From the NCBI GenBank assembly GCA_964016885.1, contig CAXHJY010000426.1, forward strand, positions 1 through 64,000: a DNA stretch of 64,000 nucleotides. Direction: 5' to 3'. Shown here in pieces: positions 1-64,000 of this stretch; the stretch's first letter is position 1; each line of letters opens with the position of its first letter. The notes below the pieces were generated by a model, which saw only the letters and a program-made list of their open reading frames with translations, was not told where the DNA came from and made no database searches. The stretch comes from Eledone cirrhosa (lineage: Eukaryota). Made by a program: the position numbers and the translations under genes.

Positions 1-224
1 TATATATACATATATATATATATAGTAAATATACATATATATATATATACATATATATATACATATATATATACATATATATATACATATATATTATACA
101 TTTATATATATATACATATATATATACATATATATATAATATACATATATATATACATATATATATATATACATATATATATATACATATATACATATAT
201 ATATATACATATATATATATACAT

Positions 225-269
<45 letters not shown>

Positions 270-271
270 CA

Positions 272-302
<31 letters not shown>

Positions 303-724
303 CATATACATTATATATATAATATATATACTATATACATATATACATATATATATACATATACATATACAATACATATACATATACATATATATAATAA
401 TATACATATACATATATATACATATACATATACATATATATACATATATATATATATACATATATATATATACATATACTATATATACATATACATATAT
501 ACATATACATATATACATATACATATATACATATACATATATACATATACATATATACATATACATATAAATACATATATATATATAAATATATATATAT
601 ACATATATATATATATACATACACATACATATATATACATATACATACACATACATATATATACATATACATACACATACATAATATATACATATACATA
701 CACATATATATATATATATATATA
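1..724. repeat. (TA)n/(TACATA)n microsatellite
   Basis: Nearly pure TA/CA dinucleotide tract; the Y/I/M/C-rich ORFs over it are artefacts. Confidence 0.97.
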
Positions 725-876
725 CAGGGTGCGGACTATATTTGTTCGCAAGATTACTGTCTAGGAAAAAATAACACAGTAGTTTTATTCTTTAAGATAT
801 ATTTATCAAACTTGGGTCAGTTTGTCTTCATGACTTGTTCTTTCTATCTCACTCGATAAACCCGCCATTAGCTTTA
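725..876 (-). mobile_element. Solo 3' end (right TIR) of the Tc1/mariner family seen at 49782-51087
   Basis: TA-CAGGGTGCGGACTATATTTGTTCGCAAGATTACTGTCTAGG... is the reverse complement of about 50937-51087. Confidence 0.9.
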
Positions 877-894
877 AAGTTTGTCTTTAAGGTA

Positions 895-1090
895 GACAGT
901 AAAAAGGCTCCCAGTCCACACTGTAAATGTGGTTGGTGTTAGAAAGGGCATCCAGCCGTAGAAAATCTGCCAGAAACAGTTCTCTACGAACGAGAAACAG
1001 TCACCTTAGCAATCTTGCCTCAAATGGGACAAACCCGTCCAACCCATGCTAGTGTGGAAGATGGATGTTAAATGATGATGATGATGATAT
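895..1090 (+). mobile_element. RTE family B 3' UTR/tail fragment
   Basis: CCACACTGTAAATGTGGTTGGTGTTAG.AAGGGCATCCAGCC ... AACCCATGCTAG ... GTTAAA(TGA)n, matching 56760-56925. Confidence 0.85.
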
Positions 1091-1097
1091 ATATATA

Positions 1098-1896
1098 GGA
1101 ACTGGCATAAATTCTATAAAATGCACACAATGCAGATCTTGGGTACACAAGAGTTGTAGTAGGATAGCAGGCAAACTAACAGGTAGGGAGAAATACATAT
1201 GCAGTAGAGGTACAAGGAAATTTGACAGTAGAAGTCGCATTGATAGACATATTTTTCAAATGCAGGGTGATATAGAAGTGGTTGATAGCTTCCGGCACCT
1301 ACGTGATCAGATTAGCATGGGAGGGGGGGGGGGTTCCGAGGCCATAGTATCTAGAGTAAGGACTGGTTGGAAGAAGTTTAGGGAGCTGCTTCCTCTGCTG
1401 ACAAAGAAGGGTTTCTCCCTGCATAGGAAAGGACGGTTATATGATGTCTGTGTGTACGCGATGCTGCATGGTAGTGAGACATGGGCAGCAACCGCAGAGG
1501 ATATGCGACGGCTGGAGAGAAATGAGGCAAACATGCTCCGTTGGATGTGCAGTGTCAATGTGCGTGAACGACCCAGGATGAATGTGTTGAAAGAGAAACT
1601 GTGTCTGAGAGGGACAGAATGTAGTGTGCGAGAGAGGAGACTGAGGTGGTATGGACATGTGATGCGCATGGAGGATGACCGATGGGTGAAGAAGTGCCAG
1701 GAAATGCCAGTTGAGGAAGACGTGGTAGAGGTAGACCACGAAAAACATGGGCGGAGGTGGTGAGAACAGACCTCAGATCGCTGAAACTCACGGAGGAGAT
1801 GACGAAGGACCGTGACGAGTGGAGAGATGCTGTGCTGAATAAGACCCGACCCACCCTTGCAAGTAGGGCAAAACGGATGTAAAATGATAATGATGA
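1098..1896 (+). mobile_element. 5'-truncated RTE LINE, family A (3' third), decayed
   Basis: Translation matches the C-terminus of the 51931-54970 ORF ([27 protein letters not shown]); ends in a (TGA)n tail. Confidence 0.93.
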
Positions 1897-2218
1897 TATA
1901 TATATATATATATCATCATCATCATCGTTTAACAACCATCTTCCACGCTAGCATGGGTTGGATGGTTTGTCCCACTTGAGGCAAGATTGATCATATATAC
2001 ACACACACACATATATATATATATATACCCACATACATATATATAAATATACACACATACATATATATATACACACACACACATATATATATGCACATAC
2101 ACACACACATATATACACACACACACGTGTGCGCATAAAAAGTAAACAGAAATAACAAAGCAAACAACACAGTGCAATGAAGAAATACATTAGTTTAATG
2201 TTTGATATAGGAAAATTG

Positions 2219-2254
2219 TCTTTATGTTTCAGACACTAATCTTTCATCAGAAGA
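2219..2254 (-). ncRNA. Minimal hammerhead ribozyme motif, probably decayed
   Basis: Minus strand TCTT-CTGATGA-AAGATTAGTGTCT-GAAA-CA-TA-AAGA. Stem I TCTT/AAGA, stem II AGA/TCT; stem III looks like ACGT decayed to ACAT. Confidence 0.5.
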
Positions 2255-2579
2255 TAGAATGAAAAATAAAAGTTGAAATAAAAAGAGAGTCAGAAGTGGA
2301 ATATACATGTGAATGTGTGTGTGTTTATACACTACGCTTAACCCTTTAGCATTTAAACCAGCTGTAACTGGCCAGAATTCTCTAACCCCTTTCTGTTCAA
2401 ACTGGCTGCTCATACTTATGTTAAGGTATTGTTCTCAAAATAAATACTATCAAAATCTCATTTATTTGATATTATGTGGGATATTTATGTAAGATAAAGC
2501 CTTTACTGTGAAAATACAATAGTATATATAGAGTAATGTAAATGTTATGTGAGGTAAAGCCTTTACTGTGAAAATACAA

Positions 2580-3894
2580 TCTATACTATAAAGCTGACGG
2601 CCGTATGTAGGAAACAAACTTTCCGCCAAACGGCACCATAGATGTAACTTTTTCCAAGTAAAAAAGTGAGGGTATTTTTGTCTACTGAATTTTGTTAAAA
2701 GATTAAAGACATTATTTAAATATTCACTTCTTTAAAATTTCAAATGTCAACACTTCTGGTTATACGTCATTCCTCACTTTTTCTTATGATGTCGCACAAC
2801 ATTCCCCTCTTTTTCTTAGTCTGTCTTTTTAGATAGATACATAGCTGTAATATGTCTCTGTATGTCTGCATTAGATAACGTTTTTCGAAATATTTACTGC
2901 GTTCACAGATGGATTTTTTTAGATCCCGTTAAGGGTGAAAGCAGCGATTCTTTGCTTAAACTTTAATCTGTTATTTTAATATATATATTTGTGTACAGAT
3001 ATTTTTGCATACACAAAAACCAAAACCTATTTATTTCACGAAAGCACAGACGGCTTATCGTCATTGTTACTGTTCGAGGTTAGAGGACCACAGTCTTTCC
3101 AAGATCTGAGAACCATCAATGGCCATCAATGTTCCACTTACCGTTTGGCTTGACAGCCATTGGCACCTCACCCTGCAAGAAGCAGCAACTGCTAAAGTCC
3201 CTTCTCAGCTGTGAAAATTTTTTCTATTATGTTGCACAACTGCGATCTCGCCGACCCTCTCGCACTGTGGAACAACCACCGTGAAAGTCTAGCTGAGGAC
3301 ATCCTCCACCGCACATGTAGACACAATCCAAATGTAACATACGATGTCGTTTTCAATGAGGCGCTCATTTGTCTTGAAAACAGTGTCCTGGAGATTGGTG
3401 GTAGGCCTCTAAGTCACTACAGCTTACCTGCTCCTGACAGGAGTGTCCAGAGGTCAACGTCTACAGAGCTTCTCTGCGAGACGAGCTACAAAATCAGTGA
3501 TTCTCCCATGGTCAATTGTATGTAGGATGCTCTAGGGTGAGCTCGTCAAACAATCTCTTCATCTTTGCTCCGGAGGGCCGAACAAAAAATATTGTATACT
3601 CTGAGGTTCTACCAATGTAATTTAAATATTTTCTGTTACTTGGAATTTCCATTATGGATGTACAAATTATTGTTTGTTAAAAAATGTGTTCTTTGTTCAG
3701 CCTTTATTGTTGTAATATCAATTTTCTTTAACGTACTGGCTACTGAATTGGGGAATCCTAAAAACTATTCAAACCCAACATCAGAGTACGATAACACCCC
3801 TCCTCCCTTGCTGACTTGAGAGGGCATGCGGTATCTTTGCACTGGAGTGTAGGGGAGATTCCTGAAAAGATAAAATGCCAGACAGGCCAGCTAG
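2580..3894 (+). mobile_element. Internally deleted Helitron
   Basis: Starts TCTATACTATAAAG after an A, ends CTAG before a T, no TSD. Removing it restores the flanking minisatellite unit. Carries RepHel fragments. Confidence 0.9.
3047..3620 (+). pseudogene. Helitron Rep/helicase remnants
   Basis: VRGPQSFQDLRTING and DPLALWNNHRESLAED (RepHel linker region) joined by a deletion to the Pif1-type helicase C-terminus FSHGQLYVGCSRV...TKNIVYSEVL*. Confidence 0.88.
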
Positions 3895-4349
3895 TAGTAT
3901 ATATAGAGTAATGTAAATGCTATGTGAGATATTATGTGAAGTAAAGCCTTTACTGTGAAAATACAATAGTATATATAAAGTAATGTAAATGTTATGAGAT
4001 ATTATGTAAGATAAAACCTTCAGTGAAAATACAATAGTATATATAGAGTAATGTACACATACATATGCATACACTTACACAGACATCTTCATACAAATAC
4101 ATCCACCCATGGAATTGAGGACACCCCACCGACAAACTTTATGTCGGTGGGGCTGAGTGGAGCGCATGGGGAAGTGGCTAGTGGTTCTGGAGATGTGCCT
4201 GGGGGTGGAGCTGTGGCCTTGGAGGATGCAACACCTGACAACAGAGACCAGCAGGTGGTGAACACTGAGTCCATTACTCTGCCGGAACACCACATGAGGA
4301 CCGGGGAGAACTCAAATAAGGCCCACATAAGGGGAATGACAAAAAGGAT

Positions 4350-4750
4350 GCATGGACATGTAACTGCCGTGTAGGAGAGGAGTGCGCTCTGCAGGGAATG
4401 TGCCTGACAAAGGGCGTTGTCTACAGATGTGTCGTTACCACGCACAATGATAGGCACACCTACATCGGGGCAACATCCACAAGAACTCGTTCAAGGACAG
4501 GAACAAGAGGCACTCCACCAGACTGGCAGACCTAATATGGGGACTCAAAGACAGTGGCACAGAGTTTGACCTCAGCTGGAGTATTATCCAGTGCGCGAAT
4601 GCGTACTCAGCTGGCGAGATGAGGTGCAGTTTGTGCCTGTCCGAGACTATGGGAGATAGTAAAACTAAAGGGCGACGCAGTCAATCTCAAATCTGAAATC
4701 ATCATAGCCTGCAGACACCAACGTAAATGCACGCTCTCCACTTTAGTGAT
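4350..4750 (+). mobile_element. Penelope-like (Naiad-type) GIY-YIG endonuclease fragment
   Basis: Across frames: CNCRVGEECALQGMCLTKGVVY...YIGATST...LIWGLKD...SWSII...RCSLCLSE...ACRH. Confidence 0.85.
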
Positions 4751-5783
4751 ACCGGTATGACAATGCCAGGTGGGGTGCATGCAGCGGACCACGATATGCC
4801 ACAGCGTACCTATGAATGCAAGGCGGAACATGCTGATATCAACGACAGATCCAACGATACCTACCTCGTAACGTACCTTGGATAACACCATCCCACCAAC
4901 TTCGGGACACCAACTCAATATGAATCTGATTTTGTCTACAACCTTGTGTGGTTTGGAATTTGAATTTGAATTTTTGATTTTTAATTTTCGATTCGTGATG
5001 TTTAATTTGCAACTTTGATGTCGGACTTGATGCTGGTTAATGTTGCAGTTATTTCTAACTTTGCCTGCTGTTGCTATATACATGCCTACAACACAAGCCG
5101 TTGGTATATTCCACTTATGCATCCATTCCATGTACATTTCATATATACTGTTATGAAAAGGATATTCTACACATTCACAATATATATATATCTTGTTTGT
5201 GTATGCACACATGGTCCCCTCCACCACTCATGAAACCTGTCTCATGTGCAGGCTCTTACCCAGTCCCTTGGATCCTCATTCCCTCTGTATCTTATATAAC
5301 TCTATGCATCACAGTCCTCAAGTATTTTTATGCAACTTTATGCACATCCCAATAATGTCCGTGTGGCGTGATCAGATACCCCCTCTGCATCTTTATCATG
5401 TATACATCCCTTTTTCCAGTATTTTATTTTATTTTATGTACGTACTCGCATTTACATATATGTACCCCCCCCCCCCCCATGTTATCTGTGATTAGTGCAT
5501 GGCTACTATGTAGCTATTGCATTTATGTATATTGTGCATGCACTTTCAGGCTTATATGGCCCCATGAATGGGTTGGGTCCAAGCCTCAAGAATGTTGTCT
5601 CATGTAATATTTTATGCGCCATGTGCACAGTTGTGTGTGTGGATGTGTAGGTATTCATTAAGTATGTGCTTTTTTTTTAGATGTATAAGCATGCCCATGC
5701 GCGGGTACATGTATGTATGTGTGTCCACGCACATGTGCATGTCTGGGTGTATGTAATTGTATGAACATGTCTGTGTAAGTGTA

Positions 5784-5821
<38 letters not shown>

Positions 5822-5833
5822 TGGGTGAGTGTG

Positions 5834-5867
<34 letters not shown>

Positions 5868-6699
5868 TTTATCAAAAATACCTTTGAATTAACTTTCTTG
5901 AAAGGTTATTTCAAGCATTCTTTTAAAAACGTTCTTTTTACAGGGTTTTCTTTTTGAAATGTGTGTTTTTTAACGTATTTTGAGGGTGATTTCTGAAACG
6001 TTCTATTAAATGTTTTTCCATTTTTTTTTTTAAATCCTTCTAAGTATTCGTTGCACATTCAATATTTGCTGTGGTTGTCGCATATAATACAGTTGCGGGT
6101 GTGTACGTGATCGCTGTGCCCATATGTATCACGCCTGCGCGAAACATGGACATGGGTGAGGGCGCCTTCCGGTTGAGAAGGCGGTGACAGGGCGCGAGCG
6201 GTTCAATCAAACAACCCCTCACCTCCTACAGTAGTAATTCCGATTTAAGAAACAATTTTGATTGACAGGTGGCAAATGAAAGGTATCAAATATAGGACGG
6301 CCATGAGTGGCCAAAAATACCAATGATGTGTACAATTCTTGACCACTCATAGAATGACAACAACAGGATCTAAGCTGCTGAGTGAAGGCCGCAGGTGTAA
6401 CTGGACATTTGGAAACTCTGCTTTGTAGAATCGAGATGTATCTGAGGACCTTGCGATTTTCAGAGTCAGGTTCGATCATCAAATCGATTGTGCCTCGAGC
6501 TGGTCGCCAGAGAAACGATTGTAATATGTCTAATAAATTTTATTCGTCGCAACACTGATTTTCCGTTTCTTATGTGATATATATATATATGATGGTTGCA
6601 AACTCTGCCAAGAGTATTGTAATCGCTTGTCAGATTCAGATGTGTGAAGCTCGGATATGGCTTTTCAAGCCTGCTAAAGACTTGCACTCCTTCACACAC

Positions 6700-7110
6700 T
6701 GACGACAACTATGGCTTGAGGTTGCCCATGAACCCACACAACACCGTGGAGATCATAGTTCCCTGGTTCTCTTTGAACATGGCTGCGACTGTGGCTCCTG
6801 AGACCAGATTTGCTCAAGCAAATTTTTCCATACTCAGGGCACTTCAATTTAATGGAGAATTGATCGTTTCGAGAGATACACCAGGGCATTGCTTACGCAT
6901 ACCCCGTTTGATCTGCTTGTGCTCTATGCGCCTGTCCTTAAAATTATGGACCCCATCATTCATCATTCCACGCCAAGTTTCTCTTTCAAGAGCTTCTCTC
7001 TCCCAGTCAGCCATCATCAAATCAGTTTTTTTTCAATGAGTCCTTTACACAATCCTTGAATCAGAGCCCTGGCTTGTGAGGTGGTCTCTTACCCTCACAA
7101 AGCTCGCTAT
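6700..7110 (-). mobile_element. 3' end of a third LINE family (RTE/BovB-like) with a degenerate C-terminal C2H2 finger
   Basis: Minus strand YSELCEGKRPPHKP..FKDCVK, ALERETWR, CPEYGKICLSKSGLRSHSRSH. Confidence 0.75.
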
Positions 7111-9671
7111 ATAGATATATAAGTATATATAAGACACTGTGAACATAAACCTGATTTTAAATATATTCTGCTAAAAATCATTATAGAATGTTAAAAGTTA
7201 AAGAGGTGATGGTTATTATTAGTATTTAACACTGAACAAGAATAAAAATGTATCATTTTATAGCTAAAGAGGTTTGTATTATTTTGATGCCATTTTCAAA
7301 AATCAAAACTTCATTCTTTTGAGAAGCAGTTAAACAACTGAAAAACAAGACAAACAAACAAAAAAAAAAGAGAATCAAAAACAATTTTTAATTTAATTTC
7401 ACTGAAAATCATAATTTACTCAATTTTCCAAGACTTTCAAAAGGGTTGTAAAATTAATTATGAATGAGAAATTAATCTAATGTTTAATTAAAAGGCACTA
7501 CAAAATTCAAGAAAAACAAAAAGTGATCTGAGAATGGATACACTGAGTTAGAGGGAGATGTCACACAAAGAAGTGAAGAAAATGGAATAGAATGAAGCAA
7601 CTAGATAAATAATGTAGACTTTATTAAAGATCACGCTTAACTGATCTGCAAGAATGACAGAATAGGTTAGTAGAGGATAGAGAGAAAGAGTGAGACTTAC
7701 TGCTTGCTATTTTTGCTGTAAGTAAAACCAAGTAACGATTAGAAAAGATTCACATTCAGTTTTTGTAACAAAAACTTGTCCTGTTTCAGTTTTTTAAAAA
7801 CAGCCCTTTCTTCTATGATATAAGCCTGTTTTAAACCTTCCATCATAATTTTATGTATGAACCCCTGGTTCTTTGATACAAAACTATTTATTTTAAAGTG
7901 TTTCTATTTAATCAAAAACCTTCCATCAAATTATTTGAAAATTATAATCAGTGTCGTTGATTAGGAATGGTTCACGTGTAAAATATGGTAGAAGAGCTGA
8001 AATGTTGATGGCTCAATTATTTATAGGTGAAAATATTGCAGAGATTTAGTGGTACAAAAAAAAAAAAAATAACATGAATCTAATTTAAAGAAATAGTAAT
8101 TAATATTGACACATAGACAAAGAGACATTACCACAATAAAAAGTACCCAGTCCACACTGTAAATATGGTTGGTGTTAGGAAGGGCATTTGTTACTATTAC
8201 CAGTTCTGTTCTTTGTGCACCACATACCCCTCATCTGACCACTTCTGTATGCTGCTACAATTCCCAAGATTTTACAAAACACCAATACAACCTTACAAGC
8301 TTATACACACACACACACATACACAGATGAATAATCACATAAACCTATCCTAACACAAACACACATGCACAAATAAAAAAAACAAAAGATTCACAGACGA
8401 ACAAAAACTACATAAAACATTTACACACACACACACACAATGCACGCCCATGAAATATACTCCACGAAACACCTGGACACTCCATTTATTCCCCCATCCC
8501 CATATGTTGAACTACTCACCTCCCCTCCCCAGACATCGTAATTTTTTCTCTCCAAACTCTGTTGTTCAAACCTTTCCCTTTTCTCTCCTAACTTTACTAT
8601 TTGCTGAAGCAGGACTTATGTCCAATACATTGAAACCCTCATTTACTTCTTCCCAAGTGTGAAACTAATAAGATTTTGTGGGTTTGCATCTGTGTTTGTC
8701 TATTCTTAAACTATATATGTTTGTGTAAGTATTAACCTAAGAACTGTGATACTGTGTGTGAGTATTAACCTTAAAGCTTCGATACTGTAGTGATTTCCAG
8801 AGGCTGACTGAGGAGATGGGGCTGTTTCTCTGTTGCCTTTATCCTGAGTGCCCCACTGTTTTGAAATTTATATATGTACAGTATATATATTCAAATTAGT
8901 ATGTCCATTTCAAAATAATACTAAGAGCAAATGAGTATATATACCCATCAAACATTCGTTGTGGTTGATTGGATGATATACATATCTTCTGATGAAGGTT
9001 CAATTAGGTCCATAAATCAATTAAAGATGTTTATCATTTTTTTTAATTTACAGGGAAATTCCTATTTTCTGGCATGTTTACATACCTACATATTAAATAT
9101 GTGTATATAGACACGTTGGTACAGTCCCGGTTACACACACTGTTGTTATATAGATATAACTTTATTAAATATATGATGCAGTGGGATCTGAGGCTAGCAA
9201 AGAACATAGGTTTTACATGTATACAGGAAATACCAGTGGAAGGAACCTACAGTAGAGGTAGATGAAGAAAGACTTGAGCAGAGGTGGTGAGAGCTGACCG
9301 CAAATCAGAGACTCACAGATGAGATGAAGGACTGTGGCAAGTAGAGAGATGCTGTGCTGAGAAACACCTGTCTAACCCATGCAGATGTAAAAAACAGATG
9401 TAAAAAAAGATTATGGTGATATATCTATACACATCTCTCTCTCTATATATATCAATTTACACACACATTATATATATATATATATTCTTATTTGTTATGC
9501 TCATAATTTTTGGCATTAATATACACTGGTTGGATGCCCTTCCTAACACCAGCACCACTTTAGAGCATGGACTGGGACTGCCTTTATTTGTGCCACCAAC
9601 ACTAGAGAAGTTGTCTTATTGGGCTCCGGGGCCCTCTCCACTCCTCCATTTTACAAGTAGGAGTACAGCAG

Positions 9672-10618
9672 GGTTTGGTCCTCAGCCCGCTCTTGTTCAT
9701 TATAGTCCTCCAAGCCATAACAGAGGAGTTTAAAACTGGCTGTCCATGGTAACTTCTCTATGCTGACGATCTGGTTCTTATAGCAGAATCAGTAGAGGAG
9801 AAATGGCCCTGTTCGATATGCAGAAAAGGAACTGGCATAAATTCTATAGAATATACACAATGCAGATCTTGGGTACACAAGAGATGTAGTGTAAAGCAGG
9901 CAAACTAACAGGTAGGGAGAACTATGTATGCAGTAGATATACAGGGAAATTTGACAGTAGAAATCGCAGTGATAGACACATTTTTCAAATGCAGGTAGGT
10001 TCTATAGTGATTGTTGATAGTTTCTGATACCTAAGTGATAAGATTAGCATGGGAGGGAGTTGTTTCGAAGCCATAGCATCTAGAATAAGGACGGGTAGAA
10101 ATAAGTTTAGGGAGCTGCTAACAAAGAACAGTTTCTCCCTGCATATGAAAGGCTGGTTATATGATGCCTGTGTCAGATGTACGATGCTGCATGGTAGTGA
10201 GACATGAGCAGCAACTGCAGAGGATGTGCGACGGCTGGAGAGAAATGAGGCAAGCATGGTCCGCTGGATGTGAAATATCAATGTACGTGAACGACCAAGC
10301 ATGGATGAGTTGAGAGAGAGAAACTGTGTATAAGAGGGATAAGTTGTAGTGTGCGGGACAGAAGACTGATATGGTATGGACATGTGATGCACATGGAGGA
10401 TGACCGCTGGGTAAAGAAGTGCCAAGAAGTCCCAGTTGAAGGAAGACGTAGTGGAGGAAGACCACGAAAAACATGGGTGGAGGTAGTGAGAGCAGACATC
10501 AGATCGCTGAAGCTCACGGAGGAGATGACAAGTGGAGAAATGCTGTGCTGAATGGGACTCGTCCCACCCTTGAAAGCAGGGAAAAGCGGACGTAAAATGA
10601 TGATGATGACGATGATGA

Positions 10619-10620
<2 letters not shown>
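9672..10620 (+). mobile_element. RTE family A fragment, decayed, with internal deletion
   Basis: [31 protein letters not shown] region, GRPRKTW and (TGA)n tail. Confidence 0.9.
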
Positions 10621-10654
<34 letters not shown>

Positions 10655-11269
10655 TGAGCTACCCGGTGATTCCTGCGTATTTTATTAAAGTTACAATATT
10701 TGACCATTCAAATATGATTGCTGAATTTTAACTAAAGTAGGAATTATAGCAGAATATTTACTGCCATTTGTTTAAAGCAAATCATGTAGATAAAAATATT
10801 ATTAGTTTTGTCCAGTGGTGATTTGTTAAATACTGCTCCCTATTACAGTCAGCATATATAATTCTTCACACGTGGAAGAATCATTAGGTATGTTGTCAGT
10901 GAAAAGGGTATGACCACAAAAATAAATTTAGTTTTTATTTATCCTTTTTTTTTTTTTCACCTTAGAACCTCTGAAATTCAAACAAAATGTGAAGGCTATT
11001 TTAAAAAGCATAAATAAAATAGAATAAAAAATAAAATTTACCATTGGTTTATGATTGAATGAAGAATTTACTTAAGTTTATTTAAATGTGTGAGTGTGGT
11101 AAATATATACATATACACCAGGAACCAAACTCCCACTGTCACTGTTCGAACACGTGTTTGGTAAATAATTGTTATTTATGTTAAATTCTGAAGAAATCAA
11201 TACTGTAGAAATGTATTTTCCTACTGTATTTTTTGTGGTAACAGCTCCACGATCACTTTACTGTGGGAG

Positions 11270-11725
11270 GGGGTGGGGGCATATTGTCTATATGCTTCAG
11301 CTTCAGCTTGTACCCGTGGGATGGGGTGGGGGTCGGGTCGGGTCTTCTGTATTACTGCGTGACATCAGAGGTAATGGTCGTGTGTCATCGCCTTTGAGAG
11401 GTGTAATTGGGGAAGGCCAGCTTTTATCACCGCATCCCAGGTCTTCTTGGGTCTCCCCACTCCGAGGCTTCCATCGACTTCTAGTGCTCTGCACCTTTTT
11501 ATGCAGCTGTCATCCTTCATACGCATCCCATGTCCATACCAACGCAACCGCCTCTCCTGCACACACCATTTGATTCCTCTTATGCTGTCTCTCTCTCGAT
11601 TTGTTTATGCTCTGCCGTTCGCATATATTACTATTACACATCCATCGGAGCATGCAGGCTTCATTTCTTTCTAATCTATGCAGGTCTTCTACACACAGCG
11701 CTCAGGCTCACTACCCTGTAGCATT
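11270..11725 (-). mobile_element. RTE family B-type 3' fragment
   Basis: Minus-strand [22 protein letters not shown]...GRPKKTW. Confidence 0.88.
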
Positions 11726-12289
11726 GCTGTTTGTGTGCACACATATACACACACACACACATACATATATACATACACACACACACACACACACATATAT
11801 ACACACACACATACACACACATATATATACACACACACACACATACACACACATATATATATACATACATAGATAGATATACAAAGTGGTTGGTGATAGA
11901 AAGTCACAGAAAGATTGCCACACAAAAGAATTGGGAGAACCCATCAGTTGTGTCAAGGACATGATAACCTCCCTAGTGCTGGTAATCTACATGATAAACG
12001 CACCCTATAAAGTGTCTGGTATTGGGAAGGGCATCCAGCCATAGTAAGATTGCCAAACAAAGGGTTGGGAGGACCCATCAATTTGTGTAAAAGACATGAC
12101 AACTTCTCTTTTATGTATTTGATAGAACGTATGATCATACCTGAGATAACAGATCTTTAGCCTGTCTGGGAGTTCAGTAGCTCCACATCAGTACTGACTT
12201 GGTCTGTGTAGACCCACCCAACTCTTGCTAGCAGGGAAAGTGAACGTTAAACAATGATGATGATATATATATACAAATATGCATACAAT

Positions 12290-12565
12290 GTTAAGTACCA
12301 GTACACACTGTAAAGTGGTCATGTAGGTGTCACAACAAAAAGTACCCAGTACACACTGTAGAGTGATCATGTAGGTGTCACAACAAAAACACCCAGCACT
12401 AACTGTAAATGAGGTTGACATTAGGAAGGGCATCCAGCTGTAGAAACCAAACCAGAATCCTTTCTGTATGAGCAAGACATTATCACCTGACCTGGTTTGT
12501 CTCACACCAGGACAACTCATCTAACTCATGCTAGCATAGGGAAATCGATGTTAAACGGTGATATT
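12290..12565 (+). mobile_element. RTE family B 3' UTR with two 48-bp modules and tail
   Basis: Same 48-bp unit as the 22.7-24.0 kb array, followed by AGGAAGGGCATCCAGC and the terminal motif. Confidence 0.85.
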
Positions 12566-12747
12566 ATATATTAATATATATACATATATATAGTAATAAT
12601 AATTACAAAGACCAAAATCCGAAGAGTGCTCAATAAGAATGTTTGAAATATTTATTTCTGCATCTACAGATTGATTTTTCTTAATTTCAGAAGATCCTGT
12701 AAAAGGGTGACAGAAGAGATTCTTTGCTTAAACTTTAATCTGTACAA

Positions 12748-12797
<50 letters not shown>

Positions 12798-13240
12798 TGT
12801 CACAATTCACTGACCATTTTTACTCCATGTGATCAACAATGATATTTGAACATTGATCTATATATCTGGTATTATTGATTCATGATCTTCTATGTTTTGG
12901 TTGTACATAGTTTAGTCATTAACTCACACCTCACACCACATCTGTTGCAACATCTTATATTTTTGTTTGTTTGTTGTGTATTCTTTAATTGCTTTCATTA
13001 CCTGATGATGATTGTTGGTTCCTTCAACAAGGGACATTCCAAGCTTCTCTTTACTATTTTAGTTGTGGAAAGGTTACAGGAATAATCTTGTACTCTTGTA
13101 CTCCCCACTACAACCACCACCACCAGAAACACCTTCATTAATACCATCGCCACCATCATCACTACCAACCCACACAACCCACATCACAACCATTACCATT
13201 AGCAGTTGATATCTCACTAGCTAGAGAACAGATCTAACTA

Positions 13241-13432
13241 ATAATTGTTTCTACTTTTGGCACATGGCCAGCAATTATCCCAGTGTATTACTAGTACTTT
13301 ATTTTATCGACTCCGTAAGGATGAAAGGCAAAGTTAACCTCGGCGGGATTTTAACTCAGTCCGTAAAGGGACGTAACTATGCTGCAAAGCATGGCATCTG
13401 ACCCTCTAACGATACTGCCAATCCACGGCCCT
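13241..13432 (-). mobile_element. tRNA-derived SINE with a Deu/Nin-like central domain
   Basis: Minus strand GCCGAGGTTAACTTTGCCTTTCATCCTTACGGAGTCGATAAAATAAAAGTAC; homologous copies at 57817-58000 and 62845-63075. Confidence 0.8.
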
Positions 13433-14453
13433 CTAACTAATAATAATGTGCAACAGATCTAATTGTTAATGTACAACAGATGTACTTGCTAATGTACAAC
13501 TTATTTTTTACACCACATTTAATTTAATGTAATGATGTTAAAAAGTGAGTATTATACTTCTAAATACTTATAATTCATATAGTCATATAGTTACATGTGT
13601 GTGTGAGAGACAAGAGGTATACTGTCAGGGTTATAGTAGAATGGCAGCCCTTCATCCCAACAGATTACAAAATATGCTTTAGAATATATCTTCTAAAATA
13701 TTGAAAATTGAATTCAAGTCAATTAGAAATTCTCATTGAAACAGTATTTATAGCTGCTGTATTCCTCTTTGGGTTTTTGGAATTCTTCCATCTTTACACT
13801 TCTTATCAGCTGTGATAAAGTAATGAGTCTCAATTTACATATGCCAATGTTTTAGTACAATTAGATAAAATGTTTATATTCTAAATAAATTCAAACCTTG
13901 TCTCATTCTTTAATACAATGTTTAATAGTCTTCCATCTTGTTTTCTTTTTTCTTTTTGTTTGTTTTATAAAAGGTGTGATGGTGTATTTTATTGGTATAA
14001 TTGATTTTACAGCTAGTTACCTTTCCTGCAGCAAACCATTTGACAGAGCATGAAAGAGGAAATGGTGGTAGATAATTGTCTTGTTCAGTCAGGTTGACTA
14101 GAGACATTTAAATAAGGTACTCAACTGAGATTAACAAACACAATGATGATTGCAGTAAGATTTGAACCTAAGGTTAGTCATCCAGTTCGTTAATGTCACA
14201 TCATCATTCCACTATAGTAGCAGATAGCCACAATCTCCCTCCACCCATGACCGAGTGATTAACTCTGACCATTGGTGGAACTTGAATCTCAAAATGGAAT
14301 TTGAAATCAGAACACAAAGCAGCAGAATAATTACATGACATCTCATCTGCTCCCTTAACATTTCTACCAGTCCACCACCACTGTGGACTTTTATCTACCA
14401 CTACTGTGGACTTATATCTACCAGTCCACCACCACAGTGTCTACCACCACATT

Positions 14454-17333
14454 GTGGAAGAGTTATTTTAGTCACAGTTGTACATGTCTGGCAGGTTACT
14501 TTATCTGAGACTGTGTTGAAATTATGGTAATTATATCATGGAAGAGTCATTTGAGCCACAGTTGTACATGTCTGGCAAGTGACTTGATCTGAGACTGTTA
14601 AAACTAAAACAATTACATCATGGAAGAGTCATTTGAGCCACAGTTGTACATGTCTGGCAAGTGACTTGATCTGAGACTGTTAAAACTAAAACAATTACAT
14701 CATGGAAGAGTCATTTTAGCTACAGTTGTACATGTCTGGCAAGTGACTTGATCTGAGACTGTTAAAACTAAAACAATTACATCATGGAAGAGTCATTTTA
14801 GCTACAGTTGTACATGTCTGGCAAGTGACTTGATCTGAGACTGTTAAAACTAAAACAATTACATCATGGAAGAGTCATTTTAGCTACAGTTGTACATGTC
14901 TGGCAAGTGACTTGATCTGAGACTTAAAACTAAAACAATTACATCATGGAAGAGTCATTTTAGCTACAGTTGCACATGTCTGGCAAGTGACTTGATCTGA
15001 GACTTAAAACTAAAACAATTACATCATGGAAGAGTCATTTTAGCCACAGTTGCACATGTCTGGCAAGTGACTTGATCTGAGACTGTTAAAACTAAAACAA
15101 TTACATCATGGAAGAGTCATTTTAGCTACAGTTGTACATGTCTGGCAAGTGACTTGATCTGAGACTGTTAAAACTAAAACAATTACATCATGGAAGAGTC
15201 ATTTTAGCTACAGTTGTACATGTCTGGCAAGTGACTTGATCTGAGACTTAAAACTAAAACAATTACATCATGGAAGAGTCATTTTAGCCACAGTTGCACA
15301 TGTCTGGCAAGTGACTTGATCTGAGACTGTTAAAACTAAAACAATTACATCATGGAAGAGTCATTTTAGTCACAGTTGTACATGTCTGGCAAGTGACTTG
15401 ATCTGAGACTGTTAAAACTAAAACAATTACATCATGGAAGAGTCATTTTAGCTACAGTTGTACATGTCTGGCAAGTGACTTGATCTGAGACTGTTAAAAC
15501 TAAAACAATTACATCATGGAAGAGTCATTTTAGCTACAGTTGTACATGTCTGGCAAGTGACTTGATCTGAGACTGTTAAAACTAAAACAATTACATCATG
15601 GAAGAGTCATTTTAGCTACAGTTGTACATGTCTGGCAAGTGACTTGATCTGAGACTTAAAACTAAAACAATTACATCATGGAAGAGTCATTTTAGCTACA
15701 GTTGTACATGTCTGGCAAGTGACTTGATCTGAGACTGTTAAAACTAAAACAATTACATCATGGAAGAGTCATTTTAGCTACAGTTGTACATGTCTGGCAA
15801 GTGACTTGATCTGAGACTGTTAAAACTAAAACAATTACATCATGGAAGAGTCATTTTAGCCACAGTTGCACATGTCTGGCAAGTGACTTGATCTGAGACT
15901 GTTAAAACTAAAACAATTACATCATGGAAGAGTCATTTTAGTCACAGTTGTACATGTCTGGCAAGTGACTTGATCTGAGACTGTTAAAACTAAAACAATT
16001 ACATCATGGAAGAGTCATTTTAGCTACAGTTGTACATGTCTGGCAAGTGACTTGATCTGAGACTGTTAAAACTAAAACAATTACATCATGGAAGAGTCAT
16101 TTTAGCTACAGTTGTACATGTCTGGCAAGTGACTTGATCTGAGACTGTTAAAACTAAAACAATTACATCATGGAAGAGTCATTTTAGCTACAGTTGTACA
16201 TGTCTGGCAAGTGACTTGGTCTGAGACTGTGTTGAAACTAAAACAATTACATCATGGAAGAGTCATTTTAGCTACAGTTGTACATGTCTGGCAAGTGACT
16301 TGATCTGAGACTGTTAAAACTAAAACAATTACATCATGGAAGAGTCATTTTAGCTACAGTTGTACATGTCTGGCAAGTGACTTGATCTGAGACTTAAAAC
16401 TAAAACAATTACATCATGGAAGAGTCATTTTAGCTACAGTTGTACATGTCTGGCAAGTGACTTGATCTGAGACTTAAAACTAAAACAATTACATCATGGA
16501 AGAGTCATTTTAGCCACAGTTGCACATGTCTGGCAAGTGACTTGATCTGAGACTGTTAAAACTAAAACAATTACATCATGGAAGAGTCATTTTAGCTACA
16601 GTTGTACATGTCTGGCAAGTGACTTGATCTGAGACTGTTAAAACTAAAACAATTACATCATGGAAGAGTCATTTTAGCTACAGTTGTACATGTCTGGCAA
16701 GTGACTTGATCTGAGACTGTTAAAACTAAAACAATTACATCATGGAAGAGTCATTTTAGTCACAGTTGTACATGTCTGGCAAGTGACTTGATCTGAGACT
16801 GTTAAAACTAAAACAATTACATCATGGAAGAGTCATTTTAGCTACAGTTGTACATGTCTGGCAAGTGACTTGATCTGAGACTGTTAAAACTAAAACAATT
16901 ACATCATGGAAGAGTCATTTTAGTCACAGTTGTACATGTCTGGCAAGTGACTTGATCTGAGACTGTTAAAACTAAAACAATTACATCATGGAAGAGTCAT
17001 TTTAGCTACAGTTGTACATGTCTGGCAAGTGACTTGATCTGAGACTGTTAAAACTAAAACAATTACATCATGGAAGAGTCATTTTAGCTACAGTTGTACA
17101 TGTCTGGCAAGTGACTTGATCTGAGACTGTTAAAACTAAAACAATTACATCATGGAAGAGTCATTTTAGTCACAGTTGTACATGTCTGGCAAGTGACTTG
17201 ATCTGAGACTGTTAAAACTAAAACAATTACATCATGGAAGAGTCATTTTAGTCACAGTTGTACATGTCTGGCAAGTGACTTTATCTGTGACTGTGTTGAA
17301 ACTAAAACAATTACAGTGTGGAAGAGTCATTTT
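14454..17333. repeat. 82-bp tandem satellite, ~35 copies
   Basis: Unit CATGGAAGAGTCATTTTAGCTACAGTTGTACATGTCTGGCAAGTGACTTGATCTGAGACTGTTAAAACTAAAACAATTACAT; 79-bp and 84-bp variants; diverged edge units. Confidence 0.97.
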
Positions 17334-18302
17334 AGATATTAAAAAATACATATAAACTGTTGACATGTTTTTTTATGACAACATTTTTCTACTGTGGAAT
17401 TATATCAGGGATACAGCTTGACAAAAATATTGACACCAAAATGAAAATTATAAATATGAAGCAAAGTTAAGTTTCTGTGATGTTGGATGGTAAAATGAAT
17501 TTTCCCTGATGTAATTAACCTAGCTTGTTTTATATATTTTGTACATACATCTACAATATTATTTACTTCCTATCAATATCTTTTATAAATACACATTGAA
17601 ATGTAACTCTAGAGATTACAAGTTAGCAAGGATTCAAATCTCCCTCTAATTACATTTTATTGCCTTATAAAAAACAAAACAAGGCTGCATTGAATAAGGT
17701 AGACTTCTATACAATAAATATGGGGCTGGAGATTAGTACAAATGCAATGTTTTTGATGAACAAAATCTACTGGATTAGGCCTGACATTGAGGTTCAAATC
17801 AACTAAGTTTGATGACTGCTTTGAAGCTCTCACGTACATATTTCTATATTCTTTCTAAGATACTAGCAACAGAGCAAATGCCTCTCCCTCATCATAAGTT
17901 TGGCCCTTTTGATATCAACCCATCCAAAACTTACCAGTATGCCTTCTACTTCTAACCCCTCATGTACAAAAACACACTACTGGTACATCTTTTATCCCTA
18001 CCTGATTTTTTGGGTACCAAAGATATTACTGGTATGCTTTAGTTCGGTTTTTGAGACTACTGAGTGACAAATTAAGAAAATTTGATCAAAATATCTTTTT
18101 TTGTGATTTGTTTTTGAAAAAACATGCCTAATTCCATCATAGGGATGTAAAAGACACCCAAAACATGACTGATACTATAGAATGATCCAATATTATTTTA
18201 GTGATGCTCTTTCAGAATAGAGATGTTATTTCAAAGGGAATGTAACTGGATAGTATTGAATAAGAGGCAGCTTTAAACAGAACAGACCCAAGAGGTAAAG
18301 AA

Positions 18303-18705
18303 ATTGAGGAATATAAATTCATAGAATAATGGGAAGAACTCAAAACGCAAAGAAGCTGTTAAAACAGCAAAATACTGCCAATGGTAGTGTTGGATAACAT
18401 TTACCTCAAAGGATAGAAATCAGCAGCTAGAAGTGTGTTGGCTCAGAGAAGTGATAGGAAGAAAGGAAAAAGGGAAGAGAATGGACAAGAGAAGATCACA
18501 TAAGCATTTAAATACTCTCGTCAGCTTTTAGACCGCCTGTGGTTTCGACGATTTATCATTTCTACACGCCAACACACTTCTAGCCGCTGATTTCTGTCCT
18601 TTGAGGTAAATCTTAGCAAACACTGTCATTGACGGTATTTTGCTGTTTTAACAGCTTCCTTGCGCTGAGTTCTTCCCATCATTCTATAAATTCAAATACG
18701 CTCAA
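18303..18705. repeat. Imperfect inverted repeat, arms ~18303-18457 and ~18553-18705
   Basis: For example TTACCTCAAAGGATAGAAATCAGCAGCTAGAAGTGTGTTGGC versus GCCAACACACTTCTAGCCGCTGATTTCTGTCCTTTGAGGTAA. Confidence 0.88.
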
Positions 18706-19190
18706 GCTTCAAACTCGATATTCGAGATACCTTTGAAGAATATAAAGTTTATACTGTTTCATTTAACCAGGAACAATACTTTCAACAAAATGAAGGAAGG
18801 GGGTATTTTCAGAGAGATGAAACAAATACCTACTAACAGCCATTACAATTCATTGACAAACTAAACATACCCCCTTATTAAATATTGCTAGAATTAGTTG
18901 ATCCAGAATTAAACATATCCCCTTATTAAATACTGATAGAATTAGTTGATCCAGGATTTATTTCATATTCATAATAAGAATTTCAAGTTTTAATATTGTA
19001 GATATATATATATATATACATATATACAAACATGTTTATGTATTTGTTTTACAAAATTCCTGACGTGAAATAGTGTGTTGAAACAGACATTGTTATATTT
19101 GTGGATTGTCATTTTACAATCAAAACACATGCACCATCCCTAAATATAACTATATATATGATGATGATATATATATATATATGTGTGTGC

Positions 19191-19518
19191 GTTACGTAAT
19201 TCCGAAGAAAAAGCAAAGGAAATAAGAGTGCTCTATGTATAGAACAGAGCTATTTAATTAGAAAGTGAACAACACACTATATAACTACTCCATTACCAAA
19301 GGTTTCAGGACTCTAGACAATATTAACATACATCTAGATTGGTCATCAGACAGAGATGTTATGAATAAAAAATATGAAATGAGATTTAAAATCTGTTAAA
19401 AATTGGAAGTGGGGCTGGAAAAAGAACGGAAAATATAAATAAGAAAAAATAGATAAAAGATATATAAAAATTAATATGTAAGAAAAATAATATATAAAAA
19501 ATAATATATATACACATA

Positions 19519-19559
<41 letters not shown>

Positions 19560-19990
19560 GTATGTATATGTTTGTGTATATATATGCGTATAAATATATA
19601 TATATATTTTTTTTTTCCCCCTTATATCTGAATGTGTGTATATGTATATACACATAGGCTTTTATAATTTTCTATATATTTTTTATATATTATTTTTCTT
19701 ACATATTAATTTTTATATAATCTTTTATCTATTTTTTCTTATTTATATTTTCCGTTCTTTTTCCAGCCTCACTTCCAATTTTTAACAGATTTTAAATCTC
19801 ATTTCATATTTTTTATTCATAACATCTCTGTCTGATGACCGATCTAGATGTATGTTAATATTGTCTAGAGTCCTGAAACCTTTGGTAATAGAGTAGTTAT
19901 ATAGTGTGTTGTTCACTTGCTAATTAAATAGCTCTGTTCTATACATAGAGCACTCTTATTTCCTTTGCTTTGTCTTCGGAATTACGTAAC
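19191..19990. repeat. Inverted pseudo-LTR pair 5' of a Penelope-like element (arms ~19191-19510 and ~19674-19990)
   Basis: Near-identical ~320 bp inverted arms around a TA-rich spacer; each arm carries a hammerhead motif; directly upstream of the PLE ORF. Confidence 0.9.
19819..19900 (+). ncRNA. Type I hammerhead ribozyme motif in the PLE pseudo-LTR (mirror copy 19281-19362, minus strand)
   Basis: CTCTGT-CTGATGA-(TCTAGA/TCTAGA stem)-GAAA-CCTTTGG-TA-ATAGAG; base of stem II is mismatched. Confidence 0.7.
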
Positions 19991-20109
19991 ACATAAACAG
20001 CTCCCAACGGGAATAATCAACGCAAATTCTGCATATCTGTGAGATTGGCATCTTCCAGCCTGACAAGTTGAGCACTCTACATTTATAAGGAAATTTACCA
20101 ACACTAACT

Positions 20110-22025
20110 ATGGATTTATATGAAATGGATTACTCTGTTAAAAATATCCCAACATCCTCTAATGCTTCTTATACCAAAATGTTGATTGAAAAAGTTAAGA
20201 ATGTCGTTCAATGAATGAGATGGAAGGCAATGTTTTTGATGGACAATTTGGTTTAAATTCCAAGGAGTGCATTGACATAAAGCCATGCAAATACCCACCA
20301 AGAGTTAAGGATATGGCCCCTTTTGAATCTGACTTAGTTAATATGATTAACCAACTAAAATTTTGTAAGTACAATAATAATTTTCAAACTAAACTTGCTA
20401 ATGATATCTCTAATATTAAGTCTTCTAAGAATAAGTTCGTTTTTTCCGATTAGACTAAAAACTTGTATGAAGTAAATAACAATTTATATAACCAACTTTT
20501 AACAGATAGTATTACTACCAAATATCAAAAAGCCAAAAATAACACCTATAATATAAATATTGAAGCTAAAGACATTGCAAGTAAATTAAAAATTGATAAT
20601 AGAACTGAAAGCCTGGCTAAACGTAAAGCCTATATTACACTGAAAGACCACAAAATAGAGTTCACTAACAGACCTAATTGTAGACTCATTAAGCTTGCTA
20701 AATCAGAAATTGGTCTTGCCAGTAAAAATATTTTAAGAAATATAATCTTAAAAATAAGAAGTAAAACAGAACTTTATTAATGGCTTAATACTGCTTCAGT
20801 AGTTTCATGGTTTAATATTATACCTGATAAATATATATCTAGATTCACTCAATTCGATATAATAGACTTCTATCCATCTATAACTCACTCCTTATTAGCT
20901 AAAGCATTAGAATTCGCAAAAATTTTACTAATATATCCAATTTAGAAGAGGAAGTAATTTTGTATACCCGGAAAACTCTACTTTTTGCCAAAAATGAAAC
21001 TTGGGTAAAAAAAATCAAACCCAGAAAATCCTTTTGATGTCTCTATGGGTTCTTTTGGCAGTGCCGATGTGTGTGATTTGGTTGGCTTGTTCCTTCTACA
21101 CACAATAAAGGAGAAATTCCCAAATCAGACTATCGGGTTATATCAAGATGACGGACCAAGTCTCTCATACTACCAATGGCCATGACCTCAACACTTTTCG
21201 TAAAGATTTAATTAAAACTTTTTCTGATCTAAACCTTAAAATTACTATAGATACTAATCTTACCAACATAAATTTCCTTGATATAAATCTTGACTTACTG
21301 CTTCCTTTAAACCTTACCATAAACTTAATGAGAATCTAAAATATATAAATAAACAATCATGCCACCCTCCCATAGTATTTAAAAACCTCATCCCTAATAT
21401 TGGCCGTACGATATCTACCCTCTCTTCTGAAGAAATATTTAATAAAGCAGCCCCTTACTATAATAAGGCCCTTAAAAATAGCAGATTCACTGAACAAATT
21501 AAATATATTTCTAACCCCTCTAATCCTTCTACACATAATAATAGGAAAAGAAATAATCTTGTTCACACCACCCTTCTCTTTAGCACTCAAAACTAATGTA
21601 GGTAGAAAATTCCTTGAATTAGTAGATAAACATTTCCCCCATCATCATAAATATAACAAAATTTTTAACAGAAACTGTGACAAGATTAGCTATTCTTGCA
21701 ATCCTTCCATAAAATTGAAAATCACCACCGTAAAAACTGACAGAGGAATCTCAGGATGTTCATGCAGAAATGCAGGTGAATGTCCTTTGCAAGGCAAATG
21801 CAATATCAAATCCGTTGTATATGAGGCAATTATAAGACCTACCAACACCAACCAACCTTCTATCAGAGAACGTTATGTAGCCATGACCCAGGATATTTAA
21901 AAAAAAAGATACTATGCACACGTCGCTTCATTTCAACACCAGCATAAAAAGAAAACTACGGAGCTGGCAAAAAGAGTGTGGGAGATGAAAGAGCATGGGA
22001 TCCCATATGAAATTGATTGGTCTAT
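20110..22025 (+). mobile_element. Naiad-type Penelope-like retroelement, near-complete decayed ORF
   Basis: YSVKNIP..MRWKA N-terminus, ITLKDHK, QFDIIDFYPSI, MGSFGSADVCDLVG, GLYQDD, NFLDI, CSCRNAGECPLQGKC and start of GIY-YIG; many stops and frameshifts. Confidence 0.92.
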
Positions 22026-22175
22026 GTCTCACTACCATGCAGCATTGTGCATCTCACACAGGCATCATATAACCGGCCTTTCGTACGCAGGGAGAAACCC
22101 TTCTTCGTCAGCAGAGGAAGCACCTCCTAAACTTCTTCCAACTAGTCATTACTCTAGATACTATGGCCTCGGAAC
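22025..22175 (-). mobile_element. RTE family A fragment
   Basis: Minus-strand SEAIVSRV..WKKFR and MLHGSET. Confidence 0.8.
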
Positions 22176-22194
22176 GCACAGTGATTACATAATA

Positions 22195-24052
22195 ATTGTA
22201 GAAATGAAGCTTTCGTGCACTGGTGAACAGCAGAGTATAAATGAACTGGAAGAGAAACTGGGTATAAGAGGGGTCAGATGTTGTGTGTAGGAGGAGACTG
22301 CATAGATATGGACATGTGATGCGAATGATGGATGACAGCTGTATAAAAAGGTGCAGGGTGCACAAAGTTGTTGGAAACAATGGAAGAGGAAAACCCAGGA
22401 AGACCTGGGATGAGGTGATAAAAGCTGACTTTGCACAATTGCCCCTCTCAAAGGTGATGACACAGGATTGAGATATTTGGTGTTATGCAGTAATACAGAA
22501 GACCTACCTTCCCATGTGCACAGGTTGAAGCATACATCTAATATGCACCACCTCAACCACTATCTCCACCTCCCCTTCCACACCATATCACCCCACCCTT
22601 CACCCACACTTTTATATTACCCCCACCCCAGCCATGATAAAAAGCTCACGACCCACACTATAAAGTAGTCTACACACTGTAACGTGGCCATGTAGGTGTC
22701 ACAACAAAAAGTACTCAGTACACACTGTAAAGTGGTCATGTAGGTGTCACAACAAAAAGTACCCAGTACACATTGTAAAGTGGTCATGTAGGTGTCACAA
22801 CAAAAAGTACCCAGTACACATTGTAAAGTGATCATGTAGGTGTCACAACAAAAAGTACCCAGGACACATTGTAAAGTGGTCATGTAGGTGTCATAACAAA
22901 AAGTACCCAGTACACACTGTAAAGTGGTCATGTAGGTGTCACAACAAAAAGTACCCAGTACACACTGTAAAGTGGTCATGTAGGTGTCACAACAAAAAGT
23001 ACCCAGGACACATTGTAAAGTGGTCATGTAGGTGTCATGACAAAAAGCACCCAATACACACTGTAAAGTGGTCATGTAGGTGTCATAACAAAAAGTATCA
23101 GGTACACACTGTAAAGTGGTCATGTAGGTGTCACAACAAAAAGTACCCAGTACACACTGTAAAGTGGTCATGTAGGTGTCACAACAAAAAGTACCCAGTA
23201 CACACTGTAAAGTGGTCATGTAGGTGTCATGACAAAAAGCACCCAATACACACTGTAAAGTGGTCATATAGGTGTCATGACAAAAAGCACCCAATACACA
23301 CTGTAAAGTGGTCATGTAGGTGTCATAACAAAAAGTATCCAGTACACACTGTAAAGTGGTCATGTAGGTGTCACAACAAAATGTACCCAGTACACACTGT
23401 AAAGTGGTCATGTAGGTGTCACAACAAAAAGTACCCAGTACACATTGTAAAGTGGTCATGTAGGTGTCTTGACAAAAAGCACCCAATACACACTGTAAAG
23501 TGGTCATGTAGGTGTCATGACAAAAAGTACCCAGTACACACTGTAAAGTGGTCATGTAGGTGTCACAACAAAAAGTACCCAGTACACACTGTAAAGTGGT
23601 CATGTAGGTGTCACAACAAAAAGTACCCAGTACACACTGTAAAGTGGTCATGTAGGTGTCACAACAAAAAGTACTCAGTACACACTGTAAAGTGGTCATG
23701 TAGGTGTCACGACAAAAAGTACCCAATACACACTGTAAAGTGGTCATGTAGGTGTCATAACAAAAAGTATCCAGTACACACTGTAAAGTGGTCATGTAGG
23801 TGTCACACCAAAAGTACCCAATACACACCGTAAAGTGGTCATGTAGGTGTCACACCAAAAGTACCCAATACACACCGTAAAGTGGTCATGTAGGTGTCAT
23901 AACAAAATGTACCCAGTACACACTGTAAAGAGGTCATGTAGGTGTCACAACAAAAAGTATTGTATGAGCAAGACAGTATCCCCTGATCTGACATGCCTCA
24001 AATGGGACAACCTGTCTAACCCATGTTAGTTTGGTTAAACAATGATGATGAT
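22195..24052 (+). mobile_element. 5'-truncated RTE family B copy whose 3' UTR contains the expanded 48-bp array
   Basis: RRLHRYGHVMRM..GKPRKTW coding end, C-rich UTR, array, then AACCCATG..GTTAAAC(AT)GATGATG tail. Confidence 0.88.
22670..23960. repeat. 48-bp tandem array, ~27 copies
   Basis: Unit CACACTGTAAAGTGGTCATGTAGGTGTCACAACAAAAAGTACCCAGTA; gives the 16-aa periodicity in the ORF track. Confidence 0.97.
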
Positions 24053-24054
24053 GC

Positions 24055-27000
24055 AGGTAACTTTAATAGGTATATTTCGCAATAATGTGATAGCTTCTGC
24101 AGAGTACATTGAGATTTGGGGTTTGGTACGAGAAATGCGGACGGTTTCAAGATCCTGGAATTCTGCATTGCCACTGATCTATCTATCTGTAACCCAGATT
24201 TCAAAGAACCTAACAATCTCTTGAACACCTGTAGATTAAGTGAACATGCCAGTCAAATAGATTTTACCCTTATCAAAAGACGAGATAGAGTGGTGGTTGT
24301 AAACATAAAGTCCCCCTCTGGTGAAGAATGTACCTCCCAACGTAACCTAGAAGTTAGCAATGTCATAGTTAGAGCTAGATGAACTCAGAGACAGAGAGCA
24401 ACTTGGAGGAGAAGAATTTGGAAGTTAAAGAAGCCCTCAGCCAGTAATAGATTTAGAGGTATTTTACTTGATGCTTTTGACAGTAAGTAAGAACAAATAG
24501 GGGCATACAATATAGAGGAACAGTGGGAGTTCCGGAAAGATATTGATGATGGCCACAGTTAAGATCTGTGGCTGGAACATATCTCTAGGGAGAAGAGAGA
24601 CTTGGTGGTGGAATAGTAGGCTGGATGAAACAATTAAGACCATGAGACATGCATAGAAAGAATGGCAGAATGGGGAAAAATAGGAGAGAAACTAGTGACA
24701 AGTATACTTTGAAAGGGAAGCAGAAAATAAAAAAAATTGAAGATGTTTTGTGATGTGAGTACCAAAGATGTGAAGTGTTCAGTATTGTGAGATAGTGTGC
24801 CAGGGAAAATTGTGATGTTGTGGGGGAGAAATGTGTCCCAGATGACAATGGTGCACTTGCACTCACTGATGCTGAACAGAAGGTGGCATGGAAGTGTCAC
24901 AATGAGAGACTGATGAATGAGGAGAATAGATAGGATAGTCTGCTCCAAATAGACCCAACAGAGGGACCAACATAGTAAGTAAAGCAATTAAGGATAGGAA
25001 GACAAAAAAATCTGAACCATCAATGATAGTTGTTGAGATGCTGTAAACCAAGTAATAGAAAATGGTGTCATACCCAATGAGGGGCGTAGCAGCATCATTG
25101 CCAACTGATATAACAACAAAAGTGAAAACAATACAGGCATCAAGTTGATAGACCAGGTCATAAATATAACAGAAAGAGTTATAGTACAGCTGAAGCCCTC
25201 TTCTGCAAGAAGCAACTGCAGAATTACTTAGCTAAAAGTAAGCTGCGCTACTTGGCATTTGTTGACCTAGAGAAAGCTTTTGACAGGGTACCTTGATCCA
25301 TAATCTGGTGGGCTCTTAGAAAACTAGGAGTAGATGAGTGGCTTGTGAAGGCTGTGTAAGCCATGTATAGAGGAGCAGTCAGCAACTTTAGAATTAACAA
25401 TGACTATAATGAAGAATTTAGTGTGCAGGTAGGAGTCCATCAGGGCTCTGTTCTTAGCCTTGTGAGGTGGTCGCGCTGCTAACATAAGAAGCAGCACCCA
25501 GTCAATCCTTCAAGGTGGCAGTGCTGGTGATACGCCAAAATGCGCCCAATCTAACCTGTAAAGTGGTTGAATTGGTGACAACGAAAAAACACTCAATCCA
25601 CCCTGTTAGATGGTCATTCTGGTGCCACGATAAAATGCAACCAATCCACACTGTAATGTGGTTAGTGTTAGGAAGAGCATCCAGCTGTAGAAACCAAGAC
25701 AAAATATAAATCCATATGAGTAACATATGGTCACCTGACCTGACTTGTTTCATAATGTAGTAACCTATCTAACCCATGGAAAAATAGATGTTAAGCAGTG
25801 ATGATGGCAACTAAATATAAAGTGTTCATTGGTACTCGGAATCTCGTGTGGTACACAATTAATCTCACATGCACCATTAACCTTCTGCCTTTTCGTAAAT
25901 ATAAATACTTCCTGGCTCTTGTTTGCTGTTGCTTATGATTCAATATGGATAAGTTTTTTAAAAACTATTTTGATCTAGGGGAGGCAACTCTTGTGTAAAA
26001 AATATTTTTCCCCTTTTTTATCCAATATAATTGTTTTCATGATACAGAATGTTAGTTCAAGAAGAATTTTCATTCAGTATTCAGTTGATTTTCTTAGTTT
26101 TCTAAGAGTCCATCAGGGCTCTGTTCTTAGCCCCCTCCTAATTATTATCTTCCTGTAGGCTAGAATGGAAGAGTTTAAAACTGGCTGCCCATGGGAACCC
26201 CTAAATGCAGATGATCTAACCCTCATAATCGAATCTACAGCAGAATAAGAGAGGACAATCCTGACTTGAAAGCATAGATTAGAAGCAAAAGATCTTAAAG
26301 TGAACTTGAAAAAGACTAAAGTCCTAGTAAGTAGAAAGGGAGCAGGGCCCAGATGCTGCCAGAGAAATAGCCTTGTTCAGTGTTCAGGGAAGAAGCAGGT
26401 AGAAATTCCACCCTATGTCCCAAATGCAAACTATGAGTATACAAGAGATATAGTGGGATCACAAAAGGTTTTTTTCTTCAAAATGAAAGGCAGATTGTAT
26501 GATGTGTGTGTATATGAACAGCAATGCTGCATGGTAGTGAGACATGGGCAATATTTGCAGAGAAGCTAAGAAGATTGGAAAGAAATGAAGCTTGCATGCT
26601 TCGATCATCATCATCATCATCGTTTAACGTCTATCTTCCACGCTAGACTGGGTTTAGATGGATGTGTAATAGTAGTGTGCATGAATACAACGCATCATTG
26701 AACTGAGAGAGAAACTAGGCATAACAGGAGTCAGATGCAGTTTGTAGGAGAGGAGATTGTGGTGGTATAGACCTGTGGAAGACCAGGAAAGCTTGAGAAG
26801 AAGTGATAAAAGCTGACATTGTCCAATTAAACCTCACAAAGGAGATGGCACAGGATCGAGAGCTCTAGTGTCATGCTGTACTACAGAAGACCCACCTTCC
26901 CATGTACACAAAATGAAATGAAACAAACATATAGAGGATACAATAGTCTGTACCAATCTTCTCTTCACCCCTCCTCATTCACTCTCCCCACACCAGCTAA

Positions 27001-27480
27001 ATATCCCACCAACTCATCAATGTCAAACTTGCTTACTTTTCTACCCCCTTCAAACTCTCAACCCTGATATACCTTGAATGCCCAACCCATGCATATAAAG
27101 CATGAAAAATGGACATGCTCTACATCTTATCTCCCACAATGCCATTACCATGACAAAAAGCACTCAATTCACCCTGTAAGGGGGTCATATTGGTGGCACG
27201 ATAAAAAAGACCCCATCCACCCTGTATTGTGGTCATGCTGGTGACATGACAAAAGGCAGCCAGTCTACCCTGTAAAGTGGTTGCAATTGTGACACAACAA
27301 AAAGCACCCAGTCCACACTAACATTGTTGGTGTGAGGAAAGACATCTAACTTTAGAAACCAAGCCAAAATACAGATCTGTATAAGCATGTCATGGTCACC
27401 TGACGTGTCTCATAACAGGCAACTAATCTAACCCATGCACGCATGGAAAAATAGACATTAAATGATGATGATGATGATAA
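24055..27480 (+). mobile_element. Old, heavily decayed RTE family B copy interrupted at 25460-26105
   Basis: [54 protein letters not shown], then 3' UTR modules and (TGA)n tail. Confidence 0.85.
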
Positions 27481-27977
27481 ATATCCAGTTGTCTTAAGAA
27501 TCAATGAAAAAATGTTAAATGTAGTGTATCCAATGTATTTCACATATATATACACACACTTTATATATACACACACTTTATATATACACACTATATATAT
27601 ACACACTATATATACACACACTTTATATATACTTGCCAAATATTTAGTTGCCACCAACTTACTAACCAGAATAAGAACAATTTTCTTAACTCACCTGAAA
27701 AAAAAAAAAAATAAAATAAAATAAATAATAATACATTGAGGATATAAACAAACAACGTAACAAGATTTAATGGAATACTGTTTGGAGAGTAAAATATAAT
27801 TGTGTAAAAATTTTAAAAATTATTAACTTTCAAAAGACTATTTTTTGTCTTAAAGAGAGAGGAAGAGCTGGACCTATGAATTTTTGCAGGGATTTTAAGA
27901 CTGGTGGCAGTAGAGGACGAAGAAATTGTGTCTCATGGGTCATGTTCAGATCGGAGACTTGATGGTGTGGGACAAAA

Positions 27978-28990
27978 TGATCAGTTCAGACCAAGGAAAC
28001 AATGTTTCCATTGGTCTTTCCATTGTTGATACTATCTGTCAGTCACAACTACTGGCAGTAGAAAGGAGCTGATCATCAGATCAGACCAAGGAAACAATGT
28101 TTCTATTTGTCTTTCTATTGTTGATACTATCTGCCAGACACAACTCCTGGCAGTAGAAAGGAGCTGATCATCAGATCAGACCAGGGAAACAATGTTTCTA
28201 TTGGTCTTTCCATTACTGATACTATCTGTCAGTCACAACTACTGGCAGTAGAAAGGAGCTGATCATCAGATCAGACCAAGGAAACAATGTTTCTATTGGT
28301 CTTTCCATTACTGATACTATCTGTCAGTCACAACTCCTGGCAGTAGAAAGGAGCTGATCATCAGATCAGACCAAGGAAACAATGTTTCTATTGGTATTTC
28401 CATTACTGATACAATCTGTCAGTCACAACTCCTGGCAGAAGAAAGGAGCTGATCATCAGATCAGACCAAAGAAACAATGTTTCTATTGGTCTTTCCATTA
28501 CTGATACTATCTGTCAGTCACAACTACTGACAGAAGAAAGGAGCTGATCATCAGATCTGACCAAGGAAACAATGTTTCTATTGGTCTTTCTATTGTTGAT
28601 ACTATCTGTCAGTCACAACTACTGGCAGTAGAAAGGAGCTGATCATCAGATCAGACCAAGGAAACAATGTTTCTATTGGTCTTTCCATTACTGATACTAT
28701 CTGTCAGTCACAACTACTAGCAGTAGAAAGGAGCTGATCATCAGATCAGACCAAGGAAACAATGTTTCTATTGGTCTTTCTATTGTTGATACTATCTGTC
28801 AGTCACAACTCCTGACAGAAGAAAGGAGCTGATCATCAGATCAGACCAAGGAAACAATGTTTCTATTGGTCTTTCCATTACTGATACTATCTGTCAGTCA
28901 CAACTACTGATAGAAGGAGCTGATCATCAGGTCAGACCAAAGAAACAATGTTTCCATTGTATATACTATCTATCAGTGACAAGTCCTGAG
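27978..28990. repeat. 95-bp tandem array, ~10.5 copies
   Basis: Unit TGATCATCAGATCAGACCAAGGAAACAATGTTTCTATTGGTCTTTCCATTACTGATACTATCTGTCAGTCACAACTACTGGCAGTAGAAAGGAGC. Confidence 0.96.
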
Positions 28991-29399
28991 AGATGTGTAC
29001 CCCAGAATTGACAGAGCCAAATCAGCTACCACAACCTGCCCAACCTATTCTTTAACAATCCACCAATCTGAACATATAGTTTCTTTATTGACTCTGAAAT
29101 TATGAAAGTCAAAGTTGACTTCAGTGCAGTGAGTGAGAACCAATAGCAAGCCATATAACAGAGTCTGAAGAAATATCAATATGAACCTTCTAGAATGAAG
29201 AAATAACATAAATACATTATCTTTTAGTCTTTCACTGTCATAAATTCATATCATCTATCTTACCCTCCCCACATATATACACAAGGCAAACCTGTCTTTG
29301 ATAAGATATTGGGAATGTTCTCTGGATAAGAATAGTTATTGGGAGGGTGATATAGAAGACTAGGGAATGGGTTTGCTGCTAATATGGAAATAAGCAGCC

Positions 29400-30930
29400 T
29401 TAATCCCAGTCTAAGCCATCAATGACCCTTAGACAAAGCCTAGCACTTGGAAGCCACCCTGCCACAGTTACGCAATGCCATATGTTTGCAGTGTGGTGTA
29501 TGATGAACTATGGCAGATGTATTCAAGTCAGAATCAGTAGGGTATCTCATCTGATGTAGAATGAAAGAACCTCTTTGGTCAATGGCTACGATCACAAAAA
29601 TTAGTCAAAGAACTACTGCAATTCATCTACATGTGTGCGTCCACAGGTGAGAAAATAGCCAATGAAAGATTAACATGACTGAAGCTCAAGTCAGGGGCTT
29701 GTATCACATCACCCATCACATAGGTCAACAAAGGGCATGTTCAGTTGAAGTACTGACTCCAGCCACAGTGTTCAAAAAATTATCCACAAAGTCAAAATGA
29801 AAACCAATCCTACTTAAATGCAAAAAACACCTTGCCATATCAACCTTCAACGTCTGTACCTTGACTACAATCAACCAACTACCAGAACTTACCGCAACTG
29901 CTGTTAAACAAAATGCTGACATACCAGGGTGAACTTGAACTTAAATATCTTGACACTGGAAAGGGATGGACTTTTATATCAGAATCTACATGGAAAATCT
30001 CAACAACACTATCATACGTGTGGGAATGCTTCTTAGTTTACTTGCTTTAAATTCAAGCTCCAGCAACTCTTTGGCAAATCCAGAAGGCGTTTTAGTAAGA
30101 AATCTCAAAGCAGTTCTTCAGTTTGTAAATTTCTCGAAGACTTTCAACTCCATACACTGAGACAAAATGGCAGAAATACTCATGGCATATGACATACTGA
30201 AAGAAACTGTCACCGCAATAATGATGCTGTAGAAAGGTAGCCACACCATGGTATGATCTGCAGATGGTGATACACAGTCTTTCAGCATGTCGCTGGCATT
30301 CTGAAGAGTGATACACTGGCACCCTGCTCATTTATAATCAGGATGGATTATGTACTTTGAATATTAATTGACAAGATGAAACAACAGCTTCACCCGGAAA
30401 CCACTGAGAAGCAGATGCTATCCAACCAAGATCATTACTGATGCTGACTCTGCAGATGATATTGTAATGATATCAGATATAGTACACAAATGAGAATCAC
30501 TGCTACACAGTTTGGAGATGGAGGTTAAAGGCAATGGAATCTGTGGAAATGAAGTAAAGGCAGAATACATATCTTTCAACCAGGATGGCATCATAAACTC
30601 ACTAGTCGGTAAACCTCTGAAAGAAGACCAGGTCATTTATCTAGGAGGCAAGATCTGAAACTAGATCTCACTACAAATGACATAAACACATACATGGACA
30701 AAGCTTGCACTGCCTTGAATAAGCTGACAATTTGGGAATTGAAGCTCTCCAAAACAAATAAAACAAATTCTTTCAAGCGACAATGCAGTCGGTTTTGCTG
30801 TACAGGAGTGCTATGTGAACACTCACTAAGCAGCTTGAGAAGAAGCTAGATGGAATATACACAAGAATGTTCAGAGTGGCTTTAAAAATATCCTAGTGGC
30901 AGCACTCTGATGGCCATTTACCTGTAATAT
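29400..30930 (+). mobile_element. Old RTE-like LINE (distinct family), internally deleted
   Basis: ISTFNVCTL (APE start), FVNFSKTFNSIH, DTLAP, ITDADSADDI, IYLG, EKKLDGIYTRMFRVAL. Confidence 0.8.
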
Positions 30931-31135
30931 ATCATACCATCTCTACAACCATCTACCTGTAATATATCATACCATCTCTACAACCATCTACCTGTAATAT
31001 ACCATCTCTACAACAATCTACCAGTAATATACCATCTCTACAACCATCTATCTGTAATATACCATCTCCACAACCATCTACCTGTAATATACCATCTCTA
31101 CAACCATCTACCTGTAATATATCATACTATCTCCA
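30905..31135. repeat. 30-35 bp minisatellite
   Basis: ACCATCTCTACAACCATCTACCTGTAATAT(ATCAT), about 7 copies. Confidence 0.9.
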
Positions 31136-31136
31136 G

Positions 31137-34100
31137 ACAGAACCTACAGTAAACTGCTATGTAAGGGTATTGAGTGGAATATGTAGGACCAAGACAGAGA
31201 TATATCTACAATGGTAGACCACAGAACCTACATTAAACAGTGTAATATGTAGGACCAAGACATAGATATAGCTACAGTTGTAGACCACAGAACCTACATT
31301 AAACAGTGGAATATGTAGGACCAAGATATAGATATACCTACAGTGGTAGACAACACAGAACCTACATTAAACAGTGGAATATGTAGGACCAGGACAGAGA
31401 TATATCTACATTAGTAGACCACACAGAACCTACATTAAACAGTGGAATATGTAGGACCAAGACAGAGATATATCTACAATGGTAGACCACAGAACCTACA
31501 TTAAACAGTGTAATATGTAGGACCAAGACAGAGATATATCTACATTAGTAGACCACACAGAACCTACATTAAACAGTGGAATATGTAGGACCAAGACAGA
31601 GATATACCTACAGTGGTAGACCACACAGAACCTACATTAAACAGTGGAATATGTAGGACTAAGACAGATATACCTACACTGGTAGACCACACAGAACCTA
31701 CATTAAACAGTGGAATATGTAGGACCAAGACAGAGATATACCTACAGTGGTAGACCACAGAACCTACATTAAACAGTGGAATATGTAGGACCAAGACAGA
31801 GATATACCTACAGTGGTAGACCACAGAACCTACATTAAACAGTGGAATATGTAGGACCAAGACAGAGATATACCTACATTAGTAGACCACACAGAACCTA
31901 CATTAAACAGTGGAATATGTAGGACCAAGACAGATATATACCTACATTGGTAGACCACAGAACCTACATTAAACAGTGGAATATGTAGGACCAAGATATA
32001 GATATAGCTACATTGGTAGACCACACAGAACTTACATTAAACAGTGGAATATGTAGGACCAAGATATAGATATACCTACATTGGTAGACCACACAGAGCC
32101 TACATTAAACAGTGGAATATGTAGGACCAAGGCAGAGATATACCTACAGTGGTAGACCACACAGAACCTACATTAAACAGTGGAATATGTAGGACCAAGA
32201 CAGAGATATACCTACAGTGGTAGACCACAGAACCTACATTAAACAGTGGAATATGTAGGACCAAGACAGAGATAAACCTACAGTGGTAGACCACACAGAA
32301 CCTACATTAAACAGTGGAATATGTAGGACCAAGACATAGATATATCTACATTGGTAGACCACACAGAACCTACATTAAACAGGGGAATATGTAGGACAAA
32401 GACAGAGATATACCTACAGTGGTAGACCACACAGAGCCCTCATTAAACAGTGGAATATGTAGGACCAAGACAGAGATATACCTACATTAGTAGACCACAC
32501 AGAACCTACATTAAACAGTGGAATATGTAGGACCAAGACATAGATATACCTAGATTGGTAGACCACACAGAACCTACATTAAACAGTGGAATATGTAGGA
32601 CAAAGACAGAGATATACCTACAGTGGTAGACCACAGAACCTACATTAAACAGTGGAATATGTAGGACAAAGACAGAGATATACCTACAGTGGTAGACCAC
32701 ACAGAACCTATATTAAACAGTGGAATATGTAGGACCAAGACAGATATACCTACAGTGGTAGACCACAGAACCTACATTAAACAGTGGAATATGTAGGACC
32801 AAGATATAGATATACCTACATTGGTAGACCACACAGAGCCTACATTAAACAGTGGAATATGTAGGAACAAGACAGAGATATACCTACAGTGGTAGACCAC
32901 AGAACCTACATTAAACAGTGGAATATGTAGGACCAAGACATAGATATACCTACAGTGGTAGACCACACAGAACCTACATTAAACAGTGGAACATGTAGGA
33001 CCAAGACATAGATATACCTACATTGGTAGACCACACAGAACCTACATTAAACAGTGGAATATGTAGGACCAAGACAGAGATATATCTACATTGGTAGACC
33101 ACACAGAACCTACATTAAACAGTGGAATATGTAGGACCAAGACAGAGATATACCTACATTGGTAGACCACACAGAACCTACATTAAACAGTGGAATATGT
33201 AGGACCAAGACATAGATATATCTACATTGGTACACCACAGAACCTACATTAAACAGTGGAATATGTAGGACCAAGATATAGATATACCTACAGTGGTAGA
33301 CCACACAGAACCTACATTAAACAGTGGAATATGTAGGACAAAGACATAGATATAGCTACATTGGTAGACCACAGAACCTACATTAAACAGTGAAATATGT
33401 AGGACCAAGACAGAGATATACCTACATTGGTAGACCACAGAACCTACATTAAACAGTGGAATATGTAGGACCAAGACAGATATACCTACAGTGGTAGACC
33501 ACAGAACCTACATTAAACAGTGGAATATGTAGGACCAAGACAGATATACCTACAGTGGTAGACCACACAGAACCTACATTAAACAGTGGAATATGTAGGA
33601 CCAAGACAGAGATATACCTACATTGGTAGACCACACAGAACCTACATTAAACAGTGGAATATGTAGGACCAAGACAGAAATATATCTACAATGGTAGACC
33701 ACAGAACCTACATTAAACAGTGGAATATGTAGGACCAAGACATAGATATACCTACATTGGTAGACCACACAGAACCTACATTAAACAGTGGAATATGTAG
33801 GACCAAGACAGAGATATATCTACATTGGTAGACCACAGAACCTACATTAAACAGTGGAATATGTAGGACCAAGACATAGATACATCTACATTGGTAGACC
33901 ACACAGAACCTACATTAAACAGTGGAATATGTAGGACCAAGACATAGATATACCTAGATTGGTAGACCACACAGAACCTACATTAAACAGTGGAATATGT
34001 AGGACAAAGACAGAGATATACCTACAGTGGTAGACCACAGAACCTACATTAAACAGTGGAATATGTAGGACAAAGACAGAGATATATCTACATTGGTAGA

Positions 34101-35897
34101 CCACACAGAACCTACATTAAACAGTGGAATATGTAGGACCAAGACATAGATATACCTAGATTGGTAGACCACACAGAACCTACATTAAACAGTGGAATAT
34201 GTAGGACCAAGACAGAGATATACCTACAGTGGTAGACCACAGAACCTACATTAAACAGTGGAATATGTAGGACAAAGACAGAGATATACCTACATTGGTA
34301 GACCACAGAACCTACATTAAACAGTGGAATATGTAGGACCAAGACATAGATATATCTACATTGGTACACCACAGAACCTACATTAAACAGTGGAATATGT
34401 AGGACCAAGATATAGATATACCTACAGTGGTAGACCACACAGAACCTACATTAAACAGTGGAATATGTAGGACAAAGACATAGATATAGCTACATTGGTA
34501 GACCACAGAACCTACATTAAACAGTGAAATATGTAGGACCAAGACAGAGATATACCTACATTGGTAGACCACAGAACCTACATTAAACAGTGGAATATGT
34601 AGGACCAAGACAGATATACCTACAGTGGTAGACCACAGAACCTACATTAAACAGTGGAATATGTAGGACCAAGACAGATATACCTACAGTGGTAGACCAC
34701 ACAGAACCTACATTAAACAGTGGAATATGTAGGACCAAGACAGAGATATACCTACATTGGTAGACCACACAGAACCTACATTAAACAGTGGAATATGTAG
34801 GACCAAGACAGAAATATATCTACAATGGTAGACCACAGAACCTACATTAAACAGTGGAATATGTAGGACCAAGACATAGATATACCTACATTGGTAGACC
34901 ACACAGAACCTACATTAAACAGTGGAATATGTAGGACCAAGACAGAGATATATCTACATTGGTAGACCACAGAACCTACATTAAACAGTGGAATATGTAG
35001 GACCAAGACATAGATACATCTACATTGGTAGACCACACAGAACCTACATTAAACAGTGGAATATGTAGGACCAAGACATAGATATATCTACATTGGTAGA
35101 CCACACAGAACCTACATTAAACAGTAGAATATGTAGGACCATGACAGAGATATCTACATTGGTAGACCACACAGAGCCCTCATTAAACAGTGGAATATGT
35201 AGGACCAAGACAGAGATATACCTACATTAGTAGACCACACAGAACCTACATTAAACAGTGGAATATGTAGGACCAAGACATAGATATACCTAGATTGGTA
35301 GACCACACAGAACCTACATTAAACAGTGGAATATGTAGGACAAAAACAGAGATATATTACAGTGGTAGACCACAGAACCTACATTAAACAGTGGAATATG
35401 TAGGACAAAGACAGAGATATACCTACAGTGGTAGACCACACAGAACCTATATTAAACAGTGGAATATGTAGGACCAAGACAGATATACCTACAGTGGTAG
35501 ACCACAGAACCTACATTAAACAGTGGAATATGTAGGACCAAGACAGAGATATATCTACATTGGTAGACCACACAGAACCTACATTAAACAGTGGAATATG
35601 TAGGACCAAGACATAGATATACCTAGATTGGTAGACCACACAGAACCTACATTAAACAGTGGAATATGTAGGACCAAGACAGAGATATACCTACAGTGGT
35701 AGACCACAGAACCTACATTAAACAGTGGAATATGTAGGACAAAGACAGAGATATACCTACAGTGGTAGACCACAGAACCTACATTAAACAGTGGAATATG
35801 TAGGACCAAGACATAGATATACCTACATTGGTAGACCACACAGAACCTACATTAAACAGTGGAATATGTAGGACCAAGACATAGATATACCTACATT
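31137..35897. repeat. 64-68 bp tandem satellite, ~70 copies, with higher-order duplications
   Basis: Unit AGAACCTACATTAAACAGTGGAATATGTAGGACCAAGACAGAGATATACCTACAGTGGTAGACCAC(AC). Confidence 0.97.
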
Positions 35898-36112
35898 CTT
35901 ACATGGTAGTGAGACATGGGTAGTTAATGTAGAGGATGTGTGAAGGGTAGACTGCATGATGTCTGTATTACATGGTAGTGAGACATGGGTAGTTAATGTA
36001 GAGGATGTGTGAAGGGTAGATTGTATGATGTCTGTGTATGTTACATGGTAGTGAGACATGGGTAGTTAATGTAGAGGATGTTTGAAGGGTAGACTGTATG
36101 ATGTCTCTGTAT
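35898..36112 (+). repeat. Triplicated ~70 bp segment of RTE coding sequence
   Basis: TTACATGGTAGTGAGACATGG (LHGSETW) and GAAGGGTAGATTGTATGATGTCTGT (KGRLYDVC), three copies. Confidence 0.85.
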
Positions 36113-36129
36113 GCAGTGTGACATATTTA

Positions 36130-36785
36130 CATACCAGTACACCATACCACCACCAATCCACCACTACACCATACCATCACCAATCCACCACTACAACATA
36201 CCACCACCACTACACCATTCCACCACTACAACATACCACCACTACACCATGACAACATACCACGACCACTACAATATACCACCACCATTACACCATACCA
36301 CCACTACTACACCATTCCACCACTACAACATACCACCACTACACCATGACAACATACCACCACCACTACACCCTTCCACCACAACAACATACCACCACTA
36401 CACCATTCCACCACTACAACATACCACCACGACAACATACCACCACCACTACACCCTTCCACCACCACCACCAATCCACCACTACACCATTCCATCACAA
36501 CAACATACCACCACCATTACATCATACCACCACAACAACATACCACCACCACTACACCATTCCACCACAACAACATACCACCACCACTACACCCATACCA
36601 CCACCACTACACCATTCCACCACAACAACATACCACCACCATTACACCATACCACCACTACACCATGACAACATACCACCGCCACTACACCATGACAACA
36701 TACCACCGCCACTACACCATTCCACCACTACACCATTTCACCACGACAACATACCACCACCATACCACCAACATTCAACTACTAC
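36130..36785. repeat. (CCA/CTA/ACA)-rich low-complexity repeat
   Basis: Degenerate trinucleotide tract; His/Thr/Pro ORFs in all frames. Confidence 0.92.
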
Positions 36786-36799
36786 CCAACAAGAGAGTA

Positions 36800-37480
36800 C
36801 TAATAAACATGATTTAGAATATAGCACAATGGAAAGCATCCAGCAGCTAGCTAACTCCATACACCAGAGTATAACAGTAACTATCAACTACCCTTCCAAA
36901 TACCCTAACAGTAGACTACTTGTATTAGACACGGAACTCAGGTTAAACACTATAGATGAGAGGGCCCAAATTCTCCACTCACATTATGCTAAACCCATGG
37001 CCTCCAAGTACTTTATACTCAAAAACTCAGCAATGTCCAATAGTGCTAAGTTTAATATTCTGATCGCAAACTTGTTAAGAGTGTTGAAGAATGTGTCCCG
37101 CATGTGTGACCCAACTGAAATGGAAAGACATATCCAACACTTCATCAACCGCATGCAGTTCTCTGGCTACAACTAAAGAGACAGAATCAGAGTATACAAA
37201 GGAGCCACGGAGAAATATAAGACCCTCATAGAACTGGATTAAAGGGATTTGCCCATTATAGAGGAGAAAATCATGGAATAGCTTAGATAGGACTAAACAT
37301 AAGATAGGGAAAGCCACCTCATGGTTCGACAACCAGAGATACCAGAGTGTCATGTTCGTGGATGCTACCCCTGGAAGGAAATTAGCTAAGCAATGTAGAA
37401 AGGCCCTAAGAAAGACCTATCTAAAGATTAAAGTGGTAGAAAAGCCAGGAACTACCATAAAATCCCTGATCAGCAACTGA
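36800..37480 (+). mobile_element. Penelope-like RT C-terminal/thumb fragment of a different clade
   Basis: LANSIHQSITVTINYPS..RLLVLD..HYAKPMAS..SAM..RMQFSGY, then SVMFVDATPG and IKVVEKPGTTIK. Confidence 0.72.
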
Positions 37481-37764
37481 GATAGAACTAAGAAAACGGA
37501 AGTTAAACAGAAAAAAGAATGGAATAACAACAACAACCATACCCACACAAACAATATTGACCTAAGGGAAATATAAATAAATAAATATATACACAAGTAC
37601 AATAACAACAAATACATATAAACACACACTAGTGAACAAAGAATATGAAAACAAAAACACATACACTCAAACGCGAACACACACACAAACGCATGCGCAA
37701 ACAGAGACAGAGACAAGAATAAATAAATAAATTAATTAAATAAAAATGGTGTAGACATTACAAT

Positions 37765-38210
37765 ACTAGACCTGAAAAATGCGCAAGCTCAAAAGAGCCA
37801 CAGAATGTTATAATAAACCTTCAAAAGTGTGGGACTAGAGTTGTTGCTCAAAAATATTGTAATCATTATCTATCGTACACTCTGTGGCATCCTTTTATAA
37901 AAAAGAGACTCATAACGAACTCAAGACGACACGATAATTATTTAAGCTAATGTTCAATATCTCATATTAGATGTTTAGTAATGATTAATACGAAATGCAC
38001 TTAAACCGAATTCTATATTATAAATTCATTTAAATAATTATCATGTCATCTTGAGTTCATTATGAGTCTCTTCTTTAAAAAAGGATGCCACAGAGTGTAC
38101 AAAAGATAATGATTACAATATTTTTGAGCAACAACTCTAGTCCCACACTTTTGAAGGTTTATTATAACATTCTGTGGCTCTTTTGAGCTTGCGCAGTTTT
38201 CAAGTCTAGT
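37765..38210. mobile_element. MITE-like foldback element with ~180 bp inverted arms
   Basis: Arms 37765-37945 and 38031-38210 are near-identical inverted copies, ACTAGAC...GTCTAGT termini. Confidence 0.8.
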
Positions 38211-38729
38211 TTAAAGGCAACACTTGTAATAACTCTAGTTAAACATGATATATATTAATAATAAATTATCGTTGTAATGTAATTAGATTATATAATTGTT
38301 ATTTTATAAATGATCTTATAAATATTATTGAGATGTATAAAAATATTTTCAGACTTTTAATATAAACAACTACAAAAAACAATCAATATTAAATAAATAT
38401 ATTTTACATAATAATTGTTATAGTTGAATTAATAAAAATTAAATATTACATACAAATAGTCTAACATAATAATAATAAAATAATCTAACATAAAACGAAC
38501 AATAATATGGACAAATATACAAATAAATACGATACAACCAATATTATAAGCATGTTATAACGAACTGAAAAAAAAAATAGTTAATATAAATTTAAAAAAT
38601 CATATATAACTTACCAAAACGAGAAAATTATTTTGATGATAGAAGACGAATACAGGAGGAAGATTCGAAAGCGAAACGATAAATAAACGTGCAAACAAAG
38701 TAGCGGATGCTTTTGAGCAACAATTACTC

Positions 38730-38772
38730 CCATTGGTTGATTAGCCAATAAGACGATGAAATTAGCCAATGA
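38730..38772. promoter_or_regulatory. CCAAT-box cluster (candidate promoter)
   Basis: CCCATTGG followed by two TTAGCCAAT motifs in a CpG-retaining stretch. Confidence 0.35.
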
Positions 38773-38929
38773 GATGATACATTACAAAAGATGTTTGGCA
38801 GGGATCACCACGGCCAGCGAAACGCCTTGAATTTTTTATTCACAAACTACGCATATATGTCAGACATGCAGACTTAAAACATTCTGTTGTTAGTCACTGC
38901 GTGTCTAACAGATAACGGGAGGAAACATA

Positions 38930-38983
38930 ATAGTACTACTGATGATGTCACAGATGTGTGACGAAAGAACTTTGATAGACTAT
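38930..38983 (+). ncRNA. Hammerhead-like motif, cleavage triplet degenerate
   Basis: ATAGTACTA-CTGATGA-T-GTCACA-GATG-TGTGAC-GAAA-GAACTTTGA-TAGACTAT. Confidence 0.55.
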
Positions 38984-39174
38984 ATATATATATTTATATC
39001 TGTATTTTCAACTGTTGGTCAATCAATGATAAACATTGATTGCCAAATAAATTAACTATGGAGAGATAAAAGATACAGAAGTGAAAACCAACCCAAACCA
39101 AACAGTGAGTGTGTTTTATTATTATTTCTGGCAATATTATAACAATATGACCCTCCCCAAGTATAATATATATA

Positions 39175-39580
39175 GAGGATATGCGACGGCTGGAGAGAAA
39201 TAAGGCAAGCATGCTCCGTTGGATGTGCAATGTCAATGTGCGTGAACAGCCGAGCATGGATGTGTTGAGAGAGAAACTGTGTCTGAGAGGGATAAATTGT
39301 TGTGTGCGGGAGAGGAGACTGCTATGGTATGGACATGTGATGCGTATGGAGAATGACCGATGGGTGAAGAAGTGCCAAGACATGCCAGTTGAAGGAAGAC
39401 ATAGTGGAGGAAAACCACGAAAAACATGGGCGGATGTGGTGAGAGCAGACCTCAGATAGCTGAAGCTCACGGTGGAGATGACAAAGGACCGTGACAAGTG
39501 GAGAGATGCTGTGCTTAATAGGACCCGTCCCACTCTTGCAAGCAGGGAAAAGCGGACGTAAAATGATGATGATGATGATA
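39175..39580 (+). mobile_element. RTE family A 3' fragment
   Basis: EDMRRLERN...GKPRKTW...REKRT*, then (TGA)n. Confidence 0.92.
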
Positions 39581-39609
39581 TATATGTATGTATATATGTG
39601 TGTGTGTGT

Positions 39610-42600
39610 ATAATATTAATAAATGGAAAATATCTTTATAAAACCATATTTATTTTATTATACACATTTAAGTACGCTTTCATCAGATAAAATATATTTG
39701 GTGTTAAGATAATGACATATCTTCATGTGAACTTAATGGTATAAGTCCAGTGAGGATAGTGAATAGAAAGGTTCAACACTCAAGGGATATATGCTAATGA
39801 GGATACCATTAAACCTGAAAAAAGCCATTAAATTTAGACGCTTGATAAATTTCAAAAATCCTTATTTATATTGTTTATGGGTTTGCTATTATAGGTTGAA
39901 AAATTATTTTAGAGTTAGTTATAGATATATTCACCCAAAAATATATAGAAGGAATATTTCGAAGGAATCACATAATTATACTTAATTATTTTTTTTATTT
40001 TTTAATATATATTTTAAGAATATGGATATATTTATAATATTTAGATGAGAATTATAATGAATTGTATTAAATTATAAACTATTAATTCATTAAAGCAATT
40101 ACAACAATATAATATGTGAATGAATATACTCCGTATTTACATATATATACAAGTGCATTTATTTTTTTGCATATATTTTAATACTATGAATGTAGTTATA
40201 AATATAATGTATTGTAGTATATTATAAGACATTATTAAGTACCAGTAATGTACTGGGTAACTGCTGGCCTTGTGACTAAAATAGAAACAATTATTATATA
40301 TCGTTATTTAAAAATAAATAATTATTTACTACATAAATGATAATGTGTGAATATAGATCTTATTTAAGTATATATATATTTATAAATGAGCATAGGAGAG
40401 ATCAAGTAATTATATGTATTTTATACATATACTTTAAGAATGTGAAACTAATTATATTTTTTAAGTAAAAATGTACAGTATTGTGGTATAATCTATTATT
40501 GTATATGGTTAGTAATATAATATTTAAACAGTTATGCAAGTTGAAATGTATTTTTTTTTTTTTCATTTTACATCCGCTTTTCCCTGCTTGCAAGGGTGGG
40601 ACGGGAACTGATTCTGGCTTGATTTCTACAGCTGCATGCTCTTCCTAACACCAACCTCATTTACAGTGAGTGCTAGGTACTTTTTTTCCGTGGCGCCTAC
40701 ACTTTACAGTGTGGGCTGGGTGCTTTTTTTGCTGTGACACCTCCATGACCACTTTGCAGTGGAATGATAGGGACCCCAGTCCCTATCATCTGATTTTTAC
40801 AGCTGAGTAAACTGGAGCAATGTGAAATAAAGTGTCTTGCTCAAGGAAACAACACATCACCCAGTCTGAGAATTGAACTCACAACCTTTCGATTGCAAGG
40901 CCAATGCTCTAACCACTAAGCCATGTGCCTCTATTGTATTGTATATGTGAATTGTAAACGAAGAAATATTTGGGTAGATAACTCTAATATTTAGTATTTT
41001 AAAGAATGCTTACGATAGATATTTAATAATATATTGTTTCATCTAATGTTTACCATAATTATTAATTATAATTTATATAATATTTTTTTACATTATATAA
41101 GAAATATTTCTCTGTATTAAATTTTAAAATATTTAAAAATATTTGTATTTATATTGTACATAGGCAACTTATATAGACCATATTGTAGTAGGTTCTATAA
41201 ATTATAAATATTGTGAAATGTTCTGGAGAATCGATGCAAACAAGAATTAAATATTTCATTTTTTTTGTTAATAATATTACCAGGGTTGGTAATTATATGA
41301 AAGATTTCTTCAATACAGACATGACAAATTCGTGAGAATGCCATATTTTGGTAAACCGGCACATTCGATGATATTTTTCTCCAAGAGATTGAATAGTCAA
41401 TGTTATTGTCTTTTAAAGACCAAATTAGTTGTGACAGTGAGGTTGAGAATTTTTTATCCAATCATTTGAAAGTATGTTTATGATTATACCAACGCTCCTT
41501 AAATTTTGAAGAAGTTGCTCCTATATAGTTATAGTGCCTATCCATAGTTTTTATGGGATATTTGTATACTAAATTCTATCAAGGCAATTATTCTGTAAAG
41601 GGCATAAGATGTTATTCCTGCAATTACATTTCCTTATATTGTTATTTAAAGATACCATATTATTATTCATGTATTCGCTATAATTATTATTATTATTATT
41701 CGTAATGATATTAATTATATTGTTATTTGAGTTTACTTCAGTTAGGTTTAATTTTAAATTCCTATTATTAATTCTAGCAATATTCTGAGCTACATTCATA
41801 GTTGCAGAGTAAGAGAGCTTGACTGTATGTCTGTTAAAAATGGAGTGATACTTATGGGACTTAGGAAAACATTTATCTAGAGCCAAATTATATTTCTAGT
41901 TCTGGCTTTTCTATTTGATTTATTATTTTGGTTAATTTGTTTAAATTTATTATTACTATAATAAACTTTAGGAGGTTGGTTTTTACTATTCCTATCTATG
42001 TAGTTAATTTTATTATTGTATCCAGCTCTGTGTAGTGCGTCATTATAATATTCTGCTTTGTTATCAAATATATTTTTATTAGCTGAGAGTCTAGATATTC
42101 TTAGCTGGACACTATTAGCTATAGATTTTTTAACGTTTTTAGGGTGGTTTGAGTAGAAGCTGACATAATTTAGGTTTCATTAATGTTATGGAACAGGTAA
42201 TATAGGCCGGAGTTAAGGTTTAATGTAACATCTAAGAAATTAACTATTTTATTATTGCCTTCTATTTCTAACTTAAGGTCGTAATTATTAAAGAAGTCTA
42301 TAATAATTTTCTTTTTTCTGCTATCACTATTGTTGTTTATCTACTATGAATAATGCCATGTCACGATACAAGCCTCCAGCAATTTCCAGTATTTTCCTAT
42401 GTAAAAAGTTAAGAGTGAAGATGCCAACGAGGTCTGTAACCTGAGCTGAGTCCAAAGAACCCATTGTAATATCAAAATTCTACAGTCTATCAGCTCTAGT
42501 CCAGAGATCGTTGTTAAATTCAATAAGAGTTTTTCGTGCAGTTAATATAATGTTTATTTCTTCGCTAGATAAGTTAGTATGCTTGGATGCGTATATTAGT

Positions 42601-42620
42601 GCTATATTAAGTAAATTAGG
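39610..42620 (-). mobile_element. Naiad-type Penelope-like element: decayed RT/GIY-YIG at 41195-42620, long AT-rich 3' region ending in a hammerhead remnant (39646-39696)
   Basis: MGSLDSAQVTDLVG, GLYRD, NFLDVTLNL, CNCRNNILCPLQNNCL, YIGATS, CHVCIEE, SCLH; homologous to 58651-62330. Confidence 0.88.
40562..40930 (-). mobile_element. tRNA-derived SINE with RTE-derived tail
   Basis: A box TGGCTTAGTGG, B box GAGTTCAATTC, CCTTGAGCAAGACACTT central domain, 48-bp-type modules and RTE-A terminus; second copy at 57250-57592. Confidence 0.88.
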
Positions 42621-42621
42621 A

Positions 42622-43230
42622 GATCATCATCATCATTTTACGTCCGCTTTTCCCTGCTTGCAAGGGTGGGATGGGTCTTATTCAGCACAGCATCTCGCCA
42701 CTTGTCACAGCCCTTCGTCATCCCCACCGTGAGCTTCAATGATCTGAGGTCTGCTCTCAGTCTTCTCTCCTGCACACCAAAACTTATCCCTCTTATACAC
42801 AGTTTCTCTCTCAACACATCTATGGTCATTCACGCACACTGACATTGCACATCCAACGGAGCATACTTGCCTCATTTCTCTCCAGCCGTCGCATATCTTC
42901 TGCAGTTGCTGCCCATGTCACACTACTATGCAGTATTGCACATCTCACACAGGCATCATATAACTGGCCTTTCGTATGCAGGGAGAAACCCTTCTTTGTC
43001 AACAGAGGAAGCAGATTCCTAAACTTCTTCCAACCCGTCCTTATTCTAGATACTATGGCCTCGGAACACCCCTCTACCATGCTAATCTGATCACCTAGGT
43101 ACTGGAAGCTATCAACCACTTCTATAGAACCCACCTGCATTTGAAAGATGTGTCTATCACTGCGATTACTACTGTCAACTTTCCCTGTACATCTACTGCA
43201 TACGTAGTTTTCCCTACTGTCTCACTACAT
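42622..43230 (-). mobile_element. RTE family A 3' fragment with internal deletion
   Basis: MQVGSIEVVDSFQYLG...ERRLR|ADLRSLK...REKRT*, then (TGA)n. Confidence 0.92.
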
Positions 43231-43271
43231 CGCTTGTGTACCCAAGATATATATACATATATATATATAGA

Positions 43272-43388
43272 AACCAGTAAGACCCCGACAGCTGAGCTCA
43301 AGCCGTTTCGACGGCTAATTCTGGACTGAATTAGTCCAGAATTAACCGTCGAAACGGCTTGAGCTCAGCTGTCGGGGTCTTACTGGTT
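43272..43388. repeat. Near-perfect 117-bp palindrome containing the 3' half of a hammerhead
   Basis: AACCAGTAAGACCCCGACAGCTGAGCTCAAGCCGTTTCGACGGCTAATTCTGGACT, short loop, then reverse complement with one mismatch. Confidence 0.95.
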
Positions 43389-43519
43389 CCTATTACCCAC
43401 TCTACTACCTCAAGTATTGAGTACTTTGGTGCGTTATGGTCCACCTGGTTCCTTACCACATTTCCTTCGTTATATATATATATATATATGTAGATAAATC
43501 TACCAAAAGTTTACGGTAG

Positions 43520-43561
<42 letters not shown>

Positions 43562-43676
43562 ATATATATATGTATATTTCGTATCTCCAAAGAAATACGG
43601 TTTTAGGAAGCCGTAGCTATGCAAACACCGGGGGGGGGGGGCTAACGCCCTCTGGTGATGTCTAGCAGAAGCAAGG

Positions 43677-43729
43677 GGGACAACCGTCTATGCATTTCAG
43701 GCTTAACTGGCCTTCGTCAGGACGGTCCC
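43677..43729 (-). ncRNA. Minimal type I hammerhead ribozyme, intact core
   Basis: GGGA-CCGTC-CTGACGA-AGGC-CAGTTAA-GCCT-GAAA-TGCA-TA|GACGG-TTG-TCCC; palindromic stem III ATGCAT. Confidence 0.88.
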
Positions 43730-43989
43730 TCCCACCGCTTGCGACTACTGGACTAGAAGACAAGCGAGAATATATAGTTTCCTCGTCTGTGTAAATGATG
43801 TGATTAATCTCATTTGCATATGAAGCTGCATAAGTTGGCTCAACTTATAATGAAAAAGAAATAGGATTTCACTTCAAGCATAATATAAATATATATATAT
43901 ATATATAATATTAATAATAACATTCAATTCGTTTGCAATTATGCAAACAAGCCTGTCAGTAGAATGAACCCTTCATTCTTGCTCTTGTG

Positions 43990-44069
43990 TTGGCATGCGA
44001 ACAGAACTGCAGACACTAATGTTTCTGGGTATCACCCTTCATCAGTACAGCTCACTGTTCACCTGCCAA
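43990..44069 (-). ncRNA. Type I hammerhead ribozyme with extended stem I
   Basis: TTGGCA..GAACAGT-GAGCTGTA-CTGATGA-A-GGGT-GAT-ACCC-A-GAAA-CA-TTAG-TG-TC|TGCAGTTC-TGTTC..TGCCAA. Confidence 0.85.
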
Positions 44070-44446
44070 ACTGTCAGAGCTAGTGAAAATATATGCTATT
44101 TTCAAAAATAGTGACTGATTGGCCTGATTTGCATATTAGCAGACTGGCTGATCAGTCAGATCTGCATATTAGCAGATGCACTAATCAGCCAGATTTGCAT
44201 ATCAGCAGTCTGGCCAGTCAGTTTCCTGTATATGAGCGATAAATGGCCAGCTTTGCCAAATTCAAATAAAAAAGAAAATTTCACTCTACATAGCTGAATA
44301 CAATAAATATAATCTGAGTTTTTCGAATATTAATAATAACATTTGATTTGTTTGCATTTATGCAAACAAGCCTCAATATTATAGCCCTGTCAGTAGAATG
44401 AACACTTCATTCTTGCTCTTGTGTTGGCATGAAGTGTTCATTCTAC

Positions 44447-46077
44447 TTTTACAAACAGCCTCAATGACAGAGGCCAGAGACATCGTTATGTTAGCAGGGG
44501 ATTTCAATGGACATGTTGGACAGCTCCAGGATGGATACACTGGGGTACATGGAGGGCACGGTTATGGCTCAAGAAATGAAGGAGTGGGACTTCTTGAATT
44601 TTGTGATGCAAATGCATTAACCATTTGCAACACTAACTTCCAGAAGCCTACCAACCACCTAATAACCTACAAATCAGGCGAGCACATAAGCCAGATTGAC
44701 TTCTGCTAGTTAGACAGCGAGACAGACAGATGGTGTCAAATACTAAGGCAAACCCTGGGGAAGAATGTACCCCACAGCATAGGTTAGTCGTTAGTGACAT
44801 CTCAGTAAGTATGAGAAAGAATAAGACATACAGGAAGGTGTGGAAGAAAAGGTCTGGAAGCTAAAAGACCTTTCATTAAAATATAAATTTAGCAAAGCCC
44901 TTCAAGACAAGTATGATGAAAAAGAAGACGATTTAGAGTTGTATGATGATAACTGGAATTTCTTACGTGACAACTTACTGCAGGCTACTGAAGAAACTTG
45001 TGGTTGGGGGCTGAGCTTCAACCAGACAGTGAGTGACCTGGTGGTGGAACACCACAGTAGATAGGGCCATTAGAGACAAAAGACTGGCATGGAAGGCTTG
45101 GAAAAATGGTGGGAGTAGGGAAGGATACACAGCTGCTAGGAGAGAAGCTAGAGGTCAAGTGTACTTAGCACGCAGGGAGGCTGAGAGTAGGAGGTTTGCC
45201 AATGTTCTGGGACAGGAAGATCAGAGACGTGCGGTCTTCTGCATTGCAAGGCAGTGTGTCAGTGAAAATCCGGATGTTATTGGAGATAAATGGTCCCACC
45301 CTTGCAAGCAAGGAAAAGCAGACGTACAATGATGATGATGATGATGAAATGTGTCCGGAATGATGCTGGTGTACTTAGTGTCATAAATGATCAAAAAAAG
45401 GAGGCCTGGAAATGTCACTATGAGAGACTGATGAATGTGGAGAATGAATGGGACAGGAGAGAAATTACCCCCAGTAGACCCAACAGAGGGACCAGCTATT
45501 GAGATTGACGAATATAGGTTACAAGAGGCAATTAAAGAAGTGAAGAATGGTAAGGCTGCTGGACCGTCGAGGATAGTTGCTGAGATGCTGAAGGCATCAG
45601 GAGAAGTAGGCACTAAACTGGTTGCAGGCATCATCAATCAAGCTATATATGGTGGTGTCATACCCAAAGACTGGTGCAGCAGTATTCTCATAAATTGCTA
45701 CAAAGGAGCAATTATAAGCTGATGGATCAGGTTATGAAAGTAGCAGAGAGAATATTAGCGCATCTGATTAGAGAAAGGGTCAAATTAGATGAGATGCAGT
45801 TTGGTTTTGTGCCTCGGGAAAGTACAACAGATGCCCTCTTCTTAGTGAGGCAACTACAAGAGAAGTTCTTAGAGAGGAATAAGCCACTATACTTAACCTT
45901 TGTTGACCTAGAGAAGGCCTTTTATAGAGTACCTCGATCTGTCATCTGGTGGTCCCAAAGGAAACTAAGTGTAGAGGAATGGCTTGTGAGGACAGTGCAA
46001 GCTATGTACGGGGTGATGTCAGTAAAGTGAGGGTAGGAATGGAGTTTAGTGAGGAATTCCAGATACAAGTAGGTGTA
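44447..46077 (+). mobile_element. RTE family A fragment (APE to RT), decayed
   Basis: [36 protein letters not shown]. Confidence 0.92.
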
Positions 46078-46277
46078 CACACACACACACAGACACACAC
46101 ACACACACACATATATATATTTAAAAGAAGTTCCATATATTTTATTATGCGCATTTCGAAAACAACATCATCCTGGGACAAAAAAAAAAATATATATATA
46201 TATATGTACATATATATATATATATTGTGGTACCAAGATAACTATATATATATGTACATATATATATATATATAGTT

Positions 46278-46565
46278 ATCTTGGTACCACAACATCCAGT
46301 CCAAAATAAATGATGTGTAGGTGTCACAACAAAAAAACACAGTCCACGCTGTAATGTGGTCATGTAGGTAACATGGTAAAAACCTCCCAGTTCCACACTG
46401 TAAATATGGTTGGTGTTAGGAAGGGCATCTAGCCGTAGAAAACCTGCCAGACAGCCCTATACGAGCGAGACATTGTCACCTGACAAATCTTGCCTCAAGT
46501 AGGACAATTCCTGTCTAAACCCATGCTAGCATGGAAGATAGACGTTAAACGTTGATGATGATGAT
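46278..46565 (+). mobile_element. RTE family B 3' UTR and tail
   Basis: Matches 49420-49702 and 56640-56925. Confidence 0.88.
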
Positions 46566-46595
46566 ATATATATATATATAAATCATCATCATCAT

Positions 46596-47450
46596 CAGTA
46601 AAGTGAGAGTAGGAATGGAGTTTAGTGATGAATTCCAGACACAAGTAGGTGTTCATCAAGGTTCGGTCCTCAGCCCGCTCTTGTTCATTATAGTCCTCCA
46701 AGCCATAACAGAGGAGTTTAAGACTGGATGCCCATGGAAACTTCTCTATGCTGATGATCTGGTTCTTATAGCAGAATCAGTAGAGGAGCTAGAGAATAAA
46801 TTCTGGCTATGGAAACAGCAGTTGGAAGCAAGAGGACTGAGAGTGAACCTAGCTAACACAAAAGTGTTGATGAGTAGAAGAGAGGACAAAGCTCTGATTC
46901 TGTCAGGGAAATGGCCATGTTCGATATGTAGGAAAGGAACTGGCATAAATTCCATAGAATGTACGCAGTGCAGATCTTGGGTACACAAGAGATGTAGTAG
47001 GGAGAAATATGTATGCACTAGATGTAGAGGGAAAGTTGGCAGTAGTAATCACAGTGATAGACACATTTTTCCAATGCAGGTGGGTTCTATAGAAGTGGTT
47101 GATAGCTTCCGGTACCAATTACACCTCTCAAAGGCACATGACCGTGACCTCTGGTGTCACGCAGTAATATAGAAGACCCGACCGCCCCACGGGTACAAGC
47201 CGAAGCTGAAGCATATAGACAATATGTGCCCACCAACTCCCACTGCAAAGTGGTCGTGGAGGTGCCATGGCAAAAAAGCATCCAGCCCACACTGTAAAGT
47301 GGATGTGTAGGCGCCACGGAAAAAAGCACCCAGCACTCACTGTAAATGAGGTTGGTGTTAGGAAGGGCATCCAGCTGTAGAAATCTAGCCAGAATCAGGT
47401 CCCGTATGAGCAAGACAGGGAAAAGCGGACGTAAAATGATGATGATGATA
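46596..47450 (+). mobile_element. Chimeric RTE: family A RT/PHD, family B-type 3' end, family A terminus
   Basis: A-type ...EVVDSFRY switches near 47115 to B-type LHLSKA..DLW; ends CAGGGAAAAGCGGACGTAAAA(TGA)n. Confidence 0.82.
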
Positions 47451-47869
47451 TATATGTATATAAATATATATTTATATATATAAATATATAAATATATATT
47501 TATATATATAAATATATAAATATATATGTTTATATATTTTTATATATATCTATATATATATATATACAATGATATTAAATAAATGGAAACTATATTTATA
47601 AAACCATATTTATTCTATTATATATATTTCAAGGGTACCAAAAAAAAAAAAACTTTGGTACGTTTTCATAAAATACAAAGAGTGTTTTATAAATTTTTAC
47701 ATAACCAAGGAAGTCATACTTTATCAGTTGAATTTTCTTATTGAATACTTACTCCAGAAATCTGTCGAGTACTCTGAATCAGTTATAAACATTTCCAACA
47801 AATTAAATATCCCTTCTACTTATATATATATATATATATTTATGTATATCTATATATATATATTTATAT

Positions 47870-49702
47870 ATTGATCCAATAGAGGGACCAGCAGTGCAAG
47901 TTGAAGGTAGTATAATAAGTAAGGCAATCAAAGATATGAAGACAGGCAAGGCAGCTGGGCCTTCGGAGATAGTTACTGAAATGCTGAAAGCATCTGGATC
48001 GGTGGGACACACTACGGTCACCCGTATAGTAAACCAAGTCATACAGAATGGGGTCATACCAAATGACTGGCGTAGCAGCATCATCATTAACTGCTACAAG
48101 AGTAAACGAGATGCCCTAGATATGGGGAAACTATACAGCCATTAAATTAATTGACCAGGTCATGAAGGTCACAGAAAGAGTTATAGCGCAACTAATCAGA
48201 GAGCGAATTGATCTAGATGAAATGCAGTTTGGGTTTGTGTCAGGTAAAAATACCACAGACGCTCTTTTCATTGTACGACAACTACAGGAGAAGTTCCTAG
48301 CTAAAGGTAAACCCCTCTACTTAGCTTTTGTTGACTTGGAGGACCCTTTGACAGAGTACCCCGCCCCATTATCTCCTATTTATTATTGCCCTTCAGGCTA
48401 TAACAGAGGAGTTCAAGACAGTCTGCCCATGGGAACTTCTATATGCAGATGATCTAACGCTCATAGCTGAATCAATAGCTGAACTAGAGAAGAAATTCCA
48501 AACATGGAAGCAAGGCCTAGAATCAAAAGGCCTTCAAATTAACTTGTCTAAGACTAAAGTTCTAGTATCTTGGAAGGAAAATAGGGCACTGGTCCCCCCT
48601 GGGAAATGGCCATGCTCAGTGTGTATGAAAGGAGTAGGTAGAAACTCCATTTTATGTCCCAAATGCAAAGTATGGGTGCATAAAAGATGTAGTGGGTTCA
48701 CAGGTAAGCTATCTAAGAACATAGATTTTATATGTGGCCAGTGCTCAGGTGCAATAAGTAGTAGCAAGTGCACACAGGATACTAGCTCCTTCCATTGCCC
48801 AGATGGTTCTATAGAAATAGTGGACACCTTCTGTTACCTGGGTGACAAAATCAACAGTGGTGGAAGGAGCTCTGAAAGTACAGTAGCCAGAGTCAGAACG
48901 GGATGGAAAAAGTTCAGAGAGCTTATACCACTATTGGCCGCTAAAGGTTTCTCTCTAAAAATGAAAGGCAGATTGTATGATGCCTGTATACGAACAGCAA
49001 TGTTACATGGCAGTGAGACATGGGCATTGTGTGCAGAGGAACGAAGCTTGCATGCTCCATTGGATGTGTAATAGTAATATACGTGAACAGCAAAGCATAA
49101 ATGAACTAAGTGAGAAATTAGGAATAAGAGGGATCAGATGTTGTTTACTCGAGAGACGACTACGTTGGCATGGTCATGTGATGCGCATGAAAGACAACTG
49201 CTGTATAAAAAAGTGCAGGGCGATCAAAATTGATGGAAGCTATGGAGTAGGCAGACCCAGAAAAACCTGGGACGATTTGATAAATTCCGAACTTACACAC
49301 ATACACCTCTCTAAGATCTTTGGCACTACGCAGTAATACAGAAGACCCATCTTGCCTAAGTACAACGCAAAACCTACTACTACTCCTACCCCCACCCACA
49401 CCACCCCTTTTTCTGTAAAGTTATGTTGGTACCACAACACCCGGTCCTAAATAAATGAGGTCGTGTAGGTGCGACGACAAAAAAACACACTGTCCACGCT
49501 ATAATGTGGCCGTGTAGGTAACACGGTAAAAACTTCCCAGTCCACACTGTAAACGTGGATGATGTTAGGAAGGGCATCCAACCATAGAAAACCTGCCAGA
49601 CAGTTCTATGTGAGCGAGACAACCAATCTTGCCTCAAGTGGGACAATTCCCATCTAAACCCATGCTAGCGTGGAAGATAGACGTTAAACGATGATGATGA
49701 TA
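47870..49702 (+). mobile_element. RTE family B fragment with deletions
   Basis: KAAGPSEIV, QFGFVSG, YADD, PHD region, MLHGSETW, 3' UTR and tail. Confidence 0.92.
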
Positions 49703-49741
49703 TTTATATATATATATATATATATATGTGAAGTATTTCCG

Positions 49742-49781
<40 letters not shown>

Positions 49782-49784
<3 letters not shown>

Positions 49785-51087
49785 GGTGTGGGCGATATCT
49801 GTTCGCAATTTTCAACTGCTAATTTTATGCAAATTTTTTTTATACTTCCGTTGTCACTCTTGTCTTCATAAAAACAGTGACTATATTTCCATTATTTATT
49901 TTCAGAATAATTGATTATGAATAATTTTGAACCTCCAAATTTGTGGAAGAGACACAGAGTTCTTCTTGGAATCCGCACCGGGAGGACAAATAAGGAAATT
50001 TCAGACTTTCTCAGCGTCAGCAGGAGAATGGTGGAAAAGGTCAGAAAGGAATTGGAAGATTCAGGATTCGACTACGAAGCAACATCAGAGAGGAAAACAC
50101 ATGATCGACGATCTGGCGCCTTCAGAACGCCTGAGTTCATCGCTGAAGTTCAGGATATCATCAACAATGAACCTAGCAAGTCGATGCGAGCCATTGCAAG
50201 GGAGAAAGGCGCGGATGAAAAGCTCATTAGGTTGGTGGTACATGAAGACATTCGTTATGTTTCATACAAGATGAGGAAAGGACAATTTCTGTCAAAGGTG
50301 ATGTAAGAAAAGCAACTGAAGCATGCAAAGAAGCTGATCAACAAGTTGAAACACCCACTGGAGCCAGACATGCTGTGGTTTTTCTCTGATGAGAAAAACT
50401 TCTGCCAAGACCAGAAGATCAACTCCCAGAACAACAGGTGGCTGGCTGTCTCATCCAAAGACGTGCCCAGAGTCATGCAGACAAAGTTTCCAGCAAGAAG
50501 ATTGGTCTTAGGTGCCGTCAGCAGCCAAGGTGCCGTCATGTCACCTCACTACTTCCCTTAGGGCCTCAAGCTGAACACTGATGGCTACATCTGCGTTCTG
50601 AGCGAGGTAGTAAAGCCCTGGATCGATCAAGTAGCTGCAGGTAGGTCGCACGTGTGGCAGCAAGACTCAGCGCCCTGCCATACCAGCCGAAAGACCCAAG
50701 CATGGCTGTCAGAACTTCGTCGACCACACTTCACCTGACATCTGGCCTCCCAGCTCGCCTAACTACAACCCCCTCTACTACTTTGTGTGGGGCGCAATGG
50801 AACGAGACACCAACAGATCTAGCTGCAATATGATAGACGATCTGAAGGCCAGGATCACAAGTGCATTTAGGGGCCTAAGTCGGGGGACAGTGACGAAGGC
50901 ATCTAGCCGATTCTGAGGCCGTCTTGAGGCTGTCATCAAAGCCAATGGCGGGTTTATTAAGTGAGATCGAAAGAACAAGTCATGAAGACAAACTGACCCA
51001 AGTTTGATAAATATATCTTAAAAAATAAAACTACTGTGTTATTTTTCCTAGACAGTAATCTTGCGAACAAATATCGTCCGCACCCTG
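49782..51087 (+). mobile_element. Full-length decayed Tc1/mariner transposon, DD37D (maT-like)
   Basis: 27-bp imperfect TIRs CAGGGTGTGGGCGATATCTGTTCGCAA / TTGCGAACAAATATCGTCCGCACCCTG, flanked by TA. Confidence 0.93.
49917..50964 (+). pseudogene. DD37D-type transposase pseudogene
   Basis: HTH region, FFSDEKNF, WQQDSAPCH, WPPSSPNYNPLYYFVW. Spacing is 37 residues after repairing a frameshift near 50712; the third Asp position reads Tyr; several internal stops. Confidence 0.88.
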
Positions 51088-51145
51088 TATATATATATAA
51101 GCAGGGAAAAGTGTACGTAAAATGATTATGAATGATGATGATATA

Positions 51146-51234
<89 letters not shown>

Positions 51235-51930
51235 AACTTTTTCTATATTTATATATATATATTTATACATTTAAATATATATATAAATTTAACTTTTTCA
51301 TATCAGGCGAAAAACCTCATCTTTTATTTATTTCCCAGCCGATTTCCTTGAAATTTGCAGCACACATTAGTTAGTCCCCTCGCATTACTGTGGATGAAAA
51401 GAATTTCCAATTCCGTTAATGGTTTCTAGGAAATTTACGAATTAGCATTGGGCATTACATTCCATTTTCAATATAAACACTACTTAACACTGTATAATAT
51501 TTGTTTAAAAATGTGCTTTATTTAACAGAGAACACAACACTTTCTTTTAAGCAGGACCATTTTGGGGGAATTGAGGAAATGAGGAGGACCTTAAAATTTT
51601 TGTCGGCTCCCTGTTGACGCTTCGTGCTTTCATCATGCTATGTTATTGACACCGTAAAACCCACGTCTGTGCTACTTCTACTAAGACCCATTTTGTTGCA
51701 CCTACACTGCAACTTTCTTCAGCTATTCTCTGGTTATTGATGATGGTCATCATGCATTGCTGGAGGTTATATTTTTTTGACTCAAGCAGGCCGATAGCCA
51801 TCGAATATATGTGTTGCTATATATATATAAAAATATATGTATATATATATATAAATATATGTGTATATATATATATATATATAAATATATGTGTATATAT
51901 ATATGTATATATATATATATATATGTATAT

Positions 51931-54900
51931 AGGTAGATCTGCTGAAATAGCGGAGATGCTGGAGAGAAGGCAGGTGGATGTGTGCTGCGTGCAGGTGGAT
52001 GTGTGCTGCGTGCAAGAGGTGAGATGGAGAGGTGCCTCTGCGAGACTAGTCGTAGGCAAGCGTCTTAGCTATAAGCTATTCTGGGTAGGTAAGGATGATG
52101 GGTTAGGGGGAGTAGGCATTTTCCTGGCTGAGAAATGGATCAATAAGACAATAGAGGTAGTTCGAGTTAGTAATCGAATAATTAAGCTTAGATTAGTTGT
52201 AGGTAGGAGACTACTGACAATCATCTCGGTCTATGCTCCCCAAGCAGGCCTAGGCAAAGATGAGAAAGACTGCTTTTATGAGCAACTTTTGCAAACAACC
52301 ACAATGACAGAGGACGGAGACATCGTTATGCTAGCAGGAGACTTCAATGGTCATGTTGGACAGCTCCAGGATGGTTACACTGGGGTACATGGTGGGCACG
52401 GTTACGGTTCAAGAAATGAAGAAGGAGTGAGACTTCTTGAATTTTGTGATGCAAGTACATTGACTATTTGCAACACAAACTTCCAGAAACCTGCCAATCA
52501 CCTAATAACCTACAAATCTGGTGAGCACATAAGCCAGATTGACTTCCTGCTAGTTAGGCAGCGGGACAGGCAGATAGTGTCTAATACCAAGGCATACCCT
52601 GGGGAAGAATGTACCCCACAGCATAGGTTAGTTGTTAGTGATATCTCAGTAAGCAAGAGATGGAATGAGACATATAGGAAGGTGTGGAGAAGAAAGGTCT
52701 GGAAGCTAAAAGACCTTTCACTAAAATTCAAATTTAGGAAAGCCCTTCAAGATGTATATGACGAAAAAGAAGACGATTTAGAGACGTATGACATAGATAA
52801 TAACTGGAAGTTCTTACGTGACAACTTGCTGAAGGCTACTGATGAAACCTGTGGCTGGAGCAGAGCTCCAACCAGACAGAGAGTGACCTGGTGGTGGAAC
52901 AGCAGTGTAGATAAGGCTATTAGAGACAAAAGACTAGCATGGAAGGCTTGGAATAAGGGTGGGAGTAGGGAAGAATATACAGCCACTAAGAGAGAAGCTA
53001 GACGTCAGGTGTACTTAGCACGCAGGGAGGCAGAGAGTAGGAGGTTTGCCAATGTTCTGCGACGGGAAGATCAGAGGCGTGCGGTGTTCCACATTGCAAG
53101 GCAGTGTGTCAATGCAAATCAGGATGTTGTTGGTGATAAATGTGTCCGGGATGATGCCGGTGTACTTAGTGTCACGAATGACCAGAAAAAGGAGGCCTGG
53201 AAATGTCATTATGAGAGACTGATGAATGTGGAGAACGAATGGGAGAGAGAGAAATTACCCTTGGTAGATCCGACAGTGGGACCAGCTATTGAGATTGACG
53301 AATATAGGGTCCAAGAGGCGATTAGGGAAATGAAAAATGGTAAGGCGGCCGGACCATCGGGAATAGTTGCTGAGATGCTGAAGGCATCAGGGGACGTAGG
53401 CACTAAACTGGTTGCACGCATAATCAATCAGGCTATATATGGTGGTGTCATACCCAAAGACTGGTGCAGCAGTATTCTCATAAATTGCTACAAAGGTAAA
53501 GGGGATGCTTTGGAGAGGAGCAATTATAGGGGTATAAAACTGATAGATCAGGTTATGAAAGTGGCAGAAAGGATTTTAGCACAACTAATTAGAGAAAGGG
53601 TCAAACTAGATGAGATGCAGTTTGGTTTTGTGCCTGGGAAGAGTACAACAGATGCCCTCTTCTTGGTGAGACAAATGCAAGAGAGGTTCTTAGAGAAGAA
53701 TAAGCCACTATACTTAGCCTTTGTTGACCTAGAGAAGGCCTTTGATAGGGTACCCCGATCTGTCATCTGGTGGTCCCTAAGGAAGCTGGGTGTTGAGGAA
53801 TGGCTTGTAAGGACAGTGCAAACTTTGTACAGAGGTACTCTCAGTAAAGTCAGGGTAGGAATGGAGTTTAGTGAGGAATTCCAGATACAAGTAGAAGTAC
53901 ATCAGGGTTCGGTCCTCAGCCCGCTCTTGTTCATTATAGTCCTCCAAGCCATAACAGAGGAGTTTAAGACTGGCTGTCCATGGGAACTTCTCTATGCTGA
54001 CGATCTGGCTCTTATGGCAGAATCAGTAGAGGAGCTAGAGAATAAATTCCGGCTATGGAAACAGCAGTTGGAAGCAAGAGGACTGAGAGTAAATCTAGCT
54101 AAGACAAAAGTGTTGATGAGTAGAAAAGAGGACAAAACCCTGATTCCGTCAGGGAAATGGCCATGTTCGATATGCAGAAAAGGAACTGGCATAAATTCTA
54201 TAAAATGCACACAATGTAGGTCCTGGGTACACAAGAGATGTAGCGGGATAGCAGGCAAACTAACAGGTAGGGAGAAATATGTATGCAGTAGATGTACAGG
54301 GAAATTAGACAGTAGAAGTCGCACTGATAGACACATTTTTCAAATGCGAGAGGGCGCTATAGAAGTGGTGGATAGCTTCCGGTACCTAGGAGATCAGATT
54401 AGCATGGGAGGAGGGTGTTCCGAGGCCATAGTATCTAGAATAAGGACGGGTTGGAAGAAGTTTAGGGAGCAGCTTCCTCTGTTGACGAAGAAGGGTTTCT
54501 CCCTGCGTACGAAAGGCCGGTTGTATGATGCCTGTGTGAGGAGCGCGATGCTGCATGGTAGTGAGACATGGGCAGCTACCGCAGAAGATATGCGACGGCT
54601 GGAGAGAAATGAGGCAAGCATGCTCCGTTGGATGTGCAGTGTAAATGTGCGTGAACGACCCAGCATAAATGTGTTGAGAGAGAAACTGTGTCTGAGAGGG
54701 ATAGAATGTAGTGTACGGGAGAGGAGACTGAGGTGGTATGGACATGTGATGCGCATGGAGGATGACCGATGGGTGAAGAAGTGCCAGGAAATGCCAGTTG
54801 AAGGAAGACGTGGTAGAGGTAGACCACGAAAAACATGGGTGGAGGTGGTGAGAACAGACCTCAGATCATTGAAGCTCACGGTGGAGATGACGAGGGACCG

Positions 54901-54970
54901 TGACGAGTGGAGAGATGCTGTGCTGAATAAGACCCGTCCCACCCTTGCAAGCAGGGAAAAGCGGACGTAA
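51931..54970 (+). CDS. RTE LINE family A ORF2-type protein (APE endonuclease, RT, PHD-type finger); extreme N-terminus missing
   Basis: About 1010 open codons: [66 protein letters not shown]. The track's first ~65 aa are flank and microsatellite. Confidence 0.93.
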
Positions 54971-54998
54971 AATGATGATGATGATAATGATGATGATG
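51931..54998 (+). mobile_element. Near-full-length young RTE LINE, family A
   Basis: Uninterrupted ORF runs directly into a (TGA)n tail; (TA)n on both sides; 21-bp in-frame duplication at about 51970-52012. Confidence 0.95.
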
Positions 54999-55139
54999 AT
55001 ATATATGTATATATATAAATATATATGTATATATGTATATAAATATGTGGATATATATGTATATATATATATATATATACATATGTGTATATATATATGT
55101 ATATATATATAAATATGTGTATATATATGTATATAAATA

Positions 55140-56925
55140 TATGAAGGTCACGGAAAAAGTAATAGCGCAACTAATCAGAGAGAGAATCGACCTAGATGAA
55201 ATGCAGTTCGGGTTTGTGTCAGGCAAAAGTACCACAGACGCTCTTTTCATAGTACGACAACTACAGGAGAAGTACCTAGCTAAAGGTAAATCCCTCTACT
55301 TAGCTTTTGTCGACTTGGAGAAAGCCTTCGACAGAGTCCCCCGCTCCATTATCTGGTGGGCTCTTAGAAAACTAGGCGTTGACGAATGGCTTGTGAGGGC
55401 TATACAAGCCATGTATAAAGAAACAGTCAGCAAGGTTAGAATTAACAACGAATATAGTGAAGAGTTTAGCGTAAAAGTTGGCGTCCATCAGGGCTCTGTT
55501 CTCAGCCCCCTACTATTTATTATTGCCCTTCAGGCTATAACAGAGGAGTTCAAGACAGGCTGCCCATGGGAACTCCTATACGCAGACGATCTGACACTCA
55601 TAGCGGAATCAATGGCCGAGCTAGAGAAGAAATTCCAAACATGGAAGCACGGCCTAGAGTCAAAAGGACTTAAAACTAACCTGGCTAAGACCAAAGTTCT
55701 AGTTTGTAGGAAAGAAAACAAGGCGGCGGTCCCTTCTGGGAAATGGTCGTGCTCGGTGTGTAGGAAAGGCGTAGGTAGAAACTCCATTTTATGTCCTAAA
55801 TGCAAAGTATGGGTGCATAAAAGATGTAGTGGGATCACAGGTAAGCTAACTAAGAACATAGATTTTACATGTGGCCGGTGTTCTGGTGCAATAAGTAGCA
55901 GCAAGTGCCCACAAAATACTAGCTCTTTCAATTGCGCAGAGGGTTCTATAGAAATAGTGGACAGCTTCCGTTACCTGGGCGATAAAATCAGCAGTGGGGG
56001 AGGGTGCTCTGAAAGTACTGTAGCTAGAGTCAGAACTGGTTGGAAAAAGTTCAGAGAGCTTATACCACTATTAGCTGCTAAAGGGTTCTCCCTAAAAATG
56101 AAAGGCAGGTTGTACGATGCCTGCATACGAACAGCAATGCTGCATGGCAGTGAGACCTGGGCATTGTGTGCAGAGGATATACGCAGACTAGAGAGGAACG
56201 AAGCTTGCATGCTCCGCTGGATGTGTAACAGTAATATACGTGAACGGCAAAGCATAAACGAACTAAGGAAAAAATTAGAGATAAGAGGGATCAGATGTTG
56301 TTTACTCGAGAGAAGGCTACGTTGGTATGGACACGTGATGCGCATGAAAGTCGATAGCTGTATAACAAAGTGCAGGGCAATAAAGATAGACGGTAGTCAC
56401 GGAATAGGCAGACCTAGAAAAACCTGGGACGAGCTGATAAACTCCGACATCACACACTTACACCTCTCCAAGACAATGTCACTGGACCGAGACCTTTGGC
56501 GGTACTCAGTAACAGAGAAGACCCGCCTTACCTAAATATATAGTAAAACCTACTCCAACCAGTAGGCATCTCTAACAAAATACACCCCGTCCTACCACCA
56601 CCACCCCCACCCCATACACACCACCCCGTTCTATGTAAAGTTATGTTGGTGCCGCGCCATAGGCCGAAACAAATGAGATCGTGTAGGTGTCACGACAAAA
56701 AACACACAGTCCACGCTGTAATGTGGCCGTGTAGGCAACACGGTAAAAACCTCCCAGACCCACACTGTAAATGTGGTTGGTGTTAGGAAGGGCATCCAAC
56801 TGTAGAAAACCTGCCAGATAGTCCTATGCGAGCAAGACAATCACTCCTGCCTCAAACTACCCCCGTCCAAACCCATGCAAGCGTGGAACACGGACGTTAA
56901 ACGTTGATGATGATGATGATGATGA
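55140..56925 (+). mobile_element. 5'-truncated RTE LINE, family B; open RT-PHD frame 55141-56535 plus ~390 bp 3' UTR
   Basis: [47 protein letters not shown]; UTR modules; (TGA)n tail. Confidence 0.95.
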
Positions 56926-56956
56926 TATATATATATATACATACATTATATATATA

Positions 56957-56990
<34 letters not shown>

Positions 56991-57249
56991 CATACATACA
57001 TTATATATATATATATATACATACATTATATATATATATATATATGTCTGATATGACGACACTCAAAATTACTTGCTTGCTTTTTAAGTTTGTTTTTTTC
57101 TTGTGTTTTTATTTTATTTTATTTATTTATTTATTTATCTATTTATATATATCATCATCATCATCTTCGTTTAGCATGGAAAATGGACGTTAAACGAAGC
57201 TGATAAATATGTGTATATATATGTATAAATATATATATAAATATGTGTA

Positions 57250-57592
57250 TCATCATCACCATCATTTCATTTTACGTCCACTTTTCCCTGCTTGCAAGGG
57301 TGGGACGGGAACTGATTCTGGCTTGATTTCTACAGCTGGATGCCCTTCCTAACACCAACCTCATTTTACAGTGAGTGCTGGGTGCTTTTTTGCCATGGCA
57401 CCTCCACGACCACTTTGCAGTGGAATGATAGGGACCCCAGTCCCTATCATCTCATTTCTACAGCTGAGTAAACTGGAGCAATGTGAAATAAAGTGTCTTG
57501 CTCAAGGAAACAACACATCACCTGGTCTCAGAATTGAACTCACAACCTTTCGATTGCAAGGCCAATGCTCTAACCACTAAGCCATGTGCCTC
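57250..57592 (-). mobile_element. tRNA-derived SINE with RTE-derived tail (same family as 40562-40930)
   Basis: Near-identical head and tail; this copy has one fewer 48-bp-type module. Confidence 0.88.
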
Positions 57593-57593
57593 C

Positions 57594-57678
<85 letters not shown>

Positions 57679-57816
57679 AATTAAAATACTAGAGTGTGTT
57701 GGAGTTAAACACCCTCTTCATATTATAGAAATGACAGTATAAGATATAGCTCAATGTATATGTATATATATATGTGTATATATGTATGTATATATATATA
57801 CTGGTTGTATTATTTT

Positions 57817-58000
57817 TTGATTGGCAGTATCGGTAGAGGGTCGGACGCCATGATTTCCAGCATAGTTACATCCATTTACGATCTTAGTTCTAATCATGCC
57901 GAGGTTGACTTTGCCTTTCATCCTTACGGGGTCGATAAAATAAAGTACCAATAATGCACTGGGTAATTGCTGGCCTTGTGCCTAAAGTAGAAACAATTAT
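57817..58000 (+). mobile_element. tRNA-derived SINE with a Deu/Nin-like domain
   Basis: TTGGCAGTATCGGTAGAG head; GCCGAGGTTGACTTTGCCTTTCATCCTTACGGGGTCGATAAAATAAAGTACC. Confidence 0.82.
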
Positions 58001-58037
58001 TTTATATGAGACATAATTAAATAAATATCTCTTTCCT

Positions 58038-58161
58038 TCCAGACGGCCGTTTCGTTCTAAGATTTCTACAATTTGGGATAAATAATTTCCAGGTTATGTA
58101 GAAACTTGTATATAATCCATAGTTTTATACACAAGCGGGCTCTTATAAACTCATCAGTGGA
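58038..58161 (-). ncRNA. Type I hammerhead ribozyme with a large branched insertion in stem-loop II
   Basis: TCCA-CTGATGA-GTTTATAAGA-(~78 nt)-TCTTAGAAC-GAAA-CGGCCG-TC|TGGA. Confidence 0.8.
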
Positions 58162-58650
58162 TGCCCAAATAATATCGATATAAGAATTACATCGACATTA
58201 ATAGATTAGTGATGATCGCCTTCAGCGTTAAAAAGAGACTGGTAGATTCGAAAATCCAGCAGTCCACTCAAAGATAAAATACACGCTAAAATATATATAC
58301 ACATATATATTTATATATATATACATATATATTTATATATATATACATATATATTTATACATATATACATATATATTTATATATATATACATATATATTT
58401 ATATATATATACATATATATTTATATATATATACATATATATTTATATATATATACATATATATTTATATATATATACATATATATTTATATATATATAC
58501 ATATATATTTATATATATATACATATATATATACATACATATATATTTATACATATATACATATATATTTATATATATCAAGGGCGGTGCCCCAGCATGG
58601 CCTCAGCCGGATGGCTGAAACAGGTAAAAGAGTAAAAGAGATATATATAT

Positions 58651-60674
58651 ACAACAAACTACTAATGGATTGAAAACAATATAATATCTATCATCCAAGG
58701 CATCAAATTTAAGAGAAACTTCAAAGGCCAGGACTATTTAAGATGTATTAAGGATAATATTGAAAACTTGGAGATAACAGAGAAAATTTTAGTGAAGTCG
58801 GACAAAATTAATAACCTTTATGGAGTACAAAAGGACATGTATAATGACCTTATATTGAAAGAACTAAGGAAAAAGTACAAGGTAGCAAGTAAGGACGAAC
58901 TTGAAAAACTGAATACAGATGCATCTTGTATAATGCATGAATTAGACATTGAGAATAAAACACAACCCTTCATGCCTAGGAAACCCAAGATCAATATGAA
59001 GGATCACAAAAGAAACTTTGAAAATGATTTACCAGTCAGATTAATTGCACCATCTAAATCTGACCTGGGAAAACTTAGCAAAAATATTCTAGACAGGGTA
59101 ATACAACAAATTATAAACTTACCTAATTTATCTAACTTAAAATTATGGAAAGGGACTAGTGAGGTTATTGATTGGTTTAAAGAAATTAAATATAACTATA
59201 ATAATAAGTTTATTCAGCTGGATATTGCTAACTACTATTCATCTATCACTCCTAATCTACTGAATAAGGCACTAAATTACACATTTAAACATACTGACCT
59301 AACTAGCAATGAAATGCACATTATATTATCGGCAAGGAAAACATTGATAGAATTTAATAACCAACTCTGGACTAGGGCAGATAGAAATAATAATTTCGAC
59401 ATAACTATGGGATCATCAGACTCAGCTCAGGTAACGGACCTTGTGGGCCTATTTATAATTAATTTGTTACATAGAAAAATACCAGGTGTAACCAGAGGAT
59501 TATATCGTGATGACATGCTTTTACTTATAGAAAATAATAGCTGTGAACTAAATAGAAAAAGAAAACAAATTATACAATTTTTTAATTACCTTAATCTAAA
59601 AATAGAAATAGAGAATAACCATAGAATAGTCAATTTTCTTGATGTAACACTAAATCTCAACACATGTCTTCATTATCCATTTCACAAACTAAATGAGAAC
59701 TTGAATTATGTCAACTTTAACTCTAATCACCCCAGATCTGTTAAAAATACTATAGTGAACTCTGTTCAAGAACGAATTTCAAGAATTTCATCTAATAAAA
59801 ATATATTTGATGAAAAAGCGGAGTATTACAACGAAGCGTTAGGTAGAGCTGGATATAGAAATAAAATTAAATACATCGATAATAATAATAATAAGCAAAC
59901 TAACCAAAATAATAACAATTTCAATTACGGTAACAACTTTAACAACTATAATAGAAAACATTACAATAATTCCAAAAGCCGAAAAATAGAACTAGAAATA
60001 TATTATGGTTTGCTCCCCCTTTCTCACTAAATATTAAAACCCCTATTGCTAAACTATTCTTTAAAGCTCTTGACAAATGCTTCCCTAGAACACATAAATA
60101 TTACTCAATTTTTAATAGACACACTATAAAATTAACTTACTCGTCCACCAAAAATTTAGCACAAAATATTAATAGAATTAATAATAGGAATTTAAAACCT
60201 AACCAAAATACCAATAATAACCCAAACAATATTCAATTAAATAACTGTAACTGTAGAAATAAATCTAACTGTCCGTTAAATAACAACTGCTTAGCTACAA
60301 ATGTAGTGTACAATTGTAATGTTAAAACTAATTTAAATTCATTTAACTACGTTGGTTCCACCTCTACAGAATTTAAATTTCGCTTCAATAATCATAAGAA
60401 TTCTTTCACAGATCCAAACAAAAAATCTTCAACTTCGCTATCTAGCCTACTATGGGACCTAAAACGAGATAATATTAAATATTCGATGAATTGGAATATT
60501 ATTTCAAAAGCTACTCCTTTTAATTCCTCTTCAGAAAATTATGATCTTTGTATTGAAGAAATATTCTTTATATTAAAGTCCAAAAATTCCCTTAATCTAA
60601 GGAACAATTTATTCAGTTGCTGCAGACATAGGTTGAACTCAACGTTTAAATATAAATATAAATTTAAAATGTAG
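58651..60674 (+). pseudogene. Naiad-type Penelope-like RT and GIY-YIG ORF, 5'-truncated, frameshift near 59990
   Basis: KSDKINNLY, MKDHK, QLDIANYYSSI, MGSSDSAQVTDLVG, GLYRDD, NFLDVTLNL, CNCRNKSNCPLNNNCL, VVY..YVGST, LCIEE, CRH. Confidence 0.93.
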
Positions 60675-62208
60675 TATAATTAATTAAGTAATTTAGTTAA
60701 TATATGAAACCTGTCGATAAATCATTAGATTCCTTCACCTTTTTCTTTTTAAACTTTCTTCCTAAATATAAACATGGATATAATAAACTACTCTAAAATG
60801 TCTATACTTCCAATGTATTAAATAAAATATACGTAAGATAAATTTCTATACTAAATATAAGGTTATCTGTAGAATCATTGAGTTTTTTAAATCTTTTAAA
60901 TTATTTTTATTTATTTGTTTTGATTCTGATAGCTTCTCATAACTTTCATATGTCTACCCTTTCAATATCTTGATTGAGATATACGTAGGATAAATTTCTA
61001 TAATAAATATATAAAACATATTATTTTAACTTAAGATACTCTATAGTGTTTTAAAGATATTTAATGCTTTGATATTTCTAGTTTTCTTTTGACTATACTG
61101 ATATAGTTGCATTTCCAAAATATATTCCTTTGGTATTTTAAATTTATATCGTTATGCTTATATTTACAAGTTATAATCCTTTAGTAATATATTGATATTT
61201 GATTATCTCTATACAAATGCATAGGTGTGTATTAACATGCATATAAAGTGTTATAGGTTTTTTTTTTTGTGTTTGTATATATGTCTGTATATATACATGA
61301 GCGATGCGGGAGGACGCACGCAAATATTTATTTATACATATGTATGTGTATATATATCTATGTGGGTGAGAGGTATGTTGCAGATATGCATAATATTAAA
61401 TACATGAATGGTAATCATATATATGAGGACATGAATATTAATCTTATATATTTATGTATATATACTGTGAACTTTTTATAACAAGGAATGTATAGCAGTG
61501 ATTAAGAGAAATCATTTACGTTTTGTATGGCTATATTGTTGGCTTGAGTAAACATAATTTCTATTTTCAGGACGTGCGTATATATATGTATGTATATATA
61601 CATATATATTTGTATGTCTTTGCATAAGATACTGATCTCTATACTAAGGGTACATTTTGAACTCAGATTTTGGTATATTGATCTCAAGTTTTTAAACTAA
61701 ACATATGGTCATTATTGAACAATGTTTAATTTCTCATATTATATATCTATGTCCCATTCATGAATATTGATATTTATATTTTTATTATTCATTACATATA
61801 AATTGTTAACTCAACTTAATATGACATGACGTAAAGTTTTCATTGTATCCCCTTCTCTCTATATAGTATTTCTCTCTCTTGAGTTTTTCTATCTGTATGA
61901 TGACTTGATATCTCTCTGTTGCTTTCCTTTGTTTTTCTTATTTCTTCCTTTTTTCTTTCTTTTTTATTTCCTCCTATCTTTATTTATCTCTTTCTTTTCT
62001 CCATACATTTCTCTCTCTCTCCGATATTTTTCCAGGTTTTCTTTCTCTCTCTGTCTTTTTTCTTTTTTTCTTTCTCTCCGTCTTTTTCTAATTGTGCTTA
62101 ACACTATGACTTATTACAATAATATAAACAAATCACTATCTAGACAGCCTCCAAAAGTAATGGTTGCATTCTAAAAGGGTACGTCAAAGCTATTTATAAA
62201 ACTGTTAT

Positions 62209-62284
62209 ATATTGTATTTTGTCTGATGAAGGCACACCATAATTTAATGTGGTATCCCTGAAATATGTATAATGAAATAAATAT
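62209..62284 (+). ncRNA. Hammerhead motif at the 3' end of the Naiad element
   Basis: TATTTTGT-CTGATGA-AGG..ACCA..TGGT..CCT-GAAA-TATGTA-TA|ATGAAATA. Confidence 0.72.
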
Positions 62285-62844
62285 GGTTTTATAAATATAG
62301 TTTCCATTTATTAATATCGTATATCTACTCCAAAAACTTGTCGAGTGCTTTATATCAGTTATAAAAATATTTACTTGTTGTATCCCAACAACTTTAAATA
62401 GAACTTTTGCATATATTTATACATATATATTTATATATATATATATATATACATATATATATTTATACATATATACATACATATATATATTTATACATAT
62501 ATACATATATATTTATATATATATACATATATATTTATATATATATACACATACATATTTATATATATATACATACATATTTATATATATATACATACAT
62601 ATTTATATATATATACATACATACATACATATTTATATATATTTATATATATATACATAAATTAATAAAAACAATGAATAAAAAAAAGAACAAGTTCCTT
62701 ATATTAAAAAAATTAATCATTTTACGATCGTTTCTAGGTTATATACGAGTGTTGGTATGTATATCATATAGATCTATGTATAAATTTTACAAACTATCTG
62801 AGGAAATATACATACCTTCACATATATATGCTGACTTCACAAAT

Positions 62845-63075
62845 AACTGCTTCTAATTTAGGCACAAGGCCAGCAATTACCCAGTACATTACTGGTACTT
62901 TATTTTATCGACCCCGTAAGGATGAAAGCAAAGTTAACCTCGGCGGGATTTAAAACTCAGACTGTAAAGGGAGGTAACTATGCTAGAAAGCATGGTGTCC
63001 AACTCTACCGATACTGCCAATTCACAGCCCTTCAGAAATAATTGTTTCTACTTTAGGCACAAGGCGAGCAATTTA
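62845..63075 (-). mobile_element. tRNA-derived SINE with a Deu/Nin-like domain, plus partial second copy
   Basis: Homologous to 13241-13432. Confidence 0.8.
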
Positions 63076-63172
63076 AAAAAATATCCAATACTAATAATAT
63101 AATTAAAGTTACAACTCTACTATCCGGGATATTCTTTAAGGGTATGTCAATATTTATTTATAAATCTGATCT

Positions 63173-63248
63173 ATATTATATTTTATCTGATGAAAGCACA
63201 CCATAGTTTAACTTGGTGTCCTTGAAATATGTATAATGAAATAAATAT
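63173..63248 (+). ncRNA. Second copy of the Naiad pseudo-LTR hammerhead
   Basis: TATTTTAT-CTGATGA-AAG-C-ACACCA-loop-TGGTGT-C-CTT-GAAA-TATGTA-TA|ATGAAATA. Base of stem II is AAG/CTT versus AGG/CCT in the 62209 copy (compensatory). Confidence 0.75.
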
Positions 63249-63837
63249 GGTTTTATAAATGTAGTTTCCATAGTTTTAATATCGTATATATATACATATA
63301 TATTTATATATATATATATTAATATATATAGTAATAATAATAAAATTGAAGACTAAAATCCAAAGAGGGCTTGATAAGGAAAATATATATCAAATATATA
63401 AGAACCGTAGAGCAAATATTTATTAAAATAACAGATTAAAGTTTAAGCAAAGAATCGCTGCTTTCACCCTTAACGGGATCTTCTGAAACTAACAAAGTCA
63501 ATCTGTAAACGCAGAACTGGATATTTCAAAAAACGTTGCAACCGGAGGAAGACAGGAAGACGATACTTTGGTTCATGGTAACGTTCGCTGGCAAAGAACG
63601 GGAAAAAACGAATAATACGTCATTAATAGGAGCGGTGAAAAACAATTACGCGCAAAGACAAAACCACGTTTATGGTATAAAAGAGGTCGTAGACTAATGT
63701 TCTCTTAGGTGGTGCATAGAGACGTTCTCTGGCAATGAACGAAAAAACAAAGATAATAAGTCATATGTGGAGCATGGAGAACAATAGCACGCAAAGACAA
63801 AACCGCGTAAATGGTATAGCAGAAGTCGTAGACTAAA

Positions 63838-63998
63838 ATTCTAACTAGGAGACCAAATGAATCTCCGCTACAGAGTTAAGAACAAAGTAAATAAATACAA
63901 TACAGAAGTAATAGAAACAAATAAATACATACACACACACAAACAGACACGTACATACACAAGCATAGCGGAGATTCATTTGGTCTCCTAGTTAGAAT
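63838..63998. repeat. 33-bp perfect inverted repeat (63838-63870 and 63966-63998)
   Basis: ATTCTAACTAGGAGACCAAATGAATCTCCGCTA / TAGCGGAGATTCATTTGGTCTCCTAGTTAGAAT. Confidence 0.9.
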
Positions 63999-64000
63999 AT

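What the first reader, a model, noticed from the sequence alone, without database searches (positions are those of the whole stretch)
43270..44070. Three unrelated hammerhead modules packed into 800 bp of non-coding DNA
Seen: two complete minus-strand type I hammerheads (43677-43729, CUGACGA/GAAA, AUA site, palindromic stem III; 43990-44069, CUGAUGA/GAAA, GUC site, long bulged stem I) and a third half-hammerhead in a palindrome (43272-43388). The modules share only the catalytic core, are separated by (TA)n, and have no PLE ORF attached. Established: PLE pseudo-LTRs and retrozymes carry type I hammerheads, and minimal ones with palindromic stem III cleave as dimers. Inference: these are short non-autonomous ribozyme-bearing retroelements of several families. 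A minus-strand transcript cut at both sites would release a ~320-nt RNA (43689-44011) that could circularise.
Basis: partly seen in the sequence, partly recalled or inferred. Interest (0 to 1): 0.72.

Follow-up and report, generated by a model that had tools for sequence, protein, structure and literature searches.

The report
Three Penelope-driven insertions stacked in (TA)n
Three separate, abundant mobile elements sit side by side in one TA-repeat: two small non-coding repeats with a predicted self-cutting RNA (retrozymes) and the stub of an intact Penelope-like jumping gene, whose short copies stop at what is likely its RNA's capped start inside the ribozyme; the proposed 320-base hybrid circle is likely a coincidence.

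Summary
The motifs are real, but they are three separate insertions, not one system. M2 (43564-43885) and M3 (43907-44431) belong to circularly permuted, ORF-less families with units of about 332 and 433-442 nt (at least 636 and 1,265 exact hammerhead matches). They show two fixed 3' ends on (TA)n, 5' inversions and partial tandems, so they fit non-LTR retrozymes. They share a tail motif, so they are not unrelated. M1 (43267-43472) is not a non-autonomous family: it is 142/143 identical to the front end of an intact Hydra-clade Penelope-like element (717 aa, U3-A8 hammerhead). Of 54 M1-type copies, 45 stop 33-49 nt upstream of the cut site, inside loop II; 0 of 23 full-length copies stop there, and near-identical 3.5-kb tandem arrays exist. 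This likely reflects two templates: a capped RNA starting inside the ribozyme, and a circular or multimeric RNA. The M3-M2 hybrid circle has no other copy among those examined and cannot re-form stem I. No RNA data were available; cleavage is untested. The scan reported retrozymes and the capped-start stop before, on other DNA of this genome.

The parts
43267..43327 (-). M1 inverted (short) arm of a Hydra-clade PLE stub; outer end at the first fixed end site (+19 from the hammerhead cut), joined to (TA)n
43331..43472 (+). M1 main arm: 3' half of the PLE hammerhead (stem II 3' strand, GAAA 43351-43354, stem III with palindromic loop, GUC ending at 43373, stem I 3' strand) plus an 80-nt tail; begins at the stop point in loop II (A at 43333, position -41); ends on (TA)n at +99
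   Evidence: 142/143 identical to the front end of intact copy L316; stop point
43489..43520 (.). 32-nt end of a further repeat family, between two TA runs
   Evidence: same start after (TA)n in 3 other loci
43564..43885 (-). M2: about one unit of a ~332-nt retrozyme-type family; 3' end at the first fixed site (+128); ATGCAAAT at 43819-43812
43677..43733 (-). M2 type I hammerhead, predicted cut after 43689, palindromic stem III (predicted to work as a dimer)
43907..44431 (-). M3: about 1.2 units of a 433-442-nt retrozyme-type family (43907-43997 repeated at 44326-44431); ATGCAAAT at 44200-44193 and 44134-44127
43990..44069 (-). M3 type I hammerhead, predicted cut after 44012, with a family-wide A.A mismatch at the base of stem II
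44430..44466 (+). short inverted and rearranged piece of M3 at its 5' junction
   Evidence: read from the sequence

Best explanation
The locus is a pile of three independent insertions in one (TA)n target, all likely made by Penelope-like (PLE) reverse transcriptase-endonucleases. M2 and M3 are likely non-LTR retrozymes: tandem genomic copies would be transcribed, cut to unit length by the hammerhead, likely circularised, and copied by a PLE enzyme that starts at one of two fixed internal sites. M1 is a two-armed stub of an intact Hydra-clade PLE. That element's mRNA likely starts, capped, about 41 nt upstream of the hammerhead cut, inside loop II, so its 5' end carries only half a ribozyme. 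Reverse transcription from the two start sites near that 5' end would run off the cap and give 60-140-nt stubs, while long tandem copies would come from a circular or multimeric RNA with no such end. Shown: families, units, ends, parent ORF, stop point. Inferred: cleavage, circles, cap, the enzyme that moves M2 and M3.
For: Separate families: 2,233, 2,727 and 1,061 first-look candidates; exact patterns 636 (M2), 1,265 (M3), 33,123 (M1 tail), reversed controls 0. Closed units: hammerhead-to-hammerhead spacings of 332, 333, 339 and 433-442 nt. Of 22 insertions per family, M2 3' ends fall at +122 to +136 (9) or +162 to +175 (10) and M3 ends at +141 to +148 (11) or +171 to +180 (7); TA follows in 18 and 16 of 22; 5' inversion in 11 and 11 of 22. 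Two RT start sites bounding a tail are shown in vitro for a PLE (PMC11167929). M1 parent: 717-aa ORF with DKT, CxCX5C, CxxC and CxH motifs; core YTGANRA in 3,552 matches, mostly U3-A8 with variable N7, folding as a hammerhead. Stop point: 45 of 54 main arms end at -33 to -49, 1 at -50 to -83, 6 reach the core; 0 of the 23 ORF-bearing copies that reach this region stop there (Fisher p 1e-12). G precedes the stop base in 20 of 64 non-parental junctions against 2 A, though the parent has T or C there (by eye; p 1e-4, or 0.013 without 8 G's that the other arm could supply). One array holds 4 full 3,531-nt units differing by 0-1 base and starts mid-ORF. Stacking: M1 lies within 1.5 kb of 10 of 44 M2/M3 insertions against 1.5-4.5 expected (two of the 10 look like one duplicated locus).
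Against: No RNA was examined, so cleavage, caps and circles are all unobserved. No compensatory changes were seen within M2 (72 copies) or M3 (62 copies). Pair 10.1-11.1 is broken in all M3 copies and in 11 of 72 M2 copies, so these ribozymes may be weak. About a third of the listed parent cores read CTGANAA (C3 opposite A8, by eye). In the 91-tail sample the extra G is weak: 5 of 29, with 12 T, 10 C and 2 A. Some arms run on to -45 or -47, so the stop is a zone, not one base, and the same bases also read like a 3' splice site and a hairpin loop. In vitro, hammerhead cleavage is not needed for PLE insertion and 8 of 9 Xenopus retrozyme dimers did not cleave (PMC11167929; bioRxiv 10.64898/2026.07.22.740005). 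No coding partner for M2 or M3 was found (4 PLEs compared). Long arrays of M2 or M3 were not seen: 8 and 3 of 22 insertions span one unit or more.
Confidence: 0.7

Rival explanations
1. Same three insertions, but the M1 stop point is a reverse-transcriptase stall or cDNA fold-back at the hairpin in loop II (or an RNA break there), not a capped start; long copies come from linear read-through RNAs.
For: A hairpin is predicted at about -60 to -37; many junctions use microhomology there; ends spread from -33 to -49; both arms carry the same subfamily variant in 47 of 53 cases, the other 6 differing by 1-2 bases, as expected from one template or fold-back.
Against: A sequence-intrinsic stall should also stop full-length copies; 0 of 23 stop there. 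Untemplated G exceeds A at the junction.
Confidence: 0.17
2. M2 and M3 are internally deleted PLE derivatives copied from linear read-through RNA; the hammerheads are passengers and no circles form.
For: Broken 10.1-11.1 pairs; mostly sub-unit copies; PLE insertion in vitro uses uncleaved RNA (PMC11167929).
Against: The true units fold far better than shuffles as circles (z -3.8 and -5.6); copies run through the unit junction, up to about two units; circles are shown for coral, mussel and axolotl retrozymes (PMC7229834).
Confidence: 0.1
3. One reading: the locus is a unit that releases a functional 320-nt circle between the M3 and M2 cuts.
For: Both ribozymes lie on one strand 323 nt apart, so a read-through RNA could be cut twice.
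Against: The junction is private to this locus among those examined (0 of 29 and 0 of 29 best loci; 1 of 44 unselected insertions has both families, about 1.2 kb apart and in opposite orientation). Stem I of the circle is mismatched.
Confidence: 0.03

Closest known systems
Metazoan non-LTR retrozymes (Cervera and de la Pena 2020, PMC7229834, parts 2-3 of 6 read; Li, Clavereau and Pollet 2026, bioRxiv 10.64898/2026.07.22.740005, parts 1-3 of 5 read)
   Same: Non-coding 150-450-bp units with one type I hammerhead, under 50% GC, many copies, monomers and short tandems, PLEs in the same genome; a weak base of stem II has a precedent (U.U in axolotl Amex2).
   Different: M2 and M3 are mostly dispersed partial copies with two fixed 3' ends, 5' inversions and (TA)n targets; expression and circles are not shown here.
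Hydra clade of C-terminal EN+ Penelope-like elements (Craig et al. 2021, PMC8557442; section 11, passages and supplement passages read)
   Same: DKT, CxCX5C linker, CxxC and CxH around E and N, (TA)n targets, inverted 5' copy, tail, hammerhead.
   Different: RWR instead of RWK; 3.5-kb unit (most Hydra are under 3 kb); U3-A8 core with a long loop II rather than a canonical hammerhead; 80-nt tail rather than 30-40; tens of thousands of stubs ending inside the ribozyme.
PLE minimal hammerheads, including the U3-A8 variant of Schistosoma Cercyon (Cervera and de la Pena 2014, PMC4209133, parts 1-2 of 4 read)
   Same: U3-A8 covariation, long helix II, short helix I, palindromic helix III; opposed pairs of motifs from truncated PLEs; circular template proposed for tandems.
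   Different: The parts read do not report truncation at a fixed point in loop II.
Poseidon PAc of Anolis, in vitro (Frangieh et al. 2024, PMC11167929, parts 1-2 of 4 read) and Penelope promoter (Schostak et al. 2008, PMC2377424, passages)
   Same: Two internal RT start sites near the RNA's 5' region; both DNA strands cut and extended; AT-rich targets; a promoter in the pseudo-LTR.
   Different: In D. virilis the start lies 46 nt before an intron that ends at helix I, so upstream of the ribozyme; here it would lie inside loop II.

Membership tests
Type I hammerhead (M2, M3) | CUGANGA and GAAA core, NUH site, three stems | tested here: met
   M3 with A.A at 10.1-11.1
Type I hammerhead (M2, M3) | Covariation in stems | tested here: inconclusive
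   None within families (copies near-identical); stems differ between families yet pair
Type I hammerhead (M2, M3) | Self-cleavage | not testable with these tools
   Needs in vitro transcription
Type I hammerhead (M1 in the window) | Complete core | tested here: not met
   Core absent from the stub; present upstream in the parent as UUGANAA
Non-LTR retrozyme (M2, M3) | Short non-coding unit with one hammerhead, head-to-tail repeats | tested here: met
   Units of 332 and 433-442 nt with direct junctions
Non-LTR retrozyme (M2, M3) | No PLE ORF continuous with the unit | tested here: met
   0 of 25 unselected M2 loci have a PLE protein hit; in M3, hits lie in 5 of 25 loci (3 insertions), outside the element
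Non-LTR retrozyme (M2, M3) | Highly self-paired unit | tested here: met
   Circular MFE z -3.8 and -5.6, one natural unit each
Non-LTR retrozyme (M2, M3) | Expressed as linear and circular RNA | not testable with these tools
   No reads of RNA could be examined
Non-LTR retrozyme (M1) | Closed non-coding unit | tested here: not met
   Continues into a 717-aa ORF
Hydra-clade PLE (parent of M1) | RT plus C-terminal GIY-YIG with DKT, CxCX5C, CxxC and CxH | tested here: met
   Motifs read in P0003 against section 11; Pfam gave no hit for the L191 ORF
Hydra-clade PLE (parent of M1) | RWK motif | tested here: inconclusive
   RWR in P0003
Hydra-clade PLE (parent of M1) | (TA)n target, partial tandems, inverted 5' copy, tail | tested here: met
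Hydra-clade PLE (parent of M1) | Placement in an RT tree | not tested
   No reference PLE proteins in hand

The most novel reading that the evidence does not exclude
A currently active Penelope-like element starts its capped mRNA inside its own hammerhead, splitting the ribozyme so that the mRNA's 5' end cannot self-cleave. The enzyme copies this RNA only into stubs, while productive, multi-unit copies come from hammerhead-made RNA circles by rolling-circle reverse transcription; retrozymes such as M2 and M3 exploit the circle route. The genome records both template classes.
Probability: 0.4. Interest if true: 0.72.

Novelty: new member of a known kind. Interest (0 to 1): 0.42.

Why it matters
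The packing of three ribozymes is ordinary target-site stacking. The value lies in M1's family. How PLEs build pseudo-LTRs and tandems, and what their hammerhead does, are called open in PMC2377424, PMC8557442 and PMC11167929. An intact, young element with a sharp stop in short copies, none in long ones, and near-identical 3.5-kb arrays gives a direct test of the circular-template model of PMC4209133. M2 and M3 add two retrozyme families with PLE insertion marks. I did not find the loop II stop in print: searches were (listings) plus the parts of papers named; subscription papers and Repbase were not searched.

Tried and rejected
No RNA holder listed. Three runs of unknown kind from one sample, contigs only, were laid on the locus; no piece spans it, so they say nothing on the junction or on expression. 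Rfam gave no hammerhead hit, only sub-threshold hairpin matches. A search for a canonical CUGANGA partner of M1 gave 36 matches; the 20 inspected were junction accidents or joins to other families. A DNA search with the M1 tail alone returned nothing because the words are too common. My first idea that M1 is an independent SINE-like half-ribozyme was dropped when long copies appeared. My first clade call, Penelope/Poseidon, was dropped for Hydra. A homology-guided strand jump using the 41 nt between start and cut was considered; it fits the stubs but predicts stops on the second pass too, and 0 of 23 were seen. No clear DPE match downstream of the stop point (by eye; consensus recalled). The +116 to +122 ends printed include the reference's TA run; the true site is +99. 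The idea that ATGCAAAT is part of an snRNA-type promoter, as in newt satellite 2, is recalled; one search did not find a paper for it. No partner PLE for M2 or M3 among 4 compared. Supplements of the bioRxiv paper were not seen and could list related families.

Full report
Observation. The two minus-strand hammerheads and the palindrome are at the stated places. A strict descriptor finds 2 hits in the window and none in 60 shuffles; a looser one adds two plus-strand hammerheads at 62223 and 63187. The palindrome arms are 43267-43327 and 43333-43393. Rfam misses all of them. The window lies in a 3.0-Gb animal genome, between LINE fragments; LINE ORFs further along carry RVT_1 and PHD domains.

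Three families. Each module hits its own family. Exact patterns give lower bounds of 636 M2 hammerheads, 1,265 M3 hammerheads and 33,123 M1 tails, with 0 for the reversed controls. None of the 29 best M2 loci holds M3 and none of the 29 best M3 loci holds M2. Among 44 insertions taken in genome order (50 loci, 6 dropped as second arms of the same insertion), 1 has both families and 10 have M1 within 1.5 kb, against 1.5-4.5 expected for 33,000-100,000 copies (two of the 10 look like one duplicated locus). Shared (TA)n targeting explains the packing.

M2 and M3. In both families the sequence upstream of a copy repeats what lies downstream of the hammerhead, so the units are closed (outputs partly cut). 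Spacings are 332, 333 and 339 nt for M2 and 433-442 nt for M3, with one deleted 353. The window holds about one M2 unit and 1.2 M3 units. In 22 insertions per family, 3' ends cluster at two sites about 40 and 30 nt apart, TA follows in 18 and 16, and half carry an inverted 5' piece; 5' ends are scattered. These are the PLE marks described in PMC8557442 (passages) and the two RT start sites of PMC11167929 (parts 1-2 of 4). One natural unit of each folds as a circle at z -3.8 and -5.6. The units align with each other around the two end sites (score 67; 1 of 500 shuffles) and both have ATGCAAAT after it. No compensatory changes appear within families; the base of stem II is A.A throughout M3 and U.U in 11 of 72 M2 copies. 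They fit the non-LTR retrozymes of PMC7229834 (parts 2-3 of 6) and bioRxiv 10.64898/2026.07.22.740005 (parts 1-3 of 5). Their RNA is untested and their helper element was not found.

The hybrid circle. A read-through RNA cut at 44012 and 43689 would be 323 nt, but its stem I would pair an M2 strand with an M3 strand (-6.6 against -16.9 kcal/mol) and it folds at z -1.7. Only the window spans the junction among 55 matches from the 40 best candidates; the next best reaches 27 nt into the AT-rich M3 end. It could at most be a dead-end product.

M1. Of the first 30 tail matches, 3 run upstream into a 3' UTR and PLE coding sequence. The missing half of the ribozyme is there, with core YTGANRA (3,552 matches, mostly U3-A8, N7 variable). 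PMC4209133 (parts 1-2 of 4) reports this variant in Schistosoma PLEs. Long copies have the same two-armed build as M1, one arm ending at +19 and the other at +99. Intact copies exist: the window's arm matches one at 142 of 143 bases, and the tail continues into the 5' UTR and a 717-aa ORF. Its motifs match the Hydra clade as defined in section 11 of PMC8557442; no tree was made.

The stop point. Of 91 tails in 90 loci taken in genome order, 54 had a scorable main arm: 45 end at -33 to -49, 2 are shorter, 1 ends at -60 and 6 reach the core. The other 37 were shorter or too mutated to anchor. Of 30 top copies bearing the ORF start, 23 pass this region and none stops in it; 2 end at the hammerhead cut (-1 and +2) and 5 end further in. 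Two arrays were read: one has four full 3,531-nt units differing by 0-1 base, starts mid-ORF and ends at the two fixed sites. In the first 100 of 23,345 arms reaching -41, 36 continue with parental sequence; the other 64 have T 30, G 20, C 12 and A 2 at -42, where the parent has mostly T or C (by eye). An untemplated G is what copying a cap gives (established knowledge, recalled), and the context resembles an initiator (consensus recalled). The smaller sample shows only 5 G of 29. The best reading is a capped start inside loop II for the stubs and a template without that end for long copies. A stall at the loop II hairpin is the main rival.

Comparison and novelty. Every part belongs to a known kind: retrozymes, a Hydra-clade PLE, a U3-A8 hammerhead. 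The loop II stop and its absence from long copies were not in the papers I searched or read. Earlier notes of this scan reached the same reading for stubs elsewhere in this genome and for other retrozyme families. I had written the capped-start idea before opening them; they are not independent support, but they gave the Hydra lead. Sequence look-ups for M1, M2 and M3 among earlier findings were empty.

Verdict. Observation partly confirmed, interpretation partly supported. The cluster is ordinary; the family behind M1 offers a good test of PLE mechanism. Interest 0.42.

Noticed in passing
window 58666-62420 (+): 5'-truncated, frameshifted Hydra-type PLE (RT and GIY-YIG) with a 3' UTR and a hammerhead at 62223; a related hammerhead at 63187. 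This fourth family is also frequent beside M1-M3 copies elsewhere.
   Followed up: partly
window 41216-42623 (-) and about 39620-39690: Second PLE fragment (55% to the first), separated from M1 by a LINE piece, with a deleted fourth-family hammerhead downstream; further PLE pieces at 20367-22026 and 4377-4651.
   Followed up: partly
L318-L321 (G000:C1:437.20-437.21 Mb and 91.47-91.49 Mb): Single insertions of about 16 kb holding 4.5 near-identical units of the intact 3.5-kb PLE; many other copies with 784-codon open frames.
   Followed up: yes
L091, L094, L100, L106: M1-type stubs joined to pieces of other hammerhead families, two head-to-head and two directly after a CUGAAGA core, hinting at joins between different templates.
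   Followed up: no
M1 family, +6 to +15 from the cut: A 9-11-nt segment just past stem I varies strongly between subfamilies (19 variants among the arms scored) while its flanks are nearly constant.
   Followed up: partly
window 40862-40925 (-): tRNA-like head (Rfam 29.9 bits), probably a tRNA-derived SINE.
   Followed up: no
window 14455-17335, 22671-23959, 27980-28959, 31173-35897: Tandem arrays with periods of 82, 48, 95 and 68 nt at 93-97% identity.
   Followed up: no
window 51650-56535 (+): LINE ORFs (1,106 and 511 codons) with APE, RT and a PHD finger after the RT.
   Followed up: no
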